A DNA stretch of 64,000 nucleotides from Patescibacteria group bacterium. Its GTDB lineage: Bacteria; Patescibacteriota; Minisyncoccia; Minisyncoccales; Staskawiczbacteraceae. The translations under genes and the position numbers were made by a program. Below, piece by piece: positions 1 through 64,000 of this stretch. The stretch spans positions 93,537 through 157,536 of the forward strand of contig JAHJTG010000016.1 of assembly GCA_018829965.1 (NCBI GenBank), written 5' to 3'. Position 1 is the first letter of the stretch. Each line of letters starts with the position of its first letter. Under the pieces are notes generated by a model. That model was not told the origin of the DNA. It saw only the letters and a program-made list of their open reading frames with translations, and did not search any database.

Positions 1-2004
1 CCAGAAAGAATTTCAATGCCTGATATTGATTTGGATTTTACTGACCGACGCAGAAATGAGGTTATAAATTATATCGGCCAGAAATATGGCAAAGACCATG
101 TTGCTCAAATTATTACATTTGGAACTATGGCCGCCAGAGCTGTTATTAGAGATGTCGGCAGAGCATTAGCTATCCCCTATAGTTATTGCGACAGAATAGC
201 AAAAATGATTCCCTTTGGTATGTCTTTAAAAGAGGCGCTTGATGGCGTAAGCGAATTTAAAGAACTTTATGAAAGCGATGCTGAAGCAAAAAGATTAATT
301 GATTTGGCAAAAAATCTTGAAGGAGTTGCCCGCCACGCTTCAACTCATGCCTGCGGTGTTGTTATTTCTGAAAAACCTTTAACCGATTACGTCCCTTTGC
401 AACATCCGACTCAAGATGACGAAACTATTGTTACTCAATATGAAATGCATGCCATTGAAGATTTAGGACTTTTAAAAATGGACTTATTGGGTTTGAAAAA
501 TTTAACTATTATTGAAGATTGTTTAGCGCGTATTTATCAGATTTATGGCAAATCAATTCAAGTTGATAACATTCCCGCAGACGATGAAAAAACCTACAAA
601 CTTTTTCAAGAAGCGAACACAATAGGTATTTTCCAATTAGAATCATCAGGAATGCAAAATTATTTAAAACAATTAAAACCAACTAGTTTTGATGATATTG
701 TGGCAATGGTTGCTCTATATAGACCGGGACCGATGCAATTTATTCCTGATTTTATCAAAGGAAAACATAAAAAGAAAAAAATAGAATATTTGCATCCTAA
801 ATTACAACCTATTTTAGAAAGCACCTACGGCATTTGCGTTTACCAAGAACAATTAATGCAGATCGCCCAGCATTTAGCCGGATTTTCTTTATCCGAAGCC
901 GATGTTTTAAGGAAAGCAATCGGGAAAAAAATAAATGATCTACTCCAAGCTCAAGAACAAAAGTTTATTTCTGGCTGTATCAAAAATGAAGTGCCTAAAA
1001 AAACCGCTCAAGAACTTTGGCAATGGATTTTACCTTTTGCCTCTTATGGATTTAATAAAAGTCACAGCGTGGGTTACGCCACGATTGCCTGCCAGACAGC
1101 TTATTTGAAAGCTCATTACCCTGTTGAATTTATGGCAGCTCTTTTAACTTCTGAAAAATCAGACATTGAAAGAATCGCTGTCCTAATAAAAGAATGCCAA
1201 AAAATGGGAATCCCTGTTTTACCGCCAGACGTTAACGAAAGCTTTAGAAATTTTTCTGTAATTCCAAATGAAAATAAAATACGTTTTGGATTGCTGGCGA
1301 TAAAAAATGTCGGCGAAAATATAGTTGAAGCAATTTTAGCAGAAAGAAAAGCCAAAGGAAATTTTAAATCAATGTATGATTTTATTTCCCGAATACAATC
1401 CAAAACCTTAAACAAGAAATCGTTTGAAAGTTTGATAAAAACCGGAGTTTTTGATAAATTAGAGGATAGGAGCAAGCTTTTATACAATATGGAGGATATA
1501 TTGGAAGCTAATCGGGAAATCAAGCAAAACATGAATAATAACCAAACAAGTCTCTTTGCAAATTCCTCTTCATATAATCCCTCTGTATTAAGATTGAAAG
1601 AAGCTCAAAATATATCTCTAAACGACCAACTAAATTGGGAAAAAGAACTTCTAGGCCTTTACATCTCTGCCCACCCTTTAGATAGCTTTAAATCTGTTTT
1701 AGAAAAAAACTCTTATCCCCTATCAAGGCTAGACAATGACGTAGTCGGCAAGCTGGTAAAAATCGGCGGGGTGATATCAACAATCAAGAGGATTATAACA
1801 AGGAACGGAAAGCCGATGCTTTTTATGAGCCTTGAAGATTTAACGAATAAGGTTGAGGTAGTTGTTTTCCCAACAGTTATTGATAGAAATCCCACTGTTC
1901 TTCAAGAAAATAAAATCGTGTTTGTAAAAGGCAAAGTTGACAACAGAGATGGCGAGATAAAAGTTATCGCAGATGAAATAGAAGAAATTATAAACACGGA
2001 TTAA
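1..2004 (+). CDS. dnaE: DNA polymerase III alpha subunit, C-terminal ~660 aa (gene starts upstream of the window)
   Basis: Frame is open to the window edge. Motifs LLKMDLLGLKNL, YRPGPMQFIP, GFNKSHSVGYA and a C-terminal OB-fold-like region. Confidence 0.9.
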   Translation, partial: PERISMPDIDLDFTDRRRNEVINYIGQKYGKDHVAQIITFGTMAARAVIRDVGRALAIPYSYCDRIAKMIPFGMSLKEALDGVSEFKELYESDAEAKRLIDLAKNLEGVARHASTHACGVVISEKPLTDYVPLQHPTQDDETIVTQYEMHAIEDLGLLKMDLLGLKNLTIIEDCLARIYQIYGKSIQVDNIPADDEKTYKLFQEANTIGIFQLESSGMQNYLKQLKPTSFDDIVAMVALYRPGPMQFIPDFIKGKHKKKKIEYLHPKLQPILESTYGICVYQEQLMQIAQHLAGFSLSEADVLRKAIGKKINDLLQAQEQKFISGCIKNEVPKKTAQELWQWILPFASYGFNKSHSVGYATIACQTAYLKAHYPVEFMAALLTSEKSDIERIAVLIKECQKMGIPVLPPDVNESFRNFSVIPNENKIRFGLLAIKNVGENIVEAILAERKAKGNFKSMYDFISRIQSKTLNKKSFESLIKTGVFDKLEDRSKLLYNMEDILEANREIKQNMNNNQTSLFANSSSYNPSVLRLKEAQNISLNDQLNWEKELLGLYISAHPLDSFKSVLEKNSYPLSRLDNDVVGKLVKIGGVISTIKRIITRNGKPMLFMSLEDLTNKVEVVVFPTVIDRNPTVLQENKIVFVKGKVDNRDGEIKVIADEIEEIINTD

Positions 2005-2075
2005 TACGGATTTTAGCGGATTAATACTAATAAAAACCATCCGCATAAATCTGTCTTATCCGCATAAATCAGCGT
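2001..2075. repeat. Arm-inverted array of short degenerate words (CGGATTA... then ...ATCCGCATAAAT)
   Basis: Left arm acggattaatacggattttagcggattaat and right arm catccgcataaatctgtcttatccgcataaatcagcg are roughly reverse-complementary. Fills the dnaE-thrS spacer. Confidence 0.6.
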
Positions 2076-2078
2076 CTT

Positions 2079-3809
2079 ATGAACATAGAAACAATTCGTC
2101 ATTCATTGGCTCATATTATGGCTTATGCCATTCAAGAACTTTATCCGAAAACAAAATTCGGAATCGGCCCGGCAGTAGAAAACGGGTTTTATTACGATAT
2201 TGAAACTCAAAAACCGATAAGGCCAGAGGAATTGTCAAAGATTGAGGAAAAAATGAAAGAGCTAATTAAACAAGACATCAAGTTCAAGAAAAAACTAACC
2301 AATAAAGCCCAAGCGAAAAAGATATTTAAGAGCCAGCCGTATAAGCTGGAGCTTATCAAGGAACTCAAAGAAAAGAATGCCACTATCTACGAATCAGGCG
2401 ATTTCATTGATTTGTGTAAAGGACCGCATATAAAGTCTGGTAAGGAGATAACTCCTGATGCTTTTAAATTAACAAGGATTGCCGGAGCTTATTGGAAAGG
2501 CAGCGAAAAGAATAAAATGCTGACCCGCATTTACGGATTGGCTTTTGCTTCTAAAAGAGAATTGATTGATTATTTAAACAACCTTGCTGAGGCAGAAAAG
2601 AGAGACCATAGGATTATCGGGCAAAAATTAGACTTATTTGTTTTTTCTGATTTAGTTGGACCAGGCCTTCCTCTTTTTACATTCAAAGGCGCCACCATTT
2701 TAAAAGAGATAAAAGATTATTGCAACGAACTTCAAAATGAAATCGGCTACCAGGAAGTACAAACTCCCAACATGAATAGAGCCGAACTCTTTAAAATTTC
2801 TGGCCATTATGAAAAATTCAAAGACGACATGTTTAAAGTTGTTTCACATTATACAGAAGAAGACTATTATCTAAAACCGATGAACTGCCCTCAACATACG
2901 CAGATATATGCTTCGAAACCAAGAAGCTATAAAGACCTGCCTATAAGAATTGCTGATTTTGCCCAACTTTATAGAGACGAAAAAACAGGGGAACTTTCTG
3001 GCCTTACGCGTCTGCGTGGATTTGCCCAGGATGACGGCCATTCCTTTTGCAAAGAAGATCAGATAAAAGATGAGTTTAAGTCTGTACTTTCTGTTATTGA
3101 GAAAGCAATGAAAACTTACGGGATGAATTATAAGATAAGATTTTCACTATGGGATCCGAAACATCCCGAAAAATATTTGGGCGATACTAAAATTTGGAAA
3201 AAATCGCAACAAATGCTTGAAGAAATCTTAATTGAAAACAAAATTGAATATTTCAGAGCAATCGGAGAAGCAGCTATGTACGGCCCGAAAATGGATTTAA
3301 TATCAAAAGATTCTTTAGGAAGAGAATGGCAGATATCAACTATCCAATTAGATTTCATTATGCCTCAGAGGTTCGGCTTAAAATATGTTGACTCTGACGG
3401 AAAAGATAAAACTCCGGTCATGATACACCGGGCAATAGTCGGCTCTCCGGAAAGATTCTTCGGCATTCTGATTGAACATTACGCGGGCAGTTTTCCTGTT
3501 TGGCTTTCCCCTATTCAAGCTTGGGTTGTGCCAGTGGGAGATAATCACAAAAAATATGCCAAAGAAATTTGCGAGAAATTATTAAATGAAAAAATAAGAG
3601 CGGAGATAAAAGACGACAATAATACTATTTCAAAAAAGATTAGAGAGGGGGAAATACAAAAAATCCCTTATCTTTTAATTGTTGGTGATAAAGAAATTAA
3701 ATCAGGTTCCGTAGCAGTAAGGGAAAGAAAGAAAGGAGATGTCGGTATGATAAAATTTGCTCAATTTATTGAACAAATTAAAAAAGAAATAGAGACCAAG
3801 AAATCCTAA
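2079..3809 (+). CDS. thrS: Threonine--tRNA ligase lacking the N-terminal TGS domain
   Basis: 576 aa. Starts at editing-domain motif RHSLAHIMA. Class II core YRDEKTGELSGLTRLRGFAQDDGH, HRAIVGSPERF, and a C-terminal anticodon-binding domain. Confidence 0.95.
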   Translation: MNIETIRHSLAHIMAYAIQELYPKTKFGIGPAVENGFYYDIETQKPIRPEELSKIEEKMKELIKQDIKFKKKLTNKAQAKKIFKSQPYKLELIKELKEKNATIYESGDFIDLCKGPHIKSGKEITPDAFKLTRIAGAYWKGSEKNKMLTRIYGLAFASKRELIDYLNNLAEAEKRDHRIIGQKLDLFVFSDLVGPGLPLFTFKGATILKEIKDYCNELQNEIGYQEVQTPNMNRAELFKISGHYEKFKDDMFKVVSHYTEEDYYLKPMNCPQHTQIYASKPRSYKDLPIRIADFAQLYRDEKTGELSGLTRLRGFAQDDGHSFCKEDQIKDEFKSVLSVIEKAMKTYGMNYKIRFSLWDPKHPEKYLGDTKIWKKSQQMLEEILIENKIEYFRAIGEAAMYGPKMDLISKDSLGREWQISTIQLDFIMPQRFGLKYVDSDGKDKTPVMIHRAIVGSPERFFGILIEHYAGSFPVWLSPIQAWVVPVGDNHKKYAKEICEKLLNEKIRAEIKDDNNTISKKIREGEIQKIPYLLIVGDKEIKSGSVAVRERKKGDVGMIKFAQFIEQIKKEIETKKS

Positions 3810-3998
3810 ATCCCAAACCCTAAACTCTAAATAAGCCCAAATTCCAAAACCCCAAATCCAAAAGTGTTTATAATTATAAGCGAGGATGGAAAAGAAAAAT
3901 TTATTTTTATTTTTCAACCGAGCGAAATAATTATGTGGCAACGCCACAATAATTTAGATATTTGGATTTTGAATTTGTTTAGAATTTAGAGTTTAAAA
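3801..3998. repeat. Composite intergenic palindrome: AAATCCY heptamer arm, AGCGAGG...CCGAGCGA core element (3871-3952), TTTAGRR heptamer arm
   Basis: Read directly: aaatcctaaatcccaaaccctaaactctaaat (3801-3863), then tttagatatttggattttgaatttgtttagaatttagagttt (3953-3998) in inverted orientation. Confidence 0.7.
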
Positions 3999-4003
3999 AA
4001 CTT

Positions 4004-5641
4004 ATGCCTCAATTATCGCAAGCAACCAAAGATCTTCTGTCGCAATATCGTTCCGGAGATAAAGTTAATCAACTCCCAGAAGGAGTAACCACTGTTCATG
4101 TAGATGAAGTCGCAGCAAAAGTCGCTGTTTTCTATGAAAAAATAAGAGGGATTATTGATTGGAGAGAAGAGCATCTTCTAAAGAGAGGGGCTATACAGAG
4201 GACGTTAAAAAGACATTTTTTTGTAGGTATTGATATCCTCCAGGAAAAATTGACCCGCGAATCTATCGCCGAGCCTTTGGTCTTAGAATTAATACGCGGC
4301 GGGCATTATCCAAATGATAAAATTCCAGAAACGAAGATAACTGACGTTCAAAAAATAATTGAAAAATATATTTTTATTCTGAAGAATATACCTCAAGCCG
4401 AAAGCGGACAAGACTCCTTGCATTTTTACAATTGGCTTTTATCAATTGCGGCCTGCGAAATTGAAGAAACCCTTAGCTCCTCTTACAAAGAAAGAGCCCT
4501 TATCTCCTATATGTACGAATTAATGAAAGAACGCATTGTTCTAAATGAAGGAGCTCTCGCTATAAAACCGCTTAAGGAGGAAGAAAAAAACGTCCAAATA
4601 TACATCGCCGTCCAAAGAGCTCTCTTCAAGCTTGATGCGCCAGTAATAAGCTACCATTTATTGAAATACAAATATCCGGATTGGAGAGATATAGGACAAG
4701 AAAAATTGCTGGAAGCCGCAAAAAATATGCTCTTGTTGGAAAAAAAGATAGAAAGAAATTTATCGCACCCCTTATCGGGCAAGTTTTATCAAATTTGTGA
4801 AAAATATGACACCCCATACTTGCTTTTAGGAGACATTTTATCTGAAGAGAATCCCGAAGAGCTCTCTAAAAAAATAGCAGAACCGGAAGCTATGGAGAGT
4901 TTAATTAAAAATACCTACAACAAAAGACTATCTACTCTTAAAACCAGGGTTCATCGCGCCGCTTTTTACTCAACACTTTCTGTTCTATTGACTAATGCTT
5001 TTTCAGTTCTGATTTTAGAAATACCAGTAGCAAAATTAATCTACGGCTTTTTCAGCAACTCCCCTTTTCTTACAATATCAGTGGATATTTTAGGACCAAC
5101 ATTCTTAATGTTCTTAATGGTAGCCACAATTAAACCGCCGACGAAAAATAATCTGAACATTGTAATAATGGAAACAATGAAAATTATTTATCAAAAAGAA
5201 AAGCAGGATGTTTATGAAGTAAGACATTCTCGACAAAAGGGACTTATCATGAAATCAATTATTGGTCTTATTTATCTTTCTGTAGCTTTAGTCTCTTTTG
5301 GAGCCATCTATTGGATTTTCTATCTTGCTAAATTCCCTATAACTTCAGCGGTAATCAATATTATGTTTATAGCTATAATTATGTTCACTGGACTAGCTAT
5401 CAGACGAAAAAGTGAAGAGCTCACGGTTGAAGAGGCAACGCCGGGTTTCTTGGGTTTTATATTTGATATTCTTTCCTTGCCAATTGCCAGCACGGGCCAG
5501 TGGCTATCTAACAAATGGAAAAAATACAATATTATCTCCGCCTTCTTCAGCGCGTTGATAGATCTGCCGTTTATGACATTTGTGAGGTTTATAGAACAAT
5601 GGAGATATTTCCTAAAAGAGAAAAAAGAAAAAATGCACTAA
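4004..5641 (+). CDS. Hypothetical protein: soluble N-terminal half plus C-terminal polytopic membrane domain
   Basis: 545-aa ORF with several hydrophobic helices after about aa 320. No motif I recognise. Confidence 0.5.
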   Translation: MPQLSQATKDLLSQYRSGDKVNQLPEGVTTVHVDEVAAKVAVFYEKIRGIIDWREEHLLKRGAIQRTLKRHFFVGIDILQEKLTRESIAEPLVLELIRGGHYPNDKIPETKITDVQKIIEKYIFILKNIPQAESGQDSLHFYNWLLSIAACEIEETLSSSYKERALISYMYELMKERIVLNEGALAIKPLKEEEKNVQIYIAVQRALFKLDAPVISYHLLKYKYPDWRDIGQEKLLEAAKNMLLLEKKIERNLSHPLSGKFYQICEKYDTPYLLLGDILSEENPEELSKKIAEPEAMESLIKNTYNKRLSTLKTRVHRAAFYSTLSVLLTNAFSVLILEIPVAKLIYGFFSNSPFLTISVDILGPTFLMFLMVATIKPPTKNNLNIVIMETMKIIYQKEKQDVYEVRHSRQKGLIMKSIIGLIYLSVALVSFGAIYWIFYLAKFPITSAVINIMFIAIIMFTGLAIRRKSEELTVEEATPGFLGFIFDILSLPIASTGQWLSNKWKKYNIISAFFSALIDLPFMTFVRFIEQWRYFLKEKKEKMH

Positions 5642-5642
5642 T

Positions 5643-5735
5643 CTAATCGCTGATAAGACGCTGATTTCTACGCTGATAAAAGGCTGATTCAGCGTAAATT
5701 CTGCGTATATTTCAGCGTTAACTCAGCGGAAATAA
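5643..5735. repeat. Arm-inverted array of GCTGAT / ATCAGC words
   Basis: cgctgataagacgctgatttctacgctgataaaaggctgat followed by tcagcgtaaattctgcgtatatttcagcgttaactcagcgg. Confidence 0.6.
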
Positions 5736-5737
5736 GT

Positions 5738-7363
5738 ATGTCTAATTCAATAAAATTATTTTTAACCATAACAGTAATCTATTCTGGATTAGTAATGGGT
5801 TTATCCGTTTCCGCTCAAACATTAATCCCAGAAAAAGCGCTTACTGCAACTGCAAATTCACAAAGCTTAGAAATTAAAGACCAAAATTTATTGCCAGATA
5901 GTCCTTTTTACTTTCTGAAAGAATGGAGTCGCGGAATCCAATCTCTTTTTACCTTCAATGATGTGAAAAAAGCCGAACTGAAAGAAAAGTTTGCCAATGA
6001 AAAGCTGCTAGAGCTACAAAAACTGATAGATAACAACGCCAGTCAAAAGATAATAGAAAAGGCAGCTGACAAGTACGGAGCAGAAATGGAAAAGATAAAA
6101 CAAGCTGTAGATAAAATAAAAGATAAAACAGAAGATAATTCTAAGGTAGAAGAATTTCTAGACAAGTTCACCAAACAAGCGCTTTTACACGAAGAGATCC
6201 TCCAAAAATTAGAAGATCAGGTTCCAACCGAGGTTTTTCAAAAGATAGAAGAAGCGCGGAAGAATCACATTGATAAATTTTGGGAAGTAATGCAAAAACT
6301 GGAAAACAACAAAGAAGAGATTAAAAATAGAATAGAAAATAAAATACAGGAACAATCGGGTCAAGAACTTTTAGGAATCAAATCATTGGAAATATTAAGC
6401 GGTTTAGAAGAAAATGCGTCATCGGAAGATATTAAAAAGATGATATGGGGAATAAAGCAAAACGCCATTCAAAATCTAGGACAAAAAATAGAAAACTTAA
6501 CAATAGAGGAACAAGAAACACTTAAAAGCTACATAAGTAATCCAGCTGGCGACAAAACAAGAAGACTCCAAGCGATAGAAACGTTAAAGTCAGAAATAAC
6601 AAATAATCCGCCAATTAAAGAAAAGCTTATGGAGTCCCGCCAAAATGTATTAGAAAAAATAGGAGAAAAAAATCAAACGAGAAATTGCCCAATTCTTTCA
6701 ACCCCAGGACTAGATTTTTGCACCAATGGCAAAATAGCGACAGAAAAAAATGATGCTGGTTGCGTTAATTTTGAATGCACCGAAGAAACACAGGACGGAA
6801 ATACAGGAAATAATAAATGCTCCCCTATTTGCTTAAACATTAATACCGGATCAGAGGGTTGGTATAACTCATGCGACAATGAATTAATAAAATATGACAG
6901 CTGTAAAGATTGTAAAGTTACTTGTAAAAATATCGGGGCTAACTCTGAAGGATTATACAATTCTTGCTCTGGAATTTTAATTAAAATGGAGAAATGCGGC
7001 GAGAAACCAGCAATATGCGCGCAGGTTTACGACCCCGTCTGCGGGAAAAATGGAAAAAATTATAATAATGAATGTTTTGCAAAAAATGCCGGTAAAGAAA
7101 TTGCCTATAAAGGAATTTGCAAATTAGAGTGCCAAAAAGATACTGATTGTCCGCAAAAATGCGCTGTTAGTTTCGTTGCCGCAAACTGCAATACAAAAGT
7201 AAAATGCGTAAATAATAAATGCGTTACAATAGAAGTAAAAAGCACAGGGAATGAAAACACTGGTAAATCAACCAACTCAACTAATTCAAGTGAAGGATGG
7301 GAACCGCGAGAAGGAAGCAATGAACCAGAGGTACCATTTGTTGACACAGGCGAACAGGAATAA
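5738..7363 (+). CDS. Secreted coiled-coil protein (DUF5667-like N-terminus) with a Cys-rich C-terminal region containing a Kazal-type module
   Basis: N-terminal signal/TM segment. DSPFYFLKEWSRGIQ motif. Long Lys/Glu-rich helical region. C-terminal CAQVYDPVCGKNGKNYNNECFAKNAGKEIAYKGIC. Confidence 0.6.
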   Translation: MSNSIKLFLTITVIYSGLVMGLSVSAQTLIPEKALTATANSQSLEIKDQNLLPDSPFYFLKEWSRGIQSLFTFNDVKKAELKEKFANEKLLELQKLIDNNASQKIIEKAADKYGAEMEKIKQAVDKIKDKTEDNSKVEEFLDKFTKQALLHEEILQKLEDQVPTEVFQKIEEARKNHIDKFWEVMQKLENNKEEIKNRIENKIQEQSGQELLGIKSLEILSGLEENASSEDIKKMIWGIKQNAIQNLGQKIENLTIEEQETLKSYISNPAGDKTRRLQAIETLKSEITNNPPIKEKLMESRQNVLEKIGEKNQTRNCPILSTPGLDFCTNGKIATEKNDAGCVNFECTEETQDGNTGNNKCSPICLNINTGSEGWYNSCDNELIKYDSCKDCKVTCKNIGANSEGLYNSCSGILIKMEKCGEKPAICAQVYDPVCGKNGKNYNNECFAKNAGKEIAYKGICKLECQKDTDCPQKCAVSFVAANCNTKVKCVNNKCVTIEVKSTGNENTGKSTNSTNSSEGWEPREGSNEPEVPFVDTGEQE

Positions 7364-7376
7364 ATTATTTATAAAA

Positions 7377-7401
7377 ACAGCCCTTGAACGGGCTGTTTTT
7401 C
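7377..7401 (+). terminator. Rho-independent terminator
   Basis: acagccc-ttgaac-gggctgt stem-loop followed by a T5 run, 14 nt after the stop codon. Confidence 0.75.
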
Positions 7402-7425
7402 TATTATAATATAAGCCGTATGAAA

Positions 7426-7551
7426 CCCCGTTAGAAGTTTACAAAAATTAGATTTACTTTACTCTATTTTTTTTATAATATAATTCAATTTTAGCAAAAG
7501 AGAGTTTTCCTCTCTTTTACCGCAGAGAAATATGGCAAACTTCTAACGGGG
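7426..7551. mobile_element. MITE-like element (126 bp) with 15-bp perfect terminal inverted repeats and a 5-bp flanking direct repeat
   Basis: ccccgttagaagttt (7426-7440) versus aaacttctaacgggg (7537-7551). tgaaa lies immediately outside both ends (7421-7425, 7552-7556). Confidence 0.6.
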
Positions 7552-7564
7552 TGAAATAAATCGA

Positions 7565-8938
7565 ATGACACAAAAATATTACATAATAACTTTCGGCTGC
7601 CAGATGAATGTATCGGATTCGGAAAGAATCGCAGCGGTTTTAGAATCTATAAAATACAAACCTGTTCAGAAAATAGAACCTGCTGATTTGGTTGTAGTAA
7701 ATATGTGTTCTGTGAGACAATCAGCCGTTGACCGAGTTTTTGGTTTAAACCAAAAACTCGTCAAACTCAAAAACCACAACCCACAACTCACAACTATATT
7801 AACTGGCTGTGTTCTAAAAAAAGATGAGAAAAAATTATCCAGATTTTTTGATTACATTATCAATATTAAAGATATTGGAAAACTGCCTAAAATTTTAAGA
7901 AACAAAAATGAGGGAAAAAAAGATTACCTTAGAATAAAACCAGCGCACGTTAATAAATTTTCTGCAATAGTGCCGATTATGACTGGATGTAATAATTTTT
8001 GCGCCTACTGCGTTGTCCCATACACTCGTGGAAAGGAAGTTTCAAGGCCGGCCAAAGATATTATCTGCGAGATTAAAAACTTAATTAAGCGCGGATACAA
8101 AGAAATCTGGCTGATGGGACAAAACGTGAACTCTTACGGAGTTCAACGCGAAACTGATGCGAAACAAAACGCGAAACTGATGCGAAACAAAATAAACTTT
8201 CCTAAATTATTAAAGATGGTAAATAATATTCCAGGAAACTTTTGGATAAGGTTTACCTCTTCCCATCCTAAACCCAGCACTAGGGCAAAGCTCAGTGCTG
8301 GACTAGTCCCGTACCGAAACAAAGTTTCTGGTACGGGGGATTTTTCTTGGAATGAATTAATCAATATTATAGCTAAAGGAGAGAAAATCACCCCCTACCT
8401 TAATCTTCCGGTCCAAGCTGGTGACGATAAGGTTCTGAAAAGAATGAATAGGCCTTATACAATAAAACAATATATAAATATCATTAAGAAAGTCGGAAAG
8501 AAAATTCCTGATATTTGTCTTTCAACAGATATAATTGTCGGCTTCCCCGGAGAAACAAAAAAACAATTTCAGAATAGTGTTAAATTGTTTAAAGAGATAA
8601 ATTACGACATGGCATATATCTCAGAATATTCTCCAAGACCAAAAACAATGTCCGCTAAAATGAAAGACGATATTTCCATAGAAGAAAAATCTGAAAGAAA
8701 AAGAATTCTAAATAATATCTTAAAAGAAACTGCGTTGGGAAAAAACAAACGATACGTCAATAAAGTTGTAGAAGTTTTACCAATGGAATATAAGAACGGA
8801 CTCTTATTTGGTAAATCTTGGCACTATAAAACAGTGAAGTTTAAAGGGAATAAAAACCTGATCGGAAAATTCGTTAAAGTAAAAATTACTAACGCTTTGC
8901 CTTGGATACTGGAAGGAAAAATAGAATATAGAATTTAG
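7565..8938 (+). CDS. miaB: tRNA-i6A37 methylthiotransferase MiaB (radical SAM)
   Basis: N-terminal UPF0004 domain (YIITFGCQMN), CNNFCAYC radical-SAM cluster, C-terminal TRAM domain. Carries two internal repeat insertions. Confidence 0.9.
   Translation: MTQKYYIITFGCQMNVSDSERIAAVLESIKYKPVQKIEPADLVVVNMCSVRQSAVDRVFGLNQKLVKLKNHNPQLTTILTGCVLKKDEKKLSRFFDYIINIKDIGKLPKILRNKNEGKKDYLRIKPAHVNKFSAIVPIMTGCNNFCAYCVVPYTRGKEVSRPAKDIICEIKNLIKRGYKEIWLMGQNVNSYGVQRETDAKQNAKLMRNKINFPKLLKMVNNIPGNFWIRFTSSHPKPSTRAKLSAGLVPYRNKVSGTGDFSWNELINIIAKGEKITPYLNLPVQAGDDKVLKRMNRPYTIKQYINIIKKVGKKIPDICLSTDIIVGFPGETKKQFQNSVKLFKEINYDMAYISEYSPRPKTMSAKMKDDISIEEKSERKRILNNILKETALGKNKRYVNKVVEVLPMEYKNGLLFGKSWHYKTVKFKGNKNLIGKFVKVKITNALPWILEGKIEYRI
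8273..8338 (+). repeat. 66-nt twin-hairpin insertion, in frame inside miaB
   Basis: ccagcact...agtgctgg and cccgtacc(gaaac aaa gtttc)ggtacggg. Splits the conserved SSHPK|DF motif and is translated PSTRAKLSAGLVPYRNKVSGTG. Confidence 0.7.
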
Positions 8939-8970
8939 GATTTAGGATTTAGAATTTAGAATAAAAAATC

Positions 8971-9882
8971 ATGGATAATAAAAACAAAAAAATTATTGTT
9001 ATCGTTGGGCCGACGGCTTCTGGAAAAACCGATCTATCTATTAAACTCGCCAAAAAATTCAAGGGCGAGATAATTTCTGCTGATTCAAGGCAGGTCTATA
9101 AAGGAATGGATATTGGTACTGGAAAAGTGACCAAAAAAGAAATGAGAGGTATCCCCCATTATCTTTTAGATGTTATATCGCCTAAAAAAAGATTTGATGT
9201 TGCTCAATATAAGAAGCTGGCAGAGGAAGCAATCAATAGGATATATAAGAAAAATAAGCTTCCTTTTTTAGTCGGTGGCACTGGTTTTTACATCCAAGCC
9301 GTAATTGATAATATTTCAATGCCTAAAATTAAGCCAGACTGGAAATTAAGGAAAAAGCTGGAAAAGAAGCCTATTCCCGAGCTATATAAAATGCTGGTTA
9401 AATTAGACCCTAATAGAGCCTCTAATATTGATAAAAATAACCCCAGGCGTCTAATAAGGGCCCTAGAAATCGTTCTAAAATCAAAGAGGCCTGTGGGTCC
9501 GCTAATCCCTCAAAAACCACGATTTAAGGCATTATTCTTAGGAGTAAAAAAAGACCAAAAAGAATTAAAAAACTTGATTGAAAAACGACTATTAAAACGA
9601 CTAAAAAGCGGAATGATAAACGAAGTTAAAAAACTCCATCGCTCCGGAGTTTCTTGGAAACGATTAGAAGAATTCGGCTTAGAATACCGTTTTGTCGCAC
9701 AATACCTGCAAAAGAAATTAACTTACAATGAAATGATCCAAAAACTGGAAAAAGAGATAGAACATTACGCCAAAAGACAAATGACTTGGTTTAAGCGCGA
9801 TAAGCGAATTAAATGGATTAAGAATATAAAAGAAGCGGATAAATCAGTTAAAAATTATCTAATATTGACAGATAAAAAATAA
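8971..9882 (+). CDS. miaA: tRNA dimethylallyltransferase
   Basis: P-loop GPTASGKT, SADSRQVYKGMDIGTGK, typical length of 303 aa. Confidence 0.92.
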   Translation: MDNKNKKIIVIVGPTASGKTDLSIKLAKKFKGEIISADSRQVYKGMDIGTGKVTKKEMRGIPHYLLDVISPKKRFDVAQYKKLAEEAINRIYKKNKLPFLVGGTGFYIQAVIDNISMPKIKPDWKLRKKLEKKPIPELYKMLVKLDPNRASNIDKNNPRRLIRALEIVLKSKRPVGPLIPQKPRFKALFLGVKKDQKELKNLIEKRLLKRLKSGMINEVKKLHRSGVSWKRLEEFGLEYRFVAQYLQKKLTYNEMIQKLEKEIEHYAKRQMTWFKRDKRIKWIKNIKEADKSVKNYLILTDKK

Positions 9883-10063
9883 AGCTATATAATATTTGAA
9901 TAGAAGTAGACTATCTGAAGATAGAATTGTTATTTAAAAATTTTTTTGGAATAGGAGCGATATAATGAAAAAGAAAGTGTTCCAAATATGGTACCAAGTA
10001 TTTCTACATGAATCATTGATGCGATTCCGATCGGCGCTAATAATAGGAGAAGGTGATAAAACC

Positions 10064-10345
10064 ATGCCAAAAAAATCTTGCAGGAAGGATTGGCGAAAAA
10101 TTATTATCCTCATGCCGACAGGCGACCCTAAGACTCGTTTTTCGATTGGGTTTTATAAAGACGACATATATAAACTATCAACTGCCACCAGAAAGGTTAG
10201 AAATGGTCCATTTGGAATGAGGATGGGTCCAGAGAACTGCGGATTCTTTATAGTAAGCAATAAAAAAGATAGACGACTTGGGTTAAAGTTTGTGGAGTAT
10301 GCCGATATAGATGATAAAACTTATTCTAAATTGCCTCTTTATTAG
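10064..10345 (+). CDS. Small hypothetical protein (93 aa from the ATG at 10064)
   Basis: ggagaaggtg Shine-Dalgarno-like sequence 8 nt upstream of the ATG. The longer ORF from 9965 lacks one. Confidence 0.35.
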   Translation: MPKKSCRKDWRKIIILMPTGDPKTRFSIGFYKDDIYKLSTATRKVRNGPFGMRMGPENCGFFIVSNKKDRRLGLKFVEYADIDDKTYSKLPLY

Positions 10346-10367
10346 GTGGGATAGCATACATAGGACT

Positions 10368-10403
10368 AAAAACCAGTGCAGAATTTTTTGCTCTGGTTTT
10401 TTT
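10368..10403. terminator. Bidirectional terminator between convergent genes
   Basis: aaaaaccag...ctggttttttt stem flanked by an A-run and a T-run. Lies between the 10345 stop and the gatB stop. Confidence 0.7.
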
Positions 10404-11925
10404 ATTTGAGAATATTTTTCAACAATTTTTGAACCATTTCGGGATTAGCTTTGCCTCGGGTTTCTGCTATAACCTTTCCTGCTAAAAACTGCAAAGCATT
10501 CTGTTTTCCTTTTTTAAAGTCGTCTACTGCACTTTGGTTTTTTTCGATTACACTTTTAATCGCTTTTTCAATTTCTTTTTCGTCGCTAATCTGACTTAAG
10601 CCTTTTTCTTCAATAATCTGTGAAGGATCTTTACCAGTTTGCAACATTTGCACTAAAACTTCTTTCGCTGTTTTGCTAGTTATTTTTCCGTCGTTTATAA
10701 GAATTATAAATTCAGAGAAGTCTTCCGGAGTTATCGCGCATTCTTTCTCTGAAAATTGTTCTCCTAATAAGCCTTGTAGGTCTGTAATGATATAATTACT
10801 AGCTAATTTAATTAAAGACTGTTTTTTATCTTTTTTTGCCTCTGTTTCAATCTCGCTGATAACTTTTTCAAAATATTCTCCTAGGTCTTTGTTATCGGTA
10901 AAGATTTCTATAGATTTTGCATCCAAGTCATACTCTTTTTCAAATCTTTTTCTCTTATTCGCCGGCAATTCTGGGATTTCAGCCTGAACGCTGTTTATAA
11001 GTTGTGAGTCCAATATGATAGGTGGTATATCTGGCTCTGGAAAATACCTATAATCATGCGCTTCTTCCTTCTCCCTCTGACTGAATGTCTCCTCTTTGTT
11101 GTCATCCCAGCCACGTGTTTCCTGAATTACTTTTTTCCCGTCGTCTAAAACCTCTGTTTGCCTTTTAATTTCGTAATTAACTGCCTTCTCCGCCGCTTTA
11201 AAAGAGTTTAAATTCTTTATTTCCACCTTTGTCCCGAGTTTAGGATTTTGGACTTTCGATTTTGAATTTGTTTCGGATTTAGAATTTAGGATTTCGGATT
11301 TGAGTGGAAGTAAGCTTATGTTTACTTCGACTCTTAGTTGTCCTTTTTCCATATCAGCATCGGAAACCTCCAGATATCTTAAAATTAATTGCAGCTCCTC
11401 GGCAAAACGTCGTACTTCTAATCCTGATTTCAAATCAGGCTCTGTTACTAGTTCCATTAAGGGCATGCCTGCTCGATTATAATCAACTAAAGAATAGTCC
11501 ACGCCTTTTGGATGTAAAAGACGACCAGTATCTTCTTCTAGGTGTATCCTCGTAATTCTAATTTTCTTTAAATATAACTCTGAAAAATCTTGAGATACTG
11601 GTATTTCTAAAAAGCCTTTTTCACAAAACGGTTTATCATATTGAGAAATCTGATAACCTTTTGGCAAATCTGGATAGAAATAGTTTTTCCTATCAAACTT
11701 TGACTCTTCATTAATCTTGCAGTTTAAAGCTAATCCTGTTTTTACAACTTTTTTTATTGCTTCTTCATTAGCAACCGGAAGCGTCCCCGGGTGCGCCATA
11801 CAAATCGGGCAAATATTAAAATTCGGCTTTTTCTCATCCGGATCGTTCTTACAAGAACAAAACATTTTAGAGTTAGTTTTCAACTCCACGTGTATTTCTA
11901 ATCCTATTGTTGTTTTGTAATTCAT
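10402..11925 (-). CDS. gatB: Asp/Glu-tRNA(Asn/Gln) amidotransferase subunit B
   Basis: MNYKTTIGLEIHVEL, CPICMAHPGTLP, C-terminal GatB/YqeY domain. Contains a heptamer-array insertion at 11239-11301. Confidence 0.93.
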   Translation of the reverse strand: MNYKTTIGLEIHVELKTNSKMFCSCKNDPDEKKPNFNICPICMAHPGTLPVANEEAIKKVVKTGLALNCKINEESKFDRKNYFYPDLPKGYQISQYDKPFCEKGFLEIPVSQDFSELYLKKIRITRIHLEEDTGRLLHPKGVDYSLVDYNRAGMPLMELVTEPDLKSGLEVRRFAEELQLILRYLEVSDADMEKGQLRVEVNISLLPLKSEILNSKSETNSKSKVQNPKLGTKVEIKNLNSFKAAEKAVNYEIKRQTEVLDDGKKVIQETRGWDDNKEETFSQREKEEAHDYRYFPEPDIPPIILDSQLINSVQAEIPELPANKRKRFEKEYDLDAKSIEIFTDNKDLGEYFEKVISEIETEAKKDKKQSLIKLASNYIITDLQGLLGEQFSEKECAITPEDFSEFIILINDGKITSKTAKEVLVQMLQTGKDPSQIIEEKGLSQISDEKEIEKAIKSVIEKNQSAVDDFKKGKQNALQFLAGKVIAETRGKANPEMVQKLLKNILK

Positions 11926-12413
11926 TTTCTTTCTAAAATTACGAATGAATAATCAAACTTATTCTTTTCGTCAGCTTTATTGTCTGTTCTTTTTACTTCC
12001 CTCCATTCCTTTATATCAAATTCTGGGAAATATGTATCGCCTTCGAAACTGTGATGTATAAAGGTTAAATAAAGGCGGTTGGCTAATGGCAGAAGTTGCT
12101 TATACACCAATGCTCCTCCGCAAATCATTACTTCGTTTTCATTTTTTACCATATCTAAAAGTTCTTCTATAGAGTGCGCGACGAAGCAACCTTCTGGCGG
12201 AACATAACTTAAGTCGTTGTTTAAAATAATATTCTTTCTGCTTGGCAGGGGTTTTTCTCCAATTGATTTGAAAGTGTTCAAACCCATAACAATAGGTTTA
12301 TTCAGCGTGGTTTCTTTAAAATATTTAAAGTCGTCTGGCAGATGCCATGGCAAAGAGTTTTTGTTTCCAATCACTCTATTCTCTGCTACTGCTGATATTA
12401 TTGAAAGTATCAT
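11922..12413 (-). CDS. folA: Dihydrofolate reductase
   Basis: MILSIISAVAENRVIGNKNSLPW start. The upstream part of the ORF track covers a repeat element. ATGA overlap with the gatB start. Confidence 0.85.
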   Translation of the reverse strand: MILSIISAVAENRVIGNKNSLPWHLPDDFKYFKETTLNKPIVMGLNTFKSIGEKPLPSRKNIILNNDLSYVPPEGCFVAHSIEELLDMVKNENEVMICGGALVYKQLLPLANRLYLTFIHHSFEGDTYFPEFDIKEWREVKRTDNKADEKNKFDYSFVILERK

Positions 12414-12420
12414 ATATTTT

Positions 12421-12507
12421 ATAATTACAAGTGAAGGAGGAATATATGGAAACGAGTTTCTATATATTCCGACCGAACGACTAATTATATAAATTGCGGA
12501 GCAATTT
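12421..12507. repeat. AGCGAGG...CCGAGCGA-family modular hairpin element (variant GTGAAGG...CCGAACGA)
   Basis: ataattacaagtgaaggaggaatatatggaaacgagtttctatatattccgaccgaacgactaattatat, plus a second small hairpin. Confidence 0.7.
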
Positions 12508-13332
12508 CTAAACAGCCATTGGCGCTTTAATCGACGGATGATATTTATAGTCAACCAGCTTTATGTCTTCCATCTTAAAACTAAATATATCTTTTACTTC
12601 TGGGTTCAGCCATAATTTTGGCAAAGGATAAGGCTCTCTCGCCAACTGCTCTTTTACCTGGTCAAAATGATTTAAATAAATATGCGTGTCGCCTAAAATA
12701 TGCACAAATTCCCACGGCTCCAATCCCACAACCTGAGCCACCATATGTAAAAACAATGAATAAGAAGCAATATTAAACGGCACGCCTAAAAATGTATCGC
12801 AACTTCTTTGATACATTAACAAAGACAATTTGCCTTGAACGGAAAAAAAATGGAAAAGTAAATGGCAAGGCGGAAGAGCCATCATATCTAACTCTGCCGG
12901 ATTCCATGAAGACGCAATAATTCTTCTGTCTCCAGAATTTTTTTTCAATTGAGAAATAACATTGCTTATCTGATCTATCGGCACATCAGTATAAGGCGAC
13001 CTCCAGTTTCTCCATTGAACTCCATAAACTCTGCCCAAATCTCCCTCAAACTTTGCTTTTGGCTTCCAATAATCTGCATTAGCATTGCCATCCCAAATAT
13101 GACAACCTAGTTTTTGTAACTCTTTTACATCACTGCTTCCAGATAAAAACCAAAGTAATTCTGCTTTCATTGATTCAAATGCTAATTTTTTTGTTGTCAC
13201 TGCAGGAAAACCGTCTTTCATATTAAATCTCATCGGAACTCCGAAAATAGCTCGAGAACCAACTCCAGTTCTGTCAGGTCTATCAACACCCTCATCCATT
13301 ATTTTTTTTAAAACATCTAAATATTGCTTCAT
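12508..13332 (-). CDS. thyA: Thymidylate synthase (ThyA type)
   Basis: 274 aa. DRTGVG, PPCH (LPPCHLLFHF), DTHIY motifs. Confidence 0.95.
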   Translation of the reverse strand: MKQYLDVLKKIMDEGVDRPDRTGVGSRAIFGVPMRFNMKDGFPAVTTKKLAFESMKAELLWFLSGSSDVKELQKLGCHIWDGNANADYWKPKAKFEGDLGRVYGVQWRNWRSPYTDVPIDQISNVISQLKKNSGDRRIIASSWNPAELDMMALPPCHLLFHFFSVQGKLSLLMYQRSCDTFLGVPFNIASYSLFLHMVAQVVGLEPWEFVHILGDTHIYLNHFDQVKEQLAREPYPLPKLWLNPEVKDIFSFKMEDIKLVDYKYHPSIKAPMAV

Positions 13333-13340
13333 GTTTTTTT

Positions 13341-13400
13341 AATTATAATTTCTAGCGAGGGAGGAATGAAAATAAATTTTCATTCCAACCGAGAGACAAA
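13341..13400. repeat. AGCGAGG...CCGAGAGA-family modular hairpin element
   Basis: aattataatttctagcgagggaggaatgaaaataaattttcattccaaccgagagacaaa. Confidence 0.7.
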
Positions 13401-13401
13401 A

Positions 13402-14106
13402 TTATATTAATTTTTTTAAAAAAATTAATATTTTTTGATTTATTATTTCCGGTGACAATAACTCACTTTTATCCAAACATTCCACAACTTTAAAATCCTT
13501 TGGAAATTCTTTCGCTGCCGTTAAATAAGAATTAAGAGCGTTTTTTAAATGACTTCTGTCTTTTTCGTGTATATCTTGTTTTTTACTACTTCCCAAATAA
13601 GCTTTTCTTCTGTTTTGTTTATCTTTATCTGTTATGTTGTGTGCTAGCTTTAAAGAAAACTCTGGTGACGTTTTCAAAATAAACGTACAATCCGGCTTTG
13701 GTATTTTAAAAATATTATATTCTAAATTATACAACCAATTTACATATTTCTTCCATTCTTTTTTGCTTTTTATCTTTCCTCCTTGATGCCCAATATTTGA
13801 AACTAAATACCTGTCCGAAATAACAATCTTGCCTTCGTTTAACCATTTTTTAATTTTAAAACTAGCGTCATATCTATCACAAGCATAAAAAATAGAGGGA
13901 ACATAAGCCCCCACTTCTTCTGAGCTCCCGTATTTACCTGTTAAGTAATCATCTACTAATGCCGAGGATCTTTCTCCATGTTGTGGAAAATCAATTTTTT
14001 CTACTTTATATCCTTTATCTTTAAAATACTCAATCGCCAATTTTGCCTGAGTGGCTTTGCCACACCCATCAATTCCCTCGAAAACAATAAATTTTCCTTT
14101 TTTCAT
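13402..14106 (-). CDS. tmk: Thymidylate kinase
   Basis: FIVFEGIDGCGKATQ P-loop, DRY motif (SDRYLVS). Confidence 0.85.
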   Translation of the reverse strand: MKKGKFIVFEGIDGCGKATQAKLAIEYFKDKGYKVEKIDFPQHGERSSALVDDYLTGKYGSSEEVGAYVPSIFYACDRYDASFKIKKWLNEGKIVISDRYLVSNIGHQGGKIKSKKEWKKYVNWLYNLEYNIFKIPKPDCTFILKTSPEFSLKLAHNITDKDKQNRRKAYLGSSKKQDIHEKDRSHLKNALNSYLTAAKEFPKDFKVVECLDKSELLSPEIINQKILIFLKKLI

Positions 14107-14198
14107 AATTATGAGCGAGGAAGGGATATATGGAAACTCGTTTCCATATATTCCGACCGAGCGATTAACTATATAAACGGCTTCGCCGTTTATATAGT
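14105..14198. repeat. AGCGAGG...CCGAGCGA modular hairpin element (best-preserved copy)
   Basis: ataattatgagcgagg-aagggatatatggaaac-tc-gtttccatatattcc-gaccgagcga-ttaactat, then the perfect hairpin actatataaacggc-ttc-gccgtttatatagt. Confidence 0.75.
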
Positions 14199-14812
14199 CA
14201 TATTTTTTTTAAATATTCATTATAAACTATTTGCATCCAAACACTGTGACTTATTTTGTCACCCGACAAATCTTTTAAGCCTATCATCATTCCATCCATT
14301 TTATCGGCTTCTTTCACATTAATATTCGAGCTATCCCCCACGAAATGATAGACTAATCCTAAATGCACTTGCTCCACTGATCTTGATTCGTCGTTTATTA
14401 TACCGATTAATTTTTTTTGTATTAAATTACCTTGAAAATTAACTTCTTCATTCCACTCTCTCATCATACCAACCTCTAAAATATTCTTACCCCTATCGCC
14501 ATCTTTTTTGTTTATGTGTCCACCAACTCCTAGCTGATAATCATTATTAACTAATCTTTGATCGCCAGCTGCTTTTAAATACTTGTAAGCAAAAAATTGG
14601 TCTTCAAAACTAAAAAGGATATATGGAATTATCTGCTGAAAAGAAGAATCATTTTCCATATCTCCCCTTCTTTTAAATTGGCTTTCCTTTTTTATTAAAT
14701 CGATATAATAATCCAAATTATCAGTTTTCAATCCTTGCCACTTCCCATTTTTGAAAAGAATTTCTGATTTTATGACCAATACCTGCTCGTCCTCTTTTTT
14801 TATTTTTTCCAT
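14198..14812 (-). CDS. Hypothetical protein with a degenerate Nudix-like box
   Basis: GGHINKKDGDRGKNILEVGMMREWNEEV resembles the GX5EX7REUXEEXGU box. Sits inside the dTMP cluster. Confidence 0.45.
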   Translation of the reverse strand: MEKIKKEDEQVLVIKSEILFKNGKWQGLKTDNLDYYIDLIKKESQFKRRGDMENDSSFQQIIPYILFSFEDQFFAYKYLKAAGDQRLVNNDYQLGVGGHINKKDGDRGKNILEVGMMREWNEEVNFQGNLIQKKLIGIINDESRSVEQVHLGLVYHFVGDSSNINVKEADKMDGMMIGLKDLSGDKISHSVWMQIVYNEYLKKI

Positions 14813-14875
14813 TGTTCTTAATTATTATCATAAATTATTCAAAAGTAAAAGGGCTCATTTTTTGAGCCCTTTTAT

Positions 14876-15274
14876 CTAATCAATTTTCATCCATTCAAAT
14901 GAACCCGAGAAATAAGCACCACAATTTTCGGAGCAGTCAAATTCATATATATTTCCTACATGTTTTAAATTGCCGTAACTTCTTGCGCCTCTTGAAAAAA
15001 TGGGCTCTATTTTTGTTAACCTGATATGCCCTTTATTACAAAACGGACAAAAAACTTCGGTAACTTTCCCAACAGAACGGTCATCGCAAGGATCACCCAT
15101 ATCTAATTCTTTGATAAGAAAATCCTTATAGAGAATAATTGACTTACTTCTATTCCCGAAAGGAGAGACCATACCCATTTCGTGAGGTTCAAACTTTTTA
15201 GGAAATTCAATTTTCTTTTGACCGGAACAATCTTTCGGCAAATGCTGTTCTGGAAGGTCGCTATTGTCGTTCAT
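14876..15274 (-). CDS. Hypothetical small protein with putative zinc-ribbon cysteines
   Basis: CPFC...CSENC pattern. 132 aa. Confidence 0.4.
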   Translation of the reverse strand: MNDNSDLPEQHLPKDCSGQKKIEFPKKFEPHEMGMVSPFGNRSKSIILYKDFLIKELDMGDPCDDRSVGKVTEVFCPFCNKGHIRLTKIEPIFSRGARSYGNLKHVGNIYEFDCSENCGAYFSGSFEWMKID

Positions 15275-15310
15275 CTTTATACCTCCTTTTTCAGTTTTAA
15301 AAGTTCTTTT

Positions 15311-15841
15311 TTATTTTAAATTCTCTTTTATATTCCTGTCTGCGCCATACTGATATTTATCGTCATAAATATCTTTTTCCCGCCACTCTTTAATCCAATC
15401 ATCTACTATAAATATTTTAAGCTCACCTTTGTTAGTATGACAAATTACCCTATCCAAACCTGCGTTTATAATCATTCTTTTGCAAAAAAAACAAGGGAAA
15501 GAATCATTTTTTTCCCCGTTTTTTGGATTTAAACTATGAATATATATATCTCCGCTTAAAAGACTTACTCCAGCACGAGCAGCATTAATTATAGCGTTCA
15601 TTTCCGCATGAACGCTTCTACAAACCTCATAACTTGTGCCATGAGGAATTTTAAATTTATCTCTTAGGCATTCTCCCCTTTCTAGACAATCTTTAGTTTT
15701 TCTCGGAGCGCCAATATATCCCGTGGCAATAATTTGATCGTCTCTAACGATTATTGCTCCACACTTATGCCTAAAACAGGTGCTTCTATCACCAATTTCT
15801 TTAGCAATCCCTAGATAGTATTGATCTTTAGATGACCTCAT
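15311..15841 (-). CDS. Deoxycytidylate (dCMP) deaminase
   Basis: HAEMNAI and PCFFCKRMIINAG zinc-binding motifs of the cytidine/dCMP deaminase family. Confidence 0.85.
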   Translation of the reverse strand: MRSSKDQYYLGIAKEIGDRSTCFRHKCGAIIVRDDQIIATGYIGAPRKTKDCLERGECLRDKFKIPHGTSYEVCRSVHAEMNAIINAARAGVSLLSGDIYIHSLNPKNGEKNDSFPCFFCKRMIINAGLDRVICHTNKGELKIFIVDDWIKEWREKDIYDDKYQYGADRNIKENLK

Positions 15842-15908
15842 AGTTTAGGTTTTAGGTGTTAGGGTTTAGGGTCTAGTTAATTATACGCTAAACGCTATAC
15901 CTTATACG

Positions 15909-16334
15909 CTATTCGCTTATTTCAATACCCATATTCTTGGCCGTACCTGCAATAATCTTCATTCCTTGCTCAACATCATTAGTATTCAAGTCTTCTAATT
16001 TCTTCTGGGTTATTTCTCTTAATTGGGCTTTTGTAATCTTGCCAACTTTTGTTTTATTCGGAGAACCAGAGCCTTTTTCAATCCCAGCTGCTTTTTTCAA
16101 TAATTCTGATGCTGGTGGCTTTTTTAATTTAAAGGTGTAAGTTCTATCAACATAAATTGTGACTTCTACTGGAATAATAAAACCGGCTTGGTCTTTTGTG
16201 GCATCATTAAATTTCTGACAGAATTCAGAAATATTCAAACCATGAGTAGCTAAAGCTGGTCCTACTGGAGGAGCTGGGTTAGCTTTTGCAGCTTGTATCT
16301 GAAGTTTTACTATAGCTTTTACTTGCTTTGGCAT
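15909..16334 (-). CDS. rplK: 50S ribosomal protein L11
   Basis: [35 protein letters not shown]. Start moved to the second Met of the ORF. Confidence 0.93.
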
Positions 16335-16450
16335 AAATTTTATCAGCATTAATCCGCCAAAATCAGTATTAATCCGTGGTCTGCAATTGAAGTATTATTA
16401 ACCGCGGATTTATGCTGATACGACTGATTTATACGGATTTTTGTGTAATT

Positions 16451-16996
16451 TTAAAGTTTTTTAATCTGTAATGAGTCAAGCTCCACCGGAGTATCTCGAC
16501 CGAACATATTTACTAATACTTTTATCTTTCCTCTTTCTGCATCAAGCTCTGATATCTTTCCGTCAAAACCTTTAAACGGGCCGTCGGTAACCTTAACCAT
16601 TTCTCCGACTTCGACATCAATCTTGAAATTAGGCTCTTTAACTTCCATTCTTTTCATCAAATAGTCCACTTCTTCTTTTGAAACTGGGAGAGGCGTAGTA
16701 CCGGCTCCGATAAATCCTGTTACTCTCGGAGTATTTCTAACTACATACCAAGAAGCATCAGTAACAACCATTTCAACTAAAACATAGCCGGGATAAATCT
16801 TTTCTTCTATTGTTTTCCTCTTTCCATTTTTAATTTTAATCTTCCTTTCTTTTGGAACAATAACATTAAAAATCTTGTCTTCCATACCTAAACTCTCAAT
16901 CCTCTGTTTTAGGTTCTTGGCAACTGCATCCTCATAGCCTGAATAGGTATGAATCACATACCAGTTTTTACTTTGTTCAACTACTTGTTTTGGCAT
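16451..16996 (-). CDS. nusG: Transcription termination/antitermination factor NusG
   Basis: NWYVIHTYSGYE NGN domain and C-terminal KOW (VKVTDGPFKGFDGKI). Confidence 0.93.
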   Translation of the reverse strand: MPKQVVEQSKNWYVIHTYSGYEDAVAKNLKQRIESLGMEDKIFNVIVPKERKIKIKNGKRKTIEEKIYPGYVLVEMVVTDASWYVVRNTPRVTGFIGAGTTPLPVSKEEVDYLMKRMEVKEPNFKIDVEVGEMVKVTDGPFKGFDGKISELDAERGKIKVLVNMFGRDTPVELDSLQIKKL

Positions 16997-17017
16997 ACAC
17001 TTTTTGTTTCACAAAAG

Positions 17018-17149
17018 AAACTCTAAATTCTAAGCTCTAAACTCTAAACAATATCAAAACTCTAAATTCAAATAATTAAAACGTTTTTAGATTTTGAATA
17101 TTTAATATTTGGATTTATTTAGGATTTAGGATTTGGGATTTAGGATTTT
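17018..17149. repeat. Arm-inverted heptamer arrays (CTCTAAA-type arm, then TTTAGGA-type arm) forming a ~130-bp imperfect palindrome
   Basis: Left arm 17018-17074, right arm 17084-17149. Fills the secE-nusG spacer. Confidence 0.7.
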
Positions 17150-17156
17150 ATTAATA

Positions 17157-17366
17157 TTATTTATATAAGATGAATCTCTTAATTAATTCCGTAAAAATAT
17201 AGTCCAAACCGCCCAAGAAAGCAGCTGCCACAAAGGTAATTAAAATTACAATCATTGTGTATTTAAAAAGTTCCTGGCGGTTCAACCAATTAACTTTTCT
17301 GAGTTCTATATATACTTCCTTCAAAAAACTTTTAGTTTTAGCTGGAATATTAGAAATTTTGATCAT
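17157..17366 (-). CDS. secE: Preprotein translocase subunit SecE
   Basis: 69 aa. KEVYIELRKVNW motif plus a single C-terminal TM helix. Classical position upstream of nusG. Confidence 0.8.
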   Translation of the reverse strand: MIKISNIPAKTKSFLKEVYIELRKVNWLNRQELFKYTMIVILITFVAAAFLGGLDYIFTELIKRFILYK

Positions 17367-17515
17367 GCCCAGTATATCATCTTCCAGACAACCAAAAAAT
17401 TATATTATTTATTTGGTTAAATGGATTAATTATTATAGTATCTACATACCCAGAACCAACTTCTTATCTTTTTGTTTGATGCGAATTAAGAATACTGGAA
17501 GTTGTATTACTGGGC
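17367..17515. mobile_element. Foldback (MITE-like) element, copy 1 of 2
   Basis: Terminal inverted repeats gcccagtatatcatcttccag and ctggaagttgtattactgggc (17/21 complementary). Shares termini and the internal ttggttaaatgRattaa with 49547-49691. Confidence 0.6.
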
Positions 17516-17565
17516 ATGTTAAAATTATATTAAGATTTTGGCTAAAAGTCAACGAATTAAGGTAA

Positions 17566-17587
17566 TTAAAAACGGCCGCGAGGCCAT
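17566..17587 (-). terminator. Rho-independent terminator after the NUDIX gene
   Basis: Minus strand reads atggcc-tcgc-ggccgt followed by TTTTT. Confidence 0.55.
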
Positions 17588-17646
17588 CTATTTCTAGATT
17601 AGCCGAGATGATAAAAGAAGTCAATGCTTTTAAAATACTTGTAAAT

Positions 17647-18135
17647 TTATTCTTGCATAGTGTGAGTCAATAAATCTAATGGATATCTTTTGCCTGAAAA
17701 ATAATCTTTAACCATTTGTTTTATATCCATATCCCTAAGAGTCTTGGAATCCATCGCCTCTATTTCTTCAGGGGTGAACCATTTTGTCTCTGAAACATCA
17801 TCGGCAAGATCAGCAACCCTTTTATCAGAAATTGTACCAATGAAAATAATTTTTACAGGATGATGAATTTGCCCTAATTGCTTTTCTAAATCTTTTCTAA
17901 TAAGAGAATATATTCCTAAGATATGAATTGGAGTAAAAGAAAAACCCGTTTCTTCTTCTATTTCTCTTAATACCCCCGTTGGATCTTCACCTACTTCAAT
18001 CCATCCTGCTGGATGATTCCATTTTCCCTCATCTGGTCCCTTTTTTTGAGATTCTTTAACTAAAAGAATTTTACCATCTCTTTCAATAATAGCTCCCACT
18101 ACTCCAAATGTTTGTGTAAAAACTCTATTTGCCAT
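17647..18135 (-). CDS. NUDIX hydrolase
   Basis: Canonical Nudix box GWIEVGEDPTGVLREIEEETG. Confidence 0.85.
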   Translation of the reverse strand: MANRVFTQTFGVVGAIIERDGKILLVKESQKKGPDEGKWNHPAGWIEVGEDPTGVLREIEEETGFSFTPIHILGIYSLIRKDLEKQLGQIHHPVKIIFIGTISDKRVADLADDVSETKWFTPEEIEAMDSKTLRDMDIKQMVKDYFSGKRYPLDLLTHTMQE

Positions 18136-18139
18136 AAAT

Positions 18140-20779
18140 TTATATATCTAAGTTCTTTACCGTCTTTGCATGAGTCTGGATAAATTTCTTTCTTGGCTCT
18201 ACCTCTTCGCCCATTAAAATATCAAAAATTTTATCTGCCTCTCTGGCGGTATCAATTGTAACCCTTAATAATAATCTATTTTGAGGATTCATTGTTGTCT
18301 CCCAAAGCTGTATTGAATCCATTTCTCCCAAACCTTTATATCGTTGGATAGAAATACTTTGATTTTTATTAACTGTTTTCAAAAGCTTCTCTTTTTGTTC
18401 GTCGTTATAGACATGCTTTATTTCTCTGCCAATCTGTATTTTATAAAGCGGTGGCTGAGCGATATAAATATATCCAGCGTCAACCAATGGTCTGAAGTGA
18501 CGATAGAAAAGAGTTAAAAGTAATGTCCTAATATGGGCGCCATCAACATCAGCATCAGTCATAATAATAACTCTATGATATCTTAGTTTTTCTATATTAA
18601 AATCTTCGCCAATCGCTGTCCCTAGAGCAATAACCAAAGCTCTTATCTCTTTTGAATCCAACATTTTGTCCAAACGAGCCCTTTCCACATTTAGAATCTT
18701 GCCTCGTAAAGGTAAAATCGCTTGAAAATGCCGGTCTCTTGCTTGTTTTGCGCTATTATGAACAAAAACCCCCGATGCCAATGCAAAGTTATGAGTATTC
18801 TTAACTTCTAAATCATAAACATCTACCCTTTCTTTCAATTTAACTATTCTTTTAATTTTATGGTTATAGCTTGAAACTGTTTGTTCTAATACTCTTTCTT
18901 TTCTAAAACATTCTTTATGAAAAGGCATTAAAGAATCTTCTGTTTTTAAGTCTTTTGCCATTTTGTAATTTCCGCCCCTCAACATAAACTTGTGATCTGG
19001 CGTACAAATCATCTCTTCGTCATTATCTAAAACAACTTTAATAACTTCTGCGTTTTCTTTTGTTTTTCTTGGATTATCAATTGGCTCGATTCCAACACTA
19101 CCGTCATTTTTAATTGTATAACAATAATTCTTCTTTCCTTGTTTATGTTCTTCAACCAAATTTTCAAAAGATAAGTTTCTTCCATCAGCTAAAGCAACTT
19201 CAGTTTTTCCAAACCAACAACCACCGGCACTCTCTCCTTCGACGATATACAATTCTGATTCTTCTGGTTTTCTTGAAAGACAATCTGCAAGTTTTCCAGG
19301 CAACGCTAATCCTTCTAATACTCCTTTTCTTAAAACTGTCTGACGAGCGCTTTTTGCCGCTTGCCTGGCTTTTGCCGCCAATAAACAGTTTTCAACAATT
19401 CCTTTAGCATCTGATGGGTAACGTTCTAAATAATCGCTTAAACCTTCTGCCACAGCTGTCTCTACGGCGTTTTTGGCTTCTGGGTTTCCTAATTTTGCTT
19501 TTGTCTGGCCCTCAAATTGAGGATTCCTTATTTTTACAGAAATTACTGAAGTTAATCCTTCTCTTACGTCTTCACCTGAAAGATTTTCATCTTTTTCTTT
19601 TAAGTATCCTTCCCTTCTAGCATAATCATTTAATGACCTCGTTAAAGCCGCCCTAAAACCAGTTAAATGAGTGCCTCCTTCTGGAGTATAGATATTATTG
19701 GCAAAACTTTCTTCAATGCATTCCATCTCTTGGGTATATTGAAAAGCTGCTTCAACTGCGATTTCGTTTTTTGTAGTAGCTATGCTGAAAACATTAGGAT
19801 TTCTTGGTGTATTCCCAGTAGTTAAATATTTTACGTAAGAAGCCACTCCCCCTTCAAAATAAAAGGCGTAGCTAAATTTCTCTTTAGAATTTCTTTCATC
19901 TGAAAAAGAAATCCTAACCCCCTTAGTAAGATAAGCCTGTTGGCGTAAATGATTTAGAATCTTCTTAGAATCAAATTTTATCTCTTTAAAAATATCTGGA
20001 TCTGCTTGGAAAGTAACAGTGGTTCCTGTCTTTCTGCAAGCTCCTATTTTTTTAACCGGAGACTTTACATCACCCTTAGCATATTCCTGCATATACAAAC
20101 CGCCATCTCTGCAAACTTCTGCTCTCATTTGAATAGACAATGCGCAAACAACAGAAACGCCGACACCATGCAAGCCTCCAGATACCTGATATGCTTTACT
20201 ACCAAATTTACCACCAGCATGTAAAACCGTCATTACAGTTTCTAATGCTGATTTTTTAGTTTGAGAATGTTTTTCTACTGGAATGCCTCTGCCATCATCA
20301 GAGACTTTAACCAAATTGTCTTGCAAAAGAGAAACCTCTATATTTTTACAATGACCAGCCATCGCTTCATCCAAGCTATTATCAATAACCTCCCAAATTA
20401 AATGATGAAGACCATCCAAACCAGTTGAGCCAATATACATTGCTGGTCTTTTTCTTACCGCCTCAAGACCTTTTAAAACATAAATATCTTTAGCTGTGTA
20501 TTCGTCCTTTCCTGTTTTTTCTTTTAAAGGCTTCTCGTCTCTCACTGTCTCAATAACCTCTTTTTCTACTTTAGTTTGTCTTGTTTTAGTTTTAATAGAT
20601 TCAACCTTAGTCGGTTTAACTTTAGCCACAACAGCTTTCTTGACTATTTTTTCAGCTTTTGGTTTCTTCTTTCCCTCACCTGCAACGCTATGCCAGCCCG
20701 CAGTAGATACAGCGTTTCTGGCGGGCGAAACATTGCGGGCAGGTTCTTTTATCTCTCTTATTTTTATTTTTATAGCCAT
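18140..20779 (-). CDS. gyrB: DNA gyrase subunit B, interrupted by a mini-intein. The long Lys-rich 5' extension is of uncertain translation.
   Basis: VLKGLEAVRKRPAMYIG, GGLHGVG, EGESAGG|intein|SAKQARDR, Toprim and C-terminal motifs. Possible alternative GTG start at 20545. Confidence 0.9.
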   Translation of the reverse strand: MAIKIKIREIKEPARNVSPARNAVSTAGWHSVAGEGKKKPKAEKIVKKAVVAKVKPTKVESIKTKTRQTKVEKEVIETVRDEKPLKEKTGKDEYTAKDIYVLKGLEAVRKRPAMYIGSTGLDGLHHLIWEVIDNSLDEAMAGHCKNIEVSLLQDNLVKVSDDGRGIPVEKHSQTKKSALETVMTVLHAGGKFGSKAYQVSGGLHGVGVSVVCALSIQMRAEVCRDGGLYMQEYAKGDVKSPVKKIGACRKTGTTVTFQADPDIFKEIKFDSKKILNHLRQQAYLTKGVRISFSDERNSKEKFSYAFYFEGGVASYVKYLTTGNTPRNPNVFSIATTKNEIAVEAAFQYTQEMECIEESFANNIYTPEGGTHLTGFRAALTRSLNDYARREGYLKEKDENLSGEDVREGLTSVISVKIRNPQFEGQTKAKLGNPEAKNAVETAVAEGLSDYLERYPSDAKGIVENCLLAAKARQAAKSARQTVLRKGVLEGLALPGKLADCLSRKPEESELYIVEGESAGGCWFGKTEVALADGRNLSFENLVEEHKQGKKNYCYTIKNDGSVGIEPIDNPRKTKENAEVIKVVLDNDEEMICTPDHKFMLRGGNYKMAKDLKTEDSLMPFHKECFRKERVLEQTVSSYNHKIKRIVKLKERVDVYDLEVKNTHNFALASGVFVHNSAKQARDRHFQAILPLRGKILNVERARLDKMLDSKEIRALVIALGTAIGEDFNIEKLRYHRVIIMTDADVDGAHIRTLLLTLFYRHFRPLVDAGYIYIAQPPLYKIQIGREIKHVYNDEQKEKLLKTVNKNQSISIQRYKGLGEMDSIQLWETTMNPQNRLLLRVTIDTAREADKIFDILMGEEVEPRKKFIQTHAKTVKNLDI
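18755..19219 (-). mobile_element. Mini-intein (155 aa, no endonuclease domain) in the GyrB EGDSAGG-SAKQGRD site
   Basis: Starts CWFGKTEV (Cys1), block B TPDH, ends GVFVHN followed by Ser+1. The exteins rejoin to the conserved EGESAGGSAKQARDR. Confidence 0.85.
20676..20742. repeat. GC-rich palindromic element type B (core tgccagcccgcagtagatacagcgtttctggcgggcg)
   Basis: The 37-bp core at 20691-20727 is 35/37 identical to 53807-53843. Outer stem acctgc/gcaggt. Confidence 0.75.
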
Positions 20780-20842
20780 ATTTACTTTAATAATTTTTAA
20801 TTTTTAATTTTTAATGATTAAATTTTGAAAACTATTTAGACA

Positions 20843-22048
20843 TTAACGCAATGTAGCTCCCAAGTCCTGTTTAGTCTTTTCCCTAATTTCTTCTTGAATT
20901 TTATTTATCTCTTCATTTGTCAGCGTTCTTTCTGGCGAACGATAAACAATCCTGAACGTATAGCTCTTCTTGTCTTTTCCAAACTTACTTTCATCTTCGT
21001 ATTCGTCAATTAATTTCACCTCTTCAATAATTCCAACATTTGAATTTTCTGTCCCGACGGCTCTGCCGTCGAGGATCCTCGATGACGAAGTCATCGGGAC
21101 AAAATCTCTTACAATTTCGTAATAATTATTCAAATTTATATTTTTGTCTATCACAAAAGAAATATCTCTTGAGGTTTCCGGATACTTGCTTACTTCTTTA
21201 TACTTGCTATTAATATCTTTAAATTGGCTGGTAATTCTTAGGTCATCCGACCAAAGAACTCTAATATCTGGTATTCCCATTTTTACCATTGCTAACCTAT
21301 CTATCCCGAAGCCGAAAGCCCAGCCATTGTAAACTTCCGGATCTAAACCAAAATTCTTCAAAACCTGCTTATGAACAAGTCCCGACCCAACAACTTCCAT
21401 CCATTGCTCACCCAACTTAATATCCATCTCTACTGACGGATCCGTAAAAGGGAAAGAGTCAACGATAAACTTATGCTCAACCTTTTCTCCAAAGATACTT
21501 TTTCCGATATCGGCTAAAATATCTTTCAAATCTTCTAGGGTGATAACTTTTTGGTCTTTTTTGCAAATATATAGTCCGTCTATTTGATGAAAGGCAGGAA
21601 AATGATTTTTATCAATTTCATCTTTGCGGAAAACTATTCCAGTTGATAAAGCCCCAACACTCCCCTTTTCTTTTAATCTTTTAAAAATCTCAGGATCTCT
21701 TAAATAAAAAGGCCACATAACTGTTGTCTGCGTTCTTAAAACATATTCGTCTGTAAGGTAATAGGTATCTGTTTCTCTGCGACTCGGGTGGCCTTCTGGA
21801 GTATTTAAAACATCGAAGTTCTCTTCTAATGTAACCACTCTAGGAAAATCGACTAAATCAAAATCAGCAAATCTTGACAATTTTATTATCTGATTAGCTA
21901 AAATCTTTACAGGAGAATTCTGCTTCTTTGTAAGGTCAGGAAGGTTTAATAATTTTTTGATTCTCTCTGCTTTAATATCTTTCCTCTTCCCCAACTCCTC
22001 AATAATAGCGCCTTCTTTAGAGTTTTCTATTACGATATTTTTACGCAT
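20843..22048 (-). CDS. pheS: Phenylalanine--tRNA ligase, apparent single-chain type: PheS catalytic core fused to a C-terminal FDX-ACB (anticodon-binding) domain
   Basis: Motif 2 FRKDEIDKNHFPAFHQIDG. Motif 3 GWAFGFGIDRLAMVKMGIPDIRVLWSDDLR. C-terminus YPETSRDISFVI...KSYTFRIVYRSPERTLTNEEIN. Confidence 0.85.
   Translation of the reverse strand: MRKNIVIENSKEGAIIEELGKRKDIKAERIKKLLNLPDLTKKQNSPVKILANQIIKLSRFADFDLVDFPRVVTLEENFDVLNTPEGHPSRRETDTYYLTDEYVLRTQTTVMWPFYLRDPEIFKRLKEKGSVGALSTGIVFRKDEIDKNHFPAFHQIDGLYICKKDQKVITLEDLKDILADIGKSIFGEKVEHKFIVDSFPFTDPSVEMDIKLGEQWMEVVGSGLVHKQVLKNFGLDPEVYNGWAFGFGIDRLAMVKMGIPDIRVLWSDDLRITSQFKDINSKYKEVSKYPETSRDISFVIDKNINLNNYYEIVRDFVPMTSSSRILDGRAVGTENSNVGIIEEVKLIDEYEDESKFGKDKKSYTFRIVYRSPERTLTNEEINKIQEEIREKTKQDLGATLR
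21051..21100. repeat. GC-rich palindromic element type A, in frame inside pheS
   Basis: gtcccga-cggctctgccg-tcgaggatcctcga-tgacgaagtca-tcgggac. Translated VPMTSSSRILDGRAVGT. Confidence 0.8.
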
Positions 22049-22146
22049 ATTGTTTAAAAAATATAATCCAAATAGTACAAGGATTACTCTCTTATTTTAC
22101 CCTAAAAACAAACAATAATCAACGCTTTTTTGTGGAAAACTTTGTA

Positions 22147-22176
22147 ATAAAAAGGGCAGATTTTTAGGTCTGCCCT
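22147..22176 (-). terminator. Rho-independent terminator
   Basis: Minus strand reads agggcaga-cctaaaaa-tctgccct followed by a T-run. Lies downstream of the 22209 stop. Confidence 0.7.
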
Positions 22177-22208
22177 ATATCTCGGAGTTTTAAAATCTCG
22201 TTTTAGAC

Positions 22209-22881
22209 TTAATTCACAAAAGCAGGCTGTATATAAAGACGAGAAGGCGTAATACTTTGGTTATTTACCTCGTTGGCATCAATCCATTTAAGAACTGGCC
22301 CACTAGCATCAAGACACAAACTCACAATTTTGTTTTGCATACTACGCCGAGACCAAACTGCGTTTATAGAATACTGTGAAAGCACATTAGTGTAAATACC
22401 GAAAGAAATAACCTCGGCAACTGTAAGACATCTATGATTCATATTTCTGTTAAAAGCTTCTGCTGCACACGGAGTAAAATTAAGAACATCTTCACCGTTC
22501 TTTATGCCGATAATCCAATAACAAGCGGTAAAAAACCCTTCCAAAATCTTGATCTTGTATCTCATCCGGATCAATCTCGCATCTGCCAATTTTTCCGTTA
22601 CATTCAATTAATTGCGCTTGTACGGAAACGCCTAAAATGTTTTTTGGAATAATTGGCAAAAGAAGGGGCGTCTGTTCTTGCAAAATCGGTGTATTCATAA
22701 CTACTCCGATAGCACTTTCACGACTTTGTTCTAAGCTCTTAAAAATCGCGTCGGCTTTCTTTTGTTCAATTATCTTGCTGGTATGCTGTCTTTCGAATAT
22801 AACGGCCAAACGACCTAATTGGTGTGCGGTTAAAGCATACAACTTGTTCTTTGTTTCATATCTTTTATTTTTATCAATCAC
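22209..22881 (-). pseudogene. Hypothetical gene split into two overlapping frames at a T6 homopolymer (frameshift, or a sequencing or slippage artefact)
   Basis: ORFs 22492-22881 and 22209-22607 overlap by 116 nt. The frames can be joined by a +1 shift at gggttttttacc (22530-22535). Strong SD aaggagg before the GTG at 22881. Confidence 0.5.
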
Positions 22882-23126
22882 TGGAATTCCTCCTTATTTT
22901 AAAAGAACTTATTATTGCTATTTTTTATAACTAAACCAGAACCCTTCTGGAATTTGTTATTATATAATAATGTTTTCGAAAATGCAAAAACCTGTATGAT
23001 GCCACTTACTAGTGGTTTTCTGTAGCTCAAATTTATATATTATGCGCCCCTTACTGTGTGCGTTTAGAACACTAAACTGGGATTTAATGAAGGTTGAGAT
23101 GGATATAGTTTGAGCTTTATTTAGAT

Positions 23127-25817
23127 TCACCCCACCCTGCGACTCAATATAGTTTTTGTAACAAAAATCCTCTTTTTGAAAAATTCAATCAATGAAATTT
23201 CTATCAAACTGACGCTAAAAATGGCTAACCATTCCATTATGCTTAACGGCTGGGTGGCTAAAAGTTTTTGCAGCGGCGGAAGATAGATGCTGGAAAAAAG
23301 CAAAACGAATCCAATAATAACACCGCCAACCAAGTAGCGGTTAGAAAATATGTCTTTCCTAAAGATGGTTCTTTGAAACGAGCGGACTGAAAAAGCGAGG
23401 ATAAGAGAAGCGACGCACATAAACGCAAAAACCATTGTTCGTGTTTTATCAAGGTCTTCAGTAAACTTCCAGAAAAAAATAAAAAATAGGAACGCATTTA
23501 TCCCAGTAATAAAGAAAATGGTGGTCATCCAGCGTTTCATATCCTTATTTAGTATCGGTTCTTTAGGATTCCTTGGTTTCTCGTCCATCAATCCTTTGGT
23601 CTCTTGTTCTGTGGTAAGGGCAATATCTGGAAATCCGCTTTCAACAAGGTTTATCCAAAGAATCTGGGCTGGCAATAATGGAAGCGGAAGCCCCATTGCC
23701 ATACTTACCAAAAATAAAAATAGTTCTGAAAAATCATTTACTACAAGATAAACAAACACTTTACGAATGTTTCCGAAAATCACCCTGCCTTGCTCAATGG
23801 CTTTTAATATCGTTTTGAAATTGTCGTCCAATAATATCAAATCGGCCACTTCTTTTGCCACATCTGTGCCAGAACCAACGGCAACCCCAATATCGGCTAA
23901 TTTAAGGGCTGGAGCGTCATTAACGCCATCACCAAGCATTGCCACCACCTCTCCATTAGCTTGAAGGACGCTAACAATTCTTAATTTATGGCGTGGGGAT
24001 ACACGGGCGTAAATAGAGATAGTCTTTGCTTTTTCTTTTAACTCGTCATCGCTTATTGTCTCCAAATCCTTACCCTCAATTATGTTATCGTCTTCTGCCC
24101 CAAGACCAATCTCTTCAGCAACGGCTTTAGCGGTAAATTTATGGTCTCCCGTAACAATAACTGTGCGGATACCAGCCTTTTTAGTGATTAAAATTGATTC
24201 CTTGGCGTCTTGACGAAGCGGGTCTTTAAGAGCGATAAAACTAACAAGTGAAAGGCCATTAACTAATTCTGTAAGATTTTGATATTTTGTTTTGGAATCG
24301 TAATCCCTATGGGCACAAGCAAGAACACGTAATCCTTTCTGTGTGAGCGTTTCTAATTTCTTTATTAATTTATTCACTTGAGCCGTACCTAATTTATCCG
24401 TTCTGCCATCAACATCCAAATCAACAGAACGAGCAATAATCTCCTCTGGCGCTCCGACAACATAAAGCATATTTTGCTTCTCGTCTTTGCGATGAAAAGT
24501 GGCGGCAAATTTGTAATCCGATTCAAAGCTGATTCTATCCAATATGGGATATTGCTCTTCCAGTTCTTTTTTATTCAAACCCAACTGCATTCCTGCCAGA
24601 AGCAATGCCTGTTCGGTTGGTCTGCCTCGCACCACCCATTTTTCCAATTCCGCCTCTGGGTTTTCCACAAAGGCTTCGTTTGTCAAAATGGCGATTTTTA
24701 ACGCCAAGAGATGTGATTCAACGCCATTAATATTTTTGTCTTTAGCGAGCCCTCTAATGTTGCCTCCCATCAGTTCTTTTGTGCTCGTCAAAATATGGCT
24801 TACCTGCATTTTTCCTTCGGTAAGAGTACCCGTTTTATCAGTGCAAATGACAGTTACGCTTCCCAAAGTCTCTGTGGCGGCAAGTTTTCTTACCAGACCG
24901 CCCTGTTTGAAAATACGCCTCATCCCTAAAACTAATATAACTGTAATAGCTGGAAGCAATCCTTCGGGTATCGCTGAAACTGCAAGGGCAAGGGAGGCTA
25001 TAAAAACATCTATAAAATTCTTTTCAGTAAAATAACCCTCAATGATGATAATGGCGATTATAGACAGAATGAAAATGCTAAGCCACCCTGAGAGAGTTAC
25101 AATTTTCCGTTGCAGAGGAGTTTTGCGTTCTTTTGTTTCTTTAAGAAGCGACACAACTTCTCCGATTTGCGTATTAATTCCAGTAGCGATAATTACTATT
25201 GTAGCTCGTCCTTCCTCTACAATCGTACTCATAAAAACCGTATTCGTTCTTTCGGAAAGCGACGCTGATTCAGAAAGGTTATCACCAGCCTTTTTTTCAA
25301 CCGCCAACCATTCTCCCGTAAGGCTCGCTTCATCTATCTTTAAGTTTTTTGATTCAATAATGCGTCCATCTGCTGGCACTTTATCTCCTGATTTTAGAAA
25401 CACCACATCTCCAACAACTAATTCCTCGCTGTCTATTTCTTTTTCATAGCCATTCCGCAAAACTTTCGTCCTCACTTTTACCATTTTCTTTAGAGCGAGA
25501 AGCGACTGATTGGCTTTATTTTCTTGATAAAATCCGACAGTAGTGTTAATAAGCAACACAATAATAATAAAGATGGAGTCTGAATAGTGCTTCAATAGAA
25601 AAGAAACAACAACGGTCGCAAGCAAAATATACATTAATGGACCGTTGAACTGACTCAAAAACAGCCGCATCTTGGAATACGGTTTTTCTTGAGGGAGAGT
25701 ATTTCTTCCAAACCTTTTAAGTCTCTCCGCCGCCTCTTGGTTGGTGAGACCATCTTTTCTGCTTCCTGTTTCGACAAAAATTTTCTCTAATGAAATTGTG
25801 TGCCAATTTTTTTTCAT
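23127..25817 (-). CDS. P-type cation-transporting ATPase (type II, Ca2+/Mg2+-like)
   Basis: DKTGTLT phosphorylation site, TGDHKFTA, GDGVNDAPAL, about 10 TM helices. Start taken at MKKNWHTISLEKIF. Confidence 0.9.
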   Translation of the reverse strand: MKKNWHTISLEKIFVETGSRKDGLTNQEAAERLKRFGRNTLPQEKPYSKMRLFLSQFNGPLMYILLATVVVSFLLKHYSDSIFIIIVLLINTTVGFYQENKANQSLLALKKMVKVRTKVLRNGYEKEIDSEELVVGDVVFLKSGDKVPADGRIIESKNLKIDEASLTGEWLAVEKKAGDNLSESASLSERTNTVFMSTIVEEGRATIVIIATGINTQIGEVVSLLKETKERKTPLQRKIVTLSGWLSIFILSIIAIIIIEGYFTEKNFIDVFIASLALAVSAIPEGLLPAITVILVLGMRRIFKQGGLVRKLAATETLGSVTVICTDKTGTLTEGKMQVSHILTSTKELMGGNIRGLAKDKNINGVESHLLALKIAILTNEAFVENPEAELEKWVVRGRPTEQALLLAGMQLGLNKKELEEQYPILDRISFESDYKFAATFHRKDEKQNMLYVVGAPEEIIARSVDLDVDGRTDKLGTAQVNKLIKKLETLTQKGLRVLACAHRDYDSKTKYQNLTELVNGLSLVSFIALKDPLRQDAKESILITKKAGIRTVIVTGDHKFTAKAVAEEIGLGAEDDNIIEGKDLETISDDELKEKAKTISIYARVSPRHKLRIVSVLQANGEVVAMLGDGVNDAPALKLADIGVAVGSGTDVAKEVADLILLDDNFKTILKAIEQGRVIFGNIRKVFVYLVVNDFSELFLFLVSMAMGLPLPLLPAQILWINLVESGFPDIALTTEQETKGLMDEKPRNPKEPILNKDMKRWMTTIFFITGINAFLFFIFFWKFTEDLDKTRTMVFAFMCVASLILAFSVRSFQRTIFRKDIFSNRYLVGGVIIGFVLLFSSIYLPPLQKLLATQPLSIMEWLAIFSVSLIEISLIEFFKKRIFVTKTILSRRVG

Positions 25818-25834
25818 AACTAATTTAATTCTAA

Positions 25835-25866
25835 CAAAAAACCACCTCAATTAAAAGGTGGTTTTT
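25835..25866 (-). terminator. Strong stem-loop plus U-tract located 18 nt upstream of the ATPase start codon (leader terminator or attenuator candidate)
   Basis: Minus strand reads aaccacct-tttaattg-aggtggtt followed by TTTTTG. Confidence 0.55.
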
Positions 25867-25869
25867 AAC

Positions 25870-26035
25870 AACGCGCCCAGTGCTTTGCCCGTCCGTAGCT
25901 TTAGCGAAAGAGGGCTTTGTCCTGCCGTAGTTTTAACGAAGGCGGAGGACGCAGTTCCCTGCCCGCAATGCTAAAGCATAGCTTTTGCAGACGGGGAACT
26001 TGGTTTTGGGAAAACTTCCCAGTGGTAGAACCGAA
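25870..26035. repeat. Array of four GC-rich hairpins, two with the GCTAAAGCTACGG-type loop
   Basis: gcccgtccgtagctttagcgaaagagggc, gtcctgccgtagttttaacgaaggcggaggac, agttccct...ggggaact, gggaactt...aacttccc. Confidence 0.6.
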
Positions 26036-26198
26036 TATTGGCCTAAAATAAAAAGCCCTGACTCCATTTATTCTCGTAAATTGTGGCTGACCCCATTTAT
26101 TTCATTTATTGGAACCTTTTTTCTAAAATCTTGCTGGCTATACAAACATTGCCAATCAAATAAATTAAAGTATTACACAGAGACTTAACGATAAATTC

Positions 26199-27056
26199 TT
26201 AAGATTTCGCTTGGTGAACAACTCGTTGAGGAAACGGAATTTCAATCCCCTCTTTGTCAAAAGCAATTTTAATCCTTTTTCTCAATTCACCTGTTACATC
26301 CCACTGCTTAAGTGGTTTTGTTTCTCCGAGAATTTTAATAATAATCGCCGATTCTCCGAAATCATCCACCCGCAAAAATTGCGGAGGCTTTATAATATAA
26401 CTCTTCCACGCACTATCTTCAGCGAGTTCTTGACCAATTTTATTCACCACGGAAATAACCTGCTCAAGATTAGAACCATAAGAAACCCCGATGTTTAAAT
26501 TCACTCTAGCAAAAAGCTTAGAGAGATTAGAAACTTTTTTGATTTCTCCATGCGGAATATGATGAACTGTTCCATCTAAATCTCTTAATGTAGTCATTCT
26601 TAAGCTTATATCTTCAACCAATCCGCAAGTTCCATCAAAACAAACAACATCGCCAATTCGGTATTGATTTTCCATTATGATAAAAAGCCCACTGATAAGG
26701 TCGCGGATAAGGTACTGCCCGCCAAAACCAAAAGCCAATCCAACAATTCCAGCCGCCGCCAGAAGCGGACCTATTGCAAAACCGACTTCCTGAAGAATCA
26801 TCAGAAAAGCAAGAATCCATATAAAAATACCGAGCGAAGTTGAAAAAATTCTAATTAAGGTATCTTCTCGTTTCTTTTCGGCTTCTTTGTTTAAAAAATG
26901 GTCTGCCACAATAAGTTTCCTTGTGAGTTTTTCAATAAAAATACCAGCGAATTTACGGATGATGTGCGCAATAATTATAATTGCGACGATTTTAATTCCG
27001 TGATTAAAAAGCCAAGAAGGCGTGCTTTGGGTAATTTTTTGAATAAAATCTTGCAT
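26199..27056 (-). CDS. mscS: Small-conductance mechanosensitive channel (MscS family)
   Basis: Three N-terminal TM helices, then IMENQYRIGDVV and the beta-domain typical of MscS. Confidence 0.85.
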   Translation of the reverse strand: MQDFIQKITQSTPSWLFNHGIKIVAIIIIAHIIRKFAGIFIEKLTRKLIVADHFLNKEAEKKREDTLIRIFSTSLGIFIWILAFLMILQEVGFAIGPLLAAAGIVGLAFGFGGQYLIRDLISGLFIIMENQYRIGDVVCFDGTCGLVEDISLRMTTLRDLDGTVHHIPHGEIKKVSNLSKLFARVNLNIGVSYGSNLEQVISVVNKIGQELAEDSAWKSYIIKPPQFLRVDDFGESAIIIKILGETKPLKQWDVTGELRKRIKIAFDKEGIEIPFPQRVVHQAKS

Positions 27057-27154
27057 ATTTATGAAAAAATTTTGTCTTTATTAATAATTTATTTTTATTC
27101 TAGCAAAAAATCATTTCTTTAGCAACTCTTTGATTTTCATTTTGTAAAGGCTAA

Positions 27155-28625
27155 GTTAAAACGTCATACCTGTCGGCAAAGTTAAAATGTCATACTTGCC
27201 TCAGGTCTTATCGTTCCACTGCCGATAAAATCGGCTGTTTTTTATTGATTAAAAATTGCTTTCGCCAAGGATGATTGGCTGGTGGCGTCCAACTAGCTTG
27301 TTTTCTGCTTGTAAGAGCCGCTAACTTTATATCCATCTCCTTCTTCGGCCTTTCTGGCAAACAGAAGTAATTTAAACAATGATTTCTCAGAGAAATTTTA
27401 ATCTCGCCGCTTAAATGTTCTTCAATCGTTATTTTCTCTTTCTTGTAAACCGTGGTCGGTTGGGTTTCCTCTAATTGGTAATAATTACCTTTAAACCGAA
27501 TCGTGTAATCATTATTAATTTTTCTTTCTGACTGGACTGATAATATTTTGTCCAATTCTTTCATTTTTTCTGCATCTAATATTTGATGCAGATCGCTTTT
27601 CTTTTTTGGCAACACCGCAAACTGTTTGCTGAATTTAGGAATGAATATTTCCTTTAAAAATTTGCTGGCATCGGCGATGGTGTTAATATTGCTAAGTCTT
27701 AATTCTTTCACTAACCGTCTCTGAAGCGTGTTGTTCATTTTTTCCACTCGGCCATTGGCCTGTGGGCTATTGGCGCTGATTACTCTAACGCCTAACTGAT
27801 TCATTGCTCGTTGAAACTGTGTCATTAACTCCTTATTATCAACTGCATTTTTATGATTAACCTTATAGGTGCTGAATTTGTCTAAATAGATTGATATTGG
27901 CAGGCCGTTGGCTACAAAATATTCTTTCCAGAACCTGAATACCGCCCCTACGCTTTCATTGCTCTCAAATATGGCTCCAGTGAGCTTGCCGGTGGCGTCA
28001 TCCACCGATAGAAGCAAACATTGTTCAAGCCCTAACTCTTTTTCATTCCTACCCTCAAACCAATTATGATAAGAGCCGTCAAATTGCTGCATTTCGCCAT
28101 AGTTGTCTTTTCTTTCTCGCCAAAAATGTTTTTTAGTAATACCCTTTTTCCGCGGTTTCCATAACTGCTCGCTAATCATTAATTTCCTGACAGTTTCTTT
28201 ACTCAATTTCACTTTGTTTATTTCAAATAGTTTTTCCTGAGCCAAGAGAGGATTAAAATCGTGATAATCTTTGTGTAAATATTTCTTGGCTTTTGCTAAA
28301 ATTACTGGGCATGTTTTGTTATGACTAACTTTCCCCCTGTTGCCATGAATAATTCCCTTAATACCTAAACATTTAACAACTGCCTTTATTCTTTTGATTT
28401 GCCTCACTGAGCGAGACAGTAATTTAGCAGCTTCTGCGCCATCTATCTTTTTAGATAGCAGTTCCTTAATAATTTCGTAACGATTAACTTCTTTTTGAGT
28501 CATAGTTATTAGCTGATTTTGATTCATAATTTAGTCTAAATTAATTATTAATAATTTAGATAAATTATTACACAAAACTTGTTAACTATGACATTTTAAC
28601 TTTGCCCGTACTATGACATTATCAC
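27155..28625 (-). mobile_element. Insertion sequence (~1.47 kb), ISNCY-like, with ~38-bp imperfect terminal inverted repeats
   Basis: Left end acgtcatacctgtcggcaaagttaaaatgtcatac matches the reverse complement of the right end, atgtcatagtacgggcaaagttaaaatgtcatag. Single transposase ORF. Confidence 0.75.
27208..28527 (-). CDS. DDE transposase (N-terminal HTH plus rve integrase core)
   Basis: MTQKEVNRYEIIKELL...RSVRQIKRIK HTH. DDE candidates QFDGSYH, IYLDKFS, ANGRVEKMN. Confidence 0.85.
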   Translation of the reverse strand: MNQNQLITMTQKEVNRYEIIKELLSKKIDGAEAAKLLSRSVRQIKRIKAVVKCLGIKGIIHGNRGKVSHNKTCPVILAKAKKYLHKDYHDFNPLLAQEKLFEINKVKLSKETVRKLMISEQLWKPRKKGITKKHFWRERKDNYGEMQQFDGSYHNWFEGRNEKELGLEQCLLLSVDDATGKLTGAIFESNESVGAVFRFWKEYFVANGLPISIYLDKFSTYKVNHKNAVDNKELMTQFQRAMNQLGVRVISANSPQANGRVEKMNNTLQRRLVKELRLSNINTIADASKFLKEIFIPKFSKQFAVLPKKKSDLHQILDAEKMKELDKILSVQSERKINNDYTIRFKGNYYQLEETQPTTVYKKEKITIEEHLSGEIKISLRNHCLNYFCLPERPKKEMDIKLAALTSRKQASWTPPANHPWRKQFLINKKQPILSAVER

Positions 28626-28895
28626 TTGGGCGGGACACCTTTCTTCTGCTGTAGCTTTTGATAATTGCCCAGTTCTAATGCAAGTTGGACAGCGTTGGGT
28701 TGCGTGAAAAAGGAATACTTCAACTTTTTCAGGGCTTGTGAATGATTGCATCGTTTGACTTGAGAACGTATTGTTTTGACTGTTTTGATTGTCTTGAACT
28801 ATTCCAGGCAATCTAGGCGAACCCGAACTGGCAATCACTAAAATTAAAATAATTCCCAATCCGATTACAAACCCGACGATGATTTTTTTGTTCAT
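28611..28895 (-). pseudogene. Membrane-anchored thioredoxin-like (CPTC) protein whose 3' end runs into the IS terminus
   Basis: N-terminal TM helix and HATQRCPTC motif. The last codons (VIMS, stop) are encoded by the IS inverted repeat. Confidence 0.5.
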
Positions 28896-28900
28896 AGCTT

Positions 28901-29875
28901 TTATTTCACAAATAAATTAAAAAGATATCCAATGATAATAATATTTATGGCGGTCACGCCAAAAAAATAAACCAGTAGCTTTATTTTCATTACTCGTTTT
29001 AGTATTAAGGCCTCTGGCAAAGATAGACCCACCACAGCCATCATAAAAGCCAAAGCAGTACCGATGGGAATACCTTTTTCAACTAGCGACTGCATAATTG
29101 GAATAACTCCTACGACATTAGCATACATAGGCACGGCAACAATTGTGGCTATTGGCACGGCAAACAAATTTTCAACTGTAATATATTTTTCAAAAAACCC
29201 AGCAGGAATATAGCCATGGATTAAAGCGCCCACAGCTATTCCCAAAAGAACATAAGGTGTAATTTTCTTGGTTAATGAAAAACCCTCTTGCCAAAAAATT
29301 TTAACAAGCTTTCTAAGAGACTCCTTTTTATTTACAGCTTTACTCTTTTTACTTCTAATCTGCCAGACATAATCAGCTACTTGTTTTTCCAGATTTAATT
29401 TACCCAAAATAAATCCGCCGGTTACCCCCAAAATCATAGCTGAAATAACATATAAAATTGTTATTTTCCAACCGAATAGCCCTGCGAATAAAACAACTGC
29501 CACCTGATTAACAAGGGGCGAAGTGATCAAAAAAGATAAGGTTACGCCAAGCGGAATCCCGGCCTCCAAAAATCCTATAAACAAAGGAATTGAGGAACAA
29601 GAACAAAAAGGAGTAATTGTGCCAAAAATAGAAGATAGCAGATAATCTAAACCATACCATTTTCTGGAGGCCAAAAAATCCCGCAGTTTTTCCACTGACA
29701 GATAATATCTAATTATGGCCATAAAATAATTTATGACCAAAAGTAGAAAGATAATTTTTAAAGAGTCATATATAAAAAAATTCAGTGACGTGCCTAAGTG
29801 CGACACTTTTCCAAGATTAAAAATTCCGTAAACTAACCAATCAGATAATAATTGCAAGGGATAAAATATGTCCAT
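28901..29875 (-). CDS. Permease of the YraQ/ArsP (DUF318) type
   Basis: Polytopic protein with the TPFCSCSSIPLF motif characteristic of this family. Confidence 0.8.
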   Translation of the reverse strand: MDIFYPLQLLSDWLVYGIFNLGKVSHLGTSLNFFIYDSLKIIFLLLVINYFMAIIRYYLSVEKLRDFLASRKWYGLDYLLSSIFGTITPFCSCSSIPLFIGFLEAGIPLGVTLSFLITSPLVNQVAVVLFAGLFGWKITILYVISAMILGVTGGFILGKLNLEKQVADYVWQIRSKKSKAVNKKESLRKLVKIFWQEGFSLTKKITPYVLLGIAVGALIHGYIPAGFFEKYITVENLFAVPIATIVAVPMYANVVGVIPIMQSLVEKGIPIGTALAFMMAVVGLSLPEALILKRVMKIKLLVYFFGVTAINIIIIGYLFNLFVK

Positions 29876-29876
29876 A

Positions 29877-30131
29877 TTATTTTATAATTTCTTTTATGGT
29901 TTCTTTTATTTTTTTTATGTCAGGCGATAAGCCAGCTATTACTGGTTTTCCGCCTATTGCCAAAACGGGGCTGGATATTACGCCCATTTCCACAATTTTT
30001 TGAATATCAGTAATATATTCAACCTCTATTCTCAAATTAAGTTCGTTGACGGCCTGTTTGGTTAATTCAAACAATTTTTTACATGTTGAACAACCCGAAC
30101 CAAGAACTTGTATTTTAATTTCTTTATTCAT
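29877..30131 (-). CDS. Thioredoxin-fold redox-active disulfide protein
   Basis: 84 aa. GSGCSTCKKL CxxC motif. Confidence 0.8.
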   Translation of the reverse strand: MNKEIKIQVLGSGCSTCKKLFELTKQAVNELNLRIEVEYITDIQKIVEMGVISSPVLAIGGKPVIAGLSPDIKKIKETIKEIIK

Positions 30132-30135
30132 ATTA

Positions 30136-30438
30136 TTATAAAAATTTATTCAATAATTTTAGATATTTTTTAATGATAATTTTGTTTAATTTATAAAAAA
30201 CTTTCAAACCGTCTTTTCTTGAAGATATTAAACTAAAACCCTTTAGAACTTTTAGGTGGTGCGATGTTAAATTTTGTGGGGAATCTAAGTATTGCCAAAT
30301 CTCACAAACACACATTTCTTGTTCTTTCAGAATACATAAAATCCTCAGACGATTTTCTTCTGAGATAACTTTCAGAAAATCAACTATGCCCTTTAATTCG
30401 CTCCCCACTTTTTTATTTTTGCAACATTTTATCTTCAT
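30136..30438 (-). CDS. ArsR/SmtB-family metalloregulator
   Basis: ENRLRILCILKEQEMCVCEIWQYL winged-HTH with a CVC metal-site motif. Confidence 0.85.
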   Translation of the reverse strand: MKIKCCKNKKVGSELKGIVDFLKVISEENRLRILCILKEQEMCVCEIWQYLDSPQNLTSHHLKVLKGFSLISSRKDGLKVFYKLNKIIIKKYLKLLNKFL

Positions 30439-30448
30439 AAATTAAAAC

Positions 30449-30470
30449 AATATCAATATGTATTGATATT
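30449..30470. promoter_or_regulatory. Perfect 10-2-10 palindrome, candidate ArsR operator
   Basis: aatatcaata-tg-tattgatatt, 11 nt upstream of the arsR-like start codon. Confidence 0.55.
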
Positions 30471-30507
30471 ATATCAAGCGATTATTTATAATTCAAGCTA
30501 TACAAAT

Positions 30508-30534
30508 AAAAAATCGCCTAAAAGGCGACTTTTT
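30508..30534. terminator. Bidirectional terminator-like hairpin
   Basis: aaaaaatcgcc-taaaa-ggcgacttttt. Confidence 0.55.
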
Positions 30535-30542
30535 ACCAAATA

Positions 30543-30830
30543 CCCACGACGGGATTTGAATTAAAAATAATCGGGAAAAGTTCTGAAATACTTTTACCCC
30601 TCTAAAATATGCCTGTTTTCAGAACCGTCAAAATAAGTTTAAAACAGGCGATTTTCGTCTACTTATTCCGTCGTGCGCGGGCGACGGGCCTCCTTTGCTA
30701 AAGCTACGGACGGCCAAAGGATTTGAATAACGGGTTCATTCACCCACCACAACAACACATAAAAATAAAATGCCCACGAGGGGCATTTATTTTTATGCGC
30801 CCGCGTGAGGATTTGAACCGGACGGGTCAC
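30543..30830 (-). other. Cluster of three decayed tRNA 3'-end-like fragments (integration scars)
   Basis: 30543-30575, 30669-30750 (tgcgcgggcgacggg...atttgaataacggg, split by a hairpin insertion) and 30796-30830. Compare the tRNA-Asp 3' end tgcgcgggtgacgggatttgaacccg. Confidence 0.55.
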
Positions 30831-30854
30831 TCAGAAAAAAGTGCTACGCCATCA

Positions 30855-31445
30855 CTATACAATAATTCCCAATCTTAAAAGTTTTTGGAAATGGTTAGGA
30901 TTATTTATTCTTAAATATTCGACTACTTTACCTCTGACAACAGTGTCAGAATTTATATTATGTCGTTTTGCAAATTCAATAATAGACCTTGTTGCCTCTT
31001 CCATTTCTAATTCTTTATTCGTCATATATTCTATTTCTGTAATAGTATAACCAAAATCCATAAAATCTAAATCGATGTTAAACTTTGACTTTTTATATTT
31101 TCTTCTCGTAGTAGTTATTGCGCAGAAAGGGTTAAATTCATTTTTTACTAAAAAATCGGCGAGTGATCCATCGATATTAGCTTTAAAATAATTTAATATA
31201 TCTTTATCATTTTCTATCTCTTTGTACTGATCTGATACTCTATCTTCAATACACACATTCATTGGAATTTTTAACTCAAACCTATTATCTCTACTACGAA
31301 GCCAAATATCTTTACTTGTTAAAGAATAATTTGAGTCGTCATAATATATATCAGTAAATTTTTTCCCACCTAAAAATTCTGCGCCATCAATAAGAGCTTT
31401 CTCTTGTTCGTTAGTTAAAATAAATTTCTTTTCTACCTCAATCAT
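30855..31445 (-). CDS. CYTH-domain protein (triphosphate tunnel metalloenzyme; CyaB / thiamine-triphosphatase-like)
   Basis: N-terminal ExExK signature (MIEVEKKF). 196 aa. ATGA overlap with the upstream gene. Confidence 0.7.
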   Translation of the reverse strand: MIEVEKKFILTNEQEKALIDGAEFLGGKKFTDIYYDDSNYSLTSKDIWLRSRDNRFELKIPMNVCIEDRVSDQYKEIENDKDILNYFKANIDGSLADFLVKNEFNPFCAITTTRRKYKKSKFNIDLDFMDFGYTITEIEYMTNKELEMEEATRSIIEFAKRHNINSDTVVRGKVVEYLRINNPNHFQKLLRLGIIV

Positions 31446-32212
31446 AAACTTAATTTAGTAATAATAGCTGAATGATCGCTTAATCTCTCTTTCCTTGGAT
31501 TATGTAAATAATAACACTCTTTAATAGACGGCAAAAGGTCTTTTGATACAAAACAGTAGTCATATCTATAACCATCTCCTGTGCGACCAACCCAGCTGTA
31601 ATCTTGTTTTTTGGGATTTAAATGACGAAAAGAATCGAAAAGTCCATAACTTATCAGAGAATTATAAAAACCATACTCCCAATTTTCAAAAAAAGGATAA
31701 TGAGGAGTATGGTTAGGTTCTAAAATATTAAAATCTCCACAAAAAATTCTATTAGAATTATTATTATATAATTGAAATGATTTTCTAAGATTTTCAATAA
31801 ATTGTTTTTTTCTTTGGACTTTATCAAAACTTTTATCTCGCGATGGAATATATGCACCTATAATTTCTACAAACTTATTACTTAAAAATACTTTTACTGA
31901 AACTATCCTAGGCTTAAGATTATCATTTAAATTATAAAAGCCTATCGGCTCTAACTGATGCTTACTTATTACCATTGAACCATATTCTTTTCCATCTGGT
32001 TTTGTAAAAATTACACTATAATTATTTTTTTTAAAATATTCTTCAATAAATGCACACCCTTTACTGTTTTTTGTTTCGGTTAATACAAAAATATCCTCAT
32101 TTCTCTTAGATAACCAATCGACTTGCCTACTCGCCCGTTCAATAGACGGATTTGCTATGTTCCAACAAAATATCGAAAAATTATTTTTTAGATCTTTTTT
32201 CTGCTTAATCAT
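31442..32212 (-). CDS. Exonuclease III-like endonuclease/exonuclease/phosphatase (EEP) family protein
   Basis: CWNIAN, VLTETK, CGDFNI, LSDHSAI motifs. Confidence 0.8.
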   Translation of the reverse strand: MIKQKKDLKNNFSIFCWNIANPSIERASRQVDWLSKRNEDIFVLTETKNSKGCAFIEEYFKKNNYSVIFTKPDGKEYGSMVISKHQLEPIGFYNLNDNLKPRIVSVKVFLSNKFVEIIGAYIPSRDKSFDKVQRKKQFIENLRKSFQLYNNNSNRIFCGDFNILEPNHTPHYPFFENWEYGFYNSLISYGLFDSFRHLNPKKQDYSWVGRTGDGYRYDYCFVSKDLLPSIKECYYLHNPRKERLSDHSAIITKLSL

Positions 32213-32225
32213 TAATACAGTATAA

Positions 32226-32266
32226 CAAAAAAAATCCTTATCGAGAACAAACTCTCAATAAGGATT
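32226..32266 (-). terminator. Rho-independent terminator between the radical-SAM gene and the EEP gene
   Basis: Minus strand reads aatccttat-(16 nt)-ataaggatt followed by T8. Confidence 0.65.
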
Positions 32267-32275
32267 ATAATAAAA

Positions 32276-33370
32276 TTAACCATTTTTATCCTCCGATAAT
32301 AGATCTACTATAGGACAAACTTCTTTGTCCATTCCACCCAACTTATTGCCAGATGCAATAATAGCAGCAGGACAACCCTTTCCGCAAACTGACCTAAGGT
32401 GGCATTTCTGACATTCAGGATTATTCCCTGATTGGCACAACTCTTGAAAATTGTATTTGTCGAGCTTTTTACTAATGTCGGCGTCCTTAAAAATATTTCC
32501 AATGATGAACTCGCTTGATTTATGCTTACTTTGAGGAGTTCTCGCAGCAAATATAAGATACGGGCAAATCGTGACTTCGCCATGCGTAAATACATAAATA
32601 ATATTTCCCGCTTCGCACGAAGAAAGTGGGAGCTTTTGTTCATTTGGAAATCTAACATCTACAACTTCTATCCTATCTCTAAACGGTTGTATAGCTTCTT
32701 TAATTTTTCTCATCATTTCATCTGGAGATCCCAACTCACCAATAGACGCAACCCCTCTTCCCATTCGAGATAGAGGGTTCATAAGCACATAAGATGCATG
32801 ATTCTGGATAGCAAATTCGCATATCTCTGCATATTCGTTTATGTCGGCCAATGTGTTAGGAGTGACTAAAATTCCCCGCAGAAGACGGTTATCTCCCAGT
32901 AACCTAATCCCAGATATTGTTTTTAAAAAGGATTCTTCATTTCCACGAAACTTTCCGTGGCTTTCTGGCTTAAATCCATCTAAACTGACATTAACATGAA
33001 CATCGCCGATATTCGTTAGTGACTCAATTTGCTCCGGTTTTATCACAGAAGCATTTGAGCAAATACCGACTTGAATATTGCTTGCTTTAAATAGCAAAAC
33101 TATATCCAAAATATCTGGATGTAAAAACGGTTCTCCTCCAGTTAAGGTAATACTGACCACTCTGCATTCTCTTAACCGTGGTATTACCATTTTACGAATA
33201 TTATCAATCGACACATAATTACCCTTGGGACCCGCCGAAAGAAAACAATGAGCACAATTCAAATTACATCGTTCTGTAATTTGCAATAATGCCTTACGTT
33301 CTGGTGGCGTAACTGATGACCTAAAATAGCAAGACGATGCCATATTTCTATTAGCAAGTGCTTTCTTCAT
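32276..33370 (-). CDS. Radical SAM enzyme with a C-terminal SPASM/twitch Cys-rich domain
   Basis: CNLNCAHC (CX3CX2C), GGEPF, C-terminal CEAG...CPYL...CQKCHLRSVCGKGCPA. Confidence 0.85.
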   Translation of the reverse strand: MKKALANRNMASSCYFRSSVTPPERKALLQITERCNLNCAHCFLSAGPKGNYVSIDNIRKMVIPRLRECRVVSITLTGGEPFLHPDILDIVLLFKASNIQVGICSNASVIKPEQIESLTNIGDVHVNVSLDGFKPESHGKFRGNEESFLKTISGIRLLGDNRLLRGILVTPNTLADINEYAEICEFAIQNHASYVLMNPLSRMGRGVASIGELGSPDEMMRKIKEAIQPFRDRIEVVDVRFPNEQKLPLSSCEAGNIIYVFTHGEVTICPYLIFAARTPQSKHKSSEFIIGNIFKDADISKKLDKYNFQELCQSGNNPECQKCHLRSVCGKGCPAAIIASGNKLGGMDKEVCPIVDLLSEDKNG

Positions 33371-33617
33371 ATTCCACCTCTCTTTTATTTATTGTTTGAT
33401 TTTCAAAGCCGAAAAACATTTTCGGCGAACTATTATCAGTCTACAACTTTTATGCCAATCCGTCAAATTTTTGGCGAACAAAAAATCCGCCTATTTATCG
33501 GATTTTTTCATTATTTTATCCTATTTTTTCAAATCCCTTCGGGGTCACGGCGACGGGATGTGAACTTTCTCCTATTTTTGTGAGGCCTTCGGGTCTCTCG
33601 ATACTAAAAGCTTCGTG

Positions 33618-33692
33618 CGCGGGTGACGGGATTTGAACCCGTGATCTGATCCGTGACAGGGATCCGAGGACTCCAGACTCCTCCACACCCGC
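33618..33692 (-). tRNA. tRNA-Asp (GUC)
   Basis: Manual cloverleaf: GCGGGTG/CACCCGC acceptor, GATCC-CTGTCAC-GGATC anticodon arm, ACGGG-TTCAAAT-CCCGT T arm, G73. CCA not encoded. Confidence 0.9.
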
Positions 33693-33759
33693 AGGACTAA
33701 ATATAAAAATAATTAAAGTTTTCGTTTTTTGTTTTAAAAATTGGCATTTTTAATTTCTG

Positions 33760-33831
33760 TGCCGACGGCTGGAATCGGACCAGCGACCTTAGCCTTATGA
33801 AGACTCTGCTCTACCACTGAGCTACGCCGGC
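33760..33831 (-). tRNA. tRNA with CAU anticodon (elongator Met or Ile2-lysidine type)
   Basis: GCCGGCG/CGTCGGC acceptor (one G-U pair), GCTC-AGTGGTA-GAGC D arm, loop TTCATAA, unusual T loop TCCGATT. Confidence 0.8.
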
Positions 33832-33835
33832 TTTT

Positions 33836-34528
33836 TTATACGACCCTTAACAAACCTTCTATCCAACCAATAATTTTTCTTCTTATTTTAACCCCTTTAT
33901 GCACAGAAACCCTTACAGTACCATAATGGTTATTATAATTTGAATAAATCTTTTTTGATTTTGTATTAATTAAAACTGTTTTTGTAAATTGGGAAGATGG
34001 AATTTTCGTTAATCTTGACCAATAACCCTCTATTTCTCTTATCCTGTTTTTATGAATTTTGTTTATTCTAATTTGTAACGCGAACCTATCCATAGATACT
34101 TCGCAAACTTCTTTAAACCATTTAAGCATATAAAGAACCATTTTAGGATCTGAATTAGAAAAACTTGTTTCCTCAGCATTCACAGATGTTGTCCCTTCAC
34201 TACAATACATCGCTATCCCACCAATTAATAAATCTCTATTACTTAGTTTCCCAATTTCCTTTAACCCTTCTTCTTTGAGTTTTATTGTCTCTTCTTTTCT
34301 TGCTTTTCTAACATTCTCTAAAAATTTCATCCGACCCTTATAACTACCTTCCATCATTTTTTCGTGTAATCTTTCAATTTGTTTATTTGTTAATTTAATG
34401 TTCCTACACCAACGACTAACTACGCTTTTAGAAACCCTTAATGCTTCCGAAATGTCCTTTATGCTCTCTCCTTTTTCCCTTAATTGAATTGCTTTATATT
34501 TCTCTTTAAATTTTGCCATAGAACCCAC
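33836..34528 (-). CDS. HTH plus LAGLIDADG-like (homing-endonuclease-like) protein, free-standing
   Basis: N-terminal HTH (IKDISEALRVSKSVVSRWCRN). LLIGGIAMYCSEGT resembles a single LAGLIDADG motif. Lies between two tRNA genes, next to the group I intron. Confidence 0.45.
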   Translation of the reverse strand: MGSMAKFKEKYKAIQLREKGESIKDISEALRVSKSVVSRWCRNIKLTNKQIERLHEKMMEGSYKGRMKFLENVRKARKEETIKLKEEGLKEIGKLSNRDLLIGGIAMYCSEGTTSVNAEETSFSNSDPKMVLYMLKWFKEVCEVSMDRFALQIRINKIHKNRIREIEGYWSRLTKIPSSQFTKTVLINTKSKKIYSNYNNHYGTVRVSVHKGVKIRRKIIGWIEGLLRVV

Positions 34529-34579
34529 GTTTAATATTATTATTTAATTATAACGTGGGTTCTAAAATATTGCAATTTG

Positions 34580-34913
34580 TTGCGCTGCCTGGAATTGCAC
34601 CAGGGCCTTCAGCTTCTTTTTATACCTTTTATTTCTAAAAGGAATGGACTATACCATGTCGCCCGAGGCGACTTCCTATTATAGTCTCTGAACCTCCCGC
34701 CTTTATTTAAAGGACGGTTTGGATGCTGATTGCCAAATCTCTTTTCTTTTCAAACGTTCGCGTTTATCCTTACGGATTCCGCTGTCGTGAAAAAAGCTCT
34801 AATGGGTTTCCAGCAGTTTAAGGAATTTTTCCGCTGAGTGTTGCCACTCAGGGTCACACTTGGGCCTTTGGCCTTTATATGAGACTGACGAGGTACTACT
34901 CCTCCACAGCGCT
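34580..34913 (-). tRNA. tRNA(CAU) gene interrupted by a group I intron in the anticodon loop (exons 34913-34879 and 34615-34580)
   Basis: Exon 1 AGCGCTGTGGAGGAGTAGTACCTCGTCAGTCTCAT. Exon 2 AAGCTGAAGGCCCTGGTGCAATTCCAGGCAGCGCAA. Joined, they give a 71-nt cloverleaf with loop CTCATAA. Confidence 0.8.
34616..34878 (-). ncRNA. Group I intron (~263 nt)
   Basis: The 5' exon ends in U, which is pairable with an internal GTGTGA guide (U-G wobble). Conserved TTCAGAGACTATA core. The last intron nucleotide is G. Same insertion site (after CAU) as the cyanobacterial tRNA-fMet introns. Confidence 0.75.
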
Positions 34914-35024
34914 ATTTAAATACTATCATAAAAGGAGATGTAATCAATAGCTCATATTTCAGCCGATATAGGTAAAACAAAAAAACACCCGCCCAAGGCA
35001 AGTGTTTTTCATACTGCAATCTAA

Positions 35025-35282
35025 CTAAGATAAATGTTTTGAAACTAATTTTGTCATTTCAAACATATTCACTACTTTCTTTCCGCCAAAAACTGCTTTC
35101 AAGTTTTCATCAGCGTTGATGTTCCTTCTATTTTTGCTATCCTGTAAGTTGTTTTTCTTTATATACATCCAAAGTTTCTTTACAACCTGGGGACGGGACA
35201 TAGGACCCTTGCCTACTACTGCTTCTAAATCAGCAGTGAGCTTTAACGGCTTCATAAAAGCCGAATTTGCTTTTCCTGGCAT
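35025..35282 (-). CDS. SWIB/MDM2-domain protein
   Basis: PLKLTADLEAVVGKGPMSRPQVVKKLWMYIKKNNLQD...MFEMTKLVSKHL. Confidence 0.8.
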   Translation of the reverse strand: MPGKANSAFMKPLKLTADLEAVVGKGPMSRPQVVKKLWMYIKKNNLQDSKNRRNINADENLKAVFGGKKVVNMFEMTKLVSKHLS

Positions 35283-35390
35283 ATTTTTTTTATTCGACTT
35301 AACCCAGTATTAACCGTAAGCTATGTCGAAAGTTAATTATAATTATTGTATCTAATATAATACTACCATATATCCTAAATCAAGACAACC

Positions 35391-37319
35391 TTACTGCCTG
35401 CTCTTAAATATCTCCAAGAATGCCCGATGGGAGATTTCAACCCTCCCCTTCTCCTTTAATAGCTTTTTTCCTTTCTTCTGTTTCTCTAAAAGTTTTCTTT
35501 TTCTTGTCACATCTCCTCCGTATAGATAACCGGTGACATCCTTTCTTCTGGCCCTGATTGTTTCACGGGCTAAAACCTTGCCTTGAACTACTGCCTGCAA
35601 AGCAACTGAGAATTGTTCCGGAGGCAAAACATCTTTTAATTTTTCTACCAAAAACTTTCCTTCCCTATATGCTTCGTCTTCGGAAACAATCTTTGAAAAC
35701 GCTTCTTCTGAGTGTCCTGCAATCCAAATTTCCATTTTTACCAAATTACCTGGCCTAAAACCTAAAACCTTATAGTTCATTGAAGCATAACCTTGGCTTA
35801 CGCTTTTTACTTTATCGTAAAGATTGCTAATAATCCCGCGCAAAGGCACTTCATAAATAATAATTGCCCTATCTTGGCCAAAATATTGGGTATCAACATA
35901 GATTCCTCCGGTATTTTTTAAAATATCAGAAAGCTTGCTTATGTAAACACTCGGGGTAATAAGCTCTAAAGACACCCAAGGCTCTTCAGTTTTTTGGATA
36001 AAGGTAGCATCCGGCCAATCCGAAGCTGAATAGATAAATTCTTCTTTGCCCTTTTGATTAAAGATTTTATAAACAACCGATGGCGTTGAAATCACTAGAT
36101 TAAGACCGAATTCTCTTCTTAGTCTTTCAGAAGCAATCTCAACGTGTAAAGTACCTAAAAATCCGCATCTGTATCCTCTGCCTAAAGCTTCTTTTGTTTC
36201 GGGCTCAAATATAAAAGATGGGTCGCTTAACTTTAGTTTTGCCAATGCGTCTTTTAATAAATCAAAGTCGCCAGCATCCTGCGGATAAAAACTGGCAAAA
36301 ACCATTGGTCTTGGTTCTAGATAACCATGCAGGGGTTGGATTTCAGAGGCTTTTAATTTAAACTGCTGGCTTGAAACAATTGTATCGCCGACCCTTACCT
36401 TGCCTGGCTCTTTAATTCCTGTAGCAATATATCCGATTTCACCTGCTGAAATCTTTCCTTGAGCAACAGGTCCTGGCATAAAATATCCTATTTCTTTTAT
36501 CTCTGCTTCAGTATTCGTAACCATCAACCTTACTCTCTCGCCTGCGTTAATTTCACCATCAACAACTCTGATAAAAGCAATGACTCCTTTATAGGCATCA
36601 TAATCTGAATCAAAAATTAAAGCCCTAAAAGGTTTTTGAGTATTTATTTCTGGAACAGGAACTTCTTCAATAATTTTACTTAAAAGAGTATCTACATTAG
36701 CTCCTGTTTTCCCAGAGATTCTAAGAATTTTCTCCGGATCAATGCTTAAAAGATTAGCGATTTCTAAAGCGCTTTCTTCAATTCTGGCATCTGGCGCATC
36801 TATTTTATTCACCACAGGAATTATTACTAAATTTTGTTGTTTAGCCAACTCTAAATTAGCTAATGTCTGGGCTTGAATGCCTTGAGTGGCATCAACCAAT
36901 AAAACTGCTCCTTCAACTGCAGCCAAAGCTCTTGAAACTTCGTAGGAGAAATCAACGTGGCCTGGAGTATCTACCAAGTTCAAAACATATTTTAAACTTG
37001 GAAACTCTAAATTCGAAGCACTAAATTCTAAACTATTGGTTTCGGATTTTGGGTTTTGGGTTTTGGGTTTATTTAGAATTTCGGATTTAGGATTTAGGAT
37101 TTGCGAATGATATATCATTCGTACTGGTTTAAGTTTAATTGTAATCCCCTTTTCTCTTTCTAAGTCCATTCTATCCAAAAACTGCGGTTTCATTTTACCC
37201 GGCTTTACCGCTCCAGTTATTTCTAAAAATCTATCGGCTAAGGTAGATTTCCCATGGTCAATATGGCTAATAATTACAAAATTACGTATATTCTCCTGCA
37301 TATTTATATTTTTTACCAA
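35391..37319 (-). CDS. lepA: Elongation factor 4 (LepA)
   Basis: NFVIISHIDHGKSTL, DTPGHVDF, NKID, LepA C-terminal domain. Contains a ~37-codon heptamer-array insertion. Confidence 0.93.
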   Translation of the reverse strand: MVKNINMQENIRNFVIISHIDHGKSTLADRFLEITGAVKPGKMKPQFLDRMDLEREKGITIKLKPVRMIYHSQILNPKSEILNKPKTQNPKSETNSLEFSASNLEFPSLKYVLNLVDTPGHVDFSYEVSRALAAVEGAVLLVDATQGIQAQTLANLELAKQQNLVIIPVVNKIDAPDARIEESALEIANLLSIDPEKILRISGKTGANVDTLLSKIIEEVPVPEINTQKPFRALIFDSDYDAYKGVIAFIRVVDGEINAGERVRLMVTNTEAEIKEIGYFMPGPVAQGKISAGEIGYIATGIKEPGKVRVGDTIVSSQQFKLKASEIQPLHGYLEPRPMVFASFYPQDAGDFDLLKDALAKLKLSDPSFIFEPETKEALGRGYRCGFLGTLHVEIASERLRREFGLNLVISTPSVVYKIFNQKGKEEFIYSASDWPDATFIQKTEEPWVSLELITPSVYISKLSDILKNTGGIYVDTQYFGQDRAIIIYEVPLRGIISNLYDKVKSVSQGYASMNYKVLGFRPGNLVKMEIWIAGHSEEAFSKIVSEDEAYREGKFLVEKLKDVLPPEQFSVALQAVVQGKVLARETIRARRKDVTGYLYGGDVTRKRKLLEKQKKGKKLLKEKGRVEISHRAFLEIFKSRQ

Positions 37320-37454
37320 TCGCTTGGCTTGACAGCGCTTGTTGATTTGCTATTATTAATATGTGCTTGTGGGCGAAAGCCCCGTTCAGCCAAGGATTTC
37401 CTAAGCTGAAGGCAAGCACGACAAAAATGCTGTCCATTGGACGGCTTTTTTGTT

Positions 37455-37919
37455 TTATTCGTCTTCAATGCCATCGGTATATAATTTTTGTCCTCTCTTA
37501 AGGTTTGAATCTGGCATAACGCTCCAAAAAATAATATTGCCATCACCTACCCTTTTCAAAACTACTCTAATTTTAATATTAGAATCGCCAATAATCGCTA
37601 TAAATGTCCAAAACTCTACGTTTTTTGTTTTTTTGAGTCCATCTTTACCCGTCTTACCAATAGGGGCAAATCCCCTCCTAATTTCTTGGAGTGTCCCAGA
37701 ATTTCTAATAACTTTTAAAGCCAGCGGTAAAAGACTGAATTTAAGAATTTGTTCTCTTTTATTTCTTTCTCTCCTCGCAGAAAATTGTAAATGATGAAAT
37801 CCATCGGAATTCAAAACAATATCGCTTTTAAAATAAGGGCTGTAAATCGTTTTTTGGGTGTAATATATAGCCCTTGCTTTTTCCTTTTTTTGATTGAAAT
37901 ACTCAATATTTATATCCAT
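37455..37919 (-). CDS. Hypothetical protein (154 aa)
   Basis: ORF only. No motif recognised. Confidence 0.4.
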   Translation of the reverse strand: MDINIEYFNQKKEKARAIYYTQKTIYSPYFKSDIVLNSDGFHHLQFSARRERNKREQILKFSLLPLALKVIRNSGTLQEIRRGFAPIGKTGKDGLKKTKNVEFWTFIAIIGDSNIKIRVVLKRVGDGNIIFWSVMPDSNLKRGQKLYTDGIEDE

Positions 37920-37926
37920 TGTTTTT

Positions 37927-39597
37927 TTACTTTTTATTCTTCCCGTTTAAAAATCCGACTTGGCTTAAAACAAAATTTTTGAGATGTTTCACTTCGGGGG
38001 ACTTAAAAATATAGGTAGCCAATAGATAGAATGAAAATCCTAAACCTCCGGAAATTAAAGCTTGGAACAAAATTGTCAAAAAAGTTTTCTCGCCTATATA
38101 ACCACCAACAACCTGACGAACGAAATAAGTGAAAAATATCGTTAAAAAGGTTGCAACTAAAACTTTTTTTAAGGAGGACAAAATTTCTTTTGTATGGAAA
38201 TTAATAACTTTCTTTTTAAAAATAACAATTAATAAAAATAATTGTAAAACAGCATTTAACGAAATTGCTAATGGCAAACCGACAACGGCTAAATTTTGCA
38301 TACCTTCAATTTTTAAAAATTGACTTAATAAAATAGAAAAGAAGTTTTGGAAACCTAAAGCCCAAACAAAAAAATAACCGAACGCGGCCGTACTGGCTAT
38401 ACTGATAATACTGATTAAGGCTGGAGTTTTTGTATCGTGCATTGCGTAAAAAGCTTTGGCTAAAAGATAAATTAATCCCTGGGCAAAAAGACTTAACATA
38501 AAAATTCCAAAACAAGCAGCGGTCAATTTAGTGGCTGACCAATCAAACTTTCCAGCGCCGAAAGCAATTCTTACGAGATGAGCTCTTAAAATAAATGCGA
38601 TGGCGCTTATGGGAATTATTAGAAATAGAATTTGGCGAAAAACCGAAGTAAATTTAGCAAGCATTTCTTTTTTATCTCCTTTTGAAAAAGCCAAAGACAA
38701 AGCCGGAAAAACAGCAATGGCAAACGGAATAGCAACCAAGCCAATTATCGGCAAGGACAAATCGTTAGCTAAACTAAAAACACCAATGCTCCCAGGAATT
38801 AATGTTGAACCGATGATAGTAATGACAACCAAGTTAATTTGAGCGGCAGCTAAACCAATTGCTCTAGGCACAGTGAGTTTTAAAGTTAACAAAAATTCCT
38901 TGTCAAGAAAATTAAAGACATTCTGGATTTTAAAGCCAATTTTAAATAATGTGGGCAACTGAATTATAAGATGGAGAATGGCTCCCAAAACAATACCCCA
39001 TGCAAGGCCTGAAATCCCCATCCTGGGAACAAAAAATATAATACCGATTATACTGCCAAGATTATAGACTATTGGAGCTAAAGCAGTTATTAAAAACCTT
39101 TGGAAAACCCTTAAAATAGCAGAGATTATATTACTAATACCCATTAAAATCGGGCTTAAAAACATTATTCTGGTCAGCGTAGTTGTAATTTCCCTTTTCT
39201 CTCCTGAAAAACCCGGCGCAATTAAAGAAATCAATTGAGGGGTAAAAATAAATAAAATCCCACAGATTATAATCAAACCAACCAAAGCTAGGTTTAAAAG
39301 ATTAGATATATAGTTAAAAGCTTCTTTCCTGCTTCTTATTAAGTTTTTAGTAAAAATTGGAATAACTGCGACACCGATAGCGCCAGTCATTAAAACCATC
39401 GCGACAAAGTCCGGAATACGAAATGCAGTATAATAAACATCAAGCTCATTCCCCAATCCATATCTTCCGGTTAATAAACGGTCTCTTAATATCCCTAAAA
39501 CAAAACTTAGAAAAGAGAAAACGGACAAAATTAAAGCGGCCAAAGAAATATTTTTGGCCTCATGATTATATATTTTTTTAAGAAGATTTTTTAACAT
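37927..39597 (-). CDS. murJ: Lipid II flippase MurJ (MviN family)
   Basis: 556 aa, about 14 TM helices. N-terminal LGILRDRLLTGRYGLGNELDVYYTAFRIPD is typical of MurJ. Confidence 0.85.
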   Translation of the reverse strand: MLKNLLKKIYNHEAKNISLAALILSVFSFLSFVLGILRDRLLTGRYGLGNELDVYYTAFRIPDFVAMVLMTGAIGVAVIPIFTKNLIRSRKEAFNYISNLLNLALVGLIIICGILFIFTPQLISLIAPGFSGEKREITTTLTRIMFLSPILMGISNIISAILRVFQRFLITALAPIVYNLGSIIGIIFFVPRMGISGLAWGIVLGAILHLIIQLPTLFKIGFKIQNVFNFLDKEFLLTLKLTVPRAIGLAAAQINLVVITIIGSTLIPGSIGVFSLANDLSLPIIGLVAIPFAIAVFPALSLAFSKGDKKEMLAKFTSVFRQILFLIIPISAIAFILRAHLVRIAFGAGKFDWSATKLTAACFGIFMLSLFAQGLIYLLAKAFYAMHDTKTPALISIISIASTAAFGYFFVWALGFQNFFSILLSQFLKIEGMQNLAVVGLPLAISLNAVLQLFLLIVIFKKKVINFHTKEILSSLKKVLVATFLTIFFTYFVRQVVGGYIGEKTFLTILFQALISGGLGFSFYLLATYIFKSPEVKHLKNFVLSQVGFLNGKNKK

Positions 39598-39607
39598 TAA
39601 AGTTAGA

Positions 39608-39862
39608 AAGCGAGGTGTTAGCGTTAAAAGTAAATTTCACAGGCTCAATTCCCAATCTGTTGAGCGAGGCGACGAGTTTAAAGATAAATTTCGCAGGCTC
39701 AATTCCCAAACTGTTAAGCGAGGCGACGAGTTTAAAAGTAAATTTCGCAGGCAATTTAGCATGGTTTCGCCGATTGGCGACCGCAACCGACCGCAACACC
39801 GGGTGTTGCGGAGTAAGGGGTTTGGATTATCGCCACTTTTATGGCTACTGCCGAGCGACATT
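39608..39862. repeat. Expanded AGCGAGG...CCGAGCGA element: ~2.6 tandem 54-55-bp units plus a conserved ~110-bp GC-rich module
   Basis: Units start at 39608, 39663 and 39717. The tail gcatggtttcgccgattggcg...ccgcaacaccgggtgttgcgg...attatcgccacttttat...ccgagcgaca is shared with 44618-44826. Confidence 0.7.
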
Positions 39863-40549
39863 TCTAATAATGATAATCGGTGTTTGTTCGTCTGATTGCC
39901 CAGCTGGGTTGTCTTTCAAGATTTTAAGCAATAATTTTTCCTTGCCAATTAAATCCCGACTCCTGCCTAAAATATTGCCACCTAAATCATTGACATCAGA
40001 CACGCAAAAAGAAAAACCAAATTTTTCTTCTAATTTGTCGCACAATGAGTCGCAGCCAACAGGGCCAAAAATTCCCATTTCTGTATATTGAGGAAAAAAT
40101 TTCCCATAAAATCCGTCTAACTCGTTTATCTGATTACCGACTATCCTATAAAAAATACCTGATATCCCAAATAATTTACAGATCATGCCACAAAATCCGG
40201 CAAAAAAAATCCGGGGAAGGCCGGCCAAATTTATCGCGACTTGCATTTTTAATGGATTCCCTACTGAAAAACCGTAAGGTGTTTTTTTAGCGAATTTTGA
40301 TAAAAATTTTGCCCAAAAACCAACTCTAATGTCTTTTTTATAAACAATCCTTTTCTGCAGAATTGAAACTATCTTTTGACCCAAAGCAACAATATCGCCC
40401 TTCTGGGCAACTGACAAAACATATTTTTCTATAATATCCTCAAAACCATCTTCAACTCCAATAAAATGAGTTTTTATAGGATAGCGAAACCATTTCTGAC
40501 TGCCAACTTCAATTATTAAATTTTTCCCAAAATTTGGAACAGCCTCCAT
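39845..40549 (-). CDS. F420-0:gamma-glutamyl ligase (CofE)-like domain protein
   Basis: KGDIVALGQKIVSILQKR and VSDVNDLGGNILG resemble CofE-family motifs. This is a weak call from memory. Start taken at MEAVPNF. Confidence 0.45.
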   Translation of the reverse strand: MEAVPNFGKNLIIEVGSQKWFRYPIKTHFIGVEDGFEDIIEKYVLSVAQKGDIVALGQKIVSILQKRIVYKKDIRVGFWAKFLSKFAKKTPYGFSVGNPLKMQVAINLAGLPRIFFAGFCGMICKLFGISGIFYRIVGNQINELDGFYGKFFPQYTEMGIFGPVGCDSLCDKLEEKFGFSFCVSDVNDLGGNILGRSRDLIGKEKLLLKILKDNPAGQSDEQTPIIIIRNVARQ

Positions 40550-40563
40550 GTTTATTAAAAAAA

Positions 40564-41694
40564 TTAGATTGAACCCCAAACGTCATTAGTCCTTTGACCA
40601 CTGGTTAACATTCCTCCCATAAAAAATAACCTATTTTTAAAATCCACGCAAGCGGAATCTTCTCTCCCCTTCCAAGGGGATTGAGCTTCTGGTTTTTGCC
40701 AACCAATGCCATCTTTTGAAAACCAGACATCGTTAAATCCTTTTCCGTAGCCTGACCATCCGCCAATTATCCAAAGATAGCCTTCATAACCGATAAAACA
40801 ATGCCCATGCCGTCCAGTCCAAGGAACTTTTGGGACAACGAGCTCCCATTTTATGCCATCATCAGAAACCCACACCTCAGACATACCCATCTTACCAGGA
40901 AAAACGCCGGCAGAAAGCCATAATCTATTATTAAAAACTTCTATAGCCATGTCGTATCGCGGAGACCAGCTTGCGTTATCTACAGCTAAAAGCCAATCCT
41001 TGCCATTTTCTGAATACCAAACGTCATTTTTCATTCCTTCTGAAGACGCTCCGCCGAATACCCAAATTTTATCGTTATAAACAGCTGAACTAAAACCTTT
41101 TCTTGGAGACCAACCAGCACTCTTTGTGGCTTGAACCCAATTTATCCCATCTTCCGAGCTCCAAACATCATTTAGATATTTTCCATCTGTAGTCACTCCA
41201 CCCAAGAGCCAAATTTTATTGTTAAAAACTACTGAATCGTGAGCTCGTCTTAAGCCCCAAGGAGCTTTATTTGTAACTAAAGTCCAATTTATTCCATCTT
41301 CTGAACTCCAAACATCACTATAATTTTGAGTGTAATCAGGAGCTTTACCGCCTATCCCGCCCAAAAGCCAGATTTTATCTTTAAAAACAACTGCGGTGTG
41401 AGCATCTCTTCCAAGCCACTGCGCTTTAACGCTAACCATTTGCCAATTTAATTTTATTGGTTCAAAAAGCGGATTATCGTTTTTAACAATCGGGACTATT
41501 TCTCCTTCTTTATTTATCTCCGGTGTATCAATATTAGGCATATCAGCTACAGAAATCGGAGTAACTATTGTATATGAGACAACAACTTCATTTGTTTTCA
41601 AAATAAAAAAAGAGATAGGAAATAATATCCCTACAAATATAAATAAAAATAATACTATTTTTTCTAATAAATTATAGTCTATGGAGTCTTGCAT
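40564..41694 (-). CDS. Membrane-anchored beta-propeller protein with Kelch/Asp-box-like repeats
   Basis: N-terminal TM helix, then about 6 repeats of DVWxSxDGxxW...W..R.....V.F..K.W..GG. Confidence 0.7.
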   Translation of the reverse strand: MQDSIDYNLLEKIVLFLFIFVGILFPISFFILKTNEVVVSYTIVTPISVADMPNIDTPEINKEGEIVPIVKNDNPLFEPIKLNWQMVSVKAQWLGRDAHTAVVFKDKIWLLGGIGGKAPDYTQNYSDVWSSEDGINWTLVTNKAPWGLRRAHDSVVFNNKIWLLGGVTTDGKYLNDVWSSEDGINWVQATKSAGWSPRKGFSSAVYNDKIWVFGGASSEGMKNDVWYSENGKDWLLAVDNASWSPRYDMAIEVFNNRLWLSAGVFPGKMGMSEVWVSDDGIKWELVVPKVPWTGRHGHCFIGYEGYLWIIGGWSGYGKGFNDVWFSKDGIGWQKPEAQSPWKGREDSACVDFKNRLFFMGGMLTSGQRTNDVWGSI

Positions 41695-41873
41695 AAAATT
41701 TTATTTAACAGGATTTTATAGACTTATTCTAATCATTTTTTAACAATTTTACAAATTTAGCCAGTAGAGACTCGCCCTCCACGTAATTTTATTGCAGGTA
41801 TTGCAGGGTCGGACCTTGCAATAATTTTGAACCGACAGAAGCCTGTCCTCTGCGGAATTACTTCCACGGAATT

Positions 41874-41901
41874 AAAAAGCCCGTCATATAACGGGGTTTT
41901 T
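41874..41901 (-). terminator. Terminator after rnpB
   Basis: Minus strand reads aaaaaccccgt-tatatg-acgggc followed by TTTTT. Confidence 0.6.
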
Positions 41902-41904
41902 AAT

Positions 41905-42280
41905 ATCTCAACAAGACTATAAGCCGAATTCTGTTCTATGTGATCATCTGTCTGGACCAAAAATTACTCTTTGGTTCTTGCGAACTACTTTTAACAGAAA
42001 TTCAAGATGAAATTAACCTAAATTTCTGCTTTGTTCTTGCGCCCAGTAAGGATTTAGCCGTTTCATTTCCGTATTACTACGGAATTCGCCCCCCTTCGCA
42101 TAAAGCTACGGAAGGGCGTTTTAATCCTTTCGAATTAAAACGTTTCTGCTCGCACCTCTAACCTCGCGGTCGACGGCTGTTAGCCGCTACTTTTTTAGAG
42201 TCGCCTAAGCGACAATGGGTGTTCGGACTTTCCTCCCTTTATCAATTAAGATAAAGAGCGATCACTCGTCTTGTTGAGAC
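41905..42280 (-). ncRNA. rnpB: RNase P RNA (bacterial type A)
   Basis: P1 TCTCAACAAGAC/GTCTTGTTGAGA. P3 hairpin CTTTATC-TTAATT-GATAAAG. CR-I GGGAGGAAAGTCCGAACACCC. CR-V ACAGAATTCGGCTTATAG. Confidence 0.85.
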
Positions 42281-42286
42281 AATTAT

Positions 42287-42315
42287 ATAATACCAAACCT
42301 TTAACCCCTTGTCAA
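42287..42315 (-). promoter_or_regulatory. Sigma-70-type promoter for rnpB
   Basis: TTGACA (42315-42310), 17-nt spacer, TATTAT (42292-42287). The P1 helix starts 6-7 nt downstream. Confidence 0.7.
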
Positions 42316-42380
42316 ATTAGAATTGGGGTGTCCGACATAGAATTGGGGTGTCCGACACCCCAATAACTCAATGAAATTAA

Positions 42381-42421
42381 AAGAAAACCCGCTAAAACAG
42401 TTTTCTTCTGCTTTAGCGGGT
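42381..42421 (-). terminator. Rho-independent terminator
   Basis: 10-bp stem acccgctaaa/tttagcgggt followed by TTTCTTTT on the minus strand. Confidence 0.7.
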
Positions 42422-42432
42422 TATTATACCCT

Positions 42433-42786
42433 TCATTCTTCTGACGACCAGTCTGTCCCTATATGTGGAGGTATTATAGGCTGAACGACACATCTGACGT
42501 AAGCTTTTTGAAAGTATGAACGTTTGGTTGCTTCACTAAGACGCCTGCAAACTTCTTTCAGTAATTCTGCGGTTACATATAAACCGACGACTGAAATAAT
42601 TATTTCTCCTCCTAATCCTTTTTTGTAAAGATCCTGGGGGAAAAATATTGAAACCCCATCTTGAGAAACGTTTAACCCCTTAACGCCACTGATGAGAATC
42701 TGGAAATCGGCTATCATTTCTGCCAACAATTCCTGACTAGTACATAGGGGCACCCCATAAACGATAATAGTAACTTTATTATTCAT
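42433..42786 (-). CDS. Hypothetical protein (117 aa)
   Basis: AAGGAG 7 nt upstream of the ATG at 42786. No motif recognised. Confidence 0.45.
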   Translation of the reverse strand: MNNKVTIIVYGVPLCTSQELLAEMIADFQILISGVKGLNVSQDGVSIFFPQDLYKKGLGGEIIISVVGLYVTAELLKEVCRRLSEATKRSYFQKAYVRCVVQPIIPPHIGTDWSSEE

Positions 42787-42905
42787 CAATCATCTCCTTA
42801 TCAAAAAATTTTCGTCACATATTTTGCTAACAAACAACTATTTATAACATAACATTTTATATCTTTTTTTGTCAAACTAAAATAGAGGGACCAGCCCTCC
42901 ATTTC

Positions 42906-43349
42906 TTATATCAACTTCTGATTCTTATAAGTATTATCCAGTGCCTCATTTGCCATCTTATCGGCTTCCCTATTCTTTTCGCGAGGAATATGTTTAAATT
43001 TTATCTTTTTAAAGTCTAATCTCAGATTCCATAATTCCAAAAATAGTTTTTGTATTTTTTCGTCTAAAATTTTATATTCGCTATTAACCTGGCTAACCAA
43101 TAATTCGGAATCAGACCTTATTTCAATTTCTGTGTTTTCGGCAAGCTTTTTGCCAAAAAGAGCTTTAAACTTCTTTAGAGCAAAAATTACTGCCTTGTAT
43201 TCAGCTTCATTATTGGTCAGATTATCTCCTAAATATTCCCCGTATTTTTTAAGCTCTTGCTCTTTCTCATTGCAAATTACAACTCCTATTCCTCCCTGAC
43301 CGGGATTACCGCGAGAACCGCCATCTGTATATATAATAAATTTTTTCAT
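42906..43349 (-). CDS. rnhA: Ribonuclease HI
   Basis: IYTDGGSRGNPG, NNEAEYKAVIFAL, DSELLV, NREADKMAN (DEDD catalytic residues). Confidence 0.9.
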   Translation of the reverse strand: MKKFIIYTDGGSRGNPGQGGIGVVICNEKEQELKKYGEYLGDNLTNNEAEYKAVIFALKKFKALFGKKLAENTEIEIRSDSELLVSQVNSEYKILDEKIQKLFLELWNLRLDFKKIKFKHIPREKNREADKMANEALDNTYKNQKLI

Positions 43350-43350
43350 G

Positions 43351-44508
43351 TTATTTCTTTTTAAAATATTCTATTAAACAGCTTTTAAATTTTTCTAAAT
43401 TTTCGTTTTTAATTCTAAATCCGGAAGCTGGCGGATGTCCACCGTAAGTTATTAAAAGGTCGGCACAGGTAGCCATGGCATCAACAGAATTTACATTCTT
43501 TGGTACCCTCACAGACCCGCAGCTTTCTGTATCGCCTTTTTTAAAAATAAAAGTTGGCTTCTCGTATCTTTGAGAAATAGTTGAAGCGACAGAACCAGCT
43601 AAAATTAACGACCAAAATGAATCCCCCTCAAATATAATTGGCTCTAATGTTTTTGACTCTACTCTGTTTTCAACTTCTCTTATTATCTCTTTGATTCGAA
43701 ATTGTTTTCCTTGAGAATTTTCAATTAACCTTTGGGCTATTTTCTTGGAATCTTCTAAAGAAGAAGAGATTAAAAGTAAATATGTTTCATTAACCCTGCC
43801 AACTCTTTTACAAGTATTTAAAGCGCCGATAATTTTTTGAAGATTATTTTGGCTTTGAATATTATCCCCAAAAATTTCAAAAAAAGCTCTCAGTCCCGGC
43901 CGAAAAGTATTCCCTAGAGAGTCTAACCCATTTTCAATAAAAATTTTATTTTCATCCACTATTGGCATCATATCTGCTAAAGTGCCCAAAGCCGTAAGTT
44001 CTAAAAAACTATTTCTTAAACTTTGAGACATATTTTTTCCTAAAAGAATTTCTGATAATTTGAAAATTAAGCCAACATTCGCAAAATTTTTAAAAGTAGA
44101 TTTATCGCTCTCCTGCTTCGGAGCAACAATAATTGAAGCCTTTGGCAACCCATTTAATGGCTGATGATGGTCAATTATTATTACTTCAAAACCCATAGAC
44201 TCCGCTATTTCTACCTCTGCAAAACTGCTGATACCCAAATCCATTGAAATAAATAATGCTGGAGACAAATCCTTTAATTCCTCTATGGCTTTTTTTGTTA
44301 TGCCATATCCATCACTTTCCCTGTCAGGGAAAAAAACTGCGGAGACTTCTCCACCTAAATTCTGGATGCTTTCTTTCAAAATTATAACCGACGTTTCTCC
44401 ATCCAAGTCTGAATCGCCATAAAGTATAATGCGCTCTTTATCTTTTACTGCCTTTTTTATCCTTTCAGCCGCTTTTTTTAAATTTTTTATTTGTATTTCT
44501 TTAGGCAT
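43351..44508 (-). CDS. DHH-family phosphoesterase, RecJ-like
   Basis: ILYGDSDLDGETS (motifs I/II), IIIDHHQP (DHH motif), C-terminal DHHA1-like GGHPPASG. Start taken at MPKEIQ, downstream of a repeat element. Confidence 0.75.
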   Translation of the reverse strand: MPKEIQIKNLKKAAERIKKAVKDKERIILYGDSDLDGETSVIILKESIQNLGGEVSAVFFPDRESDGYGITKKAIEELKDLSPALFISMDLGISSFAEVEIAESMGFEVIIIDHHQPLNGLPKASIIVAPKQESDKSTFKNFANVGLIFKLSEILLGKNMSQSLRNSFLELTALGTLADMMPIVDENKIFIENGLDSLGNTFRPGLRAFFEIFGDNIQSQNNLQKIIGALNTCKRVGRVNETYLLLISSSLEDSKKIAQRLIENSQGKQFRIKEIIREVENRVESKTLEPIIFEGDSFWSLILAGSVASTISQRYEKPTFIFKKGDTESCGSVRVPKNVNSVDAMATCADLLITYGGHPPASGFRIKNENLEKFKSCLIEYFKKK

Positions 44509-44544
44509 AATAATTTTAATTTTCAATTCCCAATTTTCAATTTT

Positions 44545-44587
44545 TCCCGACTTCGTCGAGGATCCTCGATGGCTTCGCCATCGGGAC
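44545..44587. repeat. GC-rich palindromic element type A, intergenic copy
   Basis: tcccga-cttcgtcg-aggatcctcga-tggcttcgcca-tcgggac. Confidence 0.8.
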
Positions 44588-44617
44588 AATGAATTTTTAA
44601 TTATCTAATCTTCAAAA

Positions 44618-44826
44618 TGTTAAGTGAGGCAATAATGTATACGGAGCACTTCGCGGAGCCAAGCTAAACTGTTAAGCGAGGTGGTAGTTATAAAAGTGCC
44701 TCTCGCGGGCGATTTTGCATGGCTTCGCCGATTGGCGGCCGCAACACCGGGTGTTGCGGAGTTGGTGTTGCGAAGTGAGGGGTTTGAATTATCGCCACTT
44801 TTATAACTACTACCGAGCGACACTCT
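44618..44826. repeat. Expanded AGCGAGG...CCGAGCGA element with a 15-bp perfect stem enclosing the conserved GC-rich module
   Basis: gtagttataaaagtg (about 44684) pairs with cacttttataactac (about 44796). The cargo contains the ccgcaacaccgggtgttgcgg hairpin. Confidence 0.7.
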
Positions 44827-45887
44827 CATTGTATTAAAGGTTGTAATCCAACAAGCTGTTCCCCTGAAAGAAAACTTAACATTGCGCCTCCTCCGGTTGA
44901 AACATAATCAAACTTTGATGCCAATTTTGTTTTAGTTAAAAATTCAACCGTCTCGCCTCCACCAACTAAAGTGAAACAAAACCATTTTTTAGTAATTGCT
45001 TTGGCAATCGCAAGCGTCCCCTTCGCAAACTCTTCTTCTTCTGTCTGGCCGAGAGGACCATTCCAAAAAATAGTCTTTGCTTTTTTAATTTTTTTCCTAA
45101 AAAGTTTAACCGTCTCCGGGCCAATATCTAATTTTCTTCCGTCCGACTCAATGGCATCAATCGGTACCACTAACTTCTCCTTAAAACTAAACTCTATTCC
45201 CATTTTTTCTATTTCCTGTTTTATCAACTCTCCGATTATAACAACATCTGCAAACTTTAAGATATTTTCGATTAATTTCGTCTTTGTTTCTACTTTCTTA
45301 CCGCCAATAATAGCTAACATTGGCCTCTTTGGTTTTTGCATCACTTTTTCCAATGTCCTTATTTCTTTTTCAAGTAAAAGCCCGACTCCTTTCTCTTTTA
45401 TATATTGCGGCACGCCAACAACCGAGGCGTGAGCTCTATGACAGACGCCGAAAGCATCATTAATATATATCTCTCCCGTTCTTGAAAGAAACGATGCAAA
45501 CTCTTGATTATTTTCAGTTTCTTCTTTATGAAACCTTAGATTTTCCAAAAGAAAAATATCACCGGGATTCAATCCATAAGTGTATTTTTCTATTTCATAC
45601 CCTATACAATCTGGGGCTTTGGTTACAGGACGGCCCAAATGAGCTACAAGATTTTCTTGAACCTTATCCATTGTTAAAGTCGGGACAATCTTGCCGTCCG
45701 GATTCCCCAAATGACTCATTAATATTATTTTTGCCTTTTTTTTAATAAGATATTTAATAGTTGGAAGAATTTTCACAATTCTTGAATCATCTAAAATGTT
45801 CCCTTGTTCATCCAAGGGAACATTAAAATCACATCTGACCAAAACTCTTTTATTTCCGACATTAAGGTCGTAAATTTTCTTAATCAT
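44826..45887 (-). CDS. pgk: Phosphoglycerate kinase
   Basis: RCDFNVPLD, HLGNPDG, GGGETV/STGGGA motifs. Short at 353 aa. Confidence 0.93.
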   Translation of the reverse strand: MIKKIYDLNVGNKRVLVRCDFNVPLDEQGNILDDSRIVKILPTIKYLIKKKAKIILMSHLGNPDGKIVPTLTMDKVQENLVAHLGRPVTKAPDCIGYEIEKYTYGLNPGDIFLLENLRFHKEETENNQEFASFLSRTGEIYINDAFGVCHRAHASVVGVPQYIKEKGVGLLLEKEIRTLEKVMQKPKRPMLAIIGGKKVETKTKLIENILKFADVVIIGELIKQEIEKMGIEFSFKEKLVVPIDAIESDGRKLDIGPETVKLFRKKIKKAKTIFWNGPLGQTEEEEFAKGTLAIAKAITKKWFCFTLVGGGETVEFLTKTKLASKFDYVSTGGGAMLSFLSGEQLVGLQPLIQ

Positions 45888-47645
45888 TTAAAGTTTAATT
45901 GTTTCTCCGGGGTTAATTACGCCTTTTTTGATCTTGTTTTCCCCAGTAGTAGTCGCTTTGGGCGACACTACGGGGCTACGCTCGCCCTGCGGGGCTCGCT
46001 TGTTTTTTTCAGGGACAGATTCTTCTTCCAGCGATTCTTCTAATGCTTTTTTAAGTTCGCTAATATCCACTTCTTTTCTTTTCGGTTTCTCTTTCTCAGT
46101 TCTTTTCCTTGGAGAAGAAAAAGAAACTACTTCTTTCTCTATGGCCTCTTTTAAAGATACTGTCGGAGCCCTATTAGTTTCTGTCTTCTCGCTTTTTCCA
46201 GAATTTTCCCTAACTTTTTTTAAACAATTTTTACAATAAATAGGCCTTCCTTTTTCTGGTTGGAAAACAACTTTAGTTGGTTTATTACAATTAGAACAAA
46301 TAGCATCATAAAGCGTAGGGGGGGTTCCGGCAGGAGCCGATGAATGAGTTTTCATTGTTCCTTCATCAGTTTCTCCAGTCCAGCGCCTAATTTTATCTTC
46401 AACCAGCTCTCTTCTAACACCGTATCTTTCACGGCTGGTTTTAATAATTTTATCCCTGCTTGATTTTTCTGGCGCTTCTATCGGAGGGAGAGTCTGCGCT
46501 GAGAACGGACGGCCAGCAACTCCATCAATCATTAATTTTAAATAAATATTATACTTTGTTAAACCTACTAAATCTTGGGCGAGAAATTCTGGAGTAAACT
46601 CTCTCTCTAAATATTCTGCATCTTCAGCGCCAATACGGAAAAGAATTAAAGTACCTACGTTTCCAAAAACAGCATCTCTTACTTCGTCCTCCATTTGGGC
46701 TATATATTGATGACCTAAAGTTAAATCTAAGCGATATTTTCTCGCTTCAGATAAAATATTGGCAAATGATTCAGTGGCAAAGTTTTGAAATTCGTCAACA
46801 TAAAGATAAAAATCACGCCTTTCTTCTTCTGGAATATCAACTCTAGACATTGCTGCTAATTGAAGTTTAGTAATCAATAAAGCTCCCAACAGCCTTGAAT
46901 TATCTTCTCCTATTCTGCCTTTAGATAAATTCAAAATTAATATTTTTCCTTCATCCATAATCTTTCTCATATCAATGGTAGATTTCACTTGGCCAATACT
47001 ATTTCTTATTAAAGCGTTTGAAACAAACTGTCCGACTTTATTCTGGATAGCAGCCGTTGCCTCTACTTCATATCTTTGAGTATAGCGGGAGTATTCATTA
47101 ACCCAAAATGACTTAATAACAGGGTCAGTTACTTTTTCTACTACTTTTGCCCTATATTCCGGGTCTGCTAACATTCTATTAACTCCAAGTAAGGTTGAAT
47201 CAGGATATTCTAAGAGCGCTAAAATTGAATTATTTAAAATATATTCCATTCTAGCCGACCAAACATCCGGCCAAACTTTTTTAAAAACACCCATCAAACC
47301 GCCTGCAACTAAATGACGATACCTAAAATCTACTTTTTCCATAACATTAAAAGCTATCGGAAAATCAATGTCAGCTGGATTAAAATAAACTACGTCATTG
47401 ATTCTGCTTGAAGGAACAAAATCAAGCAGTCCCTCTGCCGCTTCACCGTGAGGGTCAACAAAAGCTACGCCCCTTCCTTGCAGAATGTCTTGTCTTGCCA
47501 TATTTTCCATTAAGACGGTTTTGCCCATACCTGTTTTACCAATAATATAAATGTGCCGCCTTCTATCGTCGGTTTTAATTCCGAAATTCTTTTCTTGATT
47601 TCTGAAGGTTGTTTTGCCTATAATAGTTATTTTTTTCTCTATCAT
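45888..47645 (-). CDS. P-loop ATPase of the VirD4/TraD/HerA (DUF87-like) type with a C-terminal CxxC...CxxC zinc ribbon and a Lys/Glu-rich tail
   Basis: Walker A GKTGMGKT, Walker B FYLYVDEFQNF, CSNCNKPTKVVFQPEKGRPIYCKNC. Confidence 0.75.
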   Translation of the reverse strand: MIEKKITIIGKTTFRNQEKNFGIKTDDRRRHIYIIGKTGMGKTVLMENMARQDILQGRGVAFVDPHGEAAEGLLDFVPSSRINDVVYFNPADIDFPIAFNVMEKVDFRYRHLVAGGLMGVFKKVWPDVWSARMEYILNNSILALLEYPDSTLLGVNRMLADPEYRAKVVEKVTDPVIKSFWVNEYSRYTQRYEVEATAAIQNKVGQFVSNALIRNSIGQVKSTIDMRKIMDEGKILILNLSKGRIGEDNSRLLGALLITKLQLAAMSRVDIPEEERRDFYLYVDEFQNFATESFANILSEARKYRLDLTLGHQYIAQMEDEVRDAVFGNVGTLILFRIGAEDAEYLEREFTPEFLAQDLVGLTKYNIYLKLMIDGVAGRPFSAQTLPPIEAPEKSSRDKIIKTSRERYGVRRELVEDKIRRWTGETDEGTMKTHSSAPAGTPPTLYDAICSNCNKPTKVVFQPEKGRPIYCKNCLKKVRENSGKSEKTETNRAPTVSLKEAIEKEVVSFSSPRKRTEKEKPKRKEVDISELKKALEESLEEESVPEKNKRAPQGERSPVVSPKATTTGENKIKKGVINPGETIKL

Positions 47646-47654
47646 CTTAAAAAT

Positions 47655-49052
47655 TTATTCTTCAAAAGGTAAATTAGCAGGTGGACCGCCTCTTTTAGCC
47701 TCTACGCCAGCCACCGCAGAAGAGCTAATTCCGCTAATTTTGGTTGGAAAATGAAAAATAGTAGCTAATTCTTCGGTATTTAAAATAGGGTTTCCTTCTC
47801 CGAACAATACTGGAAATTTATATGGATACCTCTTTATATAATTCCGGAAAATCTTTTTAGCCCTTAAACGTTCCCTGGTTTTTCTTAAAATATAATGAAT
47901 TTTAGTCCTTGTATCAAGTGAAAATCTAATATAGTTTAGATTCGCAGCCGCAAAATGCATAAAATAAGTTCTGGCAATTTTCCCGTTAGGACCCTTAAAA
48001 GAACCTTTTTTTGCGATGTAAACAGCTCTGATATTGGTTTTATAGGCCGCTTTTTTAATTTTTTCCTCAACGCCAGAAAGAATTTCTCTTTCCCCTGGAG
48101 TAATTATCATTTCTCTTTCCGTACTTTCAGATTTAGCCGGCGATAAAGATTTGGCTTTTCCCTTATCATCAACTCCCGCGCTTCCTGTTATTCCAGCAAA
48201 AAGCTCGTTAAACATATTGCCTAACATATCCCAAAATGATTCCTTTTTCTCTTCTGGGCGCTTGGCAATCTTATTAATTATTTTTTTTGCCTCTTCTTTC
48301 CATGGAATCTCGTGATCAACAGCAGGATTGATTATAATCTGAAGCCAAAATTGCTCTCCTGGATCCAATGTCGCAAGGTTTTCTAATAAAGAGGCTATCG
48401 GGTCAATCCTTTTTTCTTCTTGGGATATTTTTTCGCCTTGAGGCTCAAAAAACTTTGAATATGTTTTAATGGGATAAGCATTCCCCCTGCCTAAAATATA
48501 ATCTTCTGCGTATATCTGCCATTCTTCGTTAGGAATATCTTGAGGAACATTTTTAGTATAATCGGATGTTTCCACAATTTCTACTTCAGGATAATGCGAA
48601 TAAAGAACCGATTCAATAATGTTACGGTGTTGGGCCAAGCACCTGACATAAAAATGAACTTTTCCTTCAATGCTTGCTATTTCCCAAGAACACCAATAAG
48701 GGCATATCGGCAATTCTCCTTCGCACCAAGTCTCTCTCCAATTTGCCGAGTCTATAATACTCCAGACAACATTAAAAACATCGTCCATCGCAGAAAACGG
48801 GGCAAGAACTTCTTTTGGCGGGATTAATTCCAACATCACCCATTTTTGCTTCTTATACTCAAAATCCCAACTTATCCACCAAAGATAGTATGTTTGAAGA
48901 TGATAAACAAGAAATATCGGTATTATCAGCCACCACCAAACATTAATTACTGGCACTAACAAAACAATTGCGGATAAAAACAAACTCCAAAATGGCTTCC
49001 AAATTACTCTTTCAGGAACCTCTAACCAGAAAAAATAATCTTTAAATTTCAT
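47655..49052 (-). CDS. Membrane protein (two N-terminal TM helices plus a large soluble domain), partner of the ATPase
   Basis: 9-nt gap to the ATPase gene, same strand. No motif recognised. Confidence 0.55.
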   Translation of the reverse strand: MKFKDYFFWLEVPERVIWKPFWSLFLSAIVLLVPVINVWWWLIIPIFLVYHLQTYYLWWISWDFEYKKQKWVMLELIPPKEVLAPFSAMDDVFNVVWSIIDSANWRETWCEGELPICPYWCSWEIASIEGKVHFYVRCLAQHRNIIESVLYSHYPEVEIVETSDYTKNVPQDIPNEEWQIYAEDYILGRGNAYPIKTYSKFFEPQGEKISQEEKRIDPIASLLENLATLDPGEQFWLQIIINPAVDHEIPWKEEAKKIINKIAKRPEEKKESFWDMLGNMFNELFAGITGSAGVDDKGKAKSLSPAKSESTEREMIITPGEREILSGVEEKIKKAAYKTNIRAVYIAKKGSFKGPNGKIARTYFMHFAAANLNYIRFSLDTRTKIHYILRKTRERLRAKKIFRNYIKRYPYKFPVLFGEGNPILNTEELATIFHFPTKISGISSSAVAGVEAKRGGPPANLPFEE

Positions 49053-49157
49053 AAAAGGTTTTTGTAAAACAAAAAATGTTTTTTTACTATTATCTTAGTG
49101 ATTTTAACACATAAAAGTAAAAAAACATAGCTATATTTGAAAGAAAAATCTTACTTT

Positions 49158-49337
49158 ATTACTTTGAATTACGAAATGCATTATTAAAAGCAAGTTTCAG
49201 GTCTTTTCTCCAAATTTCAGCTGAAAATTTGCTATAATTATTTGGCGTATGCGTTGCATATGCCTCATAGTTCTATCAAATTTTCGCTCTGAAATTTGGA
49301 GAAAATCCCAAGAAAGCATTCCGTAATTCAAAGTAAT
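49158..49337. repeat. ~180-bp extended imperfect palindrome (long hairpin)
   Basis: Outer 21-bp stem ttactttgaattacgaaatgc/gcattccgtaattcaaagtaa. 17-bp perfect inner stem ttttctccaaatttcag/ctgaaatttggagaaaa. 9-bp gaaaatttg/caaattttc. Confidence 0.7.
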
Positions 49338-49546
49338 TAAAAAAGCTGCGGGACATATTCCAACAGTATAGATAGAATAATTACTATTAAAAAACCTACT
49401 AAAAAAAACTTAAAGGAAAACATTAATGGCACTAAAATATAAGTTAATTCTTTTTTATGCCAGTAGTAAACGAATCCGAAAAAGATTGCGTAGTAAACAA
49501 TTGTTAATAAAAAAAGGATTTTTATCAACAAAAGAAAATATATCAT
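49337..49546 (-). CDS. Small hydrophobic protein (69 aa, two TM helices)
   Basis: ORF only. The start codon abuts foldback element copy 2. Confidence 0.35.
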   Translation of the reverse strand: MIYFLLLIKILFLLTIVYYAIFFGFVYYWHKKELTYILVPLMFSFKFFLVGFLIVIILSILLEYVPQLF

Positions 49547-49691
49547 CCCAGTATATCAACCTCCAGAGCCAAACAACACATAGGTTCTTGGTTGGTTAAA
49601 TGAATTAAATTAATAAATACCATTGCCCAGAGACAACTTTCGTGTTCTTTGTTTGGCATAGACCAAGAACACTGGAGGTTGTATTACTGGG
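49547..49691. mobile_element. Foldback (MITE-like) element, copy 2 of 2
   Basis: cccagtatatcaacctccag and ctggaggttgtattactggg. Internal pairings ccaaacaa/ttgtttgg and ggttcttggt/gaccaagaac. Confidence 0.6.
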
Positions 49692-49699
49692 TCATCTTA

Positions 49700-50728
49700 T
49701 TAAGCAGTTTGGGTTTTTCTTAATATGTATTTTCCTTTATCATCTATTGAAAAATATTTCCTATCGTTCAAGTTCATTAAAACAGTATTTTTTGCAACTA
49801 TTCTTTGAGAAAGAACCTTATTAACTAACGCATCTTTTGTTAATGGTTGTTTATGCTCTCCCATAATTTGAGCGATTACGTCCCTAACTGTTCCAGGATT
49901 ATATCCCCATTCTCTTAAAGCATACATACCCCTTCCCACTAAGACAAACCTATTATCTTTTATTAATTCGTTATGAACTGTTTGAGGAAGAGTTTTTTTG
50001 TTAGGTAAATTATAGTTTAAAGTGTCAATTAAAGTAGCCACTTTGGTAAAATGAAGCGGTTTATTTTCTTTTTGAAATACTAAGAATGATTTATCTCTTA
50101 CGCCCCTTGGGCTAATTTCTGGCCAATTAATTAAACCGATCCTTCCTTCATTATTTTCCTTAATGTTTTTTGAAACTTCAAAATAAGAATCTAAAATCAC
50201 CGGAGTTAAATTATATTTGCCAGTGAATTGAGTTATAAATTCTTTTTTAACTAAAGGTTTACCCATTTTTTCAAGTCCGCCAGATAAAGAAGCTAATACT
50301 TTTTTAACTCCTGTTTCTCCATTAATAACATTGGCCCAGAAAGAATAGAAATCTCTCTTTTCGCAAACACGCGAAAATTGCTCACCTAAGGTTAACAAAA
50401 ACAATACATATGGTTGAGCATTATTCCCGCCAAAATCTGCTAAAATTAAATCCTCTCTTCTAAAACCGCCTTTATTTTTAAAATAATTTGAAAAATCTTT
50501 AAATATTTTTTCTAAAATTTCTTTGTTCTGATTTTTTATATGAGAAAAACCAACTGCCTCTATTTGACGCACTCTTTCACGAGTAATGCCCATGCTCTTG
50601 CCGATTGAATCCAAGGTCTCTCTTTCTTTTTGATTAATGCCAAAACGCCGACTAAAAATCTCTTTTGTTTTGTCGGATAAACCTTTAGTAAGGTTTGCGT
50701 ATGTCGTAGAATAATTTATTTTTTCCAT
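49700..50728 (-). CDS. Sigma-70 region-4-like HTH protein with C-terminal HARE-HTH-like winged helices
   Basis: LDSIGKSMGITRERVRQIEAVGF, then GRGMYALREWGY. Confidence 0.6.
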   Translation of the reverse strand: MEKINYSTTYANLTKGLSDKTKEIFSRRFGINQKERETLDSIGKSMGITRERVRQIEAVGFSHIKNQNKEILEKIFKDFSNYFKNKGGFRREDLILADFGGNNAQPYVLFLLTLGEQFSRVCEKRDFYSFWANVINGETGVKKVLASLSGGLEKMGKPLVKKEFITQFTGKYNLTPVILDSYFEVSKNIKENNEGRIGLINWPEISPRGVRDKSFLVFQKENKPLHFTKVATLIDTLNYNLPNKKTLPQTVHNELIKDNRFVLVGRGMYALREWGYNPGTVRDVIAQIMGEHKQPLTKDALVNKVLSQRIVAKNTVLMNLNDRKYFSIDDKGKYILRKTQTA

Positions 50729-50989
50729 TGTTGTATATTTTAATTTATATATGACGGATTACGACATCCAGCATATTGTTCTATTCAATCATACTTATCA
50801 ATATGTGTCAAGACTTTCACCTTGTAAAAGCAAGGTAAGAGGCGCGGACCCTTGCACTTATTTTGCCATATTTTTACTTATCAATAAAACTATTAGATAA
50901 AGTCTGGAAATATTTTACAGTCCGCGTGGGGCGAATAGCCACATCCCTTGTTGGGCGAAGCGGACTGCCGTAGAACTTTTTCGCAAAAT

Positions 50990-51108
50990 TGTGATTCACC
51001 ACATAATTAATCGTTCGGTCAAAATGAAAATTTCGGTTGTCAAAAATAAAAGTAAATTTTTATTTTTTTCCCTCAATTTTCATTTTTCCCTCACTCATAA
51101 TTATAAGT
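50990..51108. repeat. AGCGAGG...CCGAGCGA-family element in reverse orientation
   Basis: The minus strand reads ataattatgagtgaggg-aaaaatgaaaatt...aattttcatttt-gaccgaacgattaattat. Confidence 0.6.
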
Positions 51109-51139
51109 GGCGGGGCCAAGCTCTTACCAAGCCCTAATG

Positions 51140-52051
51140 TTATTTTACCGCTCTTTTCTCTTTTCTTTTTAACCAACTTACTAAAATCTGACTAGCAATA
51201 AACAAAGACGAGTAAGTGCCGATAATAATACCAATTATCAAAGCTAAAGAAAAATATTTGAGAGATTGTCCGCCTAAAAAGAAGATGGCAAAAAGTGGAA
51301 ATAAAGTCGTAAGAGATGTGCTCAAGCATCTGCTCAATATTTGATTCAAGGATACATTTACAATTTCATCATAATTAGAAGAACTTTTTCTTAAAAGATT
51401 TTCCCTAATCCTATCAAAAACTACAATTTTATCGTTAATTGCATAACCAACTATGACCAATAAAGCCGTAACAACAGGGATTGTCACCTGCACCCCGTAA
51501 AACTTTCCTAAAATACTAAAAACCCCTAATGTTATTAAAACATCTTGAGAAAGAGTTAATAAAGAAGCGACTCCATATTGCCAAGAAGAAATCGGCCTTG
51601 CGACCCTGCCGAAAGCAATGGCTATATAAAGTACTATCACTAATATTGATAAAATTGTAATAATCTGAGTTTTTGCCCTTAGCTCTTTACCGATGACTGG
51701 ACTGATTGTTTCAAAGCTTAAAGAGCCATCCTCTACCTCTCCCAGTGTTTTTAATTTATCGCTTATTTTTTGTTGTAAATCGTTAGTAATGTTTTTTTCA
51801 CTAATCCTTAAGTTGATATTTTTTCCCCCTATTAATTTGATTTCTATTTCTTTAAAATCAAACTCTGAAAGAGTCTTTTTAAGATTATCAATCGTAGGTC
51901 TTTGATTATTATAGCTAATATCAATAAGCGTACCCCCGGTAAATTCAATGCCTGGTTGCAAGCCAAAAATAAATAAAGAACCGATAGAAGCAACTATCAA
52001 AATACCAGAAAAGATAAAGAAAATTATACGATATTTTAAGAAATCTATCAT
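51140..52051 (-). CDS. secF: Protein translocase subunit SecF
   Basis: 303 aa, 6 TM helices. GIEFTGGT motif. Confidence 0.9.
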   Translation of the reverse strand: MIDFLKYRIIFFIFSGILIVASIGSLFIFGLQPGIEFTGGTLIDISYNNQRPTIDNLKKTLSEFDFKEIEIKLIGGKNINLRISEKNITNDLQQKISDKLKTLGEVEDGSLSFETISPVIGKELRAKTQIITILSILVIVLYIAIAFGRVARPISSWQYGVASLLTLSQDVLITLGVFSILGKFYGVQVTIPVVTALLVIVGYAINDKIVVFDRIRENLLRKSSSNYDEIVNVSLNQILSRCLSTSLTTLFPLFAIFFLGGQSLKYFSLALIIGIIIGTYSSLFIASQILVSWLKRKEKRAVK

Positions 52052-52071
52052 ATTTTAATTTATAGTTTAAA

Positions 52072-53502
52072 TTACGCCCACAGCCATCTCCATCTTTCAA
52101 GCCTGGTTCCTTCAAATAATCTTAAAAGGTTTCTCGTAATTACAATCGCTGAAAACACACTGATGACAATACCAATGCTTAAAGTTAAAGCAAATCCTTT
52201 AATAAAACTTGTGCCCAAGAAAAAGAAAATAAAGGCAACGATTATAGTAGTTAAGTTGCCATCGCGAATTGACGGCCAAGCTCTTTTGAAACCATCTGTA
52301 ATACTTTGACTGAATATTTTGCCATCTCTTAACTCTTCTTTCATGCGGGAAAAGATTAGAACATTAGCATCTACGGCCATGCCTATTGATAGAATAAAAC
52401 CGCCTATGCCGGCCAAAGTTAAAGTAACTGGGATAAGTTTAAATAGTGCCAGTATTAAGATTATATAAATTGTCAAAGATAAAGAAGCAACAACGCCAGA
52501 ACCCCGATAAACAATTATTATAAATACAACAACTGCCAAAAGACCGACTAGTCCCGCCCATAGTGATTTTTGTAATGATTCTTTCCCTAATGTAGGGCCT
52601 ACTATTGTTTGAGAAATCGGTTCCCCTATTTTTACCGGTAAAGCCCCGGAATTTAATCTTTTAACAATTTCGTTTGCTCTTTGAATGCTCATATCACCCG
52701 TAATTACTGCCTTGCCACCAGATATTTTATCTTGTACTATCGGCGCATATAAATCATTGATGTCAATTTTTCCGTCGCCATTCGTATCAACAATAGACAT
52801 ACTGTCTAAAAAAATAGCCAAAGGCTTTTTTATGTTTCTTTCTGTAATTTGTTCAAACAATTCTGCGCCCTCATCGTCAAACTGAAGTTGAATTGTTGGT
52901 TTATAACTTGTTTGGTCAAAAATAACTGTTGTTTTTGATAAATATTTTCCAGTTAATTCGGTTGGTTTAAAATAAGGATTTTGAAAAGCTATTTGCCAAT
53001 CTTCAACTTTTTGCATTTCTTCTAAATTCTTTTCTTCTAATTCTTTTATTTTATCCAAAATAGTATTTGTTTCTTCCTCTGCTCTTTGTTCCAAAAATTC
53101 AAGATACGGCGTTTCTCCAATCATTCTTATTGCTTCATCAACATTTTTAACACCGGCTAATTCTACAAGTAAACGATTTTCCCCTACTACTTGAACCAAC
53201 GGCTCTGTAACCCCAAGGATATTAACTCTTCTTTCAATAATGTCACGAAGCCCTGCCATTACTTCTGTTTTGTTCCTATCACCAATAGTGCTTAAATCTG
53301 CCTCATAAGTCAGACTCACCCCACCTTGCAAATCAAGACCTAATCTAAATGGTCTTGTCCAAAAATGAGGGATTTTAAAAGCAACTTTCGTATTCAAAAA
53401 ATCAACTCCTTTATCAAAATAGTCGGGGTAAACAAAAGTCCCAGCTAAGAAAACCAGAACTAAAATACCAATAAAAATTAAATATTTTTGTTTCACCCCC
53501 AC
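52072..53502 (-). CDS. secD: Protein translocase subunit SecD (GTG start as called)
   Basis: LGLDLQGG, large periplasmic domain, C-terminal 5-TM bundle with the GIGMAVDANVLIFSR motif. Confidence 0.9.
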   Translation of the reverse strand: MGVKQKYLIFIGILVLVFLAGTFVYPDYFDKGVDFLNTKVAFKIPHFWTRPFRLGLDLQGGVSLTYEADLSTIGDRNKTEVMAGLRDIIERRVNILGVTEPLVQVVGENRLLVELAGVKNVDEAIRMIGETPYLEFLEQRAEEETNTILDKIKELEEKNLEEMQKVEDWQIAFQNPYFKPTELTGKYLSKTTVIFDQTSYKPTIQLQFDDEGAELFEQITERNIKKPLAIFLDSMSIVDTNGDGKIDINDLYAPIVQDKISGGKAVITGDMSIQRANEIVKRLNSGALPVKIGEPISQTIVGPTLGKESLQKSLWAGLVGLLAVVVFIIIVYRGSGVVASLSLTIYIILILALFKLIPVTLTLAGIGGFILSIGMAVDANVLIFSRMKEELRDGKIFSQSITDGFKRAWPSIRDGNLTTIIVAFIFFFLGTSFIKGFALTLSIGIVISVFSAIVITRNLLRLFEGTRLERWRWLWA

Positions 53503-53606
53503 ACCAAACGAATTTATATCCTACAATCAGGTAAAATTTTCATTCGTTGGTATATTTTATTTTTTATTTTATTGCCCCCACATTGATTATTCGTTTGGTG
53601 TGGGGG
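53496..53606 (-). promoter_or_regulatory. secDF leader with mutually exclusive helices, one of which covers the start codon
   Basis: 18-bp perfect inverted repeat cccccacaccaaacgaat (53496-53513) / attcgtttggtgtggggg (53589-53606), plus a competing local 8-bp pairing with cccccaca at 53575-53582. Confidence 0.5.
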
Positions 53607-53658
53607 TTCATAAACTAATTTTAATATTATATCCTATTATGAAAAATAATCAAGGATT

Positions 53659-54231
53659 TTATAGTCTTTCCACAATTTTTAATTCTACACTATCCTTCTC
53701 CGTATCATAAACAGCGAAAGTTGGCTTAAAGATTTGACCTGCAGCTTCACCGGGGTTAATTAATAAGCATCCTTTTTCTTCCCCGCTCGCAACGCTTCGC
53801 TTCGCTTGCCAGCCCGCAGTAGATACAACGTTTCTGACGGGCGTAGCGATGCGGACGAGCCATGGCTTATGAGTATGGCCGTAAAAAACTATATCGTATT
53901 TTCCTGATTCGGCTAATTGTTTAGCCGGCTCTAATTTATGGATAACAGCTATTTTTTTACCGTCTAATTCTATTTCCAAGGGTTCTTGAACAACTTTGAT
54001 TGTCGACGGATTTTGATATTCCTCTATCCTTATATCCCAATCTTTATCCATATTGCCAAAAATCCCAAGAAATTCTCCTTTGAAATTTGCCAAAGACTCC
54101 TTCAATGATTCCGGGCTGCCGATATCGCCGCAATGCAAAATAGTCTTTATATTTTCTTTGTTTACCCATTCAACAATTTTTTTAAAAGTTGCAGTATTAC
54201 CGTGAGTATCAGAAATAATTACGATTTTCAT
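53659..54231 (-). CDS. Metallophosphoesterase (YfcE/MJ0936 family) with an in-frame repeat insertion
   Basis: MKIVIISDTHGN, HCGDIG, GNMD, GHTHKP...INPG. Confidence 0.8.
   Translation of the reverse strand: MKIVIISDTHGNTATFKKIVEWVNKENIKTILHCGDIGSPESLKESLANFKGEFLGIFGNMDKDWDIRIEEYQNPSTIKVVQEPLEIELDGKKIAVIHKLEPAKQLAESGKYDIVFYGHTHKPWLVRIATPVRNVVSTAGWQAKRSVASGEEKGCLLINPGEAAGQIFKPTFAVYDTEKDSVELKIVERL
53781..53860. repeat. GC-rich palindromic element type B, in frame inside the phosphoesterase gene
   Basis: Core 53807-53843. Translated RIATPVRNVVSTAGWQAKRSVASGEE between the conserved GHTHKP and INPG motifs. Confidence 0.8.
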
Positions 54232-54235
54232 CGTA

Positions 54236-54478
54236 TTATTTAATATATTTAAATCTTGGAACTTTTTTACCACCAATTTCTACCTTTTCTAAAAACATTT
54301 TAAGCGGTCTAACCCAAAGCTCGCCGTCGCCCCTCATCCGCTTGCGAGCTTCGGACGGACAAGCATAAAGCGATTTATAGACAACTAATTCTTCTAAGGT
54401 TTCGCTATGTTTGGCAGTGCCTAAAACCTCGTAATTATTCCCTTTAAAATGCTGGTAAATTCCTGTTTTGATTTCCAT
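54236..54478 (-). CDS. DUF1653-domain protein
   Basis: GIYQHFKGNNYEVLGTAKHSETLEELVVYKSLY...LWVRP. Confidence 0.7.
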   Translation of the reverse strand: MEIKTGIYQHFKGNNYEVLGTAKHSETLEELVVYKSLYACPSEARKRMRGDGELWVRPLKMFLEKVEIGGKKVPRFKYIK

Positions 54479-54481
54479 AAT

Positions 54482-55003
54482 TTAAATAATTATTCTCTTA
54501 TAATTATACTTTTTAAGAAATGTCTCCAAGTCTGAATATTTTTTTCCTGCTAACATACCGCCAGCAAAAACTTTTTCCTGCGTAACATCTGCCAAACAAA
54601 AACTTGGCATTTTAAATCCATCTTTTTCTCCCCGATTATTAAATTCAAAATCAATTAAAATAAGTCCTTTTAAATCGTCTAAATAGACATCTACTTCTGC
54701 TGTTCTGTTGTTATAAGGATAAAAATAACGTATTTTCCGAAATCTTTTTCCTTTAAGCTTTGACAATTCATTAAATTCTTCTTTTGACAAAGAAATAGTA
54801 TGCTCTCCCTGTTCCGAAGAATCATTTCCTTTAACTGGGCATTTTTTAGTTATTTCAAAAGAATCCCCTCTTTTACGAATTCTTAAAATAGGGTGTTCTG
54901 TAATCTCTGGGATATAGATATCAATAATCTCAATCAATTTACAGCTTTCCAATCCTGAAGGAATATCTTTTAATAAAAATGTTCTCTCTAATTCTATTTC
55001 CAT
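54482..55003 (-). CDS. CYTH-domain protein (second paralog in the window)
   Basis: MEIELERTFLL (ExExK-like). Start moved downstream of a GC-rich hairpin that the long ORF reads through. Confidence 0.7.
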   Translation of the reverse strand: MEIELERTFLLKDIPSGLESCKLIEIIDIYIPEITEHPILRIRKRGDSFEITKKCPVKGNDSSEQGEHTISLSKEEFNELSKLKGKRFRKIRYFYPYNNRTAEVDVYLDDLKGLILIDFEFNNRGEKDGFKMPSFCLADVTQEKVFAGGMLAGKKYSDLETFLKKYNYKRIII

Positions 55004-55086
55004 ATTATTTCCCATGACACTTTTTATATCCCAGTAGTAGAACTCGCTTCGCTTGTTCACTACGGGACTGCGCTTCGGCTTGTTTT

Positions 55087-57576
55087 TTATTTTCCATGGC
55101 AGTGTTTGTACTTTATCGGACGACCATCTTCATGCTTCGCTCCGCATGGACAAGGATCATTTCTGCCAACTTCTCCTTTAGGTTTTGGTGCCTGCCCGCC
55201 TAAATGCGACGGCTTTTGGCGGGTTAATTCAGCTTTTAAAATATTATTAGCAATAGCAATCTCTGTCTCTTCTAAAAATCTTTGGAACATTCTTCTCCCC
55301 TCTCTTTTATATTCTATCAACGGATCCTGCTGGCCGTAAGCCCTTAATCGCACGGAATCCCTTAAATAATCCATATCTTCCAAATGTTCTATCCAATAAG
55401 TGTCTAAAACTCTAAGAGAGACAAATTTTAGAATTTGCTCCATATTCTCTTTGCCGATTTCTTTTTCTTTCTTATTATAATCCTCTTCTGTAAATCCAGC
55501 CTTTTTAATAATCTCTAAAATATATTCTTTTAAATTATTTTGGTCATTGGTTATTGGGGTTTGTCCCGCGAAGCGGGATCCCGTCTCGCGGGAGGATTTT
55601 TCTAGTATCTCTTTTCTCTTTTTATAAAATACCTCTCGGTGTTTATTCATTACCTCGTCGTATTCTAAAATATGTTTTCTGGAGTCAAAATGAAACCCCT
55701 CAACTTTTTCTTGGGCTGAAGCGATTGCTTTTGAAATCATTCCTGATTCTATTGGCTGGTCTTCTGGAATATTAAAAGTATTCATTATGTTCTTTATCCT
55801 GTCCCCGCCGAAAACTCTCATCAAATCGTCTTCTAAAGACACGAAAAACTGGGAAGAGCCGGGGTCTCCCTGCCTGCCAGACCTTCCTCGCAACTGGTCA
55901 TCAATTCTTCTTGCTTCGTGCCTTTCTGTGCCAATAACGTGAAGCCCGCCTGCTTCTATAACTTTCTTCTGCTCTTCCAAGTCCGGCGGATTCCCCCCCA
56001 AGATTATATCCACGCCTCTTCCTGCCATATTAGTAGCAATGGTTACAGCTCCAAGTTTTCCTGCTTGAGCAATAGTTTCAGCTTCTTTCTCATGATTCTT
56101 GGCATTTAAAATCTGGTGCCGAATCCCCTCTCTTTCTAATAGTTTCCCCAAAAACTCATTCTTTTCAATTGAAACCGTTCCGACTAAAACTGGCTGGCCT
56201 TTTTTATTCCTTTCTTTGATTTCGTTCACAACCGACTTAAACTTTCCTTCAATAGATTTATATACCCTATCTGGTAGATATTCTCTTATAAGTGGCTTAT
56301 TCGTAGGGATAGAAACGACTTCTAATTTATATACTTTATCAAATTCTTCGGCAGAAGTCTGGGCAGTGCCGGTCATACCAGATAGTTTTTTATACATCCT
56401 AAAATAGTTTTGAAAAGTAATTGTTGCCCATGTTTTTGATTCCTCCTGAACATCAACTCCTTCTTTGGCCTCAACTGCCTGATGCAGACCCGCAGACCAG
56501 CGACGGCCAGGCATTAACCTGCCGGTAAATTCATCTACGATTATAACCTTCCCGTCTTTTACAACATAATTTTTATCTTTTTGAAATAATGTTTTTGCTT
56601 TTAGAGCTGATTCTAATTGATGAATCGTCGTAATGTCGCTATCTAACCAAGGGTCGGAACCAAGGCTTTTTATCATTTTTACCTGACCCTGTTCAGTAAA
56701 AGTAGCTACTCTTAATTTCTCGTCTAATTCATAGTCTTCTTTTTCTTGTAAGCCTATTACTAATTTCGCAAATTGATAATATTTTCCGGTCGGCTCCCCG
56801 CCTGGAGAAGAAATAATTAAGGGGGTTCTTGCCTCATCAATTAAAATAGAGTCTATCTCATCAACAATCGCATAGTTATGACCCCGCTGGGATTGCTCTT
56901 GCAAGCTATGAACCATATTATCTTTTAAATAATCAAAGCCGAATTCATTGTTCGTGCCATAAGTAATGTCAACTGAATACGCTTCTTTTCTGGAAACCGG
57001 CCTTAAGAAGTCTTCCATGACCTTAAAGCTTCCTATCGAGTCTCTAATTTTATCTTCTGTCTCTTCTGCTTTCTTATATCCAGAATCATAGACAAAAGAT
57101 TGTTCGTGATTCAAACAACCTACTGTCAAGCCAAGAAAATGGTATATCTGGCCCATCCAAACAGTGTCTCTTCTTGCTAAATAATCATTGACCGTAATAA
57201 TATGAACGCCCTTTTCAGTTAAGGCATTTAAGTAAGCTGACAAAGTAGCGGTTAATGTTTTTCCTTCTCCTGTTTTCATTTCTGCAATTTGGCCTTGGTG
57301 TAAAACAATGCCACCGATCATTTGAACGTCAAAATGACGTTGTGAAAGTACTCTTTTTGATGCCTCGCGGACTACGCCAAAAGTCTCTGACAATAAATCG
57401 TCCACTGTTTTCCCATTAGCTAATTGTTCTTTAAACTCTTTAGTCTTATTTCTTAATTCCTCATCAGAAAGCTTTTGAAGAGCTGCTTCAAAAGAGCCTA
57501 TTTCAGCAATTATTGGGTCTAGTTTTTTTAGATTTTTCTGATGGACATCACCGAAAATCTTTGTGAAGATTGACAT
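55087..57576 (-). CDS. secA: Preprotein translocase ATPase SecA
   Basis: MKTGEGKTL, DEIDSILIDEARTPLIIS, TNMAGRGVDI, C-terminal zinc motif CPCG...HCHG. Confidence 0.95.
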   Translation of the reverse strand: MSIFTKIFGDVHQKNLKKLDPIIAEIGSFEAALQKLSDEELRNKTKEFKEQLANGKTVDDLLSETFGVVREASKRVLSQRHFDVQMIGGIVLHQGQIAEMKTGEGKTLTATLSAYLNALTEKGVHIITVNDYLARRDTVWMGQIYHFLGLTVGCLNHEQSFVYDSGYKKAEETEDKIRDSIGSFKVMEDFLRPVSRKEAYSVDITYGTNNEFGFDYLKDNMVHSLQEQSQRGHNYAIVDEIDSILIDEARTPLIISSPGGEPTGKYYQFAKLVIGLQEKEDYELDEKLRVATFTEQGQVKMIKSLGSDPWLDSDITTIHQLESALKAKTLFQKDKNYVVKDGKVIIVDEFTGRLMPGRRWSAGLHQAVEAKEGVDVQEESKTWATITFQNYFRMYKKLSGMTGTAQTSAEEFDKVYKLEVVSIPTNKPLIREYLPDRVYKSIEGKFKSVVNEIKERNKKGQPVLVGTVSIEKNEFLGKLLEREGIRHQILNAKNHEKEAETIAQAGKLGAVTIATNMAGRGVDIILGGNPPDLEEQKKVIEAGGLHVIGTERHEARRIDDQLRGRSGRQGDPGSSQFFVSLEDDLMRVFGGDRIKNIMNTFNIPEDQPIESGMISKAIASAQEKVEGFHFDSRKHILEYDEVMNKHREVFYKKRKEILEKSSRETGSRFAGQTPITNDQNNLKEYILEIIKKAGFTEEDYNKKEKEIGKENMEQILKFVSLRVLDTYWIEHLEDMDYLRDSVRLRAYGQQDPLIEYKREGRRMFQRFLEETEIAIANNILKAELTRQKPSHLGGQAPKPKGEVGRNDPCPCGAKHEDGRPIKYKHCHGK

Positions 57577-57669
57577 TGCGCTTATTTTACATAAAATTAC
57601 CCTCTTTGTAAATCAAAAAGCCACCCTTTGTTGCTTAAAGCGACTAGGTGACTTTTTATGTTCTTTATA

Positions 57670-58992
57670 CTAATAAATCCTATACGTATGCTTATCTACC
57701 AGAAGACCACTTTTATCTCTTAAAATAATCGTATCAACACTTCTGTTGATAAGATTTTGGTTCATATAAATATGCCATTCGTTTTGAAAAAAGTCTTGGT
57801 CTTTTGAGTGCTTACTAACGCAACCCGAATAACTAAAATTATCATTAATATATGAGGTACACTGGGAATCTGTAGAAATAGCATAATTTGATCCATAGTC
57901 AGGTATTTCGCAAGTTCCTAATACAAGAATGTAATTCTGACAAGAAGACCTAAGGCTTGTAACTTCATAATTTTCTGTCCTTGGGCAATTGTCATAAAAG
58001 TAAATTGGGAATGTTTGATAGTTCTTTAAATAGCCAAGACATTTATTGAGACGGAAATTATTATCCCTCCCTAACGGATTTTGGCTACTTGAAAGATATA
58101 TTCTATCTCCGGATTTAACAAAAATATTGCTTGTAAACGTATTAGAAGGATTATACTTTTCCATTCCTTGAGGGATAGGAAATTTTCCCTGCATGCTTTC
58201 AATGCTCCATCCCGTAATATCAATTTTATTTTCGTTATAGAAATATGCTCCTAGCGTTATTAACGAAGAAGAAGGATTGGTTTTATTTTCAACGCTTGAA
58301 ACCTTTATCTTTCCGAAATAAGGAGAAACTTTAATGCTAAAGGTTCGTATTGCTGGAGTTTTATCAACCAAATTGCCAACTTTTACTCTAACAGAAAAAA
58401 CATATGATTTTGACTCTGCTGGTAAATATATAGTTCTCTCTTTGCCATAAGCGGTTTGCCAATTACTATCTAACCCATATACCATTGTTTCAAACGTAAC
58501 TTGCTGATTGTTCTTGTCTGCTGGAATCTGAGCATCAAATTTAAAAGTAATATTCTCTGTTGATTCTAAAATATCTCCGTTATTAGGACCTGAAATAATA
58601 AAAGTATCTATTGCTTCTGGTAATATTTGCGTGTTTGTTTGCGGTACATACGAGTTTGATTGTCCTACAGCTTTTTTAACAACCGGCGGAACATAGTCAT
58701 AGTTATAAGTAATTAAGGGTTTATTTTTAGAACCGACAGGAGAATTAGAAGCAGCGGATGGAGAAGTAGAAGGATTGATTTGATTATTATTTTGCGCCAC
58801 AACATTAGTATTAACGCTTCCTGAATAGCCAACCAATTGAGCAGTTAAAAACCTCCCGATGTCTTTTAGCTCAATACCTAATTTATTGATTGATGATTTT
58901 TCATTTTTAAAAGACTCAAAAAACGACATGCCAGATAATGTCAAAGCAATTATAATGACAATAATAATGATAATGGGGAAAAATCTTTTCAT
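57670..58992 (-). CDS. Membrane-anchored or secreted hypothetical protein with a possible lamin-tail-like domain and a Cys-rich C-terminus
   Basis: N-terminal TM helix. IDITGWSIES...GDRIYLSS is LTD-like. Weak call. Confidence 0.45.
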   Translation of the reverse strand: MKRFFPIIIIIVIIIALTLSGMSFFESFKNEKSSINKLGIELKDIGRFLTAQLVGYSGSVNTNVVAQNNNQINPSTSPSAASNSPVGSKNKPLITYNYDYVPPVVKKAVGQSNSYVPQTNTQILPEAIDTFIISGPNNGDILESTENITFKFDAQIPADKNNQQVTFETMVYGLDSNWQTAYGKERTIYLPAESKSYVFSVRVKVGNLVDKTPAIRTFSIKVSPYFGKIKVSSVENKTNPSSSLITLGAYFYNENKIDITGWSIESMQGKFPIPQGMEKYNPSNTFTSNIFVKSGDRIYLSSSQNPLGRDNNFRLNKCLGYLKNYQTFPIYFYDNCPRTENYEVTSLRSSCQNYILVLGTCEIPDYGSNYAISTDSQCTSYINDNFSYSGCVSKHSKDQDFFQNEWHIYMNQNLINRSVDTIILRDKSGLLVDKHTYRIY

Positions 58993-59123
58993 AATTTATA
59001 GACAGACTGTATCATACTAACATTGTTCTGTCAAGTCCGCCTTAGGCGGGCACAGACCAGCCAATTAAAAAAGCCTTGACTCTTGACTTGGGCTTTAATA
59101 ATTATCTCATCAAATAGTTTAAA

Positions 59124-59666
59124 TTACGGCACAAAAATTGCGGCTGCTATTACTGTCGTCCATAAACCATTTTTATTGCCTTCGGCTGTTTGGGTAACAT
59201 TGGAGGTATAAACAATCTTACCTGACATTTTAAAAACTTTTTCTTTCTCATCCCAAGCGCTATCTGAATTAAACTCAACTCCTAAAGTTGTAGCGAGCAT
59301 TGAAGCGGCTAAATCTTCTGTGTAATCACTTACTTTTTCCTCTGTTTCGCCGAAAGAATGGTGCTCCGAAAGATAGCCATACTGATTTCCTTCAGCTGGA
59401 ATAGCGCAACCGACAGAAGCTGCAACCAACCTATTCGGCTCATTGGTTTCGTTCCTTGCTAAAACGCAATAAACTATTTCACCAGCCTTTAAATCTTCTA
59501 AGCCTTTCTCTCTTGGAACTTTTTTACAGCCGGGCGGTAAAATGCTGGATACAGAAACTAGATTAAATTTCTCAATGCCGGCGTTTCTTAAAGCCAATTC
59601 AAAAGAAGTAAGCTTTTCTTTGGCAGCGCCGACTCCTTTGGTAAAAAAAACTTTTGTTGGAATCAT
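59124..59666 (-). CDS. pdaD: Pyruvoyl-dependent arginine decarboxylase
   Basis: [13 protein letters not shown]...[12 protein letters not shown] (self-cleavage Ser-Ser site). 180 aa. Confidence 0.85.
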
Positions 59667-59681
59667 AATATTAGATGTTGG

Positions 59682-59767
59682 GTGTCCCGACTTCGTCGAG
59701 GATCCCCGATGGTTCCGACTTTGTCGAGAATCCTCGACTTTGTCGGGACTTCGCCATCGGGATTAGT
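59682..59767. mobile_element. Nested or double GC-rich palindromic element type A, flanked by a 13-bp perfect direct repeat
   Basis: tattagatgttgg occurs at 59669-59681 and 59768-59780. Interior: gtcccgacttcgtcgaggatcc...ttccgactttgtcgagaatcctcgactttgtcgggac...ttcgccatcggga. Confidence 0.75.
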
Positions 59768-60152
59768 TATTAGATGTTGGATATTTAGAATTTTTTATGC
59801 TTCTTGCGTCCCTTTGTTCTAAATCAATTTTTCTTAATTTATATTTTTTAATTTCCTGCTGCATCTCATTTTTAACTTCAACAATTGCCGTTTTTAAATC
59901 TTCTCCTTTTGCCTCAACTCTTAAGGTTCTACCCGATAGATAAACCTGAGCTTCGGCTCGAAAATAAGGGCCTTTTTTATGATGCCTTGTTTCTTTTTCT
60001 ATCTCAACAAAAACTTTAACTGTTGGTTTGCCTATTTTTCCGTCTTTTCTTAATAAATCAATAAATTTTTTGAGACCTCCTATTTTCTCTTCAATAAAAT
60101 CCCCTATTGCCTCACTTGGTGTTATGTTTTTCGATCTAACAATAATCTTCAT
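59763..60152 (-). CDS. hpf: Ribosome hibernation promoting factor (HPF/RaiA family)
   Basis: MKIIVRSKNITPSEAIGDFIEEK...YFRAEAQVYLSGRTLRVEAKGEDLKTAI. Confidence 0.85.
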   Translation of the reverse strand: MKIIVRSKNITPSEAIGDFIEEKIGGLKKFIDLLRKDGKIGKPTVKVFVEIEKETRHHKKGPYFRAEAQVYLSGRTLRVEAKGEDLKTAIVEVKNEMQQEIKKYKLRKIDLEQRDARSIKNSKYPTSNN

Positions 60153-60306
60153 CTATTTTAAAATTAAAAATTAAAACATTAAGAAATTATTTAAAAATAG
60201 AGATTAAGTAACCTATATAATTGGTTCGCTCGCTCGGAATAAATAAGCAAAGCTTCTTTATTCTTCACTCGCTACCAATTATTAAAAATTACAAAATTAA
60301 AAATTG

Positions 60307-61257
60307 TTACTTAAGGTATTGTATTTCCTCTTTTAATTCTATTCCAAACTTTTCTTTTATTTTTTTCTTAATAATTTTTATTAATTTTACCACATCTTTT
60401 GTTTTCGCTCCACCTAAATTAACAATAAAGTTTGCGTGTTTTTCAGAAATTTTTGCCTTGCCTATCACTTTTCCTTTTAATCCGCACTTATCAATTAAAT
60501 ACGACGTTGGAATTCTACTTCCTTTATTAAATTCGTTAAGTTCTGGAAATTTTTTAAGTAAGTTTTTATTTTTTATTTTTTTAGCATAATTTTTAAAAAC
60601 ACAGCCGGCTGATGGAAAATTCAAAGGATGATTTCGTTTTCTATAGTCGGAGAATCTTTTTATTTCTTTTTGAATTTCTTCTTTATCCCTTTTTTTCAAT
60701 TCTAATATGACGGATAAAATAACAAGGTTTTTTTTCTTTTTAAAAACACTGCTTTTATTACCGAACCTGCATTCTTTATTAGAAAAAGTTTTAATCTTTA
60801 AGGTTTTAATGTCTAAAGCTTTTATACTATGAACGCTATCTGCCATTGAAGACCCAAAGGCTCCAACATTCCCATAAACAGCAGCGCCAACAGTACCCGG
60901 GATACCAACCGCCCATTCTAAGCCGGTTAATTCTTTGTCTGTTGAAGTATTAACTAATTCTCTTAATTTTGTTCCCGCGCCAGCAATAATTTTATTTTTT
61001 TGAAACTTGAAACTTGAAACTTGAAACTTGATTACTAGTCCTTTATACCCTTTATCCGAGACCAGAATATTGCTTCCGCTACCTAAAATAAAAAACGGCA
61101 AATTAAATAATTTTGCCGCTTTTATGGCTTTGATCAAACCTTTTTGATTTTTGGCTCCAAAAAAAAACTTCGCCTGCCCACCAATTTTGAAAGTGGTGTG
61201 CCCAGCCATTAATACATTTTCTTTTATCCCATGTAATATTTTTTTGATGTCTTCCAT
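60307..61257 (-). CDS. murB: UDP-N-acetylenolpyruvoylglucosamine reductase
   Basis: HTTFKIGGQAKFF, ILGSGSNILVSD, AGAG, PSAGCVFKN motifs. Confidence 0.9.
   Translation of the reverse strand: MEDIKKILHGIKENVLMAGHTTFKIGGQAKFFFGAKNQKGLIKAIKAAKLFNLPFFILGSGSNILVSDKGYKGLVIKFQVSSFKFQKNKIIAGAGTKLRELVNTSTDKELTGLEWAVGIPGTVGAAVYGNVGAFGSSMADSVHSIKALDIKTLKIKTFSNKECRFGNKSSVFKKKKNLVILSVILELKKRDKEEIQKEIKRFSDYRKRNHPLNFPSAGCVFKNYAKKIKNKNLLKKFPELNEFNKGSRIPTSYLIDKCGLKGKVIGKAKISEKHANFIVNLGGAKTKDVVKLIKIIKKKIKEKFGIELKEEIQYLK
61001..61031. repeat. Heptanucleotide tandem repeat (TGAAACT) x4.4 inside murB
   Basis: tgaaact tgaaact tgaaact tgaaact tga. Translated KFQVSSFKFQ. Confidence 0.85.
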
Positions 61258-61374
61258 ATTTCTTACTTTTAAACTTTAAAAAGTTAGTCAATGATGAGGT
61301 AACTTTATAAGGTTACCCGAAGAGAACGCCTTACAGATTCAAATGAATTATCTAATTCTTCTTTGCCCAGCCTT

Positions 61375-62466
61375 CTATAATTTTCTATATCTTGCGCTTC
61401 TGCCAAGGCCTATTCGTTCAATCTTTTTTAGACGCAAAAGCTTATCAAGAGCCTGTTTTACAGTAGGCCGCGCTATCTTGGTGTTATTTACTATTTCACC
61501 AGTTGTAGTTTCATTTATTTTCTGTAAATATTCCCACACGGCGAGCTGTTTTACTGATAAAAGTTTTTCAACGTTTTCTTTAGACAGTAAGTCAATTGCC
61601 ATTTTCGATTGTTTTAAGAAAATCTCTAAGAAAAAATCCAGCCATGGGACTATATCTTCTTTTTCTGTCTTAAATGTTTTTTGGCTTCTGCGCAACGCCA
61701 CATAATAATCTGGCTTATTGTCCTCAATTAATTTTTCGTGAGAAACATAAGGCACATAAAAATATCCTTTTTTTAATAGAAGAAGGTTTGTAAGTATGCG
61801 TGAGACGCGACCGTTGCCATCCTCAAAAGGATGTATCTGTAGAAACTCAACAAGAAAATTTCCAATAATAAGCAAAGGATGGAATTTTTTCTCATCAAAA
61901 GCCTGTTGGCTCCATTCCACTAATTCCTGCATTTCTTTTGAAGCAAGATAAGCTGGCGTAGTATCAAAAAGAATACCAATAGGTTTTCCGGCTATATCAA
62001 GCATATGTACTTGGTTTTCTTTCTTTTTATAATCGCCTCGGTGTTGTTCGTCTTTTTTTACATATTTTAAAAGTTCTTTATGAAAATGTTTAATGGTGTT
62101 TTCTGAAAATTTAATCAATTTCCATGCATCAAAAACATTTTCAAGCAATTTAAAATACCCCCTTACCTCTTGCTTGTCGCGATTAGTAAATTTCTGTATA
62201 TCTATGCCTCGCATTAACTTTTCTACATCTTCATCAGACAGCCTTGCGCCCTCAATACGCGTTGAAGAACCAGTTGAAGTAACCAAAACAGAACGTTTTA
62301 ATCGTCCCAAAACTTGAGGACTTAATTGAACGCCAGCAATCCATTGTCCTTTTAGCCCATCTATCTGTGCTATTTTGGACCAGATTTCTGTTGGCATACT
62401 ATCAATCCTTTGATCAAATTGTTTATTTGTTGCCATAAATTCATTGGATATATTAACTATATCCAA
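61375..62466 (-). CDS. Fic-family protein with an N-terminal inhibitory-helix motif and a C-terminal winged HTH
   Basis: HPFEDGNGRVSR Fic motif. STRIEG matches (S/T)xxxE(G/N). Confidence 0.85.
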   Translation of the reverse strand: MDIVNISNEFMATNKQFDQRIDSMPTEIWSKIAQIDGLKGQWIAGVQLSPQVLGRLKRSVLVTSTGSSTRIEGARLSDEDVEKLMRGIDIQKFTNRDKQEVRGYFKLLENVFDAWKLIKFSENTIKHFHKELLKYVKKDEQHRGDYKKKENQVHMLDIAGKPIGILFDTTPAYLASKEMQELVEWSQQAFDEKKFHPLLIIGNFLVEFLQIHPFEDGNGRVSRILTNLLLLKKGYFYVPYVSHEKLIEDNKPDYYVALRRSQKTFKTEKEDIVPWLDFFLEIFLKQSKMAIDLLSKENVEKLLSVKQLAVWEYLQKINETTTGEIVNNTKIARPTVKQALDKLLRLKKIERIGLGRSARYRKL

Positions 62467-62531
62467 TTATATCCAATTAATGGCGGGCGGTCAAGTAAGC
62501 GACGGAAACCCGCCAAATCCGTCCTACAGAG

Positions 62532-62565
62532 TTATTTATTCAACAAAAGATTTAATTGGGTTCTA
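62532..62565. repeat. 34-bp direct repeat upstream of each Fic gene (second copy at 63858-63891)
   Basis: ttatttattcaacaaaagatttaattgggttcta is identical at both positions, 1326 bp apart. Confidence 0.85.
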
Positions 62566-62588
62566 TCCCCGATGACGATTTTTATTTT

Positions 62589-63731
62589 CTAACTCCTAAA
62601 TAATTCGACATATTCAGATAACTCAAACGAACGATTTCTTGAAAAACCGGTAATTTCCTTTAAGATTCTTTCTTTTTCAAAATCTTTGATTATTCTTGTA
62701 GCTGTTACAAAAGAAACGTCAAGCACATTCGCAATCTCTTGCGCATTTATTATCGGTTTAGAAAACAGGGCGATAAGCAGTTTCTGTCCAGATTCTGCTC
62801 GACGGCCCATCTTTATTATACTTTTTTCATAATTTTGACGTAAAGAAACTATAGCCTCAAAGGTTTCTTTACCCTTGCTGGCAGTTTCGATAACACCTGA
62901 AATAAAAAATTTAATCCACTGCTCTAAATTATTAGAGTTTCGAACAATGGTCAAAGAATCGTAATATGATCCCTTATGTTTTTCAAAAAAATCTGAGAGA
63001 TAAAGTGTTGGTTTTTGTAGTATTTTACTATCCACTAATTGCAAGGTTATAAGCAAACGTCCTATCCTACCATTACCATCTAAAAATGGGTGAACTGTTT
63101 CAAATTGATAATGGCTAATTGCTACCTTAATTAAAAATGGTATTTCAAGATTTTTGTTATGCCAAAATTTTTGTAAATCAGAAAGCAACTCTTCTATCTC
63201 CTCGTGGTGCGGTGGTATAAAAAAAGCATCTTTTAAATTTGAACCACCGATCCAATTTTGGCTTTTTCTTATTTCGCCCGGAGTTTTATGCTCACCCCTA
63301 ACGCCAGAAAGTAAAATTTTGTGGGCATCTTTTAATAAACGTATTGATAGGGGTATATTTTCCAACTCTTTAATGGAATAATTTATTGCTTCTATATAAT
63401 TATGAACTTCTTTCCAGTCGTCACGGCGTTCCGGATTAATGTCTTCCTTAACCTTCAATACATCGTCGATGGCGGTTTTTGTTCCCTCAATACGACTCGA
63501 TGTCGTTGCTTCTTTAGCTATGTGCATTTTTATAAAATAATCAACATCAGGCACAAGCGTTGAATATGCGTTAAGTTCACCTAAAAGACGCATCGCTTCA
63601 TCAGAAAGCATGTTGATTTTTTTATCTTGCCATTCAAATGGCTTATTAACTAAAGATGGACTGAAACTTTTATATTCCAGCTGTTGTTTATACAAGCCTG
63701 CCTTAAATTCTTGACTCATATGTGAAAACAT
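62589..63731 (-). CDS. Fic-family protein with an N-terminal inhibitory-helix motif and a C-terminal winged HTH
   Basis: [12 protein letters not shown] Fic motif. SSRIEG inhibitory motif. Confidence 0.85.
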
Positions 63732-64000
63732 AAATATTTATACTTTCAGTTTACCATAACAAGTGAAAGTATGCAACAACATACTTTCAATTGTAATTAT
63801 CTAATTATATCTGGCTAACTTCAATAACCGATAGAGCAAACTCCAACCTAATTAAACTTATTTATTCAACAAAAGATTTAATTGGGTTCTAGTCCCAATA
63901 CCAACAAAACCGGTAGCACGTATAGCATAACCAGCTATTGCAGATATTGCTGATTTGTATTTATTTTGGAGACATCTTACCGCTTGCAGAGTCAAGGGGC

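Follow-up and report, generated by a model that had tools for sequence, protein, structure and literature searches.

The window analysed here, the whole stretch of 64,000 nt from a Patescibacteria group bacterium, carries arrays of degenerate heptamers in and around thrS, miaB, gatB, a dCMP deaminase gene, the secE-nusG pair and lepA (Table 1). Such arrays had been described from the letters of the window, in what is called here the sequence-only reading, in the thrS spacer, between secE and nusG, after miaB and at the dCMP deaminase gene, and all of them are present. In total, the 64 kb hold four long arms and several short blocks, with motif blocks at about seven loci. The array behind thrS does begin within the last codons of that gene, as had been noticed, its C-arm overlapping the final two codons and the stop (…AAG AAA TCC TAA), and the element thus supplies the thrS stop codon; the G-arm of the same palindrome stops 5 nt before the next ORF, whose start codon is at 4004. 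The block at the end of miaB encodes the final MiaB residues (IEYRI) and the stop codon, with the miaA start codon 8 nt on, and the block at the dCMP deaminase gene lies directly upstream of the start codon and adjoins it. The secE-nusG palindrome is bounded by secE (17157-17366, minus strand, stop codon ending at 17157) and the nusG start (16996).

Table 1. Heptamer arrays, palindrome arms and nested hairpins in the window
Feature	Positions	Strand	Remarks
C-arm of the thrS-spacer palindrome	3800-3863	+	nhmmer model positions 2-65, E = 1.7e-11; 4 AAATCCN units, linker AAATAAG, 4 CCCAAAT-type units
Loop of the thrS palindrome	3864-3950	+	nested foreign hairpins
Nested element AGCGAGG…CCGAGCGA	3879-3925	+	in the thrS palindrome loop; AT-rich flanks
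Nested GTGGCAACGCCAC hairpin	3934-3948	+	in the thrS palindrome loop
G-arm of the thrS-spacer palindrome (TTTAGAT…TTTAGAA TTTAGAG)	3951-3998	+	reverse-strand profile match 3994-3952
AACTCAC-type array, 4.6 units	7764-7795	+	in frame in miaB; a module of about 32 nt of the same kind, but not of the AAATCCN family
Single G-type block, TAGAATT/TAGGATT, 5.9 units	8921-8962	+	miaB 3' end
Complete C-arm without G-arm	11239-11302	-	in frame in gatB; encodes LKSEILNSKSETNSKSKVQNPK
Short block, about 4 units, ACCCTAA-type in sense orientation	15843-15876	-	
Full palindrome between secE and nusG	17012-17152	-	C-arm 17148-17086; G-arm 17085-17018
In-frame lepA element	37002-37103	-	C-arm 37103-37040; one G block 37033-37002; encodes QILNPKSEILNKPKTQNPKSETNSLEFSASNLEF
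AATTTTC array (plus-strand spelling), 4.9 units	44512-44544	-	in frame, near the N-terminus of a DHH-family protein; encodes KIENWELKIKI
Perfect (TTGAAAC) array, 4.6 units	61000-61031	-	in frame in murB; encodes IKFQVSSFKFQ

The arrays of the AAATCCN family share a higher-order layout. An arm of about 63 nt consists of four AAATCCN units, a linker AAA(T/C)AAA, four (T/C)(T/C)CNAAA units and a closing AAAC, and the complete palindromic element of about 130-140 nt consists of this C-arm, a short loop and an inverted G-arm, the C-arm always being 5' and the G-arm 3'. Truncated versions occur as a lone C-arm, as a C-arm with the outer G block only or as a lone four-unit block. The outer block of the G-arm often contains one odd unit, GTGCTTC or GAGCTTC; the odd unit AAGCACN is found at 37002-37033 of the window and in contigs of other genomes (L137, L003, L007, L033), and its variant AAGCTCT at 17018-17049. 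The thrS, gatB, secE-nusG and lepA copies, which lie at non-homologous loci, can be aligned unit by unit with the linker as the fifth unit, and the exact 4 + linker + 4 layout was recognised in 13 of 17 arms, as judged by eye. Arms have an inverted partner within 250 nt more often than a direct one (15 versus 5, at 17 or more matches of 21). The number of units stays at about four per block in a fixed layout, with no open-ended copy number of the slippage type, and the units AAATCCN and TTTAGRR differ from those of the described families CCCCAGT, TTGGTCA, CAACAGT, GGGAATC and TAACTGA. Some copies carry further palindromes nested within the loop or an arm, as in the thrS spacer and in the gatB gene of L107. 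This shared higher-order architecture marks the heptamer arrays as copies of a single dispersed element, and we consider it somewhat probable that they form a dispersed Parcubacteria palindromic repeat family, resembling the Rickettsia palindromic elements (RPE) and the MITEs in behaviour. The literature gave no earlier account of heptamer or palindromic repeats from Patescibacteria.

The sequence-only reading had judged the arrays too regular for random spacer, and the excess over chance bears this out. The pattern TTTRGRRTTTRGRR with at most one mismatch has 31 matches in the window, compared to 4.85 on average and at most 13 in dinucleotide-shuffled sequence. Among the tandem arrays that TRF detected in the window, period 7 is the most frequent, with 14 non-redundant arrays as against none in a block-shuffled copy, and the autocorrelation of the intergenic DNA, a check proposed with that reading, shows a local peak at lag 7 (z = 4.1). 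In 1.94 Mb, a profile of the arm found 18 full-length matches with E < 0.01, whereas block-shuffled DNA gave none; the matches are not 18 independent loci, as they include the seven training copies and the duplicate of the window in L001. Block-shuffled DNA was used in place of a reversed database, which is an unclean null, AAATCCT in reverse being a rotation of the same unit. Copies outside the training set score far higher in true than in reversed orientation (6e-9 versus 1.5e-5 in L013). Copies within the genome are only 70-83% identical, a range inflated, as are all copy-to-copy identities, by low complexity, and are no closer to one another than to copies from other genomes; a recent burst is thus not indicated.

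In many prokaryotes, heptanucleotide repeats form the largest class of long simple sequence repeats, with slippage as the proposed source (Mrázek 2007, as summarised in PMC4679880; PMC4692102). On the strength of this known bacterial bias, the arrays could be plain microsatellites formed in place by polymerase slippage, their inverted arms arising by chance or by local template switching, with nothing moving between loci. Period 7 dominates in the window and also in other Parcubacteria loci totalling 878 kb (65 arrays versus 1 in shuffles), and many arrays are perfect with other units, such as the one in murB. A 7-residue-periodic peptide with lineage-specific units occupies a second LepA loop in 19 of 120 homologues. 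Near-perfect arrays of about 32 nt with other units indeed fit slippage or conversion in place better than transposition of a master copy. Independent slippage, however, does not predict that non-homologous loci and distant genomes share one layout, odd unit and arm length. It also predicts a smooth distribution of copy numbers, whereas the lengths of near-perfect period-7 arrays show a sharp second mode at 31-34 nt in coding and non-coding DNA alike, a mode resting on a few dozen arrays and having no counterpart for periods 6, 8 and 9. Slippage in place is considered an unlikely explanation.

The same length mode, together with its absence at the other periods, is what would be expected of reiterative synthesis that copies one local or templated unit into modules of about 32 nt, or 4.5 heptamers, the palindromes being assembled from such modules. 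The writer could be dedicated or polymerase-intrinsic, a reverse transcriptase and a repair polymerase being the candidates. Units are identical inside an array and different between arrays, the array at the first GatB site takes in flanking ancestral codons and is not a clean insert, and an RVT_1 gene adjoins lepA in L084. Against this proposal, which is credited with hardly any probability, the arrays have no candidate enzyme linked to them within the window, the conserved irregularities of the AAATCCN family would not be reproduced by such writing, and the length mode comes from the small number of arrays given above. A broader form of the idea, that Parcubacteria possess a length-measuring DNA process, polymerase-intrinsic or enzyme-driven, that reiterates heptamers into modules of about 32 nt and thence palindromes and so remodels spacers and the loops of essential proteins, is a speculation of low probability; the process may act on hairpins, with loops of LepA, GatB, RNase HII, ThrS, MurB and MiaB as its targets.

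The arrays had been placed exactly between genes, as the material of which the intergenic spacers are built. The position holds for the thrS and secE-nusG palindromes, but the gatB and lepA arms lie inside reading frames; similarly, some spacers do consist of such arrays, but the AAATCCN family occurs in only 4 of the 42 window spacers of at least 30 nt, so that the general statement goes too far. The reading frames of gatB and lepA stay open despite the element. At every in-frame unit junction these copies have G or A where the intergenic copies have T (TAA), and the replacement of the in-frame TAA junctions, which speaks for selection on translation, implies that the element is translated, as a hydrophilic and disordered loop according to prediction. 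The predicted element peptides are SEILNSKSETNSK in GatB, at a loop of 4-6 residues in most homologues, and ILNPKSEILNK in LepA, where the element sits on the tip of the G-domain β2-β3 hairpin. LepA residues 69-100 were modelled by AlphaFold2 as coil with pLDDT below 50, between the strands 60-66 and 103-110. Homologues without the insert exist for both proteins, and the best reading is that the in-frame copies occupy surface loops where they are tolerated by the protein fold.

The architecture recurs in distant Parcubacteria, in the same LepA and GatB loops as in the window and, in addition, in frame in RNase HII (L003, L007, L033) and ThrS (L013). The LepA β2-β3 loop is occupied in six proteins (P0001, P0007, P0017, P0019, P0060, P0066), with confirmation at the DNA level in L083-L085, and the insert falls on three separate branches of a neighbour-joining tree. 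GatB carries the element in the window, L013 and L107, and a second GatB site is also occupied. Full palindromes were found elsewhere in L135, L085, L007, L033 and L003. In the closest relatives lepA is empty (P0002, P0006, P0009; L167-L169), and their 22-kb syntenic loci contain almost no copies of the element. Only two other contigs encode an identical ThrS: L001 is 100% identical to the window in sequence, and L002 is a short contig that ends 21 nt past the thrS stop codon, inside the C-arm. Beyond such contigs with identical ThrS, the genome and metagenome scans gave best identities of 75% for ThrS and 65% for GatB. Viral contigs yielded one match to the strict pattern, L166, which represents the family in one more contig and is uninformative on a vector.

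Long imperfect hairpins had been expected of the inverted arms, and seven of nine family members do fold more stably than shuffled sequence (z from -2.6 to -6.3). The spacers give z-scores of -5.2 (thrS) and -2.6 (secE-nusG) and the lepA copy -2.2. The further description of the arrays as slippage- or cruciform-prone DNA is a reasonable one. The intergenic palindromes could be selected mRNA hairpins, acting as RNase III or other processing sites, 3'-end stabilisers or weak terminators and setting the relative expression of neighbouring genes, as proposed for REP/BIME and for cyanobacterial heptamer arrays. The copies occupy very short spacers within runs of genes on the same strand, they fold better than shuffles, their arm order is invariant, and unrelated arm-inverted arrays fill other spacers in this genome and in L003, which suggests that a hairpin is often present. 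The elements are, however, not conserved at orthologous spacers. The comparison of the same spacer in relatives, proposed with the sequence-only reading, shows the thrS element to be missing where the spacer to the next ORF measures 13 nt (L007) or 0 nt, the genes overlapping (L005), and the arm-inverted array in the thrS spacer of L003 is unrelated to the AAATCCN element. The element also occurs in frame in gatB, lepA, RNase HII and thrS, and the antisense RNA folds better than the sense RNA in all 11 copies with known gene orientation, the opposite of the outcome of G·U-tolerant selection on the mRNA. An intrinsic terminator scan of positions 1-20000 returned 26 terminator-like sites with no heptamer element among them, and ordinary GC-rich terminators are present elsewhere in the window; the identity of the elements as intrinsic terminators was rejected, since they have neither a GC-rich stem nor a U-tract. 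A known RNA family was likewise rejected, as no Rfam 15 match overlaps the elements at the gathering threshold or at E <= 1, the gathering-threshold matches in the window being RNase P and two tRNAs only. A primary role as terminator, processing site or stability element, which the sequence-only reading had put forward as possible, thus finds no support in spacers that are not conserved, copies that lie in frame and the lack of any terminator score; selection for an mRNA hairpin is regarded as distinctly improbable, and any effect of the element on mRNA folding would be secondary.

The arrays could also be recognition sites for a protein or an uptake machine, either an uptake-signal-like motif spread by biased uptake and homologous recombination, which would account for one insert recurring in the same loop of diverged lepA and gatB genes, or A(N)GGA sites for a CsrA-like RNA binder. 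Neisseria and Haemophilus likewise have uptake sequences in inverted pairs in intergenic DNA and at coding positions that tolerate them. The motif family is kept across genomes with a ThrS identity of only about 51% (L013), the same LepA site is occupied on the three tree branches, with a 29-nt stretch identical between the window and L084, and the G-arms carry repeated AGGA. Uptake signals, on the other hand, are single short motifs spread evenly at about one per kb and not 4 + 4 blocks, many G units are without GGA (TTTAGAA, TTTAGAG), and the closest relatives contain almost no copies. The sliding nucleotide identity at the lepA insert is not above that of the rest of the G domain, so that no recombination footprint is seen. 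Recognition sites are thus a very doubtful explanation.

In its behaviour, the dispersed palindromic family outlined above comes closest to the RPE (Ogata et al. 2000, listed in PMC3184786). These are likewise palindromes dispersed through a small reduced genome, about 100-150 nt long, which lie in intergenic positions or are fused in frame within housekeeping proteins, are translated as a surface peptide tolerated by the fold (a prediction in the present case) and have no associated transposase (in the present case, as far as the scanned ORFs of the window go). In the window, the multicopy palindrome of about this size is represented by 17012-17152 and by 3800-3998, which contains a nested insert. 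In-frame fusion into proteins is on record for RPEs of about 105-146 bp and for other small repeats (PMC3184786). The arms described here are, in contrast, heptamer-periodic in a fixed 4 + linker + 4 layout with separable half- and quarter-elements, and several diverged lineages have an insert in one and the same loop of a protein. The host phyla are unrelated, as the sequences probably are; given the host phylum and the composition, homology to RPE-1 to RPE-8 is very unlikely, and the element is an analogue and not a member.

Similarities with other repeats are more partial. The heptanucleotide repeats of other bacteria (cyanobacterial STRR, GGGAATC and GGGGAYT of Xanthomonas/Nostoc, TAACTGA of Beggiatoaceae; PMC4692102, PMC4679880) likewise consist of head-to-tail 7-nt units, are strongly over-represented and mostly intergenic, often adjoin start or stop codons, end ORFs through stops in all frames of the forward arrays, and occasionally form inverted pairs or lie within ORFs. 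They differ in unit sequence, are open-ended (up to 43 copies) and have no reported higher-order architecture, whereas here blocks of about four units form a conserved palindrome. MITEs and REP/BIME/REPIN sequences are also short, non-coding, hairpin-forming, multicopy elements of operon spacers. Unlike MITEs, however, the present family has no target-site duplication and no terminal inverted repeats distinct from its body, its stems are AT-rich, weak and about 30-60 bp as against the GC-rich REP stem of about 35 nt, and the Pfam scan of the window revealed no cognate IS or RAYT gene and no Y1 transposase, so that REP/BIME-RAYT features are missing. Eukaryotic foldback transposons share inverted arms made of short tandem subrepeats, and mobile palindromes of organelles, such as those in mitochondrial genes of Nematomorpha (PMC6649704), share the in-frame position in conserved genes; with hosts, sizes and sequences all different, the likeness is architectural only. 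The name telomere-like given to the heptamer is apt for its spelling, TTTAGGG/TTTAGGA being written as in the eukaryotic TTTAGGG telomere repeat, but the resemblance is superficial: the arrays are internal to a 159-kb contig, short, degenerate, present in both orientations, paired into palindromes and in part translated, by prediction. Telomere repeats were rejected as an identity in view of the lack of a terminal location, of a uniform G-strand orientation and of any G-overhang logic.

For the dispersed palindromic family, we infer palindromic DNA that is selfish or neutral, like the RPE or MITEs. Its copies would reach new loci by copy-and-paste, template switching or ectopic conversion, probably through single-strand hairpins. 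They would survive only where the harm is small, in the gaps between genes of operons, where the stop codons that the element has in all frames would merely end the upstream gene, and in the surface loops of proteins. The heptamer substructure and the uniformity within arrays may be kept by the heptanucleotide slippage or gene-conversion bias known in other bacteria. Dispersal is supported by the common layout and odd unit at unrelated loci and by the differences in presence and absence between relatives. The recurrence in the LepA loop could instead reflect ancient inheritance followed by many precise losses, which would count against dispersal. The junctions of 12 copies showed no consistent target-site duplication, with one weak direct repeat of 6/7 in L085, and no transposase, HUH-family or RAYT-type gene was seen among the Pfam matches of 50 window ORFs of at least 80 aa, a scan that passed over a few ORFs, including 61375-62466 and 62589-63731.

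CPR genomes are tiny and usually called streamlined, yet a conserved palindromic repeat family is found in their essential translation and replication genes. In annotation, the family accounts for unusual low-complexity loops and differing lengths of CPR proteins as well as for contig breaks at gene ends, and in an uncultured phylum it can serve as a marker in strain typing and in work on genome dynamics. That the block is fixed at about 32 nt (four units) is relevant to the preference for 7-nt repeats in bacteria and suggests a cause more specific than random slippage; the reiterating process, if true, would be a loop-building mutational mechanism rather than an ordinary selfish repeat. As a dispersed palindromic family, it would represent a second independent case, beside Rickettsia, of selfish palindromes coexisting with proteins.

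The period-7 arrays of the window were found wherever the sequence-only reading had placed them, and their excess over chance is evident from several measures. The degenerate two-unit pattern gave 31 matches against 4.85 expected (maximum of 13 in 100 shuffles), TRF detected 14 period-7 arrays against none in a shuffled copy, seven being the commonest period, and the lag-7 autocorrelation of intergenic DNA reached z = 4.1. All three paired loci gave more stable folds than their dinucleotide-shuffled versions (z = -5.2, -2.6 and -2.2), a large share of the thrS spacer value coming from a different hairpin nested in the loop. Both autocorrelation and fold energies, the measures on which the earlier claim had been staked, thus differ from those of shuffled DNA. 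The array does begin in the last codons of thrS, whose stop codon lies within the first units, and the miaB stop codon is also inside array units. The claim that the spacers are built from such arrays was too broad, since the family occupies only four of the 42 spacers, and confinement to spacers does not hold, as gatB and lepA contain in-frame copies.

The shared layout of the arrays marks them as copies of a single composite element. The arms at thrS, gatB, secE-nusG and lepA, read in sense orientation, can be aligned unit by unit, and each arm (~63 nt) consists of four AAATCCN units followed by a linker AAA(T/C)AAA, four (T/C)(T/C)CNAAA units and a final AAAC; the inverted partner arm mirrors this layout, often with one odd unit in its outer block, and an odd unit AAGCACG was seen again in four fetched loci (L137, L003, L007 and L033). 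The full element runs C-arm, loop, G-arm; the lepA copy has the C-arm and the outer G block only, the gatB copy the C-arm only, and a four-unit block alone is present in the rplK-dcd spacer and at L001:152-183. A search of 1.94 Mb of fetched DNA with an arm profile yielded 18 full-length matches (E < 0.01), counting seven training copies and L001, a duplicate of the window, and none after block shuffling. In reversed orientation, untrained copies scored worse by three to four orders of magnitude than in the true one, and therefore the layout is informative beyond periodicity. Exactly four units, linker and four units were present, as judged by eye, in 13 of 17 arms (nine genomes). Pure microsatellites formed in place are a rival explanation; independent slippage at each locus would not predict this common layout and the odd unit.

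Heptamer periodicity is also a general phenomenon in Parcubacteria: arrays of period 7 built from other units abound (65 in 878 kb against one in shuffles), and many are in coding regions. A 7-residue-periodic peptide was observed at a second LepA loop in 19 of 120 homologues; the encoding units vary with lineage, AAATTAC, AAATTGG and AAATCTC among them. Across 1.57 Mb of Parcubacteria loci, the lengths of near-perfect period-7 arrays have a second, sharp mode at 31-34 nt (~4.5 units), both for coding and for non-coding arrays; this mode is absent for periods 6, 8 and 9 in the same census and equals the length of the element's four-unit block. An array repeats one identical unit, and the unit differs from array to array, which points to concerted evolution without change of length; the array at GatB site 1 takes in flanking ancestral codons and is not a clean insert. 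Over-representation of heptanucleotide repeats, with slippage as its explanation, is known from Xanthomonas, Nostoc, Beggiatoaceae and others, and arrays ending ORFs or inside ORFs have also been reported (PMC4692102, PMC4679880); a literature search found no paper on heptamer or palindromic repeats in Patescibacteria. This 32-nt module phenomenon counts against a dispersed repeat; arrays written by a reiterative mechanism are one rival explanation, and recognition or uptake arrays another.

The LepA insert (QILNPKSEILNKPKTQNPKSETNSLEFSASNLEF) is flanked by KPVRM and YVLNLVDTPGH, at a position filled by 4-8 residues in most homologues, and AlphaFold2 places residues 69-100 as disordered coil (pLDDT below 50) at a β-hairpin tip (strands 60-66 and 103-110); the GatB insert (LKSEILNSKSETNSKSKVQNPK) stands in place of a 4-6-residue turn. 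Each of the three frames of a perfect AAATCCT or TTTAGGA array contains TAA or TAG. The coding copies are adapted to their frame, having G or A, not T, at the in-frame unit junction, with T kept at out-of-frame junctions and at every junction of intergenic copies, a pattern that reads as a signature of selection keeping the element translatable.

Copies are distributed over many loci and genomes, and their presence varies at orthologous sites. The insert falls on three separate branches of the LepA NJ tree, and is missing from the closest relatives of the window protein, whose lepA DNA has clean short loops and whose 22-kb syntenic loci carry almost no copies. The spacer from thrS to the next ORF measures 194 nt in the window and 13 nt in L007, does not exist in L005 and is filled by an unrelated ACGGAT/ATCCGT inverted array in L003. 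The empty sites together with the variable spacer indicate that elements are gained and lost. They are dispensable for the operons, and their proliferation is specific to the window lineage. A separately assembled contig of the window's strain (L002, Logan contig SRR6514730_104284) breaks off 21 nt past the thrS stop codon, within the C-arm, which fits a genome in which k-mers of the element recur. In L084, from a related genome, the gene immediately upstream of the element-bearing lepA encodes a reverse transcriptase (RVT_1, 389 aa).

The elements have clear hairpin potential, with fold z of -2.6 to -6.3 in seven of nine family members; at high stringency, period-7 arrays with a partner within 250 nt are inverted three times as often as direct (15 against 5). 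In every full palindrome the 5' arm is A/C-rich and the 3' arm T/G-rich. Selection as mRNA hairpins is a rival explanation of the intergenic palindromes, for which a terminator, processing or stability role had been proposed. The observation of arm-inverted arrays was confirmed and the hairpins do fold; this functional interpretation is partly supported only, as the elements are dispensable for the operons, no Rfam model matches them and none resembles an intrinsic terminator, canonical GC-rich terminators being present elsewhere. Sense RNA folds more weakly than antisense in all 11 copies with known gene orientation (-10.8 against -26.7 kcal/mol for lepA; -20.7 against -29.2 kcal/mol for secE-nusG), and the non-Watson-Crick positions read C·A on the sense strand and G·U on the antisense. 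This is the opposite of the pattern from a structure selected in mRNA, and may stem from the excess of A over T in sense strands or from selection acting against hairpins, either in mRNA or in the lagging-strand template.

The window has 35% GC and is identical to a 159-kb ENA metagenome contig; its ThrS shows at most 72-75% identity to Candidatus Staskawiczbacteria and other Parcubacteria MAGs, indicating a CPR bacterium without a close sequenced relative. Genes are tightly packed, with plus-strand genes up to ~10.3 kb and minus-strand genes beyond; the switch between convergent genes coincides with the cumulative GC skew maximum and may be a replication terminus. Pfam confirmed thrS, miaB, miaA, gatB, rplK, nusG, dCMP deaminase, gyrB, pheS and lepA as previously named. 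GyrB contains a mini-intein, and the DEAD-like match of SecA extends over 408 residues for a profile of 290 positions, implying ~120 residues of insertions.

A second repeat family, of hairpins or longer inserts with AGCGAGG at the left, CCGA(C)CGAGCGA at the right and often AATTAT flanks, has members in either orientation to the genes; the loop of the thrS palindrome contains one copy, two copies are long (~140 nt) with a common GC-rich core, and a 54-nt tandem repeat overlaps a long copy. In other spacers, arrays with inverted arms consist of 10-11-nt units that have a CGGAT/CTGAT core, e.g. (CGCTGATAAAA) four times then (TTCAGCGTAAA) four times; in L003 this type takes up the thrS spacer, which in the window contains the heptamer element. 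The GC-rich palindrome GTCCCGAC…TCGAGGATCCTCGA…GTCGGGAC has one in-frame copy within pheS (DFVPMTSSSRILDGRAVGTE) and another in a spacer; EDPR/EDPS… peptides of the same origin fill LepA and GatB loops in other Parcubacteria, namely P0021, P0102, P0103 (protein homologues) and L127. Two paralogous structured non-coding regions (~170 nt), both with long-range pairing of CCCAGTATATCA… with …CTGGARGTTGTATTACTGGG, occupy the two longest gene-free stretches (~650 nt each); Rfam gave no match for either.

Repeats and other features of the window, and copies in loci or contigs fetched from other assemblies (L-handles)
Feature	Position or locus	Remark
thrS spacer, C-type units (AAATCCY)	3800-3863	
thrS spacer, G-type units	3951-3998	
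secE-nusG spacer, palindrome	17012-17152	
Odd unit AAGCTCT	17018-17049	
Single arm	8921-8962	
Single arm	15843-15876	
Array inside gatB	11239-11302	in frame
Paired arrays inside lepA	37002-37103	in frame
Odd unit AAGCACT	37002-37033	
Near-perfect period-7 array	61000-61031	example
LepA β2-β3 loop	L083, L084, L085	DNA confirmed; six homologue clusters
GatB loop (window site)	L013, L107	
Second GatB turn	L137, L013	
Second GatB turn	L093, L100	only short AAATCCG block
RNase HII	L003, L007, L033	
ThrS	L013	
Intergenic palindromes	L135, L085	
IMG/VR contig	L166	
Reverse-transcriptase gene	L084:793-1962	
AGCGAGG-type	3879-3925, 12417-12492, 13345-13395, 14114-14164, 39717-39858, ~44676-44825, L084:12640-12700	
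AGCGAGG-type	51003-51104, 60215-60285	reverse orientation
54-nt tandem repeat	39623-39752	2.4 copies, 91% identity, in 247-nt spacer
CGGAT/CTGAT arrays	2005-2078, 5642-5737, 16350-16450, L003:7726-7818	
GC-rich palindrome	21047-21104	pheS
GC-rich palindrome	59667-59762	spacer
Structured regions	17358-17524, 49545-49696	
Orientation switch	~10346-10401	plus to minus
secE	17157-17366	minus strand
gyrB	18140-20779	Intein_splicing domain at residues 529-675, between DNA_gyraseB and Toprim domains
SecA	55087-57576	

The best-supported reading, by analogy with Rickettsia palindromic elements (RPE), is that of a dispersed palindromic repeat family. RPEs are ~105-146 bp long and fuse in frame into proteins (PMC3184786), and both are palindromic, dispersed and found in frame inside proteins. 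Copies would spread between loci, would be neutral or selfish and would survive only in spacers and permissive loops, the heptamer substructure being kept by slippage or conversion. Against a dispersed repeat, no consistent target-site duplication was found, Pfam hits of 50 window ORFs of at least 80 aa included no transposase and the copies are old and diverged (70-83% identity). The object is an RPE-like or MITE-like (miniature inverted-repeat transposable element) palindrome with arms like heptanucleotide tandem repeats (STRR) and, as far as the literature search shows, no such palindrome had previously been described in the phylum Patescibacteria.

Follow-up and report, generated by a model that had tools for sequence, protein, structure and literature searches.

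The 64,000-nucleotide stretch of DNA analyzed here, hereafter the window, contains an intact open reading frame (ORF) of 457 amino acids at positions 7565–8938 (+) that encodes MiaB, the tRNA i6A37 methylthiotransferase. The protein scores 385.8 bits against TIGR01574, the NCBIfam equivalog model for MiaB (cutoff 355.3), contains the Pfam domains UPF0004, Radical_SAM, and TRAM, and retains all of the conserved Cys residues, which are invariant in the alignment with its homologs. MiaB profiles match residues 4–237 and resume at residue 263, skipping residues 238–262. Lodged in this gene is a 66-nt twin-hairpin repeat element at 8273–8338 (+) (CCCAGCACTAGGGCAAAGCTCAGTGCTGGACTAGTCCCGTACCGAAACAAAGTTTCTGGTACGGGG), which is translated as PSTRAKLSAGLVPYRNKVSGTG and matches the consensus of a dispersed repeat. 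It is directly abutted on its 5′ side by the AAA (Lys) triplet at 8270–8272 (+), which is native to the host gene and represents the preferred 5′ flank or target of the element. On the other side, the flank GAT TTT TCT TGG at 8339–8350 (+) accompanies the element in every insert-bearing MiaB gene. The last of these codons, TGG at 8348–8350, lies 9 nt downstream of the element and adds a Trp, giving DFSW in place of DFS and a net gain of 23 codons (22 plus Trp) in insert-bearing MiaB. Similar GC-rich inserts lie in frame in two other genes of the window, as a twin hairpin in SecA (55564–55593) and as a hairpin repeat in a PheS-like gene (21039–21104), in line with the sequence-only reading, which had taken the MiaB insert as one instance of a wider in-frame hairpin behavior. 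MiaB itself also carries a 23-nt tandem duplication in a second hypervariable loop.

The element consists of two hairpins joined by a short linker. Hairpin 1 (8274–8301, +) pairs CCAGCACT (8274–8281) with AGTGCTGG (8294–8301) in a perfect 8-bp stem, and its 12-nt loop holds a 1-nt bulge, an inner 4-bp stem (GGGC/GCTC), and an AAA loop. Hairpin 2 (8308–8337, +) pairs CCCGTACC (8308–8315) with GGTACGGG (8330–8337), also in a perfect 8-bp stem, and its loop (gaaacaaagtttct), which had been given as 13 nt but is in fact 14 nt long, holds an inner 5-bp stem (GAAAC/GTTTC), a 1-nt bulge, and an AAA loop. The linker ACTAGT (8302–8307, +) forms the center of an inverted doublet (GGACTAGTCC), and at position 32 of the element T and C are about equally frequent across the copies among the matches listed. 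Hairpin 2 is approximately the reverse complement of hairpin 1 around the center GGAC(T/C)AGTCC, and the element is thus an inverted doublet of one REP-like unit. RNA folding of 8260–8350 returns exactly these two hairpins at −39.1 kcal/mol, against a mean of −22.7 kcal/mol for shuffled versions (z = −4.9), and none of 200 shuffles folds as well. The insert is about 55% G+C, compared with 35% for the window. The description from sequence of two adjacent hairpins with perfect 8-bp stems, inserted in frame over 22 codons, is therefore upheld by both the letters and the z-score of the fold. A search for further copies of the two hairpins across the 64-kb window, where chance would yield none, found no second copy of either pattern.

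Several known kinds of element were considered for this interval and rejected. An Rfam search of 8150–8450 by E-value returned nothing near any gathering score, and without a family match in this region a self-splicing intron, a ribozyme, or a known structured RNA was ruled out. An intein was ruled out on size, as the insert encodes 22 amino acids against the roughly 130 or more of a splicing domain, and the terminal motifs are absent. An intragenic terminator, formed by hairpin 2 and a T-run, was also considered; the terminator scan did not flag the element.

The MiaB protein of the window was compared with its best 120 database homologs, all from Patescibacteria-type sources, a count that includes the window's own protein. 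In 109 of these, the region reads SSHPK/DFS-xELI without interruption (here and below, the slash marks the insertion site), which agrees with the earlier claim that the insert breaks a normally contiguous MiaB core in frame. The remaining 11, the window protein among them, carry the insert at exactly the same site. All 11 filled proteins have the extra Trp, and all 109 empty ones lack it. No insert is present in the closest homolog (P0002), which shares 79% identity across conserved columns. In an AlphaFold2 model of the window protein (mean pLDDT 84.9), insert residues 237–260 fall below a pLDDT of 50 and form no secondary structure, between a strand at 227–230 and a helix at 262–271. This model points to a disordered loop grafted onto the strand-to-helix connection of the radical-SAM barrel. 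The element would be read through into the protein as this loop, presumably leaving the enzyme functional.

The same sequence recurs far outside MiaB. When an alignment of insert peptides was used as a pattern against one genome per prokaryotic species, 28 loci were found in 22 Patescibacteria (CPR) genomes, at one to three per genome, and MiaB accounts for just one of them. The genomes matched are labeled Nealsonbacteria, Parcubacteria, Jorgensenbacteria, Paceibacteria, and "Saccharibacteria." A frame-blind pattern that spans the junction of the two hairpins and requires an exact 23-nt core was run on metagenome DNA and identified the element in at least 120 contigs. At least 153 copies were contained in the collected loci, with the consensus CCCAGCACCAGAGCAAAGCTCGGTGCTGGACTAGTCCCGCACCGAAACAAAGTTTCTGGTGCGGGG. 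At least 124 copies are genic and lie in about 49 unrelated host protein families, including UvrA/B/C, AlaRS, PheT, IF-2, PNPase, Pth, YbeY, PolX, and TatD, together with further hosts identified by Pfam (DegV/FakA, an RsmI-like methylase, ELP3, YebC, HDAC, a PMT glycosyltransferase, and an ABC ATPase). Identity between copies from different genes and lineages is about 95%, a figure partly inflated by the exact 23-nt core requirement. The insert is a general dispersed repeat and not a MiaB-specific feature. The frame-blind pattern found no copy among IMG/VR viral contigs, which gives no hint of a phage vector. A protein search with two insert peptides joined gave only three tiny matches and was uninformative as a census.

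AAA or AAG precedes 87 of the 102 distinct copies (85%) and 13 of the 15 non-genic copies among the matches listed, and empty MiaB and Pth orthologs already hold a Lys at the insertion point. In Pth, a second host family, 10 of 120 orthologs are filled, all at one site. Filled Pth proteins contain exactly 22 amino acids between a K and an F that are both present in empty orthologs (...NPEK/FVLQKF); the element is therefore 66 nt long, the AAR triplet is native, and no target duplication has occurred. In MiaB the element likewise begins directly after the native Lys codon, leaving no room for a duplication. A 69-nt element that includes AAR, which would explain the 23-codon gain in MiaB, was rejected as a general rule, given the native Lys and the 22-residue gain in Pth. 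A classical MITE was also ruled out, since no target-site duplication flanks terminal inverted repeats in either gene. Two copies in one genome, JAUSKP01, share an unusual CAA at the 5′ flank, which tempers the rejection of the 69-nt form.

Variation among the copies follows the pairing of the nucleic acid. In 52 distinct copies among the matches listed, 97.9% of stem cells are paired, and double compensatory changes occupy 14 cells at four pairs, a number reached by none of 500 shuffles. Three of these pairs lie in hairpin 1 (6-25, 9-22, and 11-21), and the fourth, 40-61 in hairpin 2, alternates between C-G and T-A, which in the peptide exchanges His/Ala for Tyr/Thr. The window copy carries T-A at both 9-22 and 40-61, and the latter gives it Tyr...Thr instead of His...Ala. 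Variable positions are confined to loops, the linker, or compensated pairs, and most such changes alter the amino acid; third-codon positions within stems are invariant. Departures from pairing are somewhat more often of the G-U than of the A-C type in our own tally. With pairing kept and loop amino acids free to vary, the constraint acts on nucleic-acid pairing and not on the peptide. The ortholog alignment, the first check suggested for the MiaB insert, thus showed that most orthologs lack it and that the carriers hold palindromic DNA with compensatory stem changes, and a peptide shared across the phylum on non-palindromic DNA was not what was found. A single long hairpin of the REPIN type was weighed as the alternative fold of the consensus. 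It is energetically possible (−38.1 versus −42.3 kcal/mol) but has no covariation, its value being reached by 130 of 500 shuffles, and the two local hairpins are favored. Besides the standard doublet, there are single and hybrid units, flipped loops, and nested and composite arrangements; in two MiaB alleles an extra hairpin is nested within the loop of hairpin 2, and the two expanded MiaB copies measure 81 and 84 nt against the canonical 66 nt.

Coding context was assessed at 90 distinct non-redundant sites among the matches listed by the frame-blind scan. Of these, 75 lie inside long ORFs and 15 are intergenic or at an ORF edge. Frame F1, which reads PSTRAKLGAGLVPHRNKVSGAG, is used at 62 of the 75 genic sites (83%), and the other 13 are divided among F2 (five), R3 (three), R1 (two), F3 (two), and R2 (one). 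The genes that hold most of the copies are essential ones. The element is oriented as its host gene in 69 of the 75 genic copies, and its position within genes follows no pattern across the 90 sites. Stop codons do not explain the frame bias, since between four and six of the six frames are open. A bias produced by the AAR (Lys codon) target alone was also rejected, as it predicts an F1 share of 0.20 against the observed 0.83 (p = 4e-31). The excess over this expectation means that the frame bias needs translation-level selection or some form of targeting.

The element also shows signs of turnover. Decayed copies occur in Pth (P0137, P0132, P0130, and P0129) and in MiaB (P0006), with peptide forms such as LYYGAKLGAG..., TSARAK..., and ...VRDLNEVSGAG. 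MiaB proteins with the insert are not monophyletic but dispersed over the tree, each with an empty protein as its nearest neighbor, and the patchy presence in Pth resembles that in MiaB. One pair of MiaB genes is 93% identical in DNA, with one member filled and the other empty, and their differences cluster at the junction, where the filled gene reads AAA/.../GAT TTT TCT TGG GAT and the empty one AAG/GAC TTT TCC, a three-nucleotide gap, and AGC. GAT TTT TCT TGG is identical in all six distinct filled MiaB alleles, while empty alleles read GAT TTC TCA or GAC TTT TCC without TGG. Simple transposition gives no explanation for the extra Trp codon. Simple excision would leave that codon behind, and no empty MiaB has it. 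The MiaB allele thus appears to have arisen once, as a patch of 66 + 12 nt that diverged MiaB genes have exchanged. The two JAUSKP01 copies have private variants in common, the CAA on the 5′ side and an AGG within the loop, which is the clearest sign of copying within a genome.

We consider it probable that 8273–8338 is a non-autonomous, GC-rich, REP/REPIN-like selfish palindromic repeat of Patescibacteria that is translated as a tolerated disordered loop. Such an element would spread, or would once have spread, by hairpin-dependent cut- or copy-and-paste with the enzyme supplied in trans, and its anatomy is best matched by single-strand HUH transposition as in IS200/IS605 or RAYT systems. Selection would then filter the insertions, so that those that survive are in frame (66 nt), free of stop codons, and translated in F1 into a benign peptide, rich in Gly, Ala, Ser, Pro, and Lys, within a permissive loop. 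In MiaB, the allele made up of the element and its 12-nt flank with the Trp codon may have moved between diverged genes by short-patch recombination. A search for the mobilizing enzyme gave negative results. Pfam assigned the 95 ORFs beside non-genic copies to ordinary genes only, with no transposase family among them, and an approximate IS200-like TnpA query had no match in 1.2 Mb of collected element loci; both are weak negatives. The low copy number of one to three per species genome counts against a selfish element. In addition, the recurrence at the same site in orthologs and the identity of about 95% could equally mean a conserved function.

Such a function is the core of the strongest alternative, which nonetheless seems unlikely to us, namely that the hairpins are a selected cis-acting nucleic-acid signal recruited into many genes and not merely selfish. 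Such a signal could act in mRNA stability or as an RNase III site, cause a translational pause, bind a CPR-specific protein, or serve recombination or DNA uptake. The compensatory changes that preserve both stems would be expected of a signal, as would the near-identity of copies across lineages and genes and the shared orientation with the host gene. The slight excess of G-U over A-C departures, the several DNA-repair hosts (UvrA/B/C, PolX, and TatD), and the signature of short-patch exchange in MiaB also lean this way. However, the decayed copies in Pth and MiaB fit a selected signal poorly, the element is absent from most orthologs of every host gene examined, and it shows neither a positional pattern within genes nor restriction to them, as the 15 of 90 intergenic or ORF-edge sites among the matches listed illustrate. 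The terminator scan and the Rfam families offer no known signal, and one to three copies per genome are far too rare for DNA uptake.

Less probable still is an intervening sequence that is missing from the mature protein, whether through a mini-intron or RNase removal, ribosomal bypassing, or removal at the protein level. Ribosomal bypassing is known from T4 gene 60 and the mitochondrial "byp" elements, and CPR bacteria are known for unusual insertions in their rRNA genes. Both this background and the compact, stable, GC-rich structure within an AT-rich mRNA speak for removal. However, removal or bypass needs neither a length divisible by three, nor an open frame, nor a preferred frame, whereas the canonical 66 nt and the expanded 81- and 84-nt MiaB copies all preserve the frame and 83% of the genic copies among the matches listed are in F1. 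The rejection of intron and ribozyme families and of an intein, for which 22 amino acids are far too few, counts against this possibility as well.

There is very little to recommend a vertically inherited, functional peptide loop of a MiaB subfamily in which the palindrome is incidental. In its favor, 11 of 120 MiaB orthologs share the peptide, with no exception to its site or to the accompanying DFSW, and the strong preference for F1 would suit a selected peptide. However, the same DNA occurs between genes and in about 49 protein families unrelated to one another, which contradicts vertical inheritance within MiaB, as does the lack of monophyly among insert-bearing MiaB proteins. Synonymous positions in the stems do not vary, amino acids encoded in the loops do so freely, and the insert region is predicted to be disordered. 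An assembly or sequencing artifact or a chance palindrome can be dismissed. Nothing speaks for it beyond the metagenome-type assembly from which the window derives. More than 150 independent contigs, produced by many projects and assemblers, contain the same sequence, which already refutes an artifact, and no shuffle of 200 folds as well.

The reading of a selfish palindromic repeat has its nearest precedent in the Rickettsia palindromic elements RPE-1 to RPE-10 (Ogata et al., 2000, 2002), according to the summaries in PMC2229807 and PMC10969869, and in the protein-coding palindromic repeats of Wolbachia (Ogata, 2005), as cited in PMC2229807. Like the present element, RPEs are palindromic repeats that are scattered through a reduced genome, have an open frame, and sit fused in frame within conserved housekeeping genes. 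In either case the host gene remains intact, no clear target duplication is seen, and the interpretation is of selfish DNA that is tolerated where the site permits. However, RPEs are 105–146 bp long and form a single long stem-loop with terminal inverted repeats of about 12 bp (PMC2229807), whereas the element described here is 66 nt long and forms two local hairpins. RPEs are also mostly intergenic, with 53 of 526 in genes in R. bellii (PMC1458961), compared with 75 of 90 sites here among the matches listed. By published description, RPEs are further set apart by their hosts, which are Rickettsiales and not Patescibacteria. Both RPEs and REPINs reach tens to hundreds of copies per genome, whereas this element occurs in one to three copies per genome and is spread over many species.

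In its units and doublets the element resembles the REP, BIME, and REPIN sequences mobilized by RAYT (PMC3116915, PMC3337134, PMC3733652), which are likewise short, GC-rich, imperfect palindromes of about 28–30 nt with a bulge. They too are found either singly or as inverted doublets around a short spacer, in modular mosaic arrangements, and without target duplications. However, REPs are extragenic by definition, while this element is mainly intragenic, and the GTAG/CGTC tetranucleotide at the foot of the REP palindrome (PMC3733652) is absent from both strands of the 66-nt consensus. A REPIN forms a single long hairpin, in contrast to the covariation for two local hairpins seen here, and no RAYT is found among the 95 ORFs beside non-genic copies or by the weak search of 1.2 Mb with an approximate IS200-like query. 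Three defining features of REPs and REPINs, extragenic location, the GTAG/CGTC tag, and high copy number, are therefore missing from this element.

The ends of IS200/IS605 elements and of their miniature derivatives carry a hairpin each, produce no target duplication, and insert 3′ of a short conserved sequence. The end hairpins of the present element, its lack of a duplication, the AAR on its 5′ side, and its precise presence or absence at a site match this pattern, and these features fit an IS200/IS605-type element, though the fit leaves the mechanism unproven. The 5′ flank is only 85% conserved, no TnpA/TnpB partner has been identified, and the hairpins abut the ends rather than lying subterminally with guide sequences, all in contrast to IS200/IS605. 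In yeast mitochondria, "byp" elements and GC clusters are GC-rich mobile hairpins in coding regions, of which byp is skipped by the ribosome. Coding palindromes have also been described from the mitochondria of Nematomorpha, where they are long and gene-specific (PMC6649704). These organelle hairpins and the present element are all GC-rich hairpin insertions in protein-coding genes of an AT-rich, compact genome. However, byp elements need no open frame, whereas the present family has a fixed length of 66 nt and strongly prefers one translated frame. A full-text literature search found no description of such elements in CPR/Patescibacteria.

A title published by Ogata in 2002 reportedly called protein-coding palindromes "unique but recurrent" in Rickettsia. 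In-frame protein-coding palindromes have hitherto been viewed as a peculiarity of this genus, with Wolbachia as the other reported case. That a much smaller hairpin family occurs in ultra-small bacteria, whether free-living or episymbiotic, suggests a more general outcome, in which selfish hairpin DNA in a genome with almost no intergenic space persists inside genes and becomes a source of new protein loops. Such inserts split profile matches and inflate the apparent divergence of proteins in CPR genomes, and as GC-rich structured islands they may have consequences for assembly, gene calling, and structure prediction. Patchiness at one and the same site, together with the co-transferred flank in MiaB, makes horizontal short-patch exchange between CPR lineages directly testable.

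A broader proposal, put forward only tentatively and judged somewhat more doubtful than not, is that CPR bacteria hold a superfamily of REP-like, GC-rich hairpin modules, present as singlets, inverted doublets, and nested forms, that differ from every REP/REPIN system in residing mainly in essential genes, in one translated frame. These modules would move between species and could spread at orthologous sites by short-patch gene conversion that carries the flanking codons along, as the DFSW allele of MiaB suggests. If such a superfamily exists, it would imply a hairpin-specific system of mobilization or recombination in CPR bacteria and would provide a general route for the evolution of surface loops in their core proteins.

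Two copies of the 66-nt twin-hairpin element can occur within one gene. At locus L135, they lie in opposite orientations within a single small TsaE-like gene, at approximately 838 on the minus strand and approximately 1059 on the plus strand, with one copy near the N-terminus read in R3, a reverse-strand frame, and the other read in the preferred frame, F1. Two further copies, at loci L031 and L032 of genome JAHIPW01, sit within extended flanks that resemble each other and carry TCCGAAA(T/C)CCGAAA tandem units, so the element can form part of a larger repeated block.

The window also contains other hairpin repeats read in frame. A second kind of twin hairpin, TCCCGCGAAGCGGGA / TCCCGTCTCGCGGGA, is located at 55564-55593 inside SecA (ORF 55087-57576, minus strand), where it is translated as the peptide SRETGSRFAG, and the top SecA profile stretch stops at residue 662, immediately ahead of it. 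A third, GC-rich hairpin family (GTCCCGA..GTCGAGGATCCTCGA..) has one in-frame copy at 21039-21104 in a gene for a PheS-like tRNA ligase (ORF 20843-22048, minus strand), yielding the peptide VPMTSSSRILDGRAVGT. Related copies are found at 44540-44594 and 59669-59764, one lying on the edge of a long ORF, the other inside a short one. Additional GC-rich repeats, some of them situated where a long ORF begins or ends, are common to far-apart regions of the window (e.g., GCCAGCCCGCAGTAGATACA...CGTTTCTG.CGGGC); these families occupy 20660-20757 and 53765-53885, 39637-39838 and 44641-44788, and 25855-25997.

In CPR peptidyl-tRNA hydrolase (Pth), the loop between GIK and FVLQKF is hypervariable among orthologs P0121-P0240 and holds many differing palindrome-like inserts, such as KFKMQNAKLKFKIQ and KIRMGAFAYPSGARR...; the loop has the look of a general insertion hot spot for hairpins. 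The second hairpin unit of the 66-nt element occurs alone in ortholog P0185 (TPYRNEISGAG), at a position other than this loop.

MiaB itself has a second variable loop, NSY...INFPKLL, which carries numerous unrelated inserts across the 120 closest orthologs and is modeled with low confidence (residues 196-207). In the window, this loop contains a perfect 23-nt tandem duplication (AACGCGAAACTGATGCGAAACAA x2, 8145-8190) that is read in two frames, as RETDAKQ and NAKLMRNK. A GCGAAAC tandem resembling this duplication is present at locus L062:2854. The MiaB genes L153 and L154, which are 93% identical in DNA and of which only one has the 66-nt element, differ further by a 42-nt in-frame indel (KQTSRFTPCNCSAIM...) at codons ~80-95, suggesting that other MiaB loops turn over in the same manner.

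Follow-up and report, generated by a model that had tools for sequence, protein, structure and literature searches.

The window, as the whole 64,000-nucleotide stretch analysed here will be called, has a G+C content of 33–37% and comes from a genome whose closest named relatives are Candidatus Staskawiczbacteria. The PGK encoded here is identical to a protein annotated as "Patescibacteria group bacterium". The window carries many core genes, among them dnaE, thrS, miaA/B, gatB, folA-thyA-tmk, the gene for L11, nusG, an intein-containing gyrB, pheS, lepA, murJ, the RNase P RNA gene, pgk, secDF and murB. A Shine-Dalgarno sequence is missing before most of the genes, and a switch in both GC skew and gene orientation at about 10.4 kb suggests the position of the terminus. 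In the gene calls used here the start of folA has been moved to 12413, and the true start of the DHH gene is at 44508. The open reading frame at 14198–14812, which the earlier note described as nudix-like, has no match in Pfam or NCBIfam; the real NUDIX gene lies at 17647–18135. Searches of 44 open reading frames of the window with Pfam and NCBIfam gave no Y1_Tnp domain, and the window contains no integrase. Its sole transposase is a member of the ISNCY family (27208–28527). At the Rfam gathering threshold the window yields RNase P, two tRNAs and nothing else. The genome also harbors further repeat families that are missing from its close relatives.

Between the genes of the window lies a small structured repeat. 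The earlier note had listed seven copies in both orientations, and the boxes and hairpins it described are present at all seven loci. An eighth copy, missed at that time, was found on the reverse strand by a regular-expression scan and a covariance model. All eight copies in the 64 kb are intergenic, which corresponds to about one copy per 8 kb. The heptamer AGCGAGG occurs 9 times in the window where 3.4 occurrences are expected, a count reached in none of 100 shuffles. The covariance model, R1, assigns the six short copies scores of 35–68 bits (E values from 4e-6 to 7e-15), and the best score in the window outside these six is 21 bits. Every copy in the window folds much more stably than its own shuffled sequences, with z scores from -4.5 to -7.7.

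Copies of the repeat in the window and their parts (positions are those of the window; R1 scores in bits).
Feature	Position	Strand	R1 score	Setting or content
c1	3870-3950	+	66.7	between thrS and the next gene, sense orientation
c1, 5' box	3879-3885	+		AGCGAGG, preceded by ATAATTAT and followed by a hairpin
c1, 3' box	3918-3925	+		CCGAGCGA, followed by ATAATTAT
c1, hairpin 2	3935-3947	+		GTGGCAACGCCAC
c2	12421-12509	+	61.9	89-nt unit
c3	13341-13431	+	64.9	degenerate copy
c3, 3' box	13389-13396	+		CCGAGAGA
c4	14105-14193	+	67.6	full 89-nt unit
c4, outer stem arm	14105-14112	+		ATAATTAT
c4, 5' box	14114-14120	+		AGCGAGG, followed by hairpin 1
c4, 3' box	14157-14164	+		CCGAGCGA, followed by TTAACTAT
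c4, hairpin 2		+		AAACGGC-TTC-GCCGTTT
big39, long form	39598-39862	+		between the F420-ligase-like gene and murJ
big39, 5' boxes	39609, 39663, 39717	+		one in each of three 5' halves
big39, 3' box	39851-39858	+		single
big44, long form	44610-44825	+		between pgk and the DHH gene
big44, 5' boxes	44623, 44675	+		one in each of two 5' halves
big44, 3' box	44813-44820	+	
c7	50990-51105	-	35.1	sense orientation, between secF and the sigma-like gene
c7, hairpin 2	50990-51003	-	
c8	60215-60283	-	47	sense orientation, between murB and hpf

The canonical element is 82–89 nt long, and its long derivatives reach about 200–265 nt. The strand that bears AGCGAGG will be called the GA strand; read in this orientation, the unit ATAATTAT...ATTTCT is 89 nt long in c2 and c4, and four different genomes have a version of 82 nt. 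At each of the seven loci first recognized, the pattern AG(C/T)GAGG ... CCGA(G/A)CGA surrounds a hairpin. The boxes are not mere flanks of that hairpin; they pair with each other, in the order G-C, C-G, G.A, A.G, G-C, G-C. An outer stem of 7 bp between ATAATTAT and TTAATTAT ends in a U.U juxtaposition, from which the helix continues inward through G.A/A.G, G-C/C-G, G.A/A.G and G-C/G-C steps and often through a third purine-purine layer, giving the core sequence 5'-GAGC GAGG (G/A)AGG ... CC(G/A)A CCGA GCGA-3'. The interior closes with an A/U-rich hairpin of 10–15 bp. A second, small hairpin follows on the 3' side of a second ATAATTAT-like segment and has conserved flanks, TATAAAT...ATTTCTAT. 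The foot reads (R)AGYGAGG in all 39 members of a copy set that was itself gathered with a strict 5' pattern, and a YATAAT hexamer stands 6–7 nt to the 5' side of the 5' box in every copy. The idea that the stem is free to vary proved overstated, as a family consensus, GGAAGAAATGAAAAT..., can be drawn for it and copies of one genome have similar stems.

Individual copies depart from this plan. The boxes of c2 are AGTGAAGG and CCGAACGA, which together make a compensatory U-A pair. In c3, hairpin 2 is a palindrome composed purely of A/T and now encodes the C-terminal tail of tmk. The hairpin of c7 contains a nested second GAGG...CCGA layer, and c8 has an outer stem formed by TAATTGGT and ACCAATTA and three stacked purine-purine layers (AGCGAGTGAAG / CCGAGCGAGCGA). 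The two long forms retain the boxes and a 17-bp stem, which is perfect in big44, around a GC-rich inner domain, and they have additional 5' halves in tandem with a period of 54 nt: big39 has three in all and a CATT direct repeat on both flanks, and big44 has two. Their inner domains share about 79% identity by blastn and 85% by alignment columns. A metagenome scan with this inner domain returned 83 matches, all of them attributable to chance, in GC-rich contigs and lacking homology by blastn.

The earlier note had entertained the alternative that the copies are simple recent duplicates whose stems would show no covariation. The stems do covary. In a model-guided alignment 95% of the cells are paired and 16 of the 21 pairs show double changes, a result equalled in none of 500 shuffles, although the alignment was fitted to the R1 model and these counts thus lean towards structure. 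With slid partners, pairing amounts to only 31–50%. The pair adjoining the G.A core is CG 18 times, UG 10 times and UA 7 times. In L006:1309-1381 (AAUGAAG / CUGAAUG) three Watson-Crick pairs around the core have been swapped compensatorily, and in L032:5621-5676 another flanking Watson-Crick pair has undergone a compensatory change; the G.A/A.G layers are kept in both. The slid controls and these two independent examples argue that the pairing signal is real.

The fold also distinguishes between the two strands. On the GA strand, mismatches of the G.T and T.G type number 23, as against 6 of the A.C and C.A type. With RNA parameters, 37 of 39 copies fold more stably as the GA strand than as its complement, by 5.6 kcal/mol on average; with DNA parameters 34 of 39 do so, and the mean advantage is 1.1 kcal/mol. 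For the long form the corresponding energies are -69 kcal/mol for the GA strand and -53 kcal/mol for the complement. Since the wobbles and the G.A pairs are strand-specific, the fold belongs to a single strand, whether RNA or single-stranded DNA, and not to a double-stranded DNA palindrome.

The boxes are enriched well beyond the window, contrary to the refuting case set out in the earlier note. A scan with the strict pattern, in which each species was represented by one genome, gave 30 loci, of which about 26 are true copies; the other four have no hairpin and look like chance matches. The true copies come from about 17 metagenome-assembled genomes, all of them Patescibacteria, which are labelled as Parcubacteria, Staskawicz- or Yanofskybacteria, "Patescibacteria group" or, automatically, "Saccharibacteria". 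Run on these loci, R1 finds 37 matches, tandem copies included. The NCBI taxonomy treats Staskawicz- and Yanofskybacteria as two distinct candidate phyla within the Parcubacteria group, and the boxes are thus conserved across two NCBI candidate phyla. One orthologous copy has been kept in two Yanofskybacteria (L013, L025), and one copy (L008) precedes a 16S rRNA gene by about 25 nt, both being on the same strand. Tandem arrays occur at L005, L014, L015 and L021, where the junctions between units fall within AATAATTAT. Viral contigs gave a single chance match, within a coding region, and none that was convincing. Searches of the copies against Rfam, at the gathering threshold and at E <= 10, returned noise and no family, and literature searches brought up nothing on this element.

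Comparison with relatives reveals how the copies in the window arose. In L037 and L039–L041, whose ThyA is 86–93% identical, tmk, thyA, folA and gatB lie 1–2 nt apart or overlap as ATGA. The gap between pgk and the DHH gene is 2–5 nt in L031 and L033–L036 (PGK 70–88% identical); in L033–L035 the F420-ligase-like gene overlaps murJ or is 4 nt away; in L038 thrS and the next gene share a 1-nt overlap; and the spacer between secF and the sigma-like gene, 411 nt long in the window, measures 75 nt in L035. Because the same junctions are empty in relatives, seven of the eight copies in the window are insertions. A search with R1 over about 136 kb of the relatives' DNA gave no match except in L032, where one copy occupies the junction between the T4SS-coupling gene and pgk, which in the window reads TAAATG, and a second lies in a 5' untranslated region downstream of a conserved TTGACA-N17-TTAAAT promoter. 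Two independent assemblies of the organism break exactly at the repeated box. The other assemblies of this genome, examined for strain variants, are identical.

The insertions are placed with precision. A pyrimidine, C or T, precedes the element in all 31 of 31 copies, and insertion falls between T and a purine, mostly as AT|G or AT|A. The ATG of the next gene is completed by the AT of the element in at least 13 copies, in which the preceding base is the C of CAT. These abutting start codons are genuine, as they open the N-termini of L2 (rplB, twice), AtpD, TpiA and others. It had been proposed that three consecutive junctions of the operon each carry a copy abutting the downstream start codon. 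This is exact for c4, whose first two bases complete the CAT (ATG on the other strand) of tmk (CAT|AATTAT), but c2 and c3 lie 6–11 nt off. At the other end, the terminal ...CT of the element and a flanking A form CTA, the upstream TAG stop codon, in L007, L011, L023, L029 and c2; in c2 the stop codon TAG of thyA takes its AG from the last bases of the copy. When the unit is deleted in silico, four of these five reading frames (L007, L023, L029 and c2) retain the same C-terminus and still stop in frame at the same codon; in two of them the stop is a TGA inside an ATGA overlap, and in the other two it is TAA. The fifth becomes five codons longer. Deletion of c4 leaves a stop codon, 2 nt and ATG, which is the architecture of the closest relative, L037.

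Flanking repeats are less regular. A 2-bp AT direct repeat surrounds five of six analysed copies, with c2 lacking any repeat. Longer repeats occur at c4 (TAT or TATGA) and at big39 (CATT), where the CATT would rebuild a start codon of murJ that lies within the last part of the preceding gene, as in L033. It is possible that the TATGA at c4 and the CATT at big39 are target duplications. No one consistent duplication (TA, TAA, AT, 5 bp or 8 bp) fits all copies. Transposition by HUH enzymes makes no target duplications.

The GA strand runs antisense to both neighboring genes in 26 cases; in 8 it is sense to them, and 6 cases are mixed (p = 0.003, with naive ORF calls). The antisense copies sit in tight junctions, and the sense copies lie 17–340 nt from their neighbors. 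Relative to the inferred direction of replication, three copies in the window point one way and five the other, with no consistent relation.

Several features of the element recall the REP, BIME and REPIN sequences that are mobilized by RAYT (TnpA-REP) HUH enzymes (PMC3116915, PMC3479197, PMC3733652, PMC6006769). Like REPs, it is short, high-copy, extragenic, non-coding and imperfectly palindromic, with strand-specific irregularities in the stem and conserved bases at the foot of the hairpin. It likewise occurs in mosaic or tandem arrangements with other small hairpins and in both orientations, mostly between co-directional genes. HUH/Y1 enzymes recognize REPs and the ends of IS200/IS605 elements through stem irregularities that mark the strand (PMC3479197, PMC6006769). 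There are also clear differences. The foot pairs RAGYGAGG with CCGARCGA by way of tandem G.A pairs and does not carry a GT[AG]G or CGTC tag; both tags are absent from the foot, and only c8 happens to read GGTAGCGAG. The element is longer (82–89 nt) and A/T-rich, it is inserted exactly at stop/start junctions, and its boxes are common to candidate phyla, whereas REPs are usually species-specific.

A second point of comparison is offered by PATEs, which derive from IS200/IS605 elements, and by the ends of IS608-type elements (PMC6006769). As in these, two hairpins lie on the same strand and there are no terminal inverted repeats; as in PATEs, the flanking repeat is at most trivial and copies occur in tandem. 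Of 12 copies, 11 have a left flank that ends in WWAT, mostly TTAT. TTAT also closes the element itself, and the two resemble each other in the manner of the cleavage tetranucleotides of IS608 (PMC6006769). Unlike the situation in PATEs, it is the gene strand that best fits the IS608 layout, yet folding is conserved on the other strand, so that either strand might be the active one; moreover, neither a Y1 transposase nor an autonomous parent was found in the DNA searched, and the copies in the window are mixed in their orientation to replication. A tblastn search of 425 kb of CPR DNA with approximate queries, IS200 TnpA and an E. coli RAYT, gave nothing below E = 0.6.

On balance we lean, with confidence a little better than even, towards seeing in the element a mobile but non-autonomous DNA repeat of Parcubacteria, REP/MITE-like in kind, whose folded strand is recognized by a strand-specific enzyme acting in trans. 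The assignment to this kind follows from its small size, non-coding nature, high copy number, patchy distribution, homogeneity within each genome, tandem mosaics, precise insertion sites and one-strand irregularities. The element works like a REP or a PATE and stands outside the described REP families. The earlier note had considered a DNA-level nature of the REP or MITE type as likely as a function in RNA; the insertions, the patchiness and the assembly breaks support the former, but the REP tag GTAG is absent. Weighing against our view are the lack of a partner enzyme in the DNA searched, the irregular flanking repeats, the mixed orientation to replication in the window, the spread of boxes over two candidate phyla, which is unusual for REPs, and the stronger preference for the GA strand under RNA than under DNA parameters.

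How such an element might operate can be outlined. The GA strand folds into the 7-bp ATAATTAT stem, two or three tandem layers of sheared-type G.A/A.G pairs, each spaced from the next by two G-C pairs (5'-GAGC GAGG GAGG / CCGA CCGA GCGA-3'), the hairpin and then the second hairpin. The earlier note had taken the boxes for a protein recognition module; the irregular hairpin may be the recognition module for the enzyme in trans, for which an HUH/Y1-type single-stranded DNA transposase or nuclease, as for REPs and IS200/IS605 ends, would be the likeliest candidate. Since enzymes of this type read strand-marking stem irregularities, the element is probably recognized as folded single-stranded DNA. 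Insertion takes place mostly where the stop and start codons of closely packed genes overlap, and in the common orientation the ends rebuild the upstream stop (T+AG) and the AT of the downstream ATG, so that the element is tolerated inside operons.

A more specific proposal, which is speculative and in our judgement unlikely to be correct, is that the stacked G.A helix is the recognition module of a novel, strand-specific mobilization system of Patescibacteria that targets the AT|G of start codons where stop and start overlap and regenerates both codons. If true, this would be a new class of junction-homing single-strand element, DNA or RNA, suited to streamlined genomes in which intergenic space is nearly absent.

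The fold might instead belong to a structured RNA, in which the stacked tandem G.A pairs of the GA strand form a protein-binding platform, either in a small RNA antisense to the start region of the adjoining gene or in a sense leader, processing or stability element. The strong covariation, the strand-specific wobbles and the far greater stability advantage of the GA strand with RNA than with DNA parameters are what such an RNA would lead one to expect, and the YATAAT at a fixed distance in every copy, the L008 copy before the 16S rRNA gene, the retained L013/L025 ortholog and the conservation of the boxes across candidate phyla fit as well. Against this, the folding strand is predominantly antisense to the flanking genes, neither a -35 nor any other signal is conserved upstream, promoter-like sites do not exceed the shuffled expectation, hairpin 2 resembles a terminator in only one copy, and there is no Rfam family. 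Furthermore, copies are absent from the same junctions in close relatives and so are not required for those genes. An RNA as the primary explanation is therefore improbable. An independent small RNA gene in particular was rejected on the lack of a conserved -35 and the chance level of promoter-like sites. Conservation of the boxes across candidate phyla could nonetheless reflect a host function, and mobility could coexist with a secondary role for the host or in RNA, as with REPs.

It is somewhat less probable still that the element is a MITE mobilized by a DDE transposase, in which case the imperfect palindrome would represent terminal inverted repeats and the flanks a short A/T-rich target duplication (AT/TA or ATAATT). 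The AT repeats at five of six copies, ATAATT-like sequence on both sides of several copies, the repeats around c4 and big39, the location of the tandem-array junctions and the presence of a DDE transposase (ISNCY) in the window can all be read in this way. The ISNCY element was rejected as a partner, however, as its inverted repeat GGCAAAGTTAAAATGTCATA is unrelated to the ends of the repeat, and those ends, ATAATTATGAG... and ...ATTTCT, bear no inverted-repeat relation to each other. No one fixed length of duplication emerged from the copies analysed, c2 has none at all, and strand-specific mismatches would not be selected by a transposase that binds double-stranded DNA.

Very unlikely is an expression cassette, that is, a portable DNA promoter on the gene strand (TAGAAA-N16-TATAAT), a terminator, a structure that holds stop and start codons close and so keeps translation coupled, or some combination of these. 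Promoter-like matches on the gene strand of c2 (10/12) and c4 (9/12), stop and start codons at the two feet of the folded unit and the use of TTGACA-N17-TAnnnT promoters in these genomes accord with it, but promoter-like sites number 7 where 8.8 are expected, the same operons are expressed in relatives that lack the element, one L032 copy stands downstream of an existing promoter, and the strand-specific pattern of G.A and G.U is left unexplained. Other candidates failed outright. No T run ever follows hairpin 1 and hairpin 2 qualifies as an intrinsic terminator in c4 only; a small open reading frame on the GA strand was discarded, there being no ATG in 12 of 39 copies and the frames being split 15/7/5, so that no peptide is encoded; Shine-Dalgarno mimicry would involve the GGAGG found in only 7 of 39 copies, in a genome where such sequences are mostly absent; and a k-turn does not fit G.A pairs set in a symmetric helix that has no 3-nt bulge.

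The element can also be placed beside other small repeats. Like the Correia elements of Neisseria, enterobacterial ERIC sequences and the RPEs of Rickettsia, it is a palindromic repeat of about 100 nt that is patchy between strains, lies next to or inside genes, is co-transcribed with them, and is tolerated by preserving frames or signals. Clear inverted repeats of 26 bp and a TA duplication characterize Correia elements, and RPEs insert in frame inside open reading frames; to our knowledge none of the three families contains a conserved core of tandem G.A pairs or restores a stop codon as well as a start codon. Integron attC sites offer a different parallel, for they too have conserved boxes around a variable terminal structure, lie at the boundaries of open reading frames, and are recognized on one folded strand, antisense to the cassette genes and marked by non-Watson-Crick features. 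In the present case the neighbors are not cassettes but core housekeeping genes whose order is conserved. The short copies, with their ATAATTAT stems, have no RYYYAAC / GTTRRRY core sites, and GTTAAGC is present at just a single end of the long copies; assignment to attC was rejected. The sequence TTA(A)GCGAGG resembles what we take to be the retron branch site, but no reverse transcriptase gene adjoins any copy and an msr/msd origin was discarded.

Patescibacteria (CPR) have streamlined genomes of about 1 Mb that are generally thought to be repeat-poor. The density of copies, together with the other repeat families that relatives lack, indicates that bursts of repeats occur even in minimal genomes. 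By rebuilding stop and start codons at ATGA-type overlaps, selfish DNA can persist where almost no intergenic space exists. There are practical consequences for metagenome-assembled CPR genomes: C-terminal tails and starts can be element-derived, as in the tmk tail within c3, which affects gene calling, and the repeats break assemblies. The invariant tandem G.A layers with covarying flanks constitute a clean and unusual nucleic-acid motif that should have a specific protein partner, and that partner would reveal a mobilizing or domesticated enzyme in a phylum for which few genetic tools exist.

The window holds a second palindromic repeat family, distinct from the AGCGAGG element. Its layout is GTCCCGA, a small hairpin, TCGAGGATCCTCGA, a second small hairpin and TCGGGAC, and the resulting shape is a three-hairpin cloverleaf. 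The pheS ORF (20843-22048) contains one copy, which seems to keep the reading frame; the remaining copies lie between genes, and among them is one that adjoins the long form of the AGCGAGG element between pgk and the DHH gene (44610-44825). The window also carries a complete insertion sequence of the ISNCY family, with a transposase of 439 aa (NCBIfam NF033594, 358 bits) and inverted repeats of 23 nt, GGCAAAGTTAAAATGTCATA. It appears to lie inside or beside a truncated small ORF, 28611-28895.

Coordinates of further features in the window
Feature	Position	Strand	Remarks
Second palindromic family, copy	21050-21100	(-)	
Second palindromic family, copy	44545-44590	(-)	
Second palindromic family, copy	59690-59760	(-)	
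ISNCY-family insertion sequence, complete	27175-28606		transposase and inverted repeats
Non-coding stretch	34530-34935	(-)	~400 nt, G+C-richer
Telomere-like low-complexity tracts	3800-3870; 3955-4000; upstream of 8971; upstream of 15841		
gyrB with intein	18140-20779	(-)	Intein_splicing domain, residues 529-675

Two gene starts require correction. The folA start is the ATG at 12413 and that of the DHH gene lies at 44508; the mechanical ORF calls (TTG at 12554, and 44589) are too far upstream, and the overlong 5′ extensions that they create reach into inserted repeats.

The G+C-richer non-coding stretch is flanked by a SWIB-like gene and by an ORF (33836-34528) whose only domain is a weak IS630-type HTH, and it adjoins tRNA-Met and tRNA-Asp. 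A search of Rfam at the gathering threshold gives no match to it; it may represent a structured RNA or the remnant of an element. Several intergenic spacers contain telomere-like tracts of low complexity, made up of variants of CCCTAAA and TTTAGGATTTAGG.

The genes on either side point towards about 10350-10400, where the cumulative GC skew also reaches its maximum, which suggests that the replication terminus lies there, inside the window. The gyrB intein is present in one relative (L041) and absent from another (L038).

Gene junctions are also occupied by elements in other genomes. In L038 the tmk-thyA spacer (9897-10000), which precedes a GTG start codon of thyA, holds an insert unlike the AGCGAGG element, with the hairpins GTTAGAAG...CTTCTAAC and GTTTGTCC...GGACAAAC; another element family has therefore struck the same junction. 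In two different MAGs (L007 and L026) the AGCGAGG element itself occupies the same junction of the ribosomal protein operon, directly 5′ of rplB (L2), and the two copies differ in hairpin sequence. Either ATGAAAAT has been targeted repeatedly, or the insertion is old and has been homogenised within each genome.
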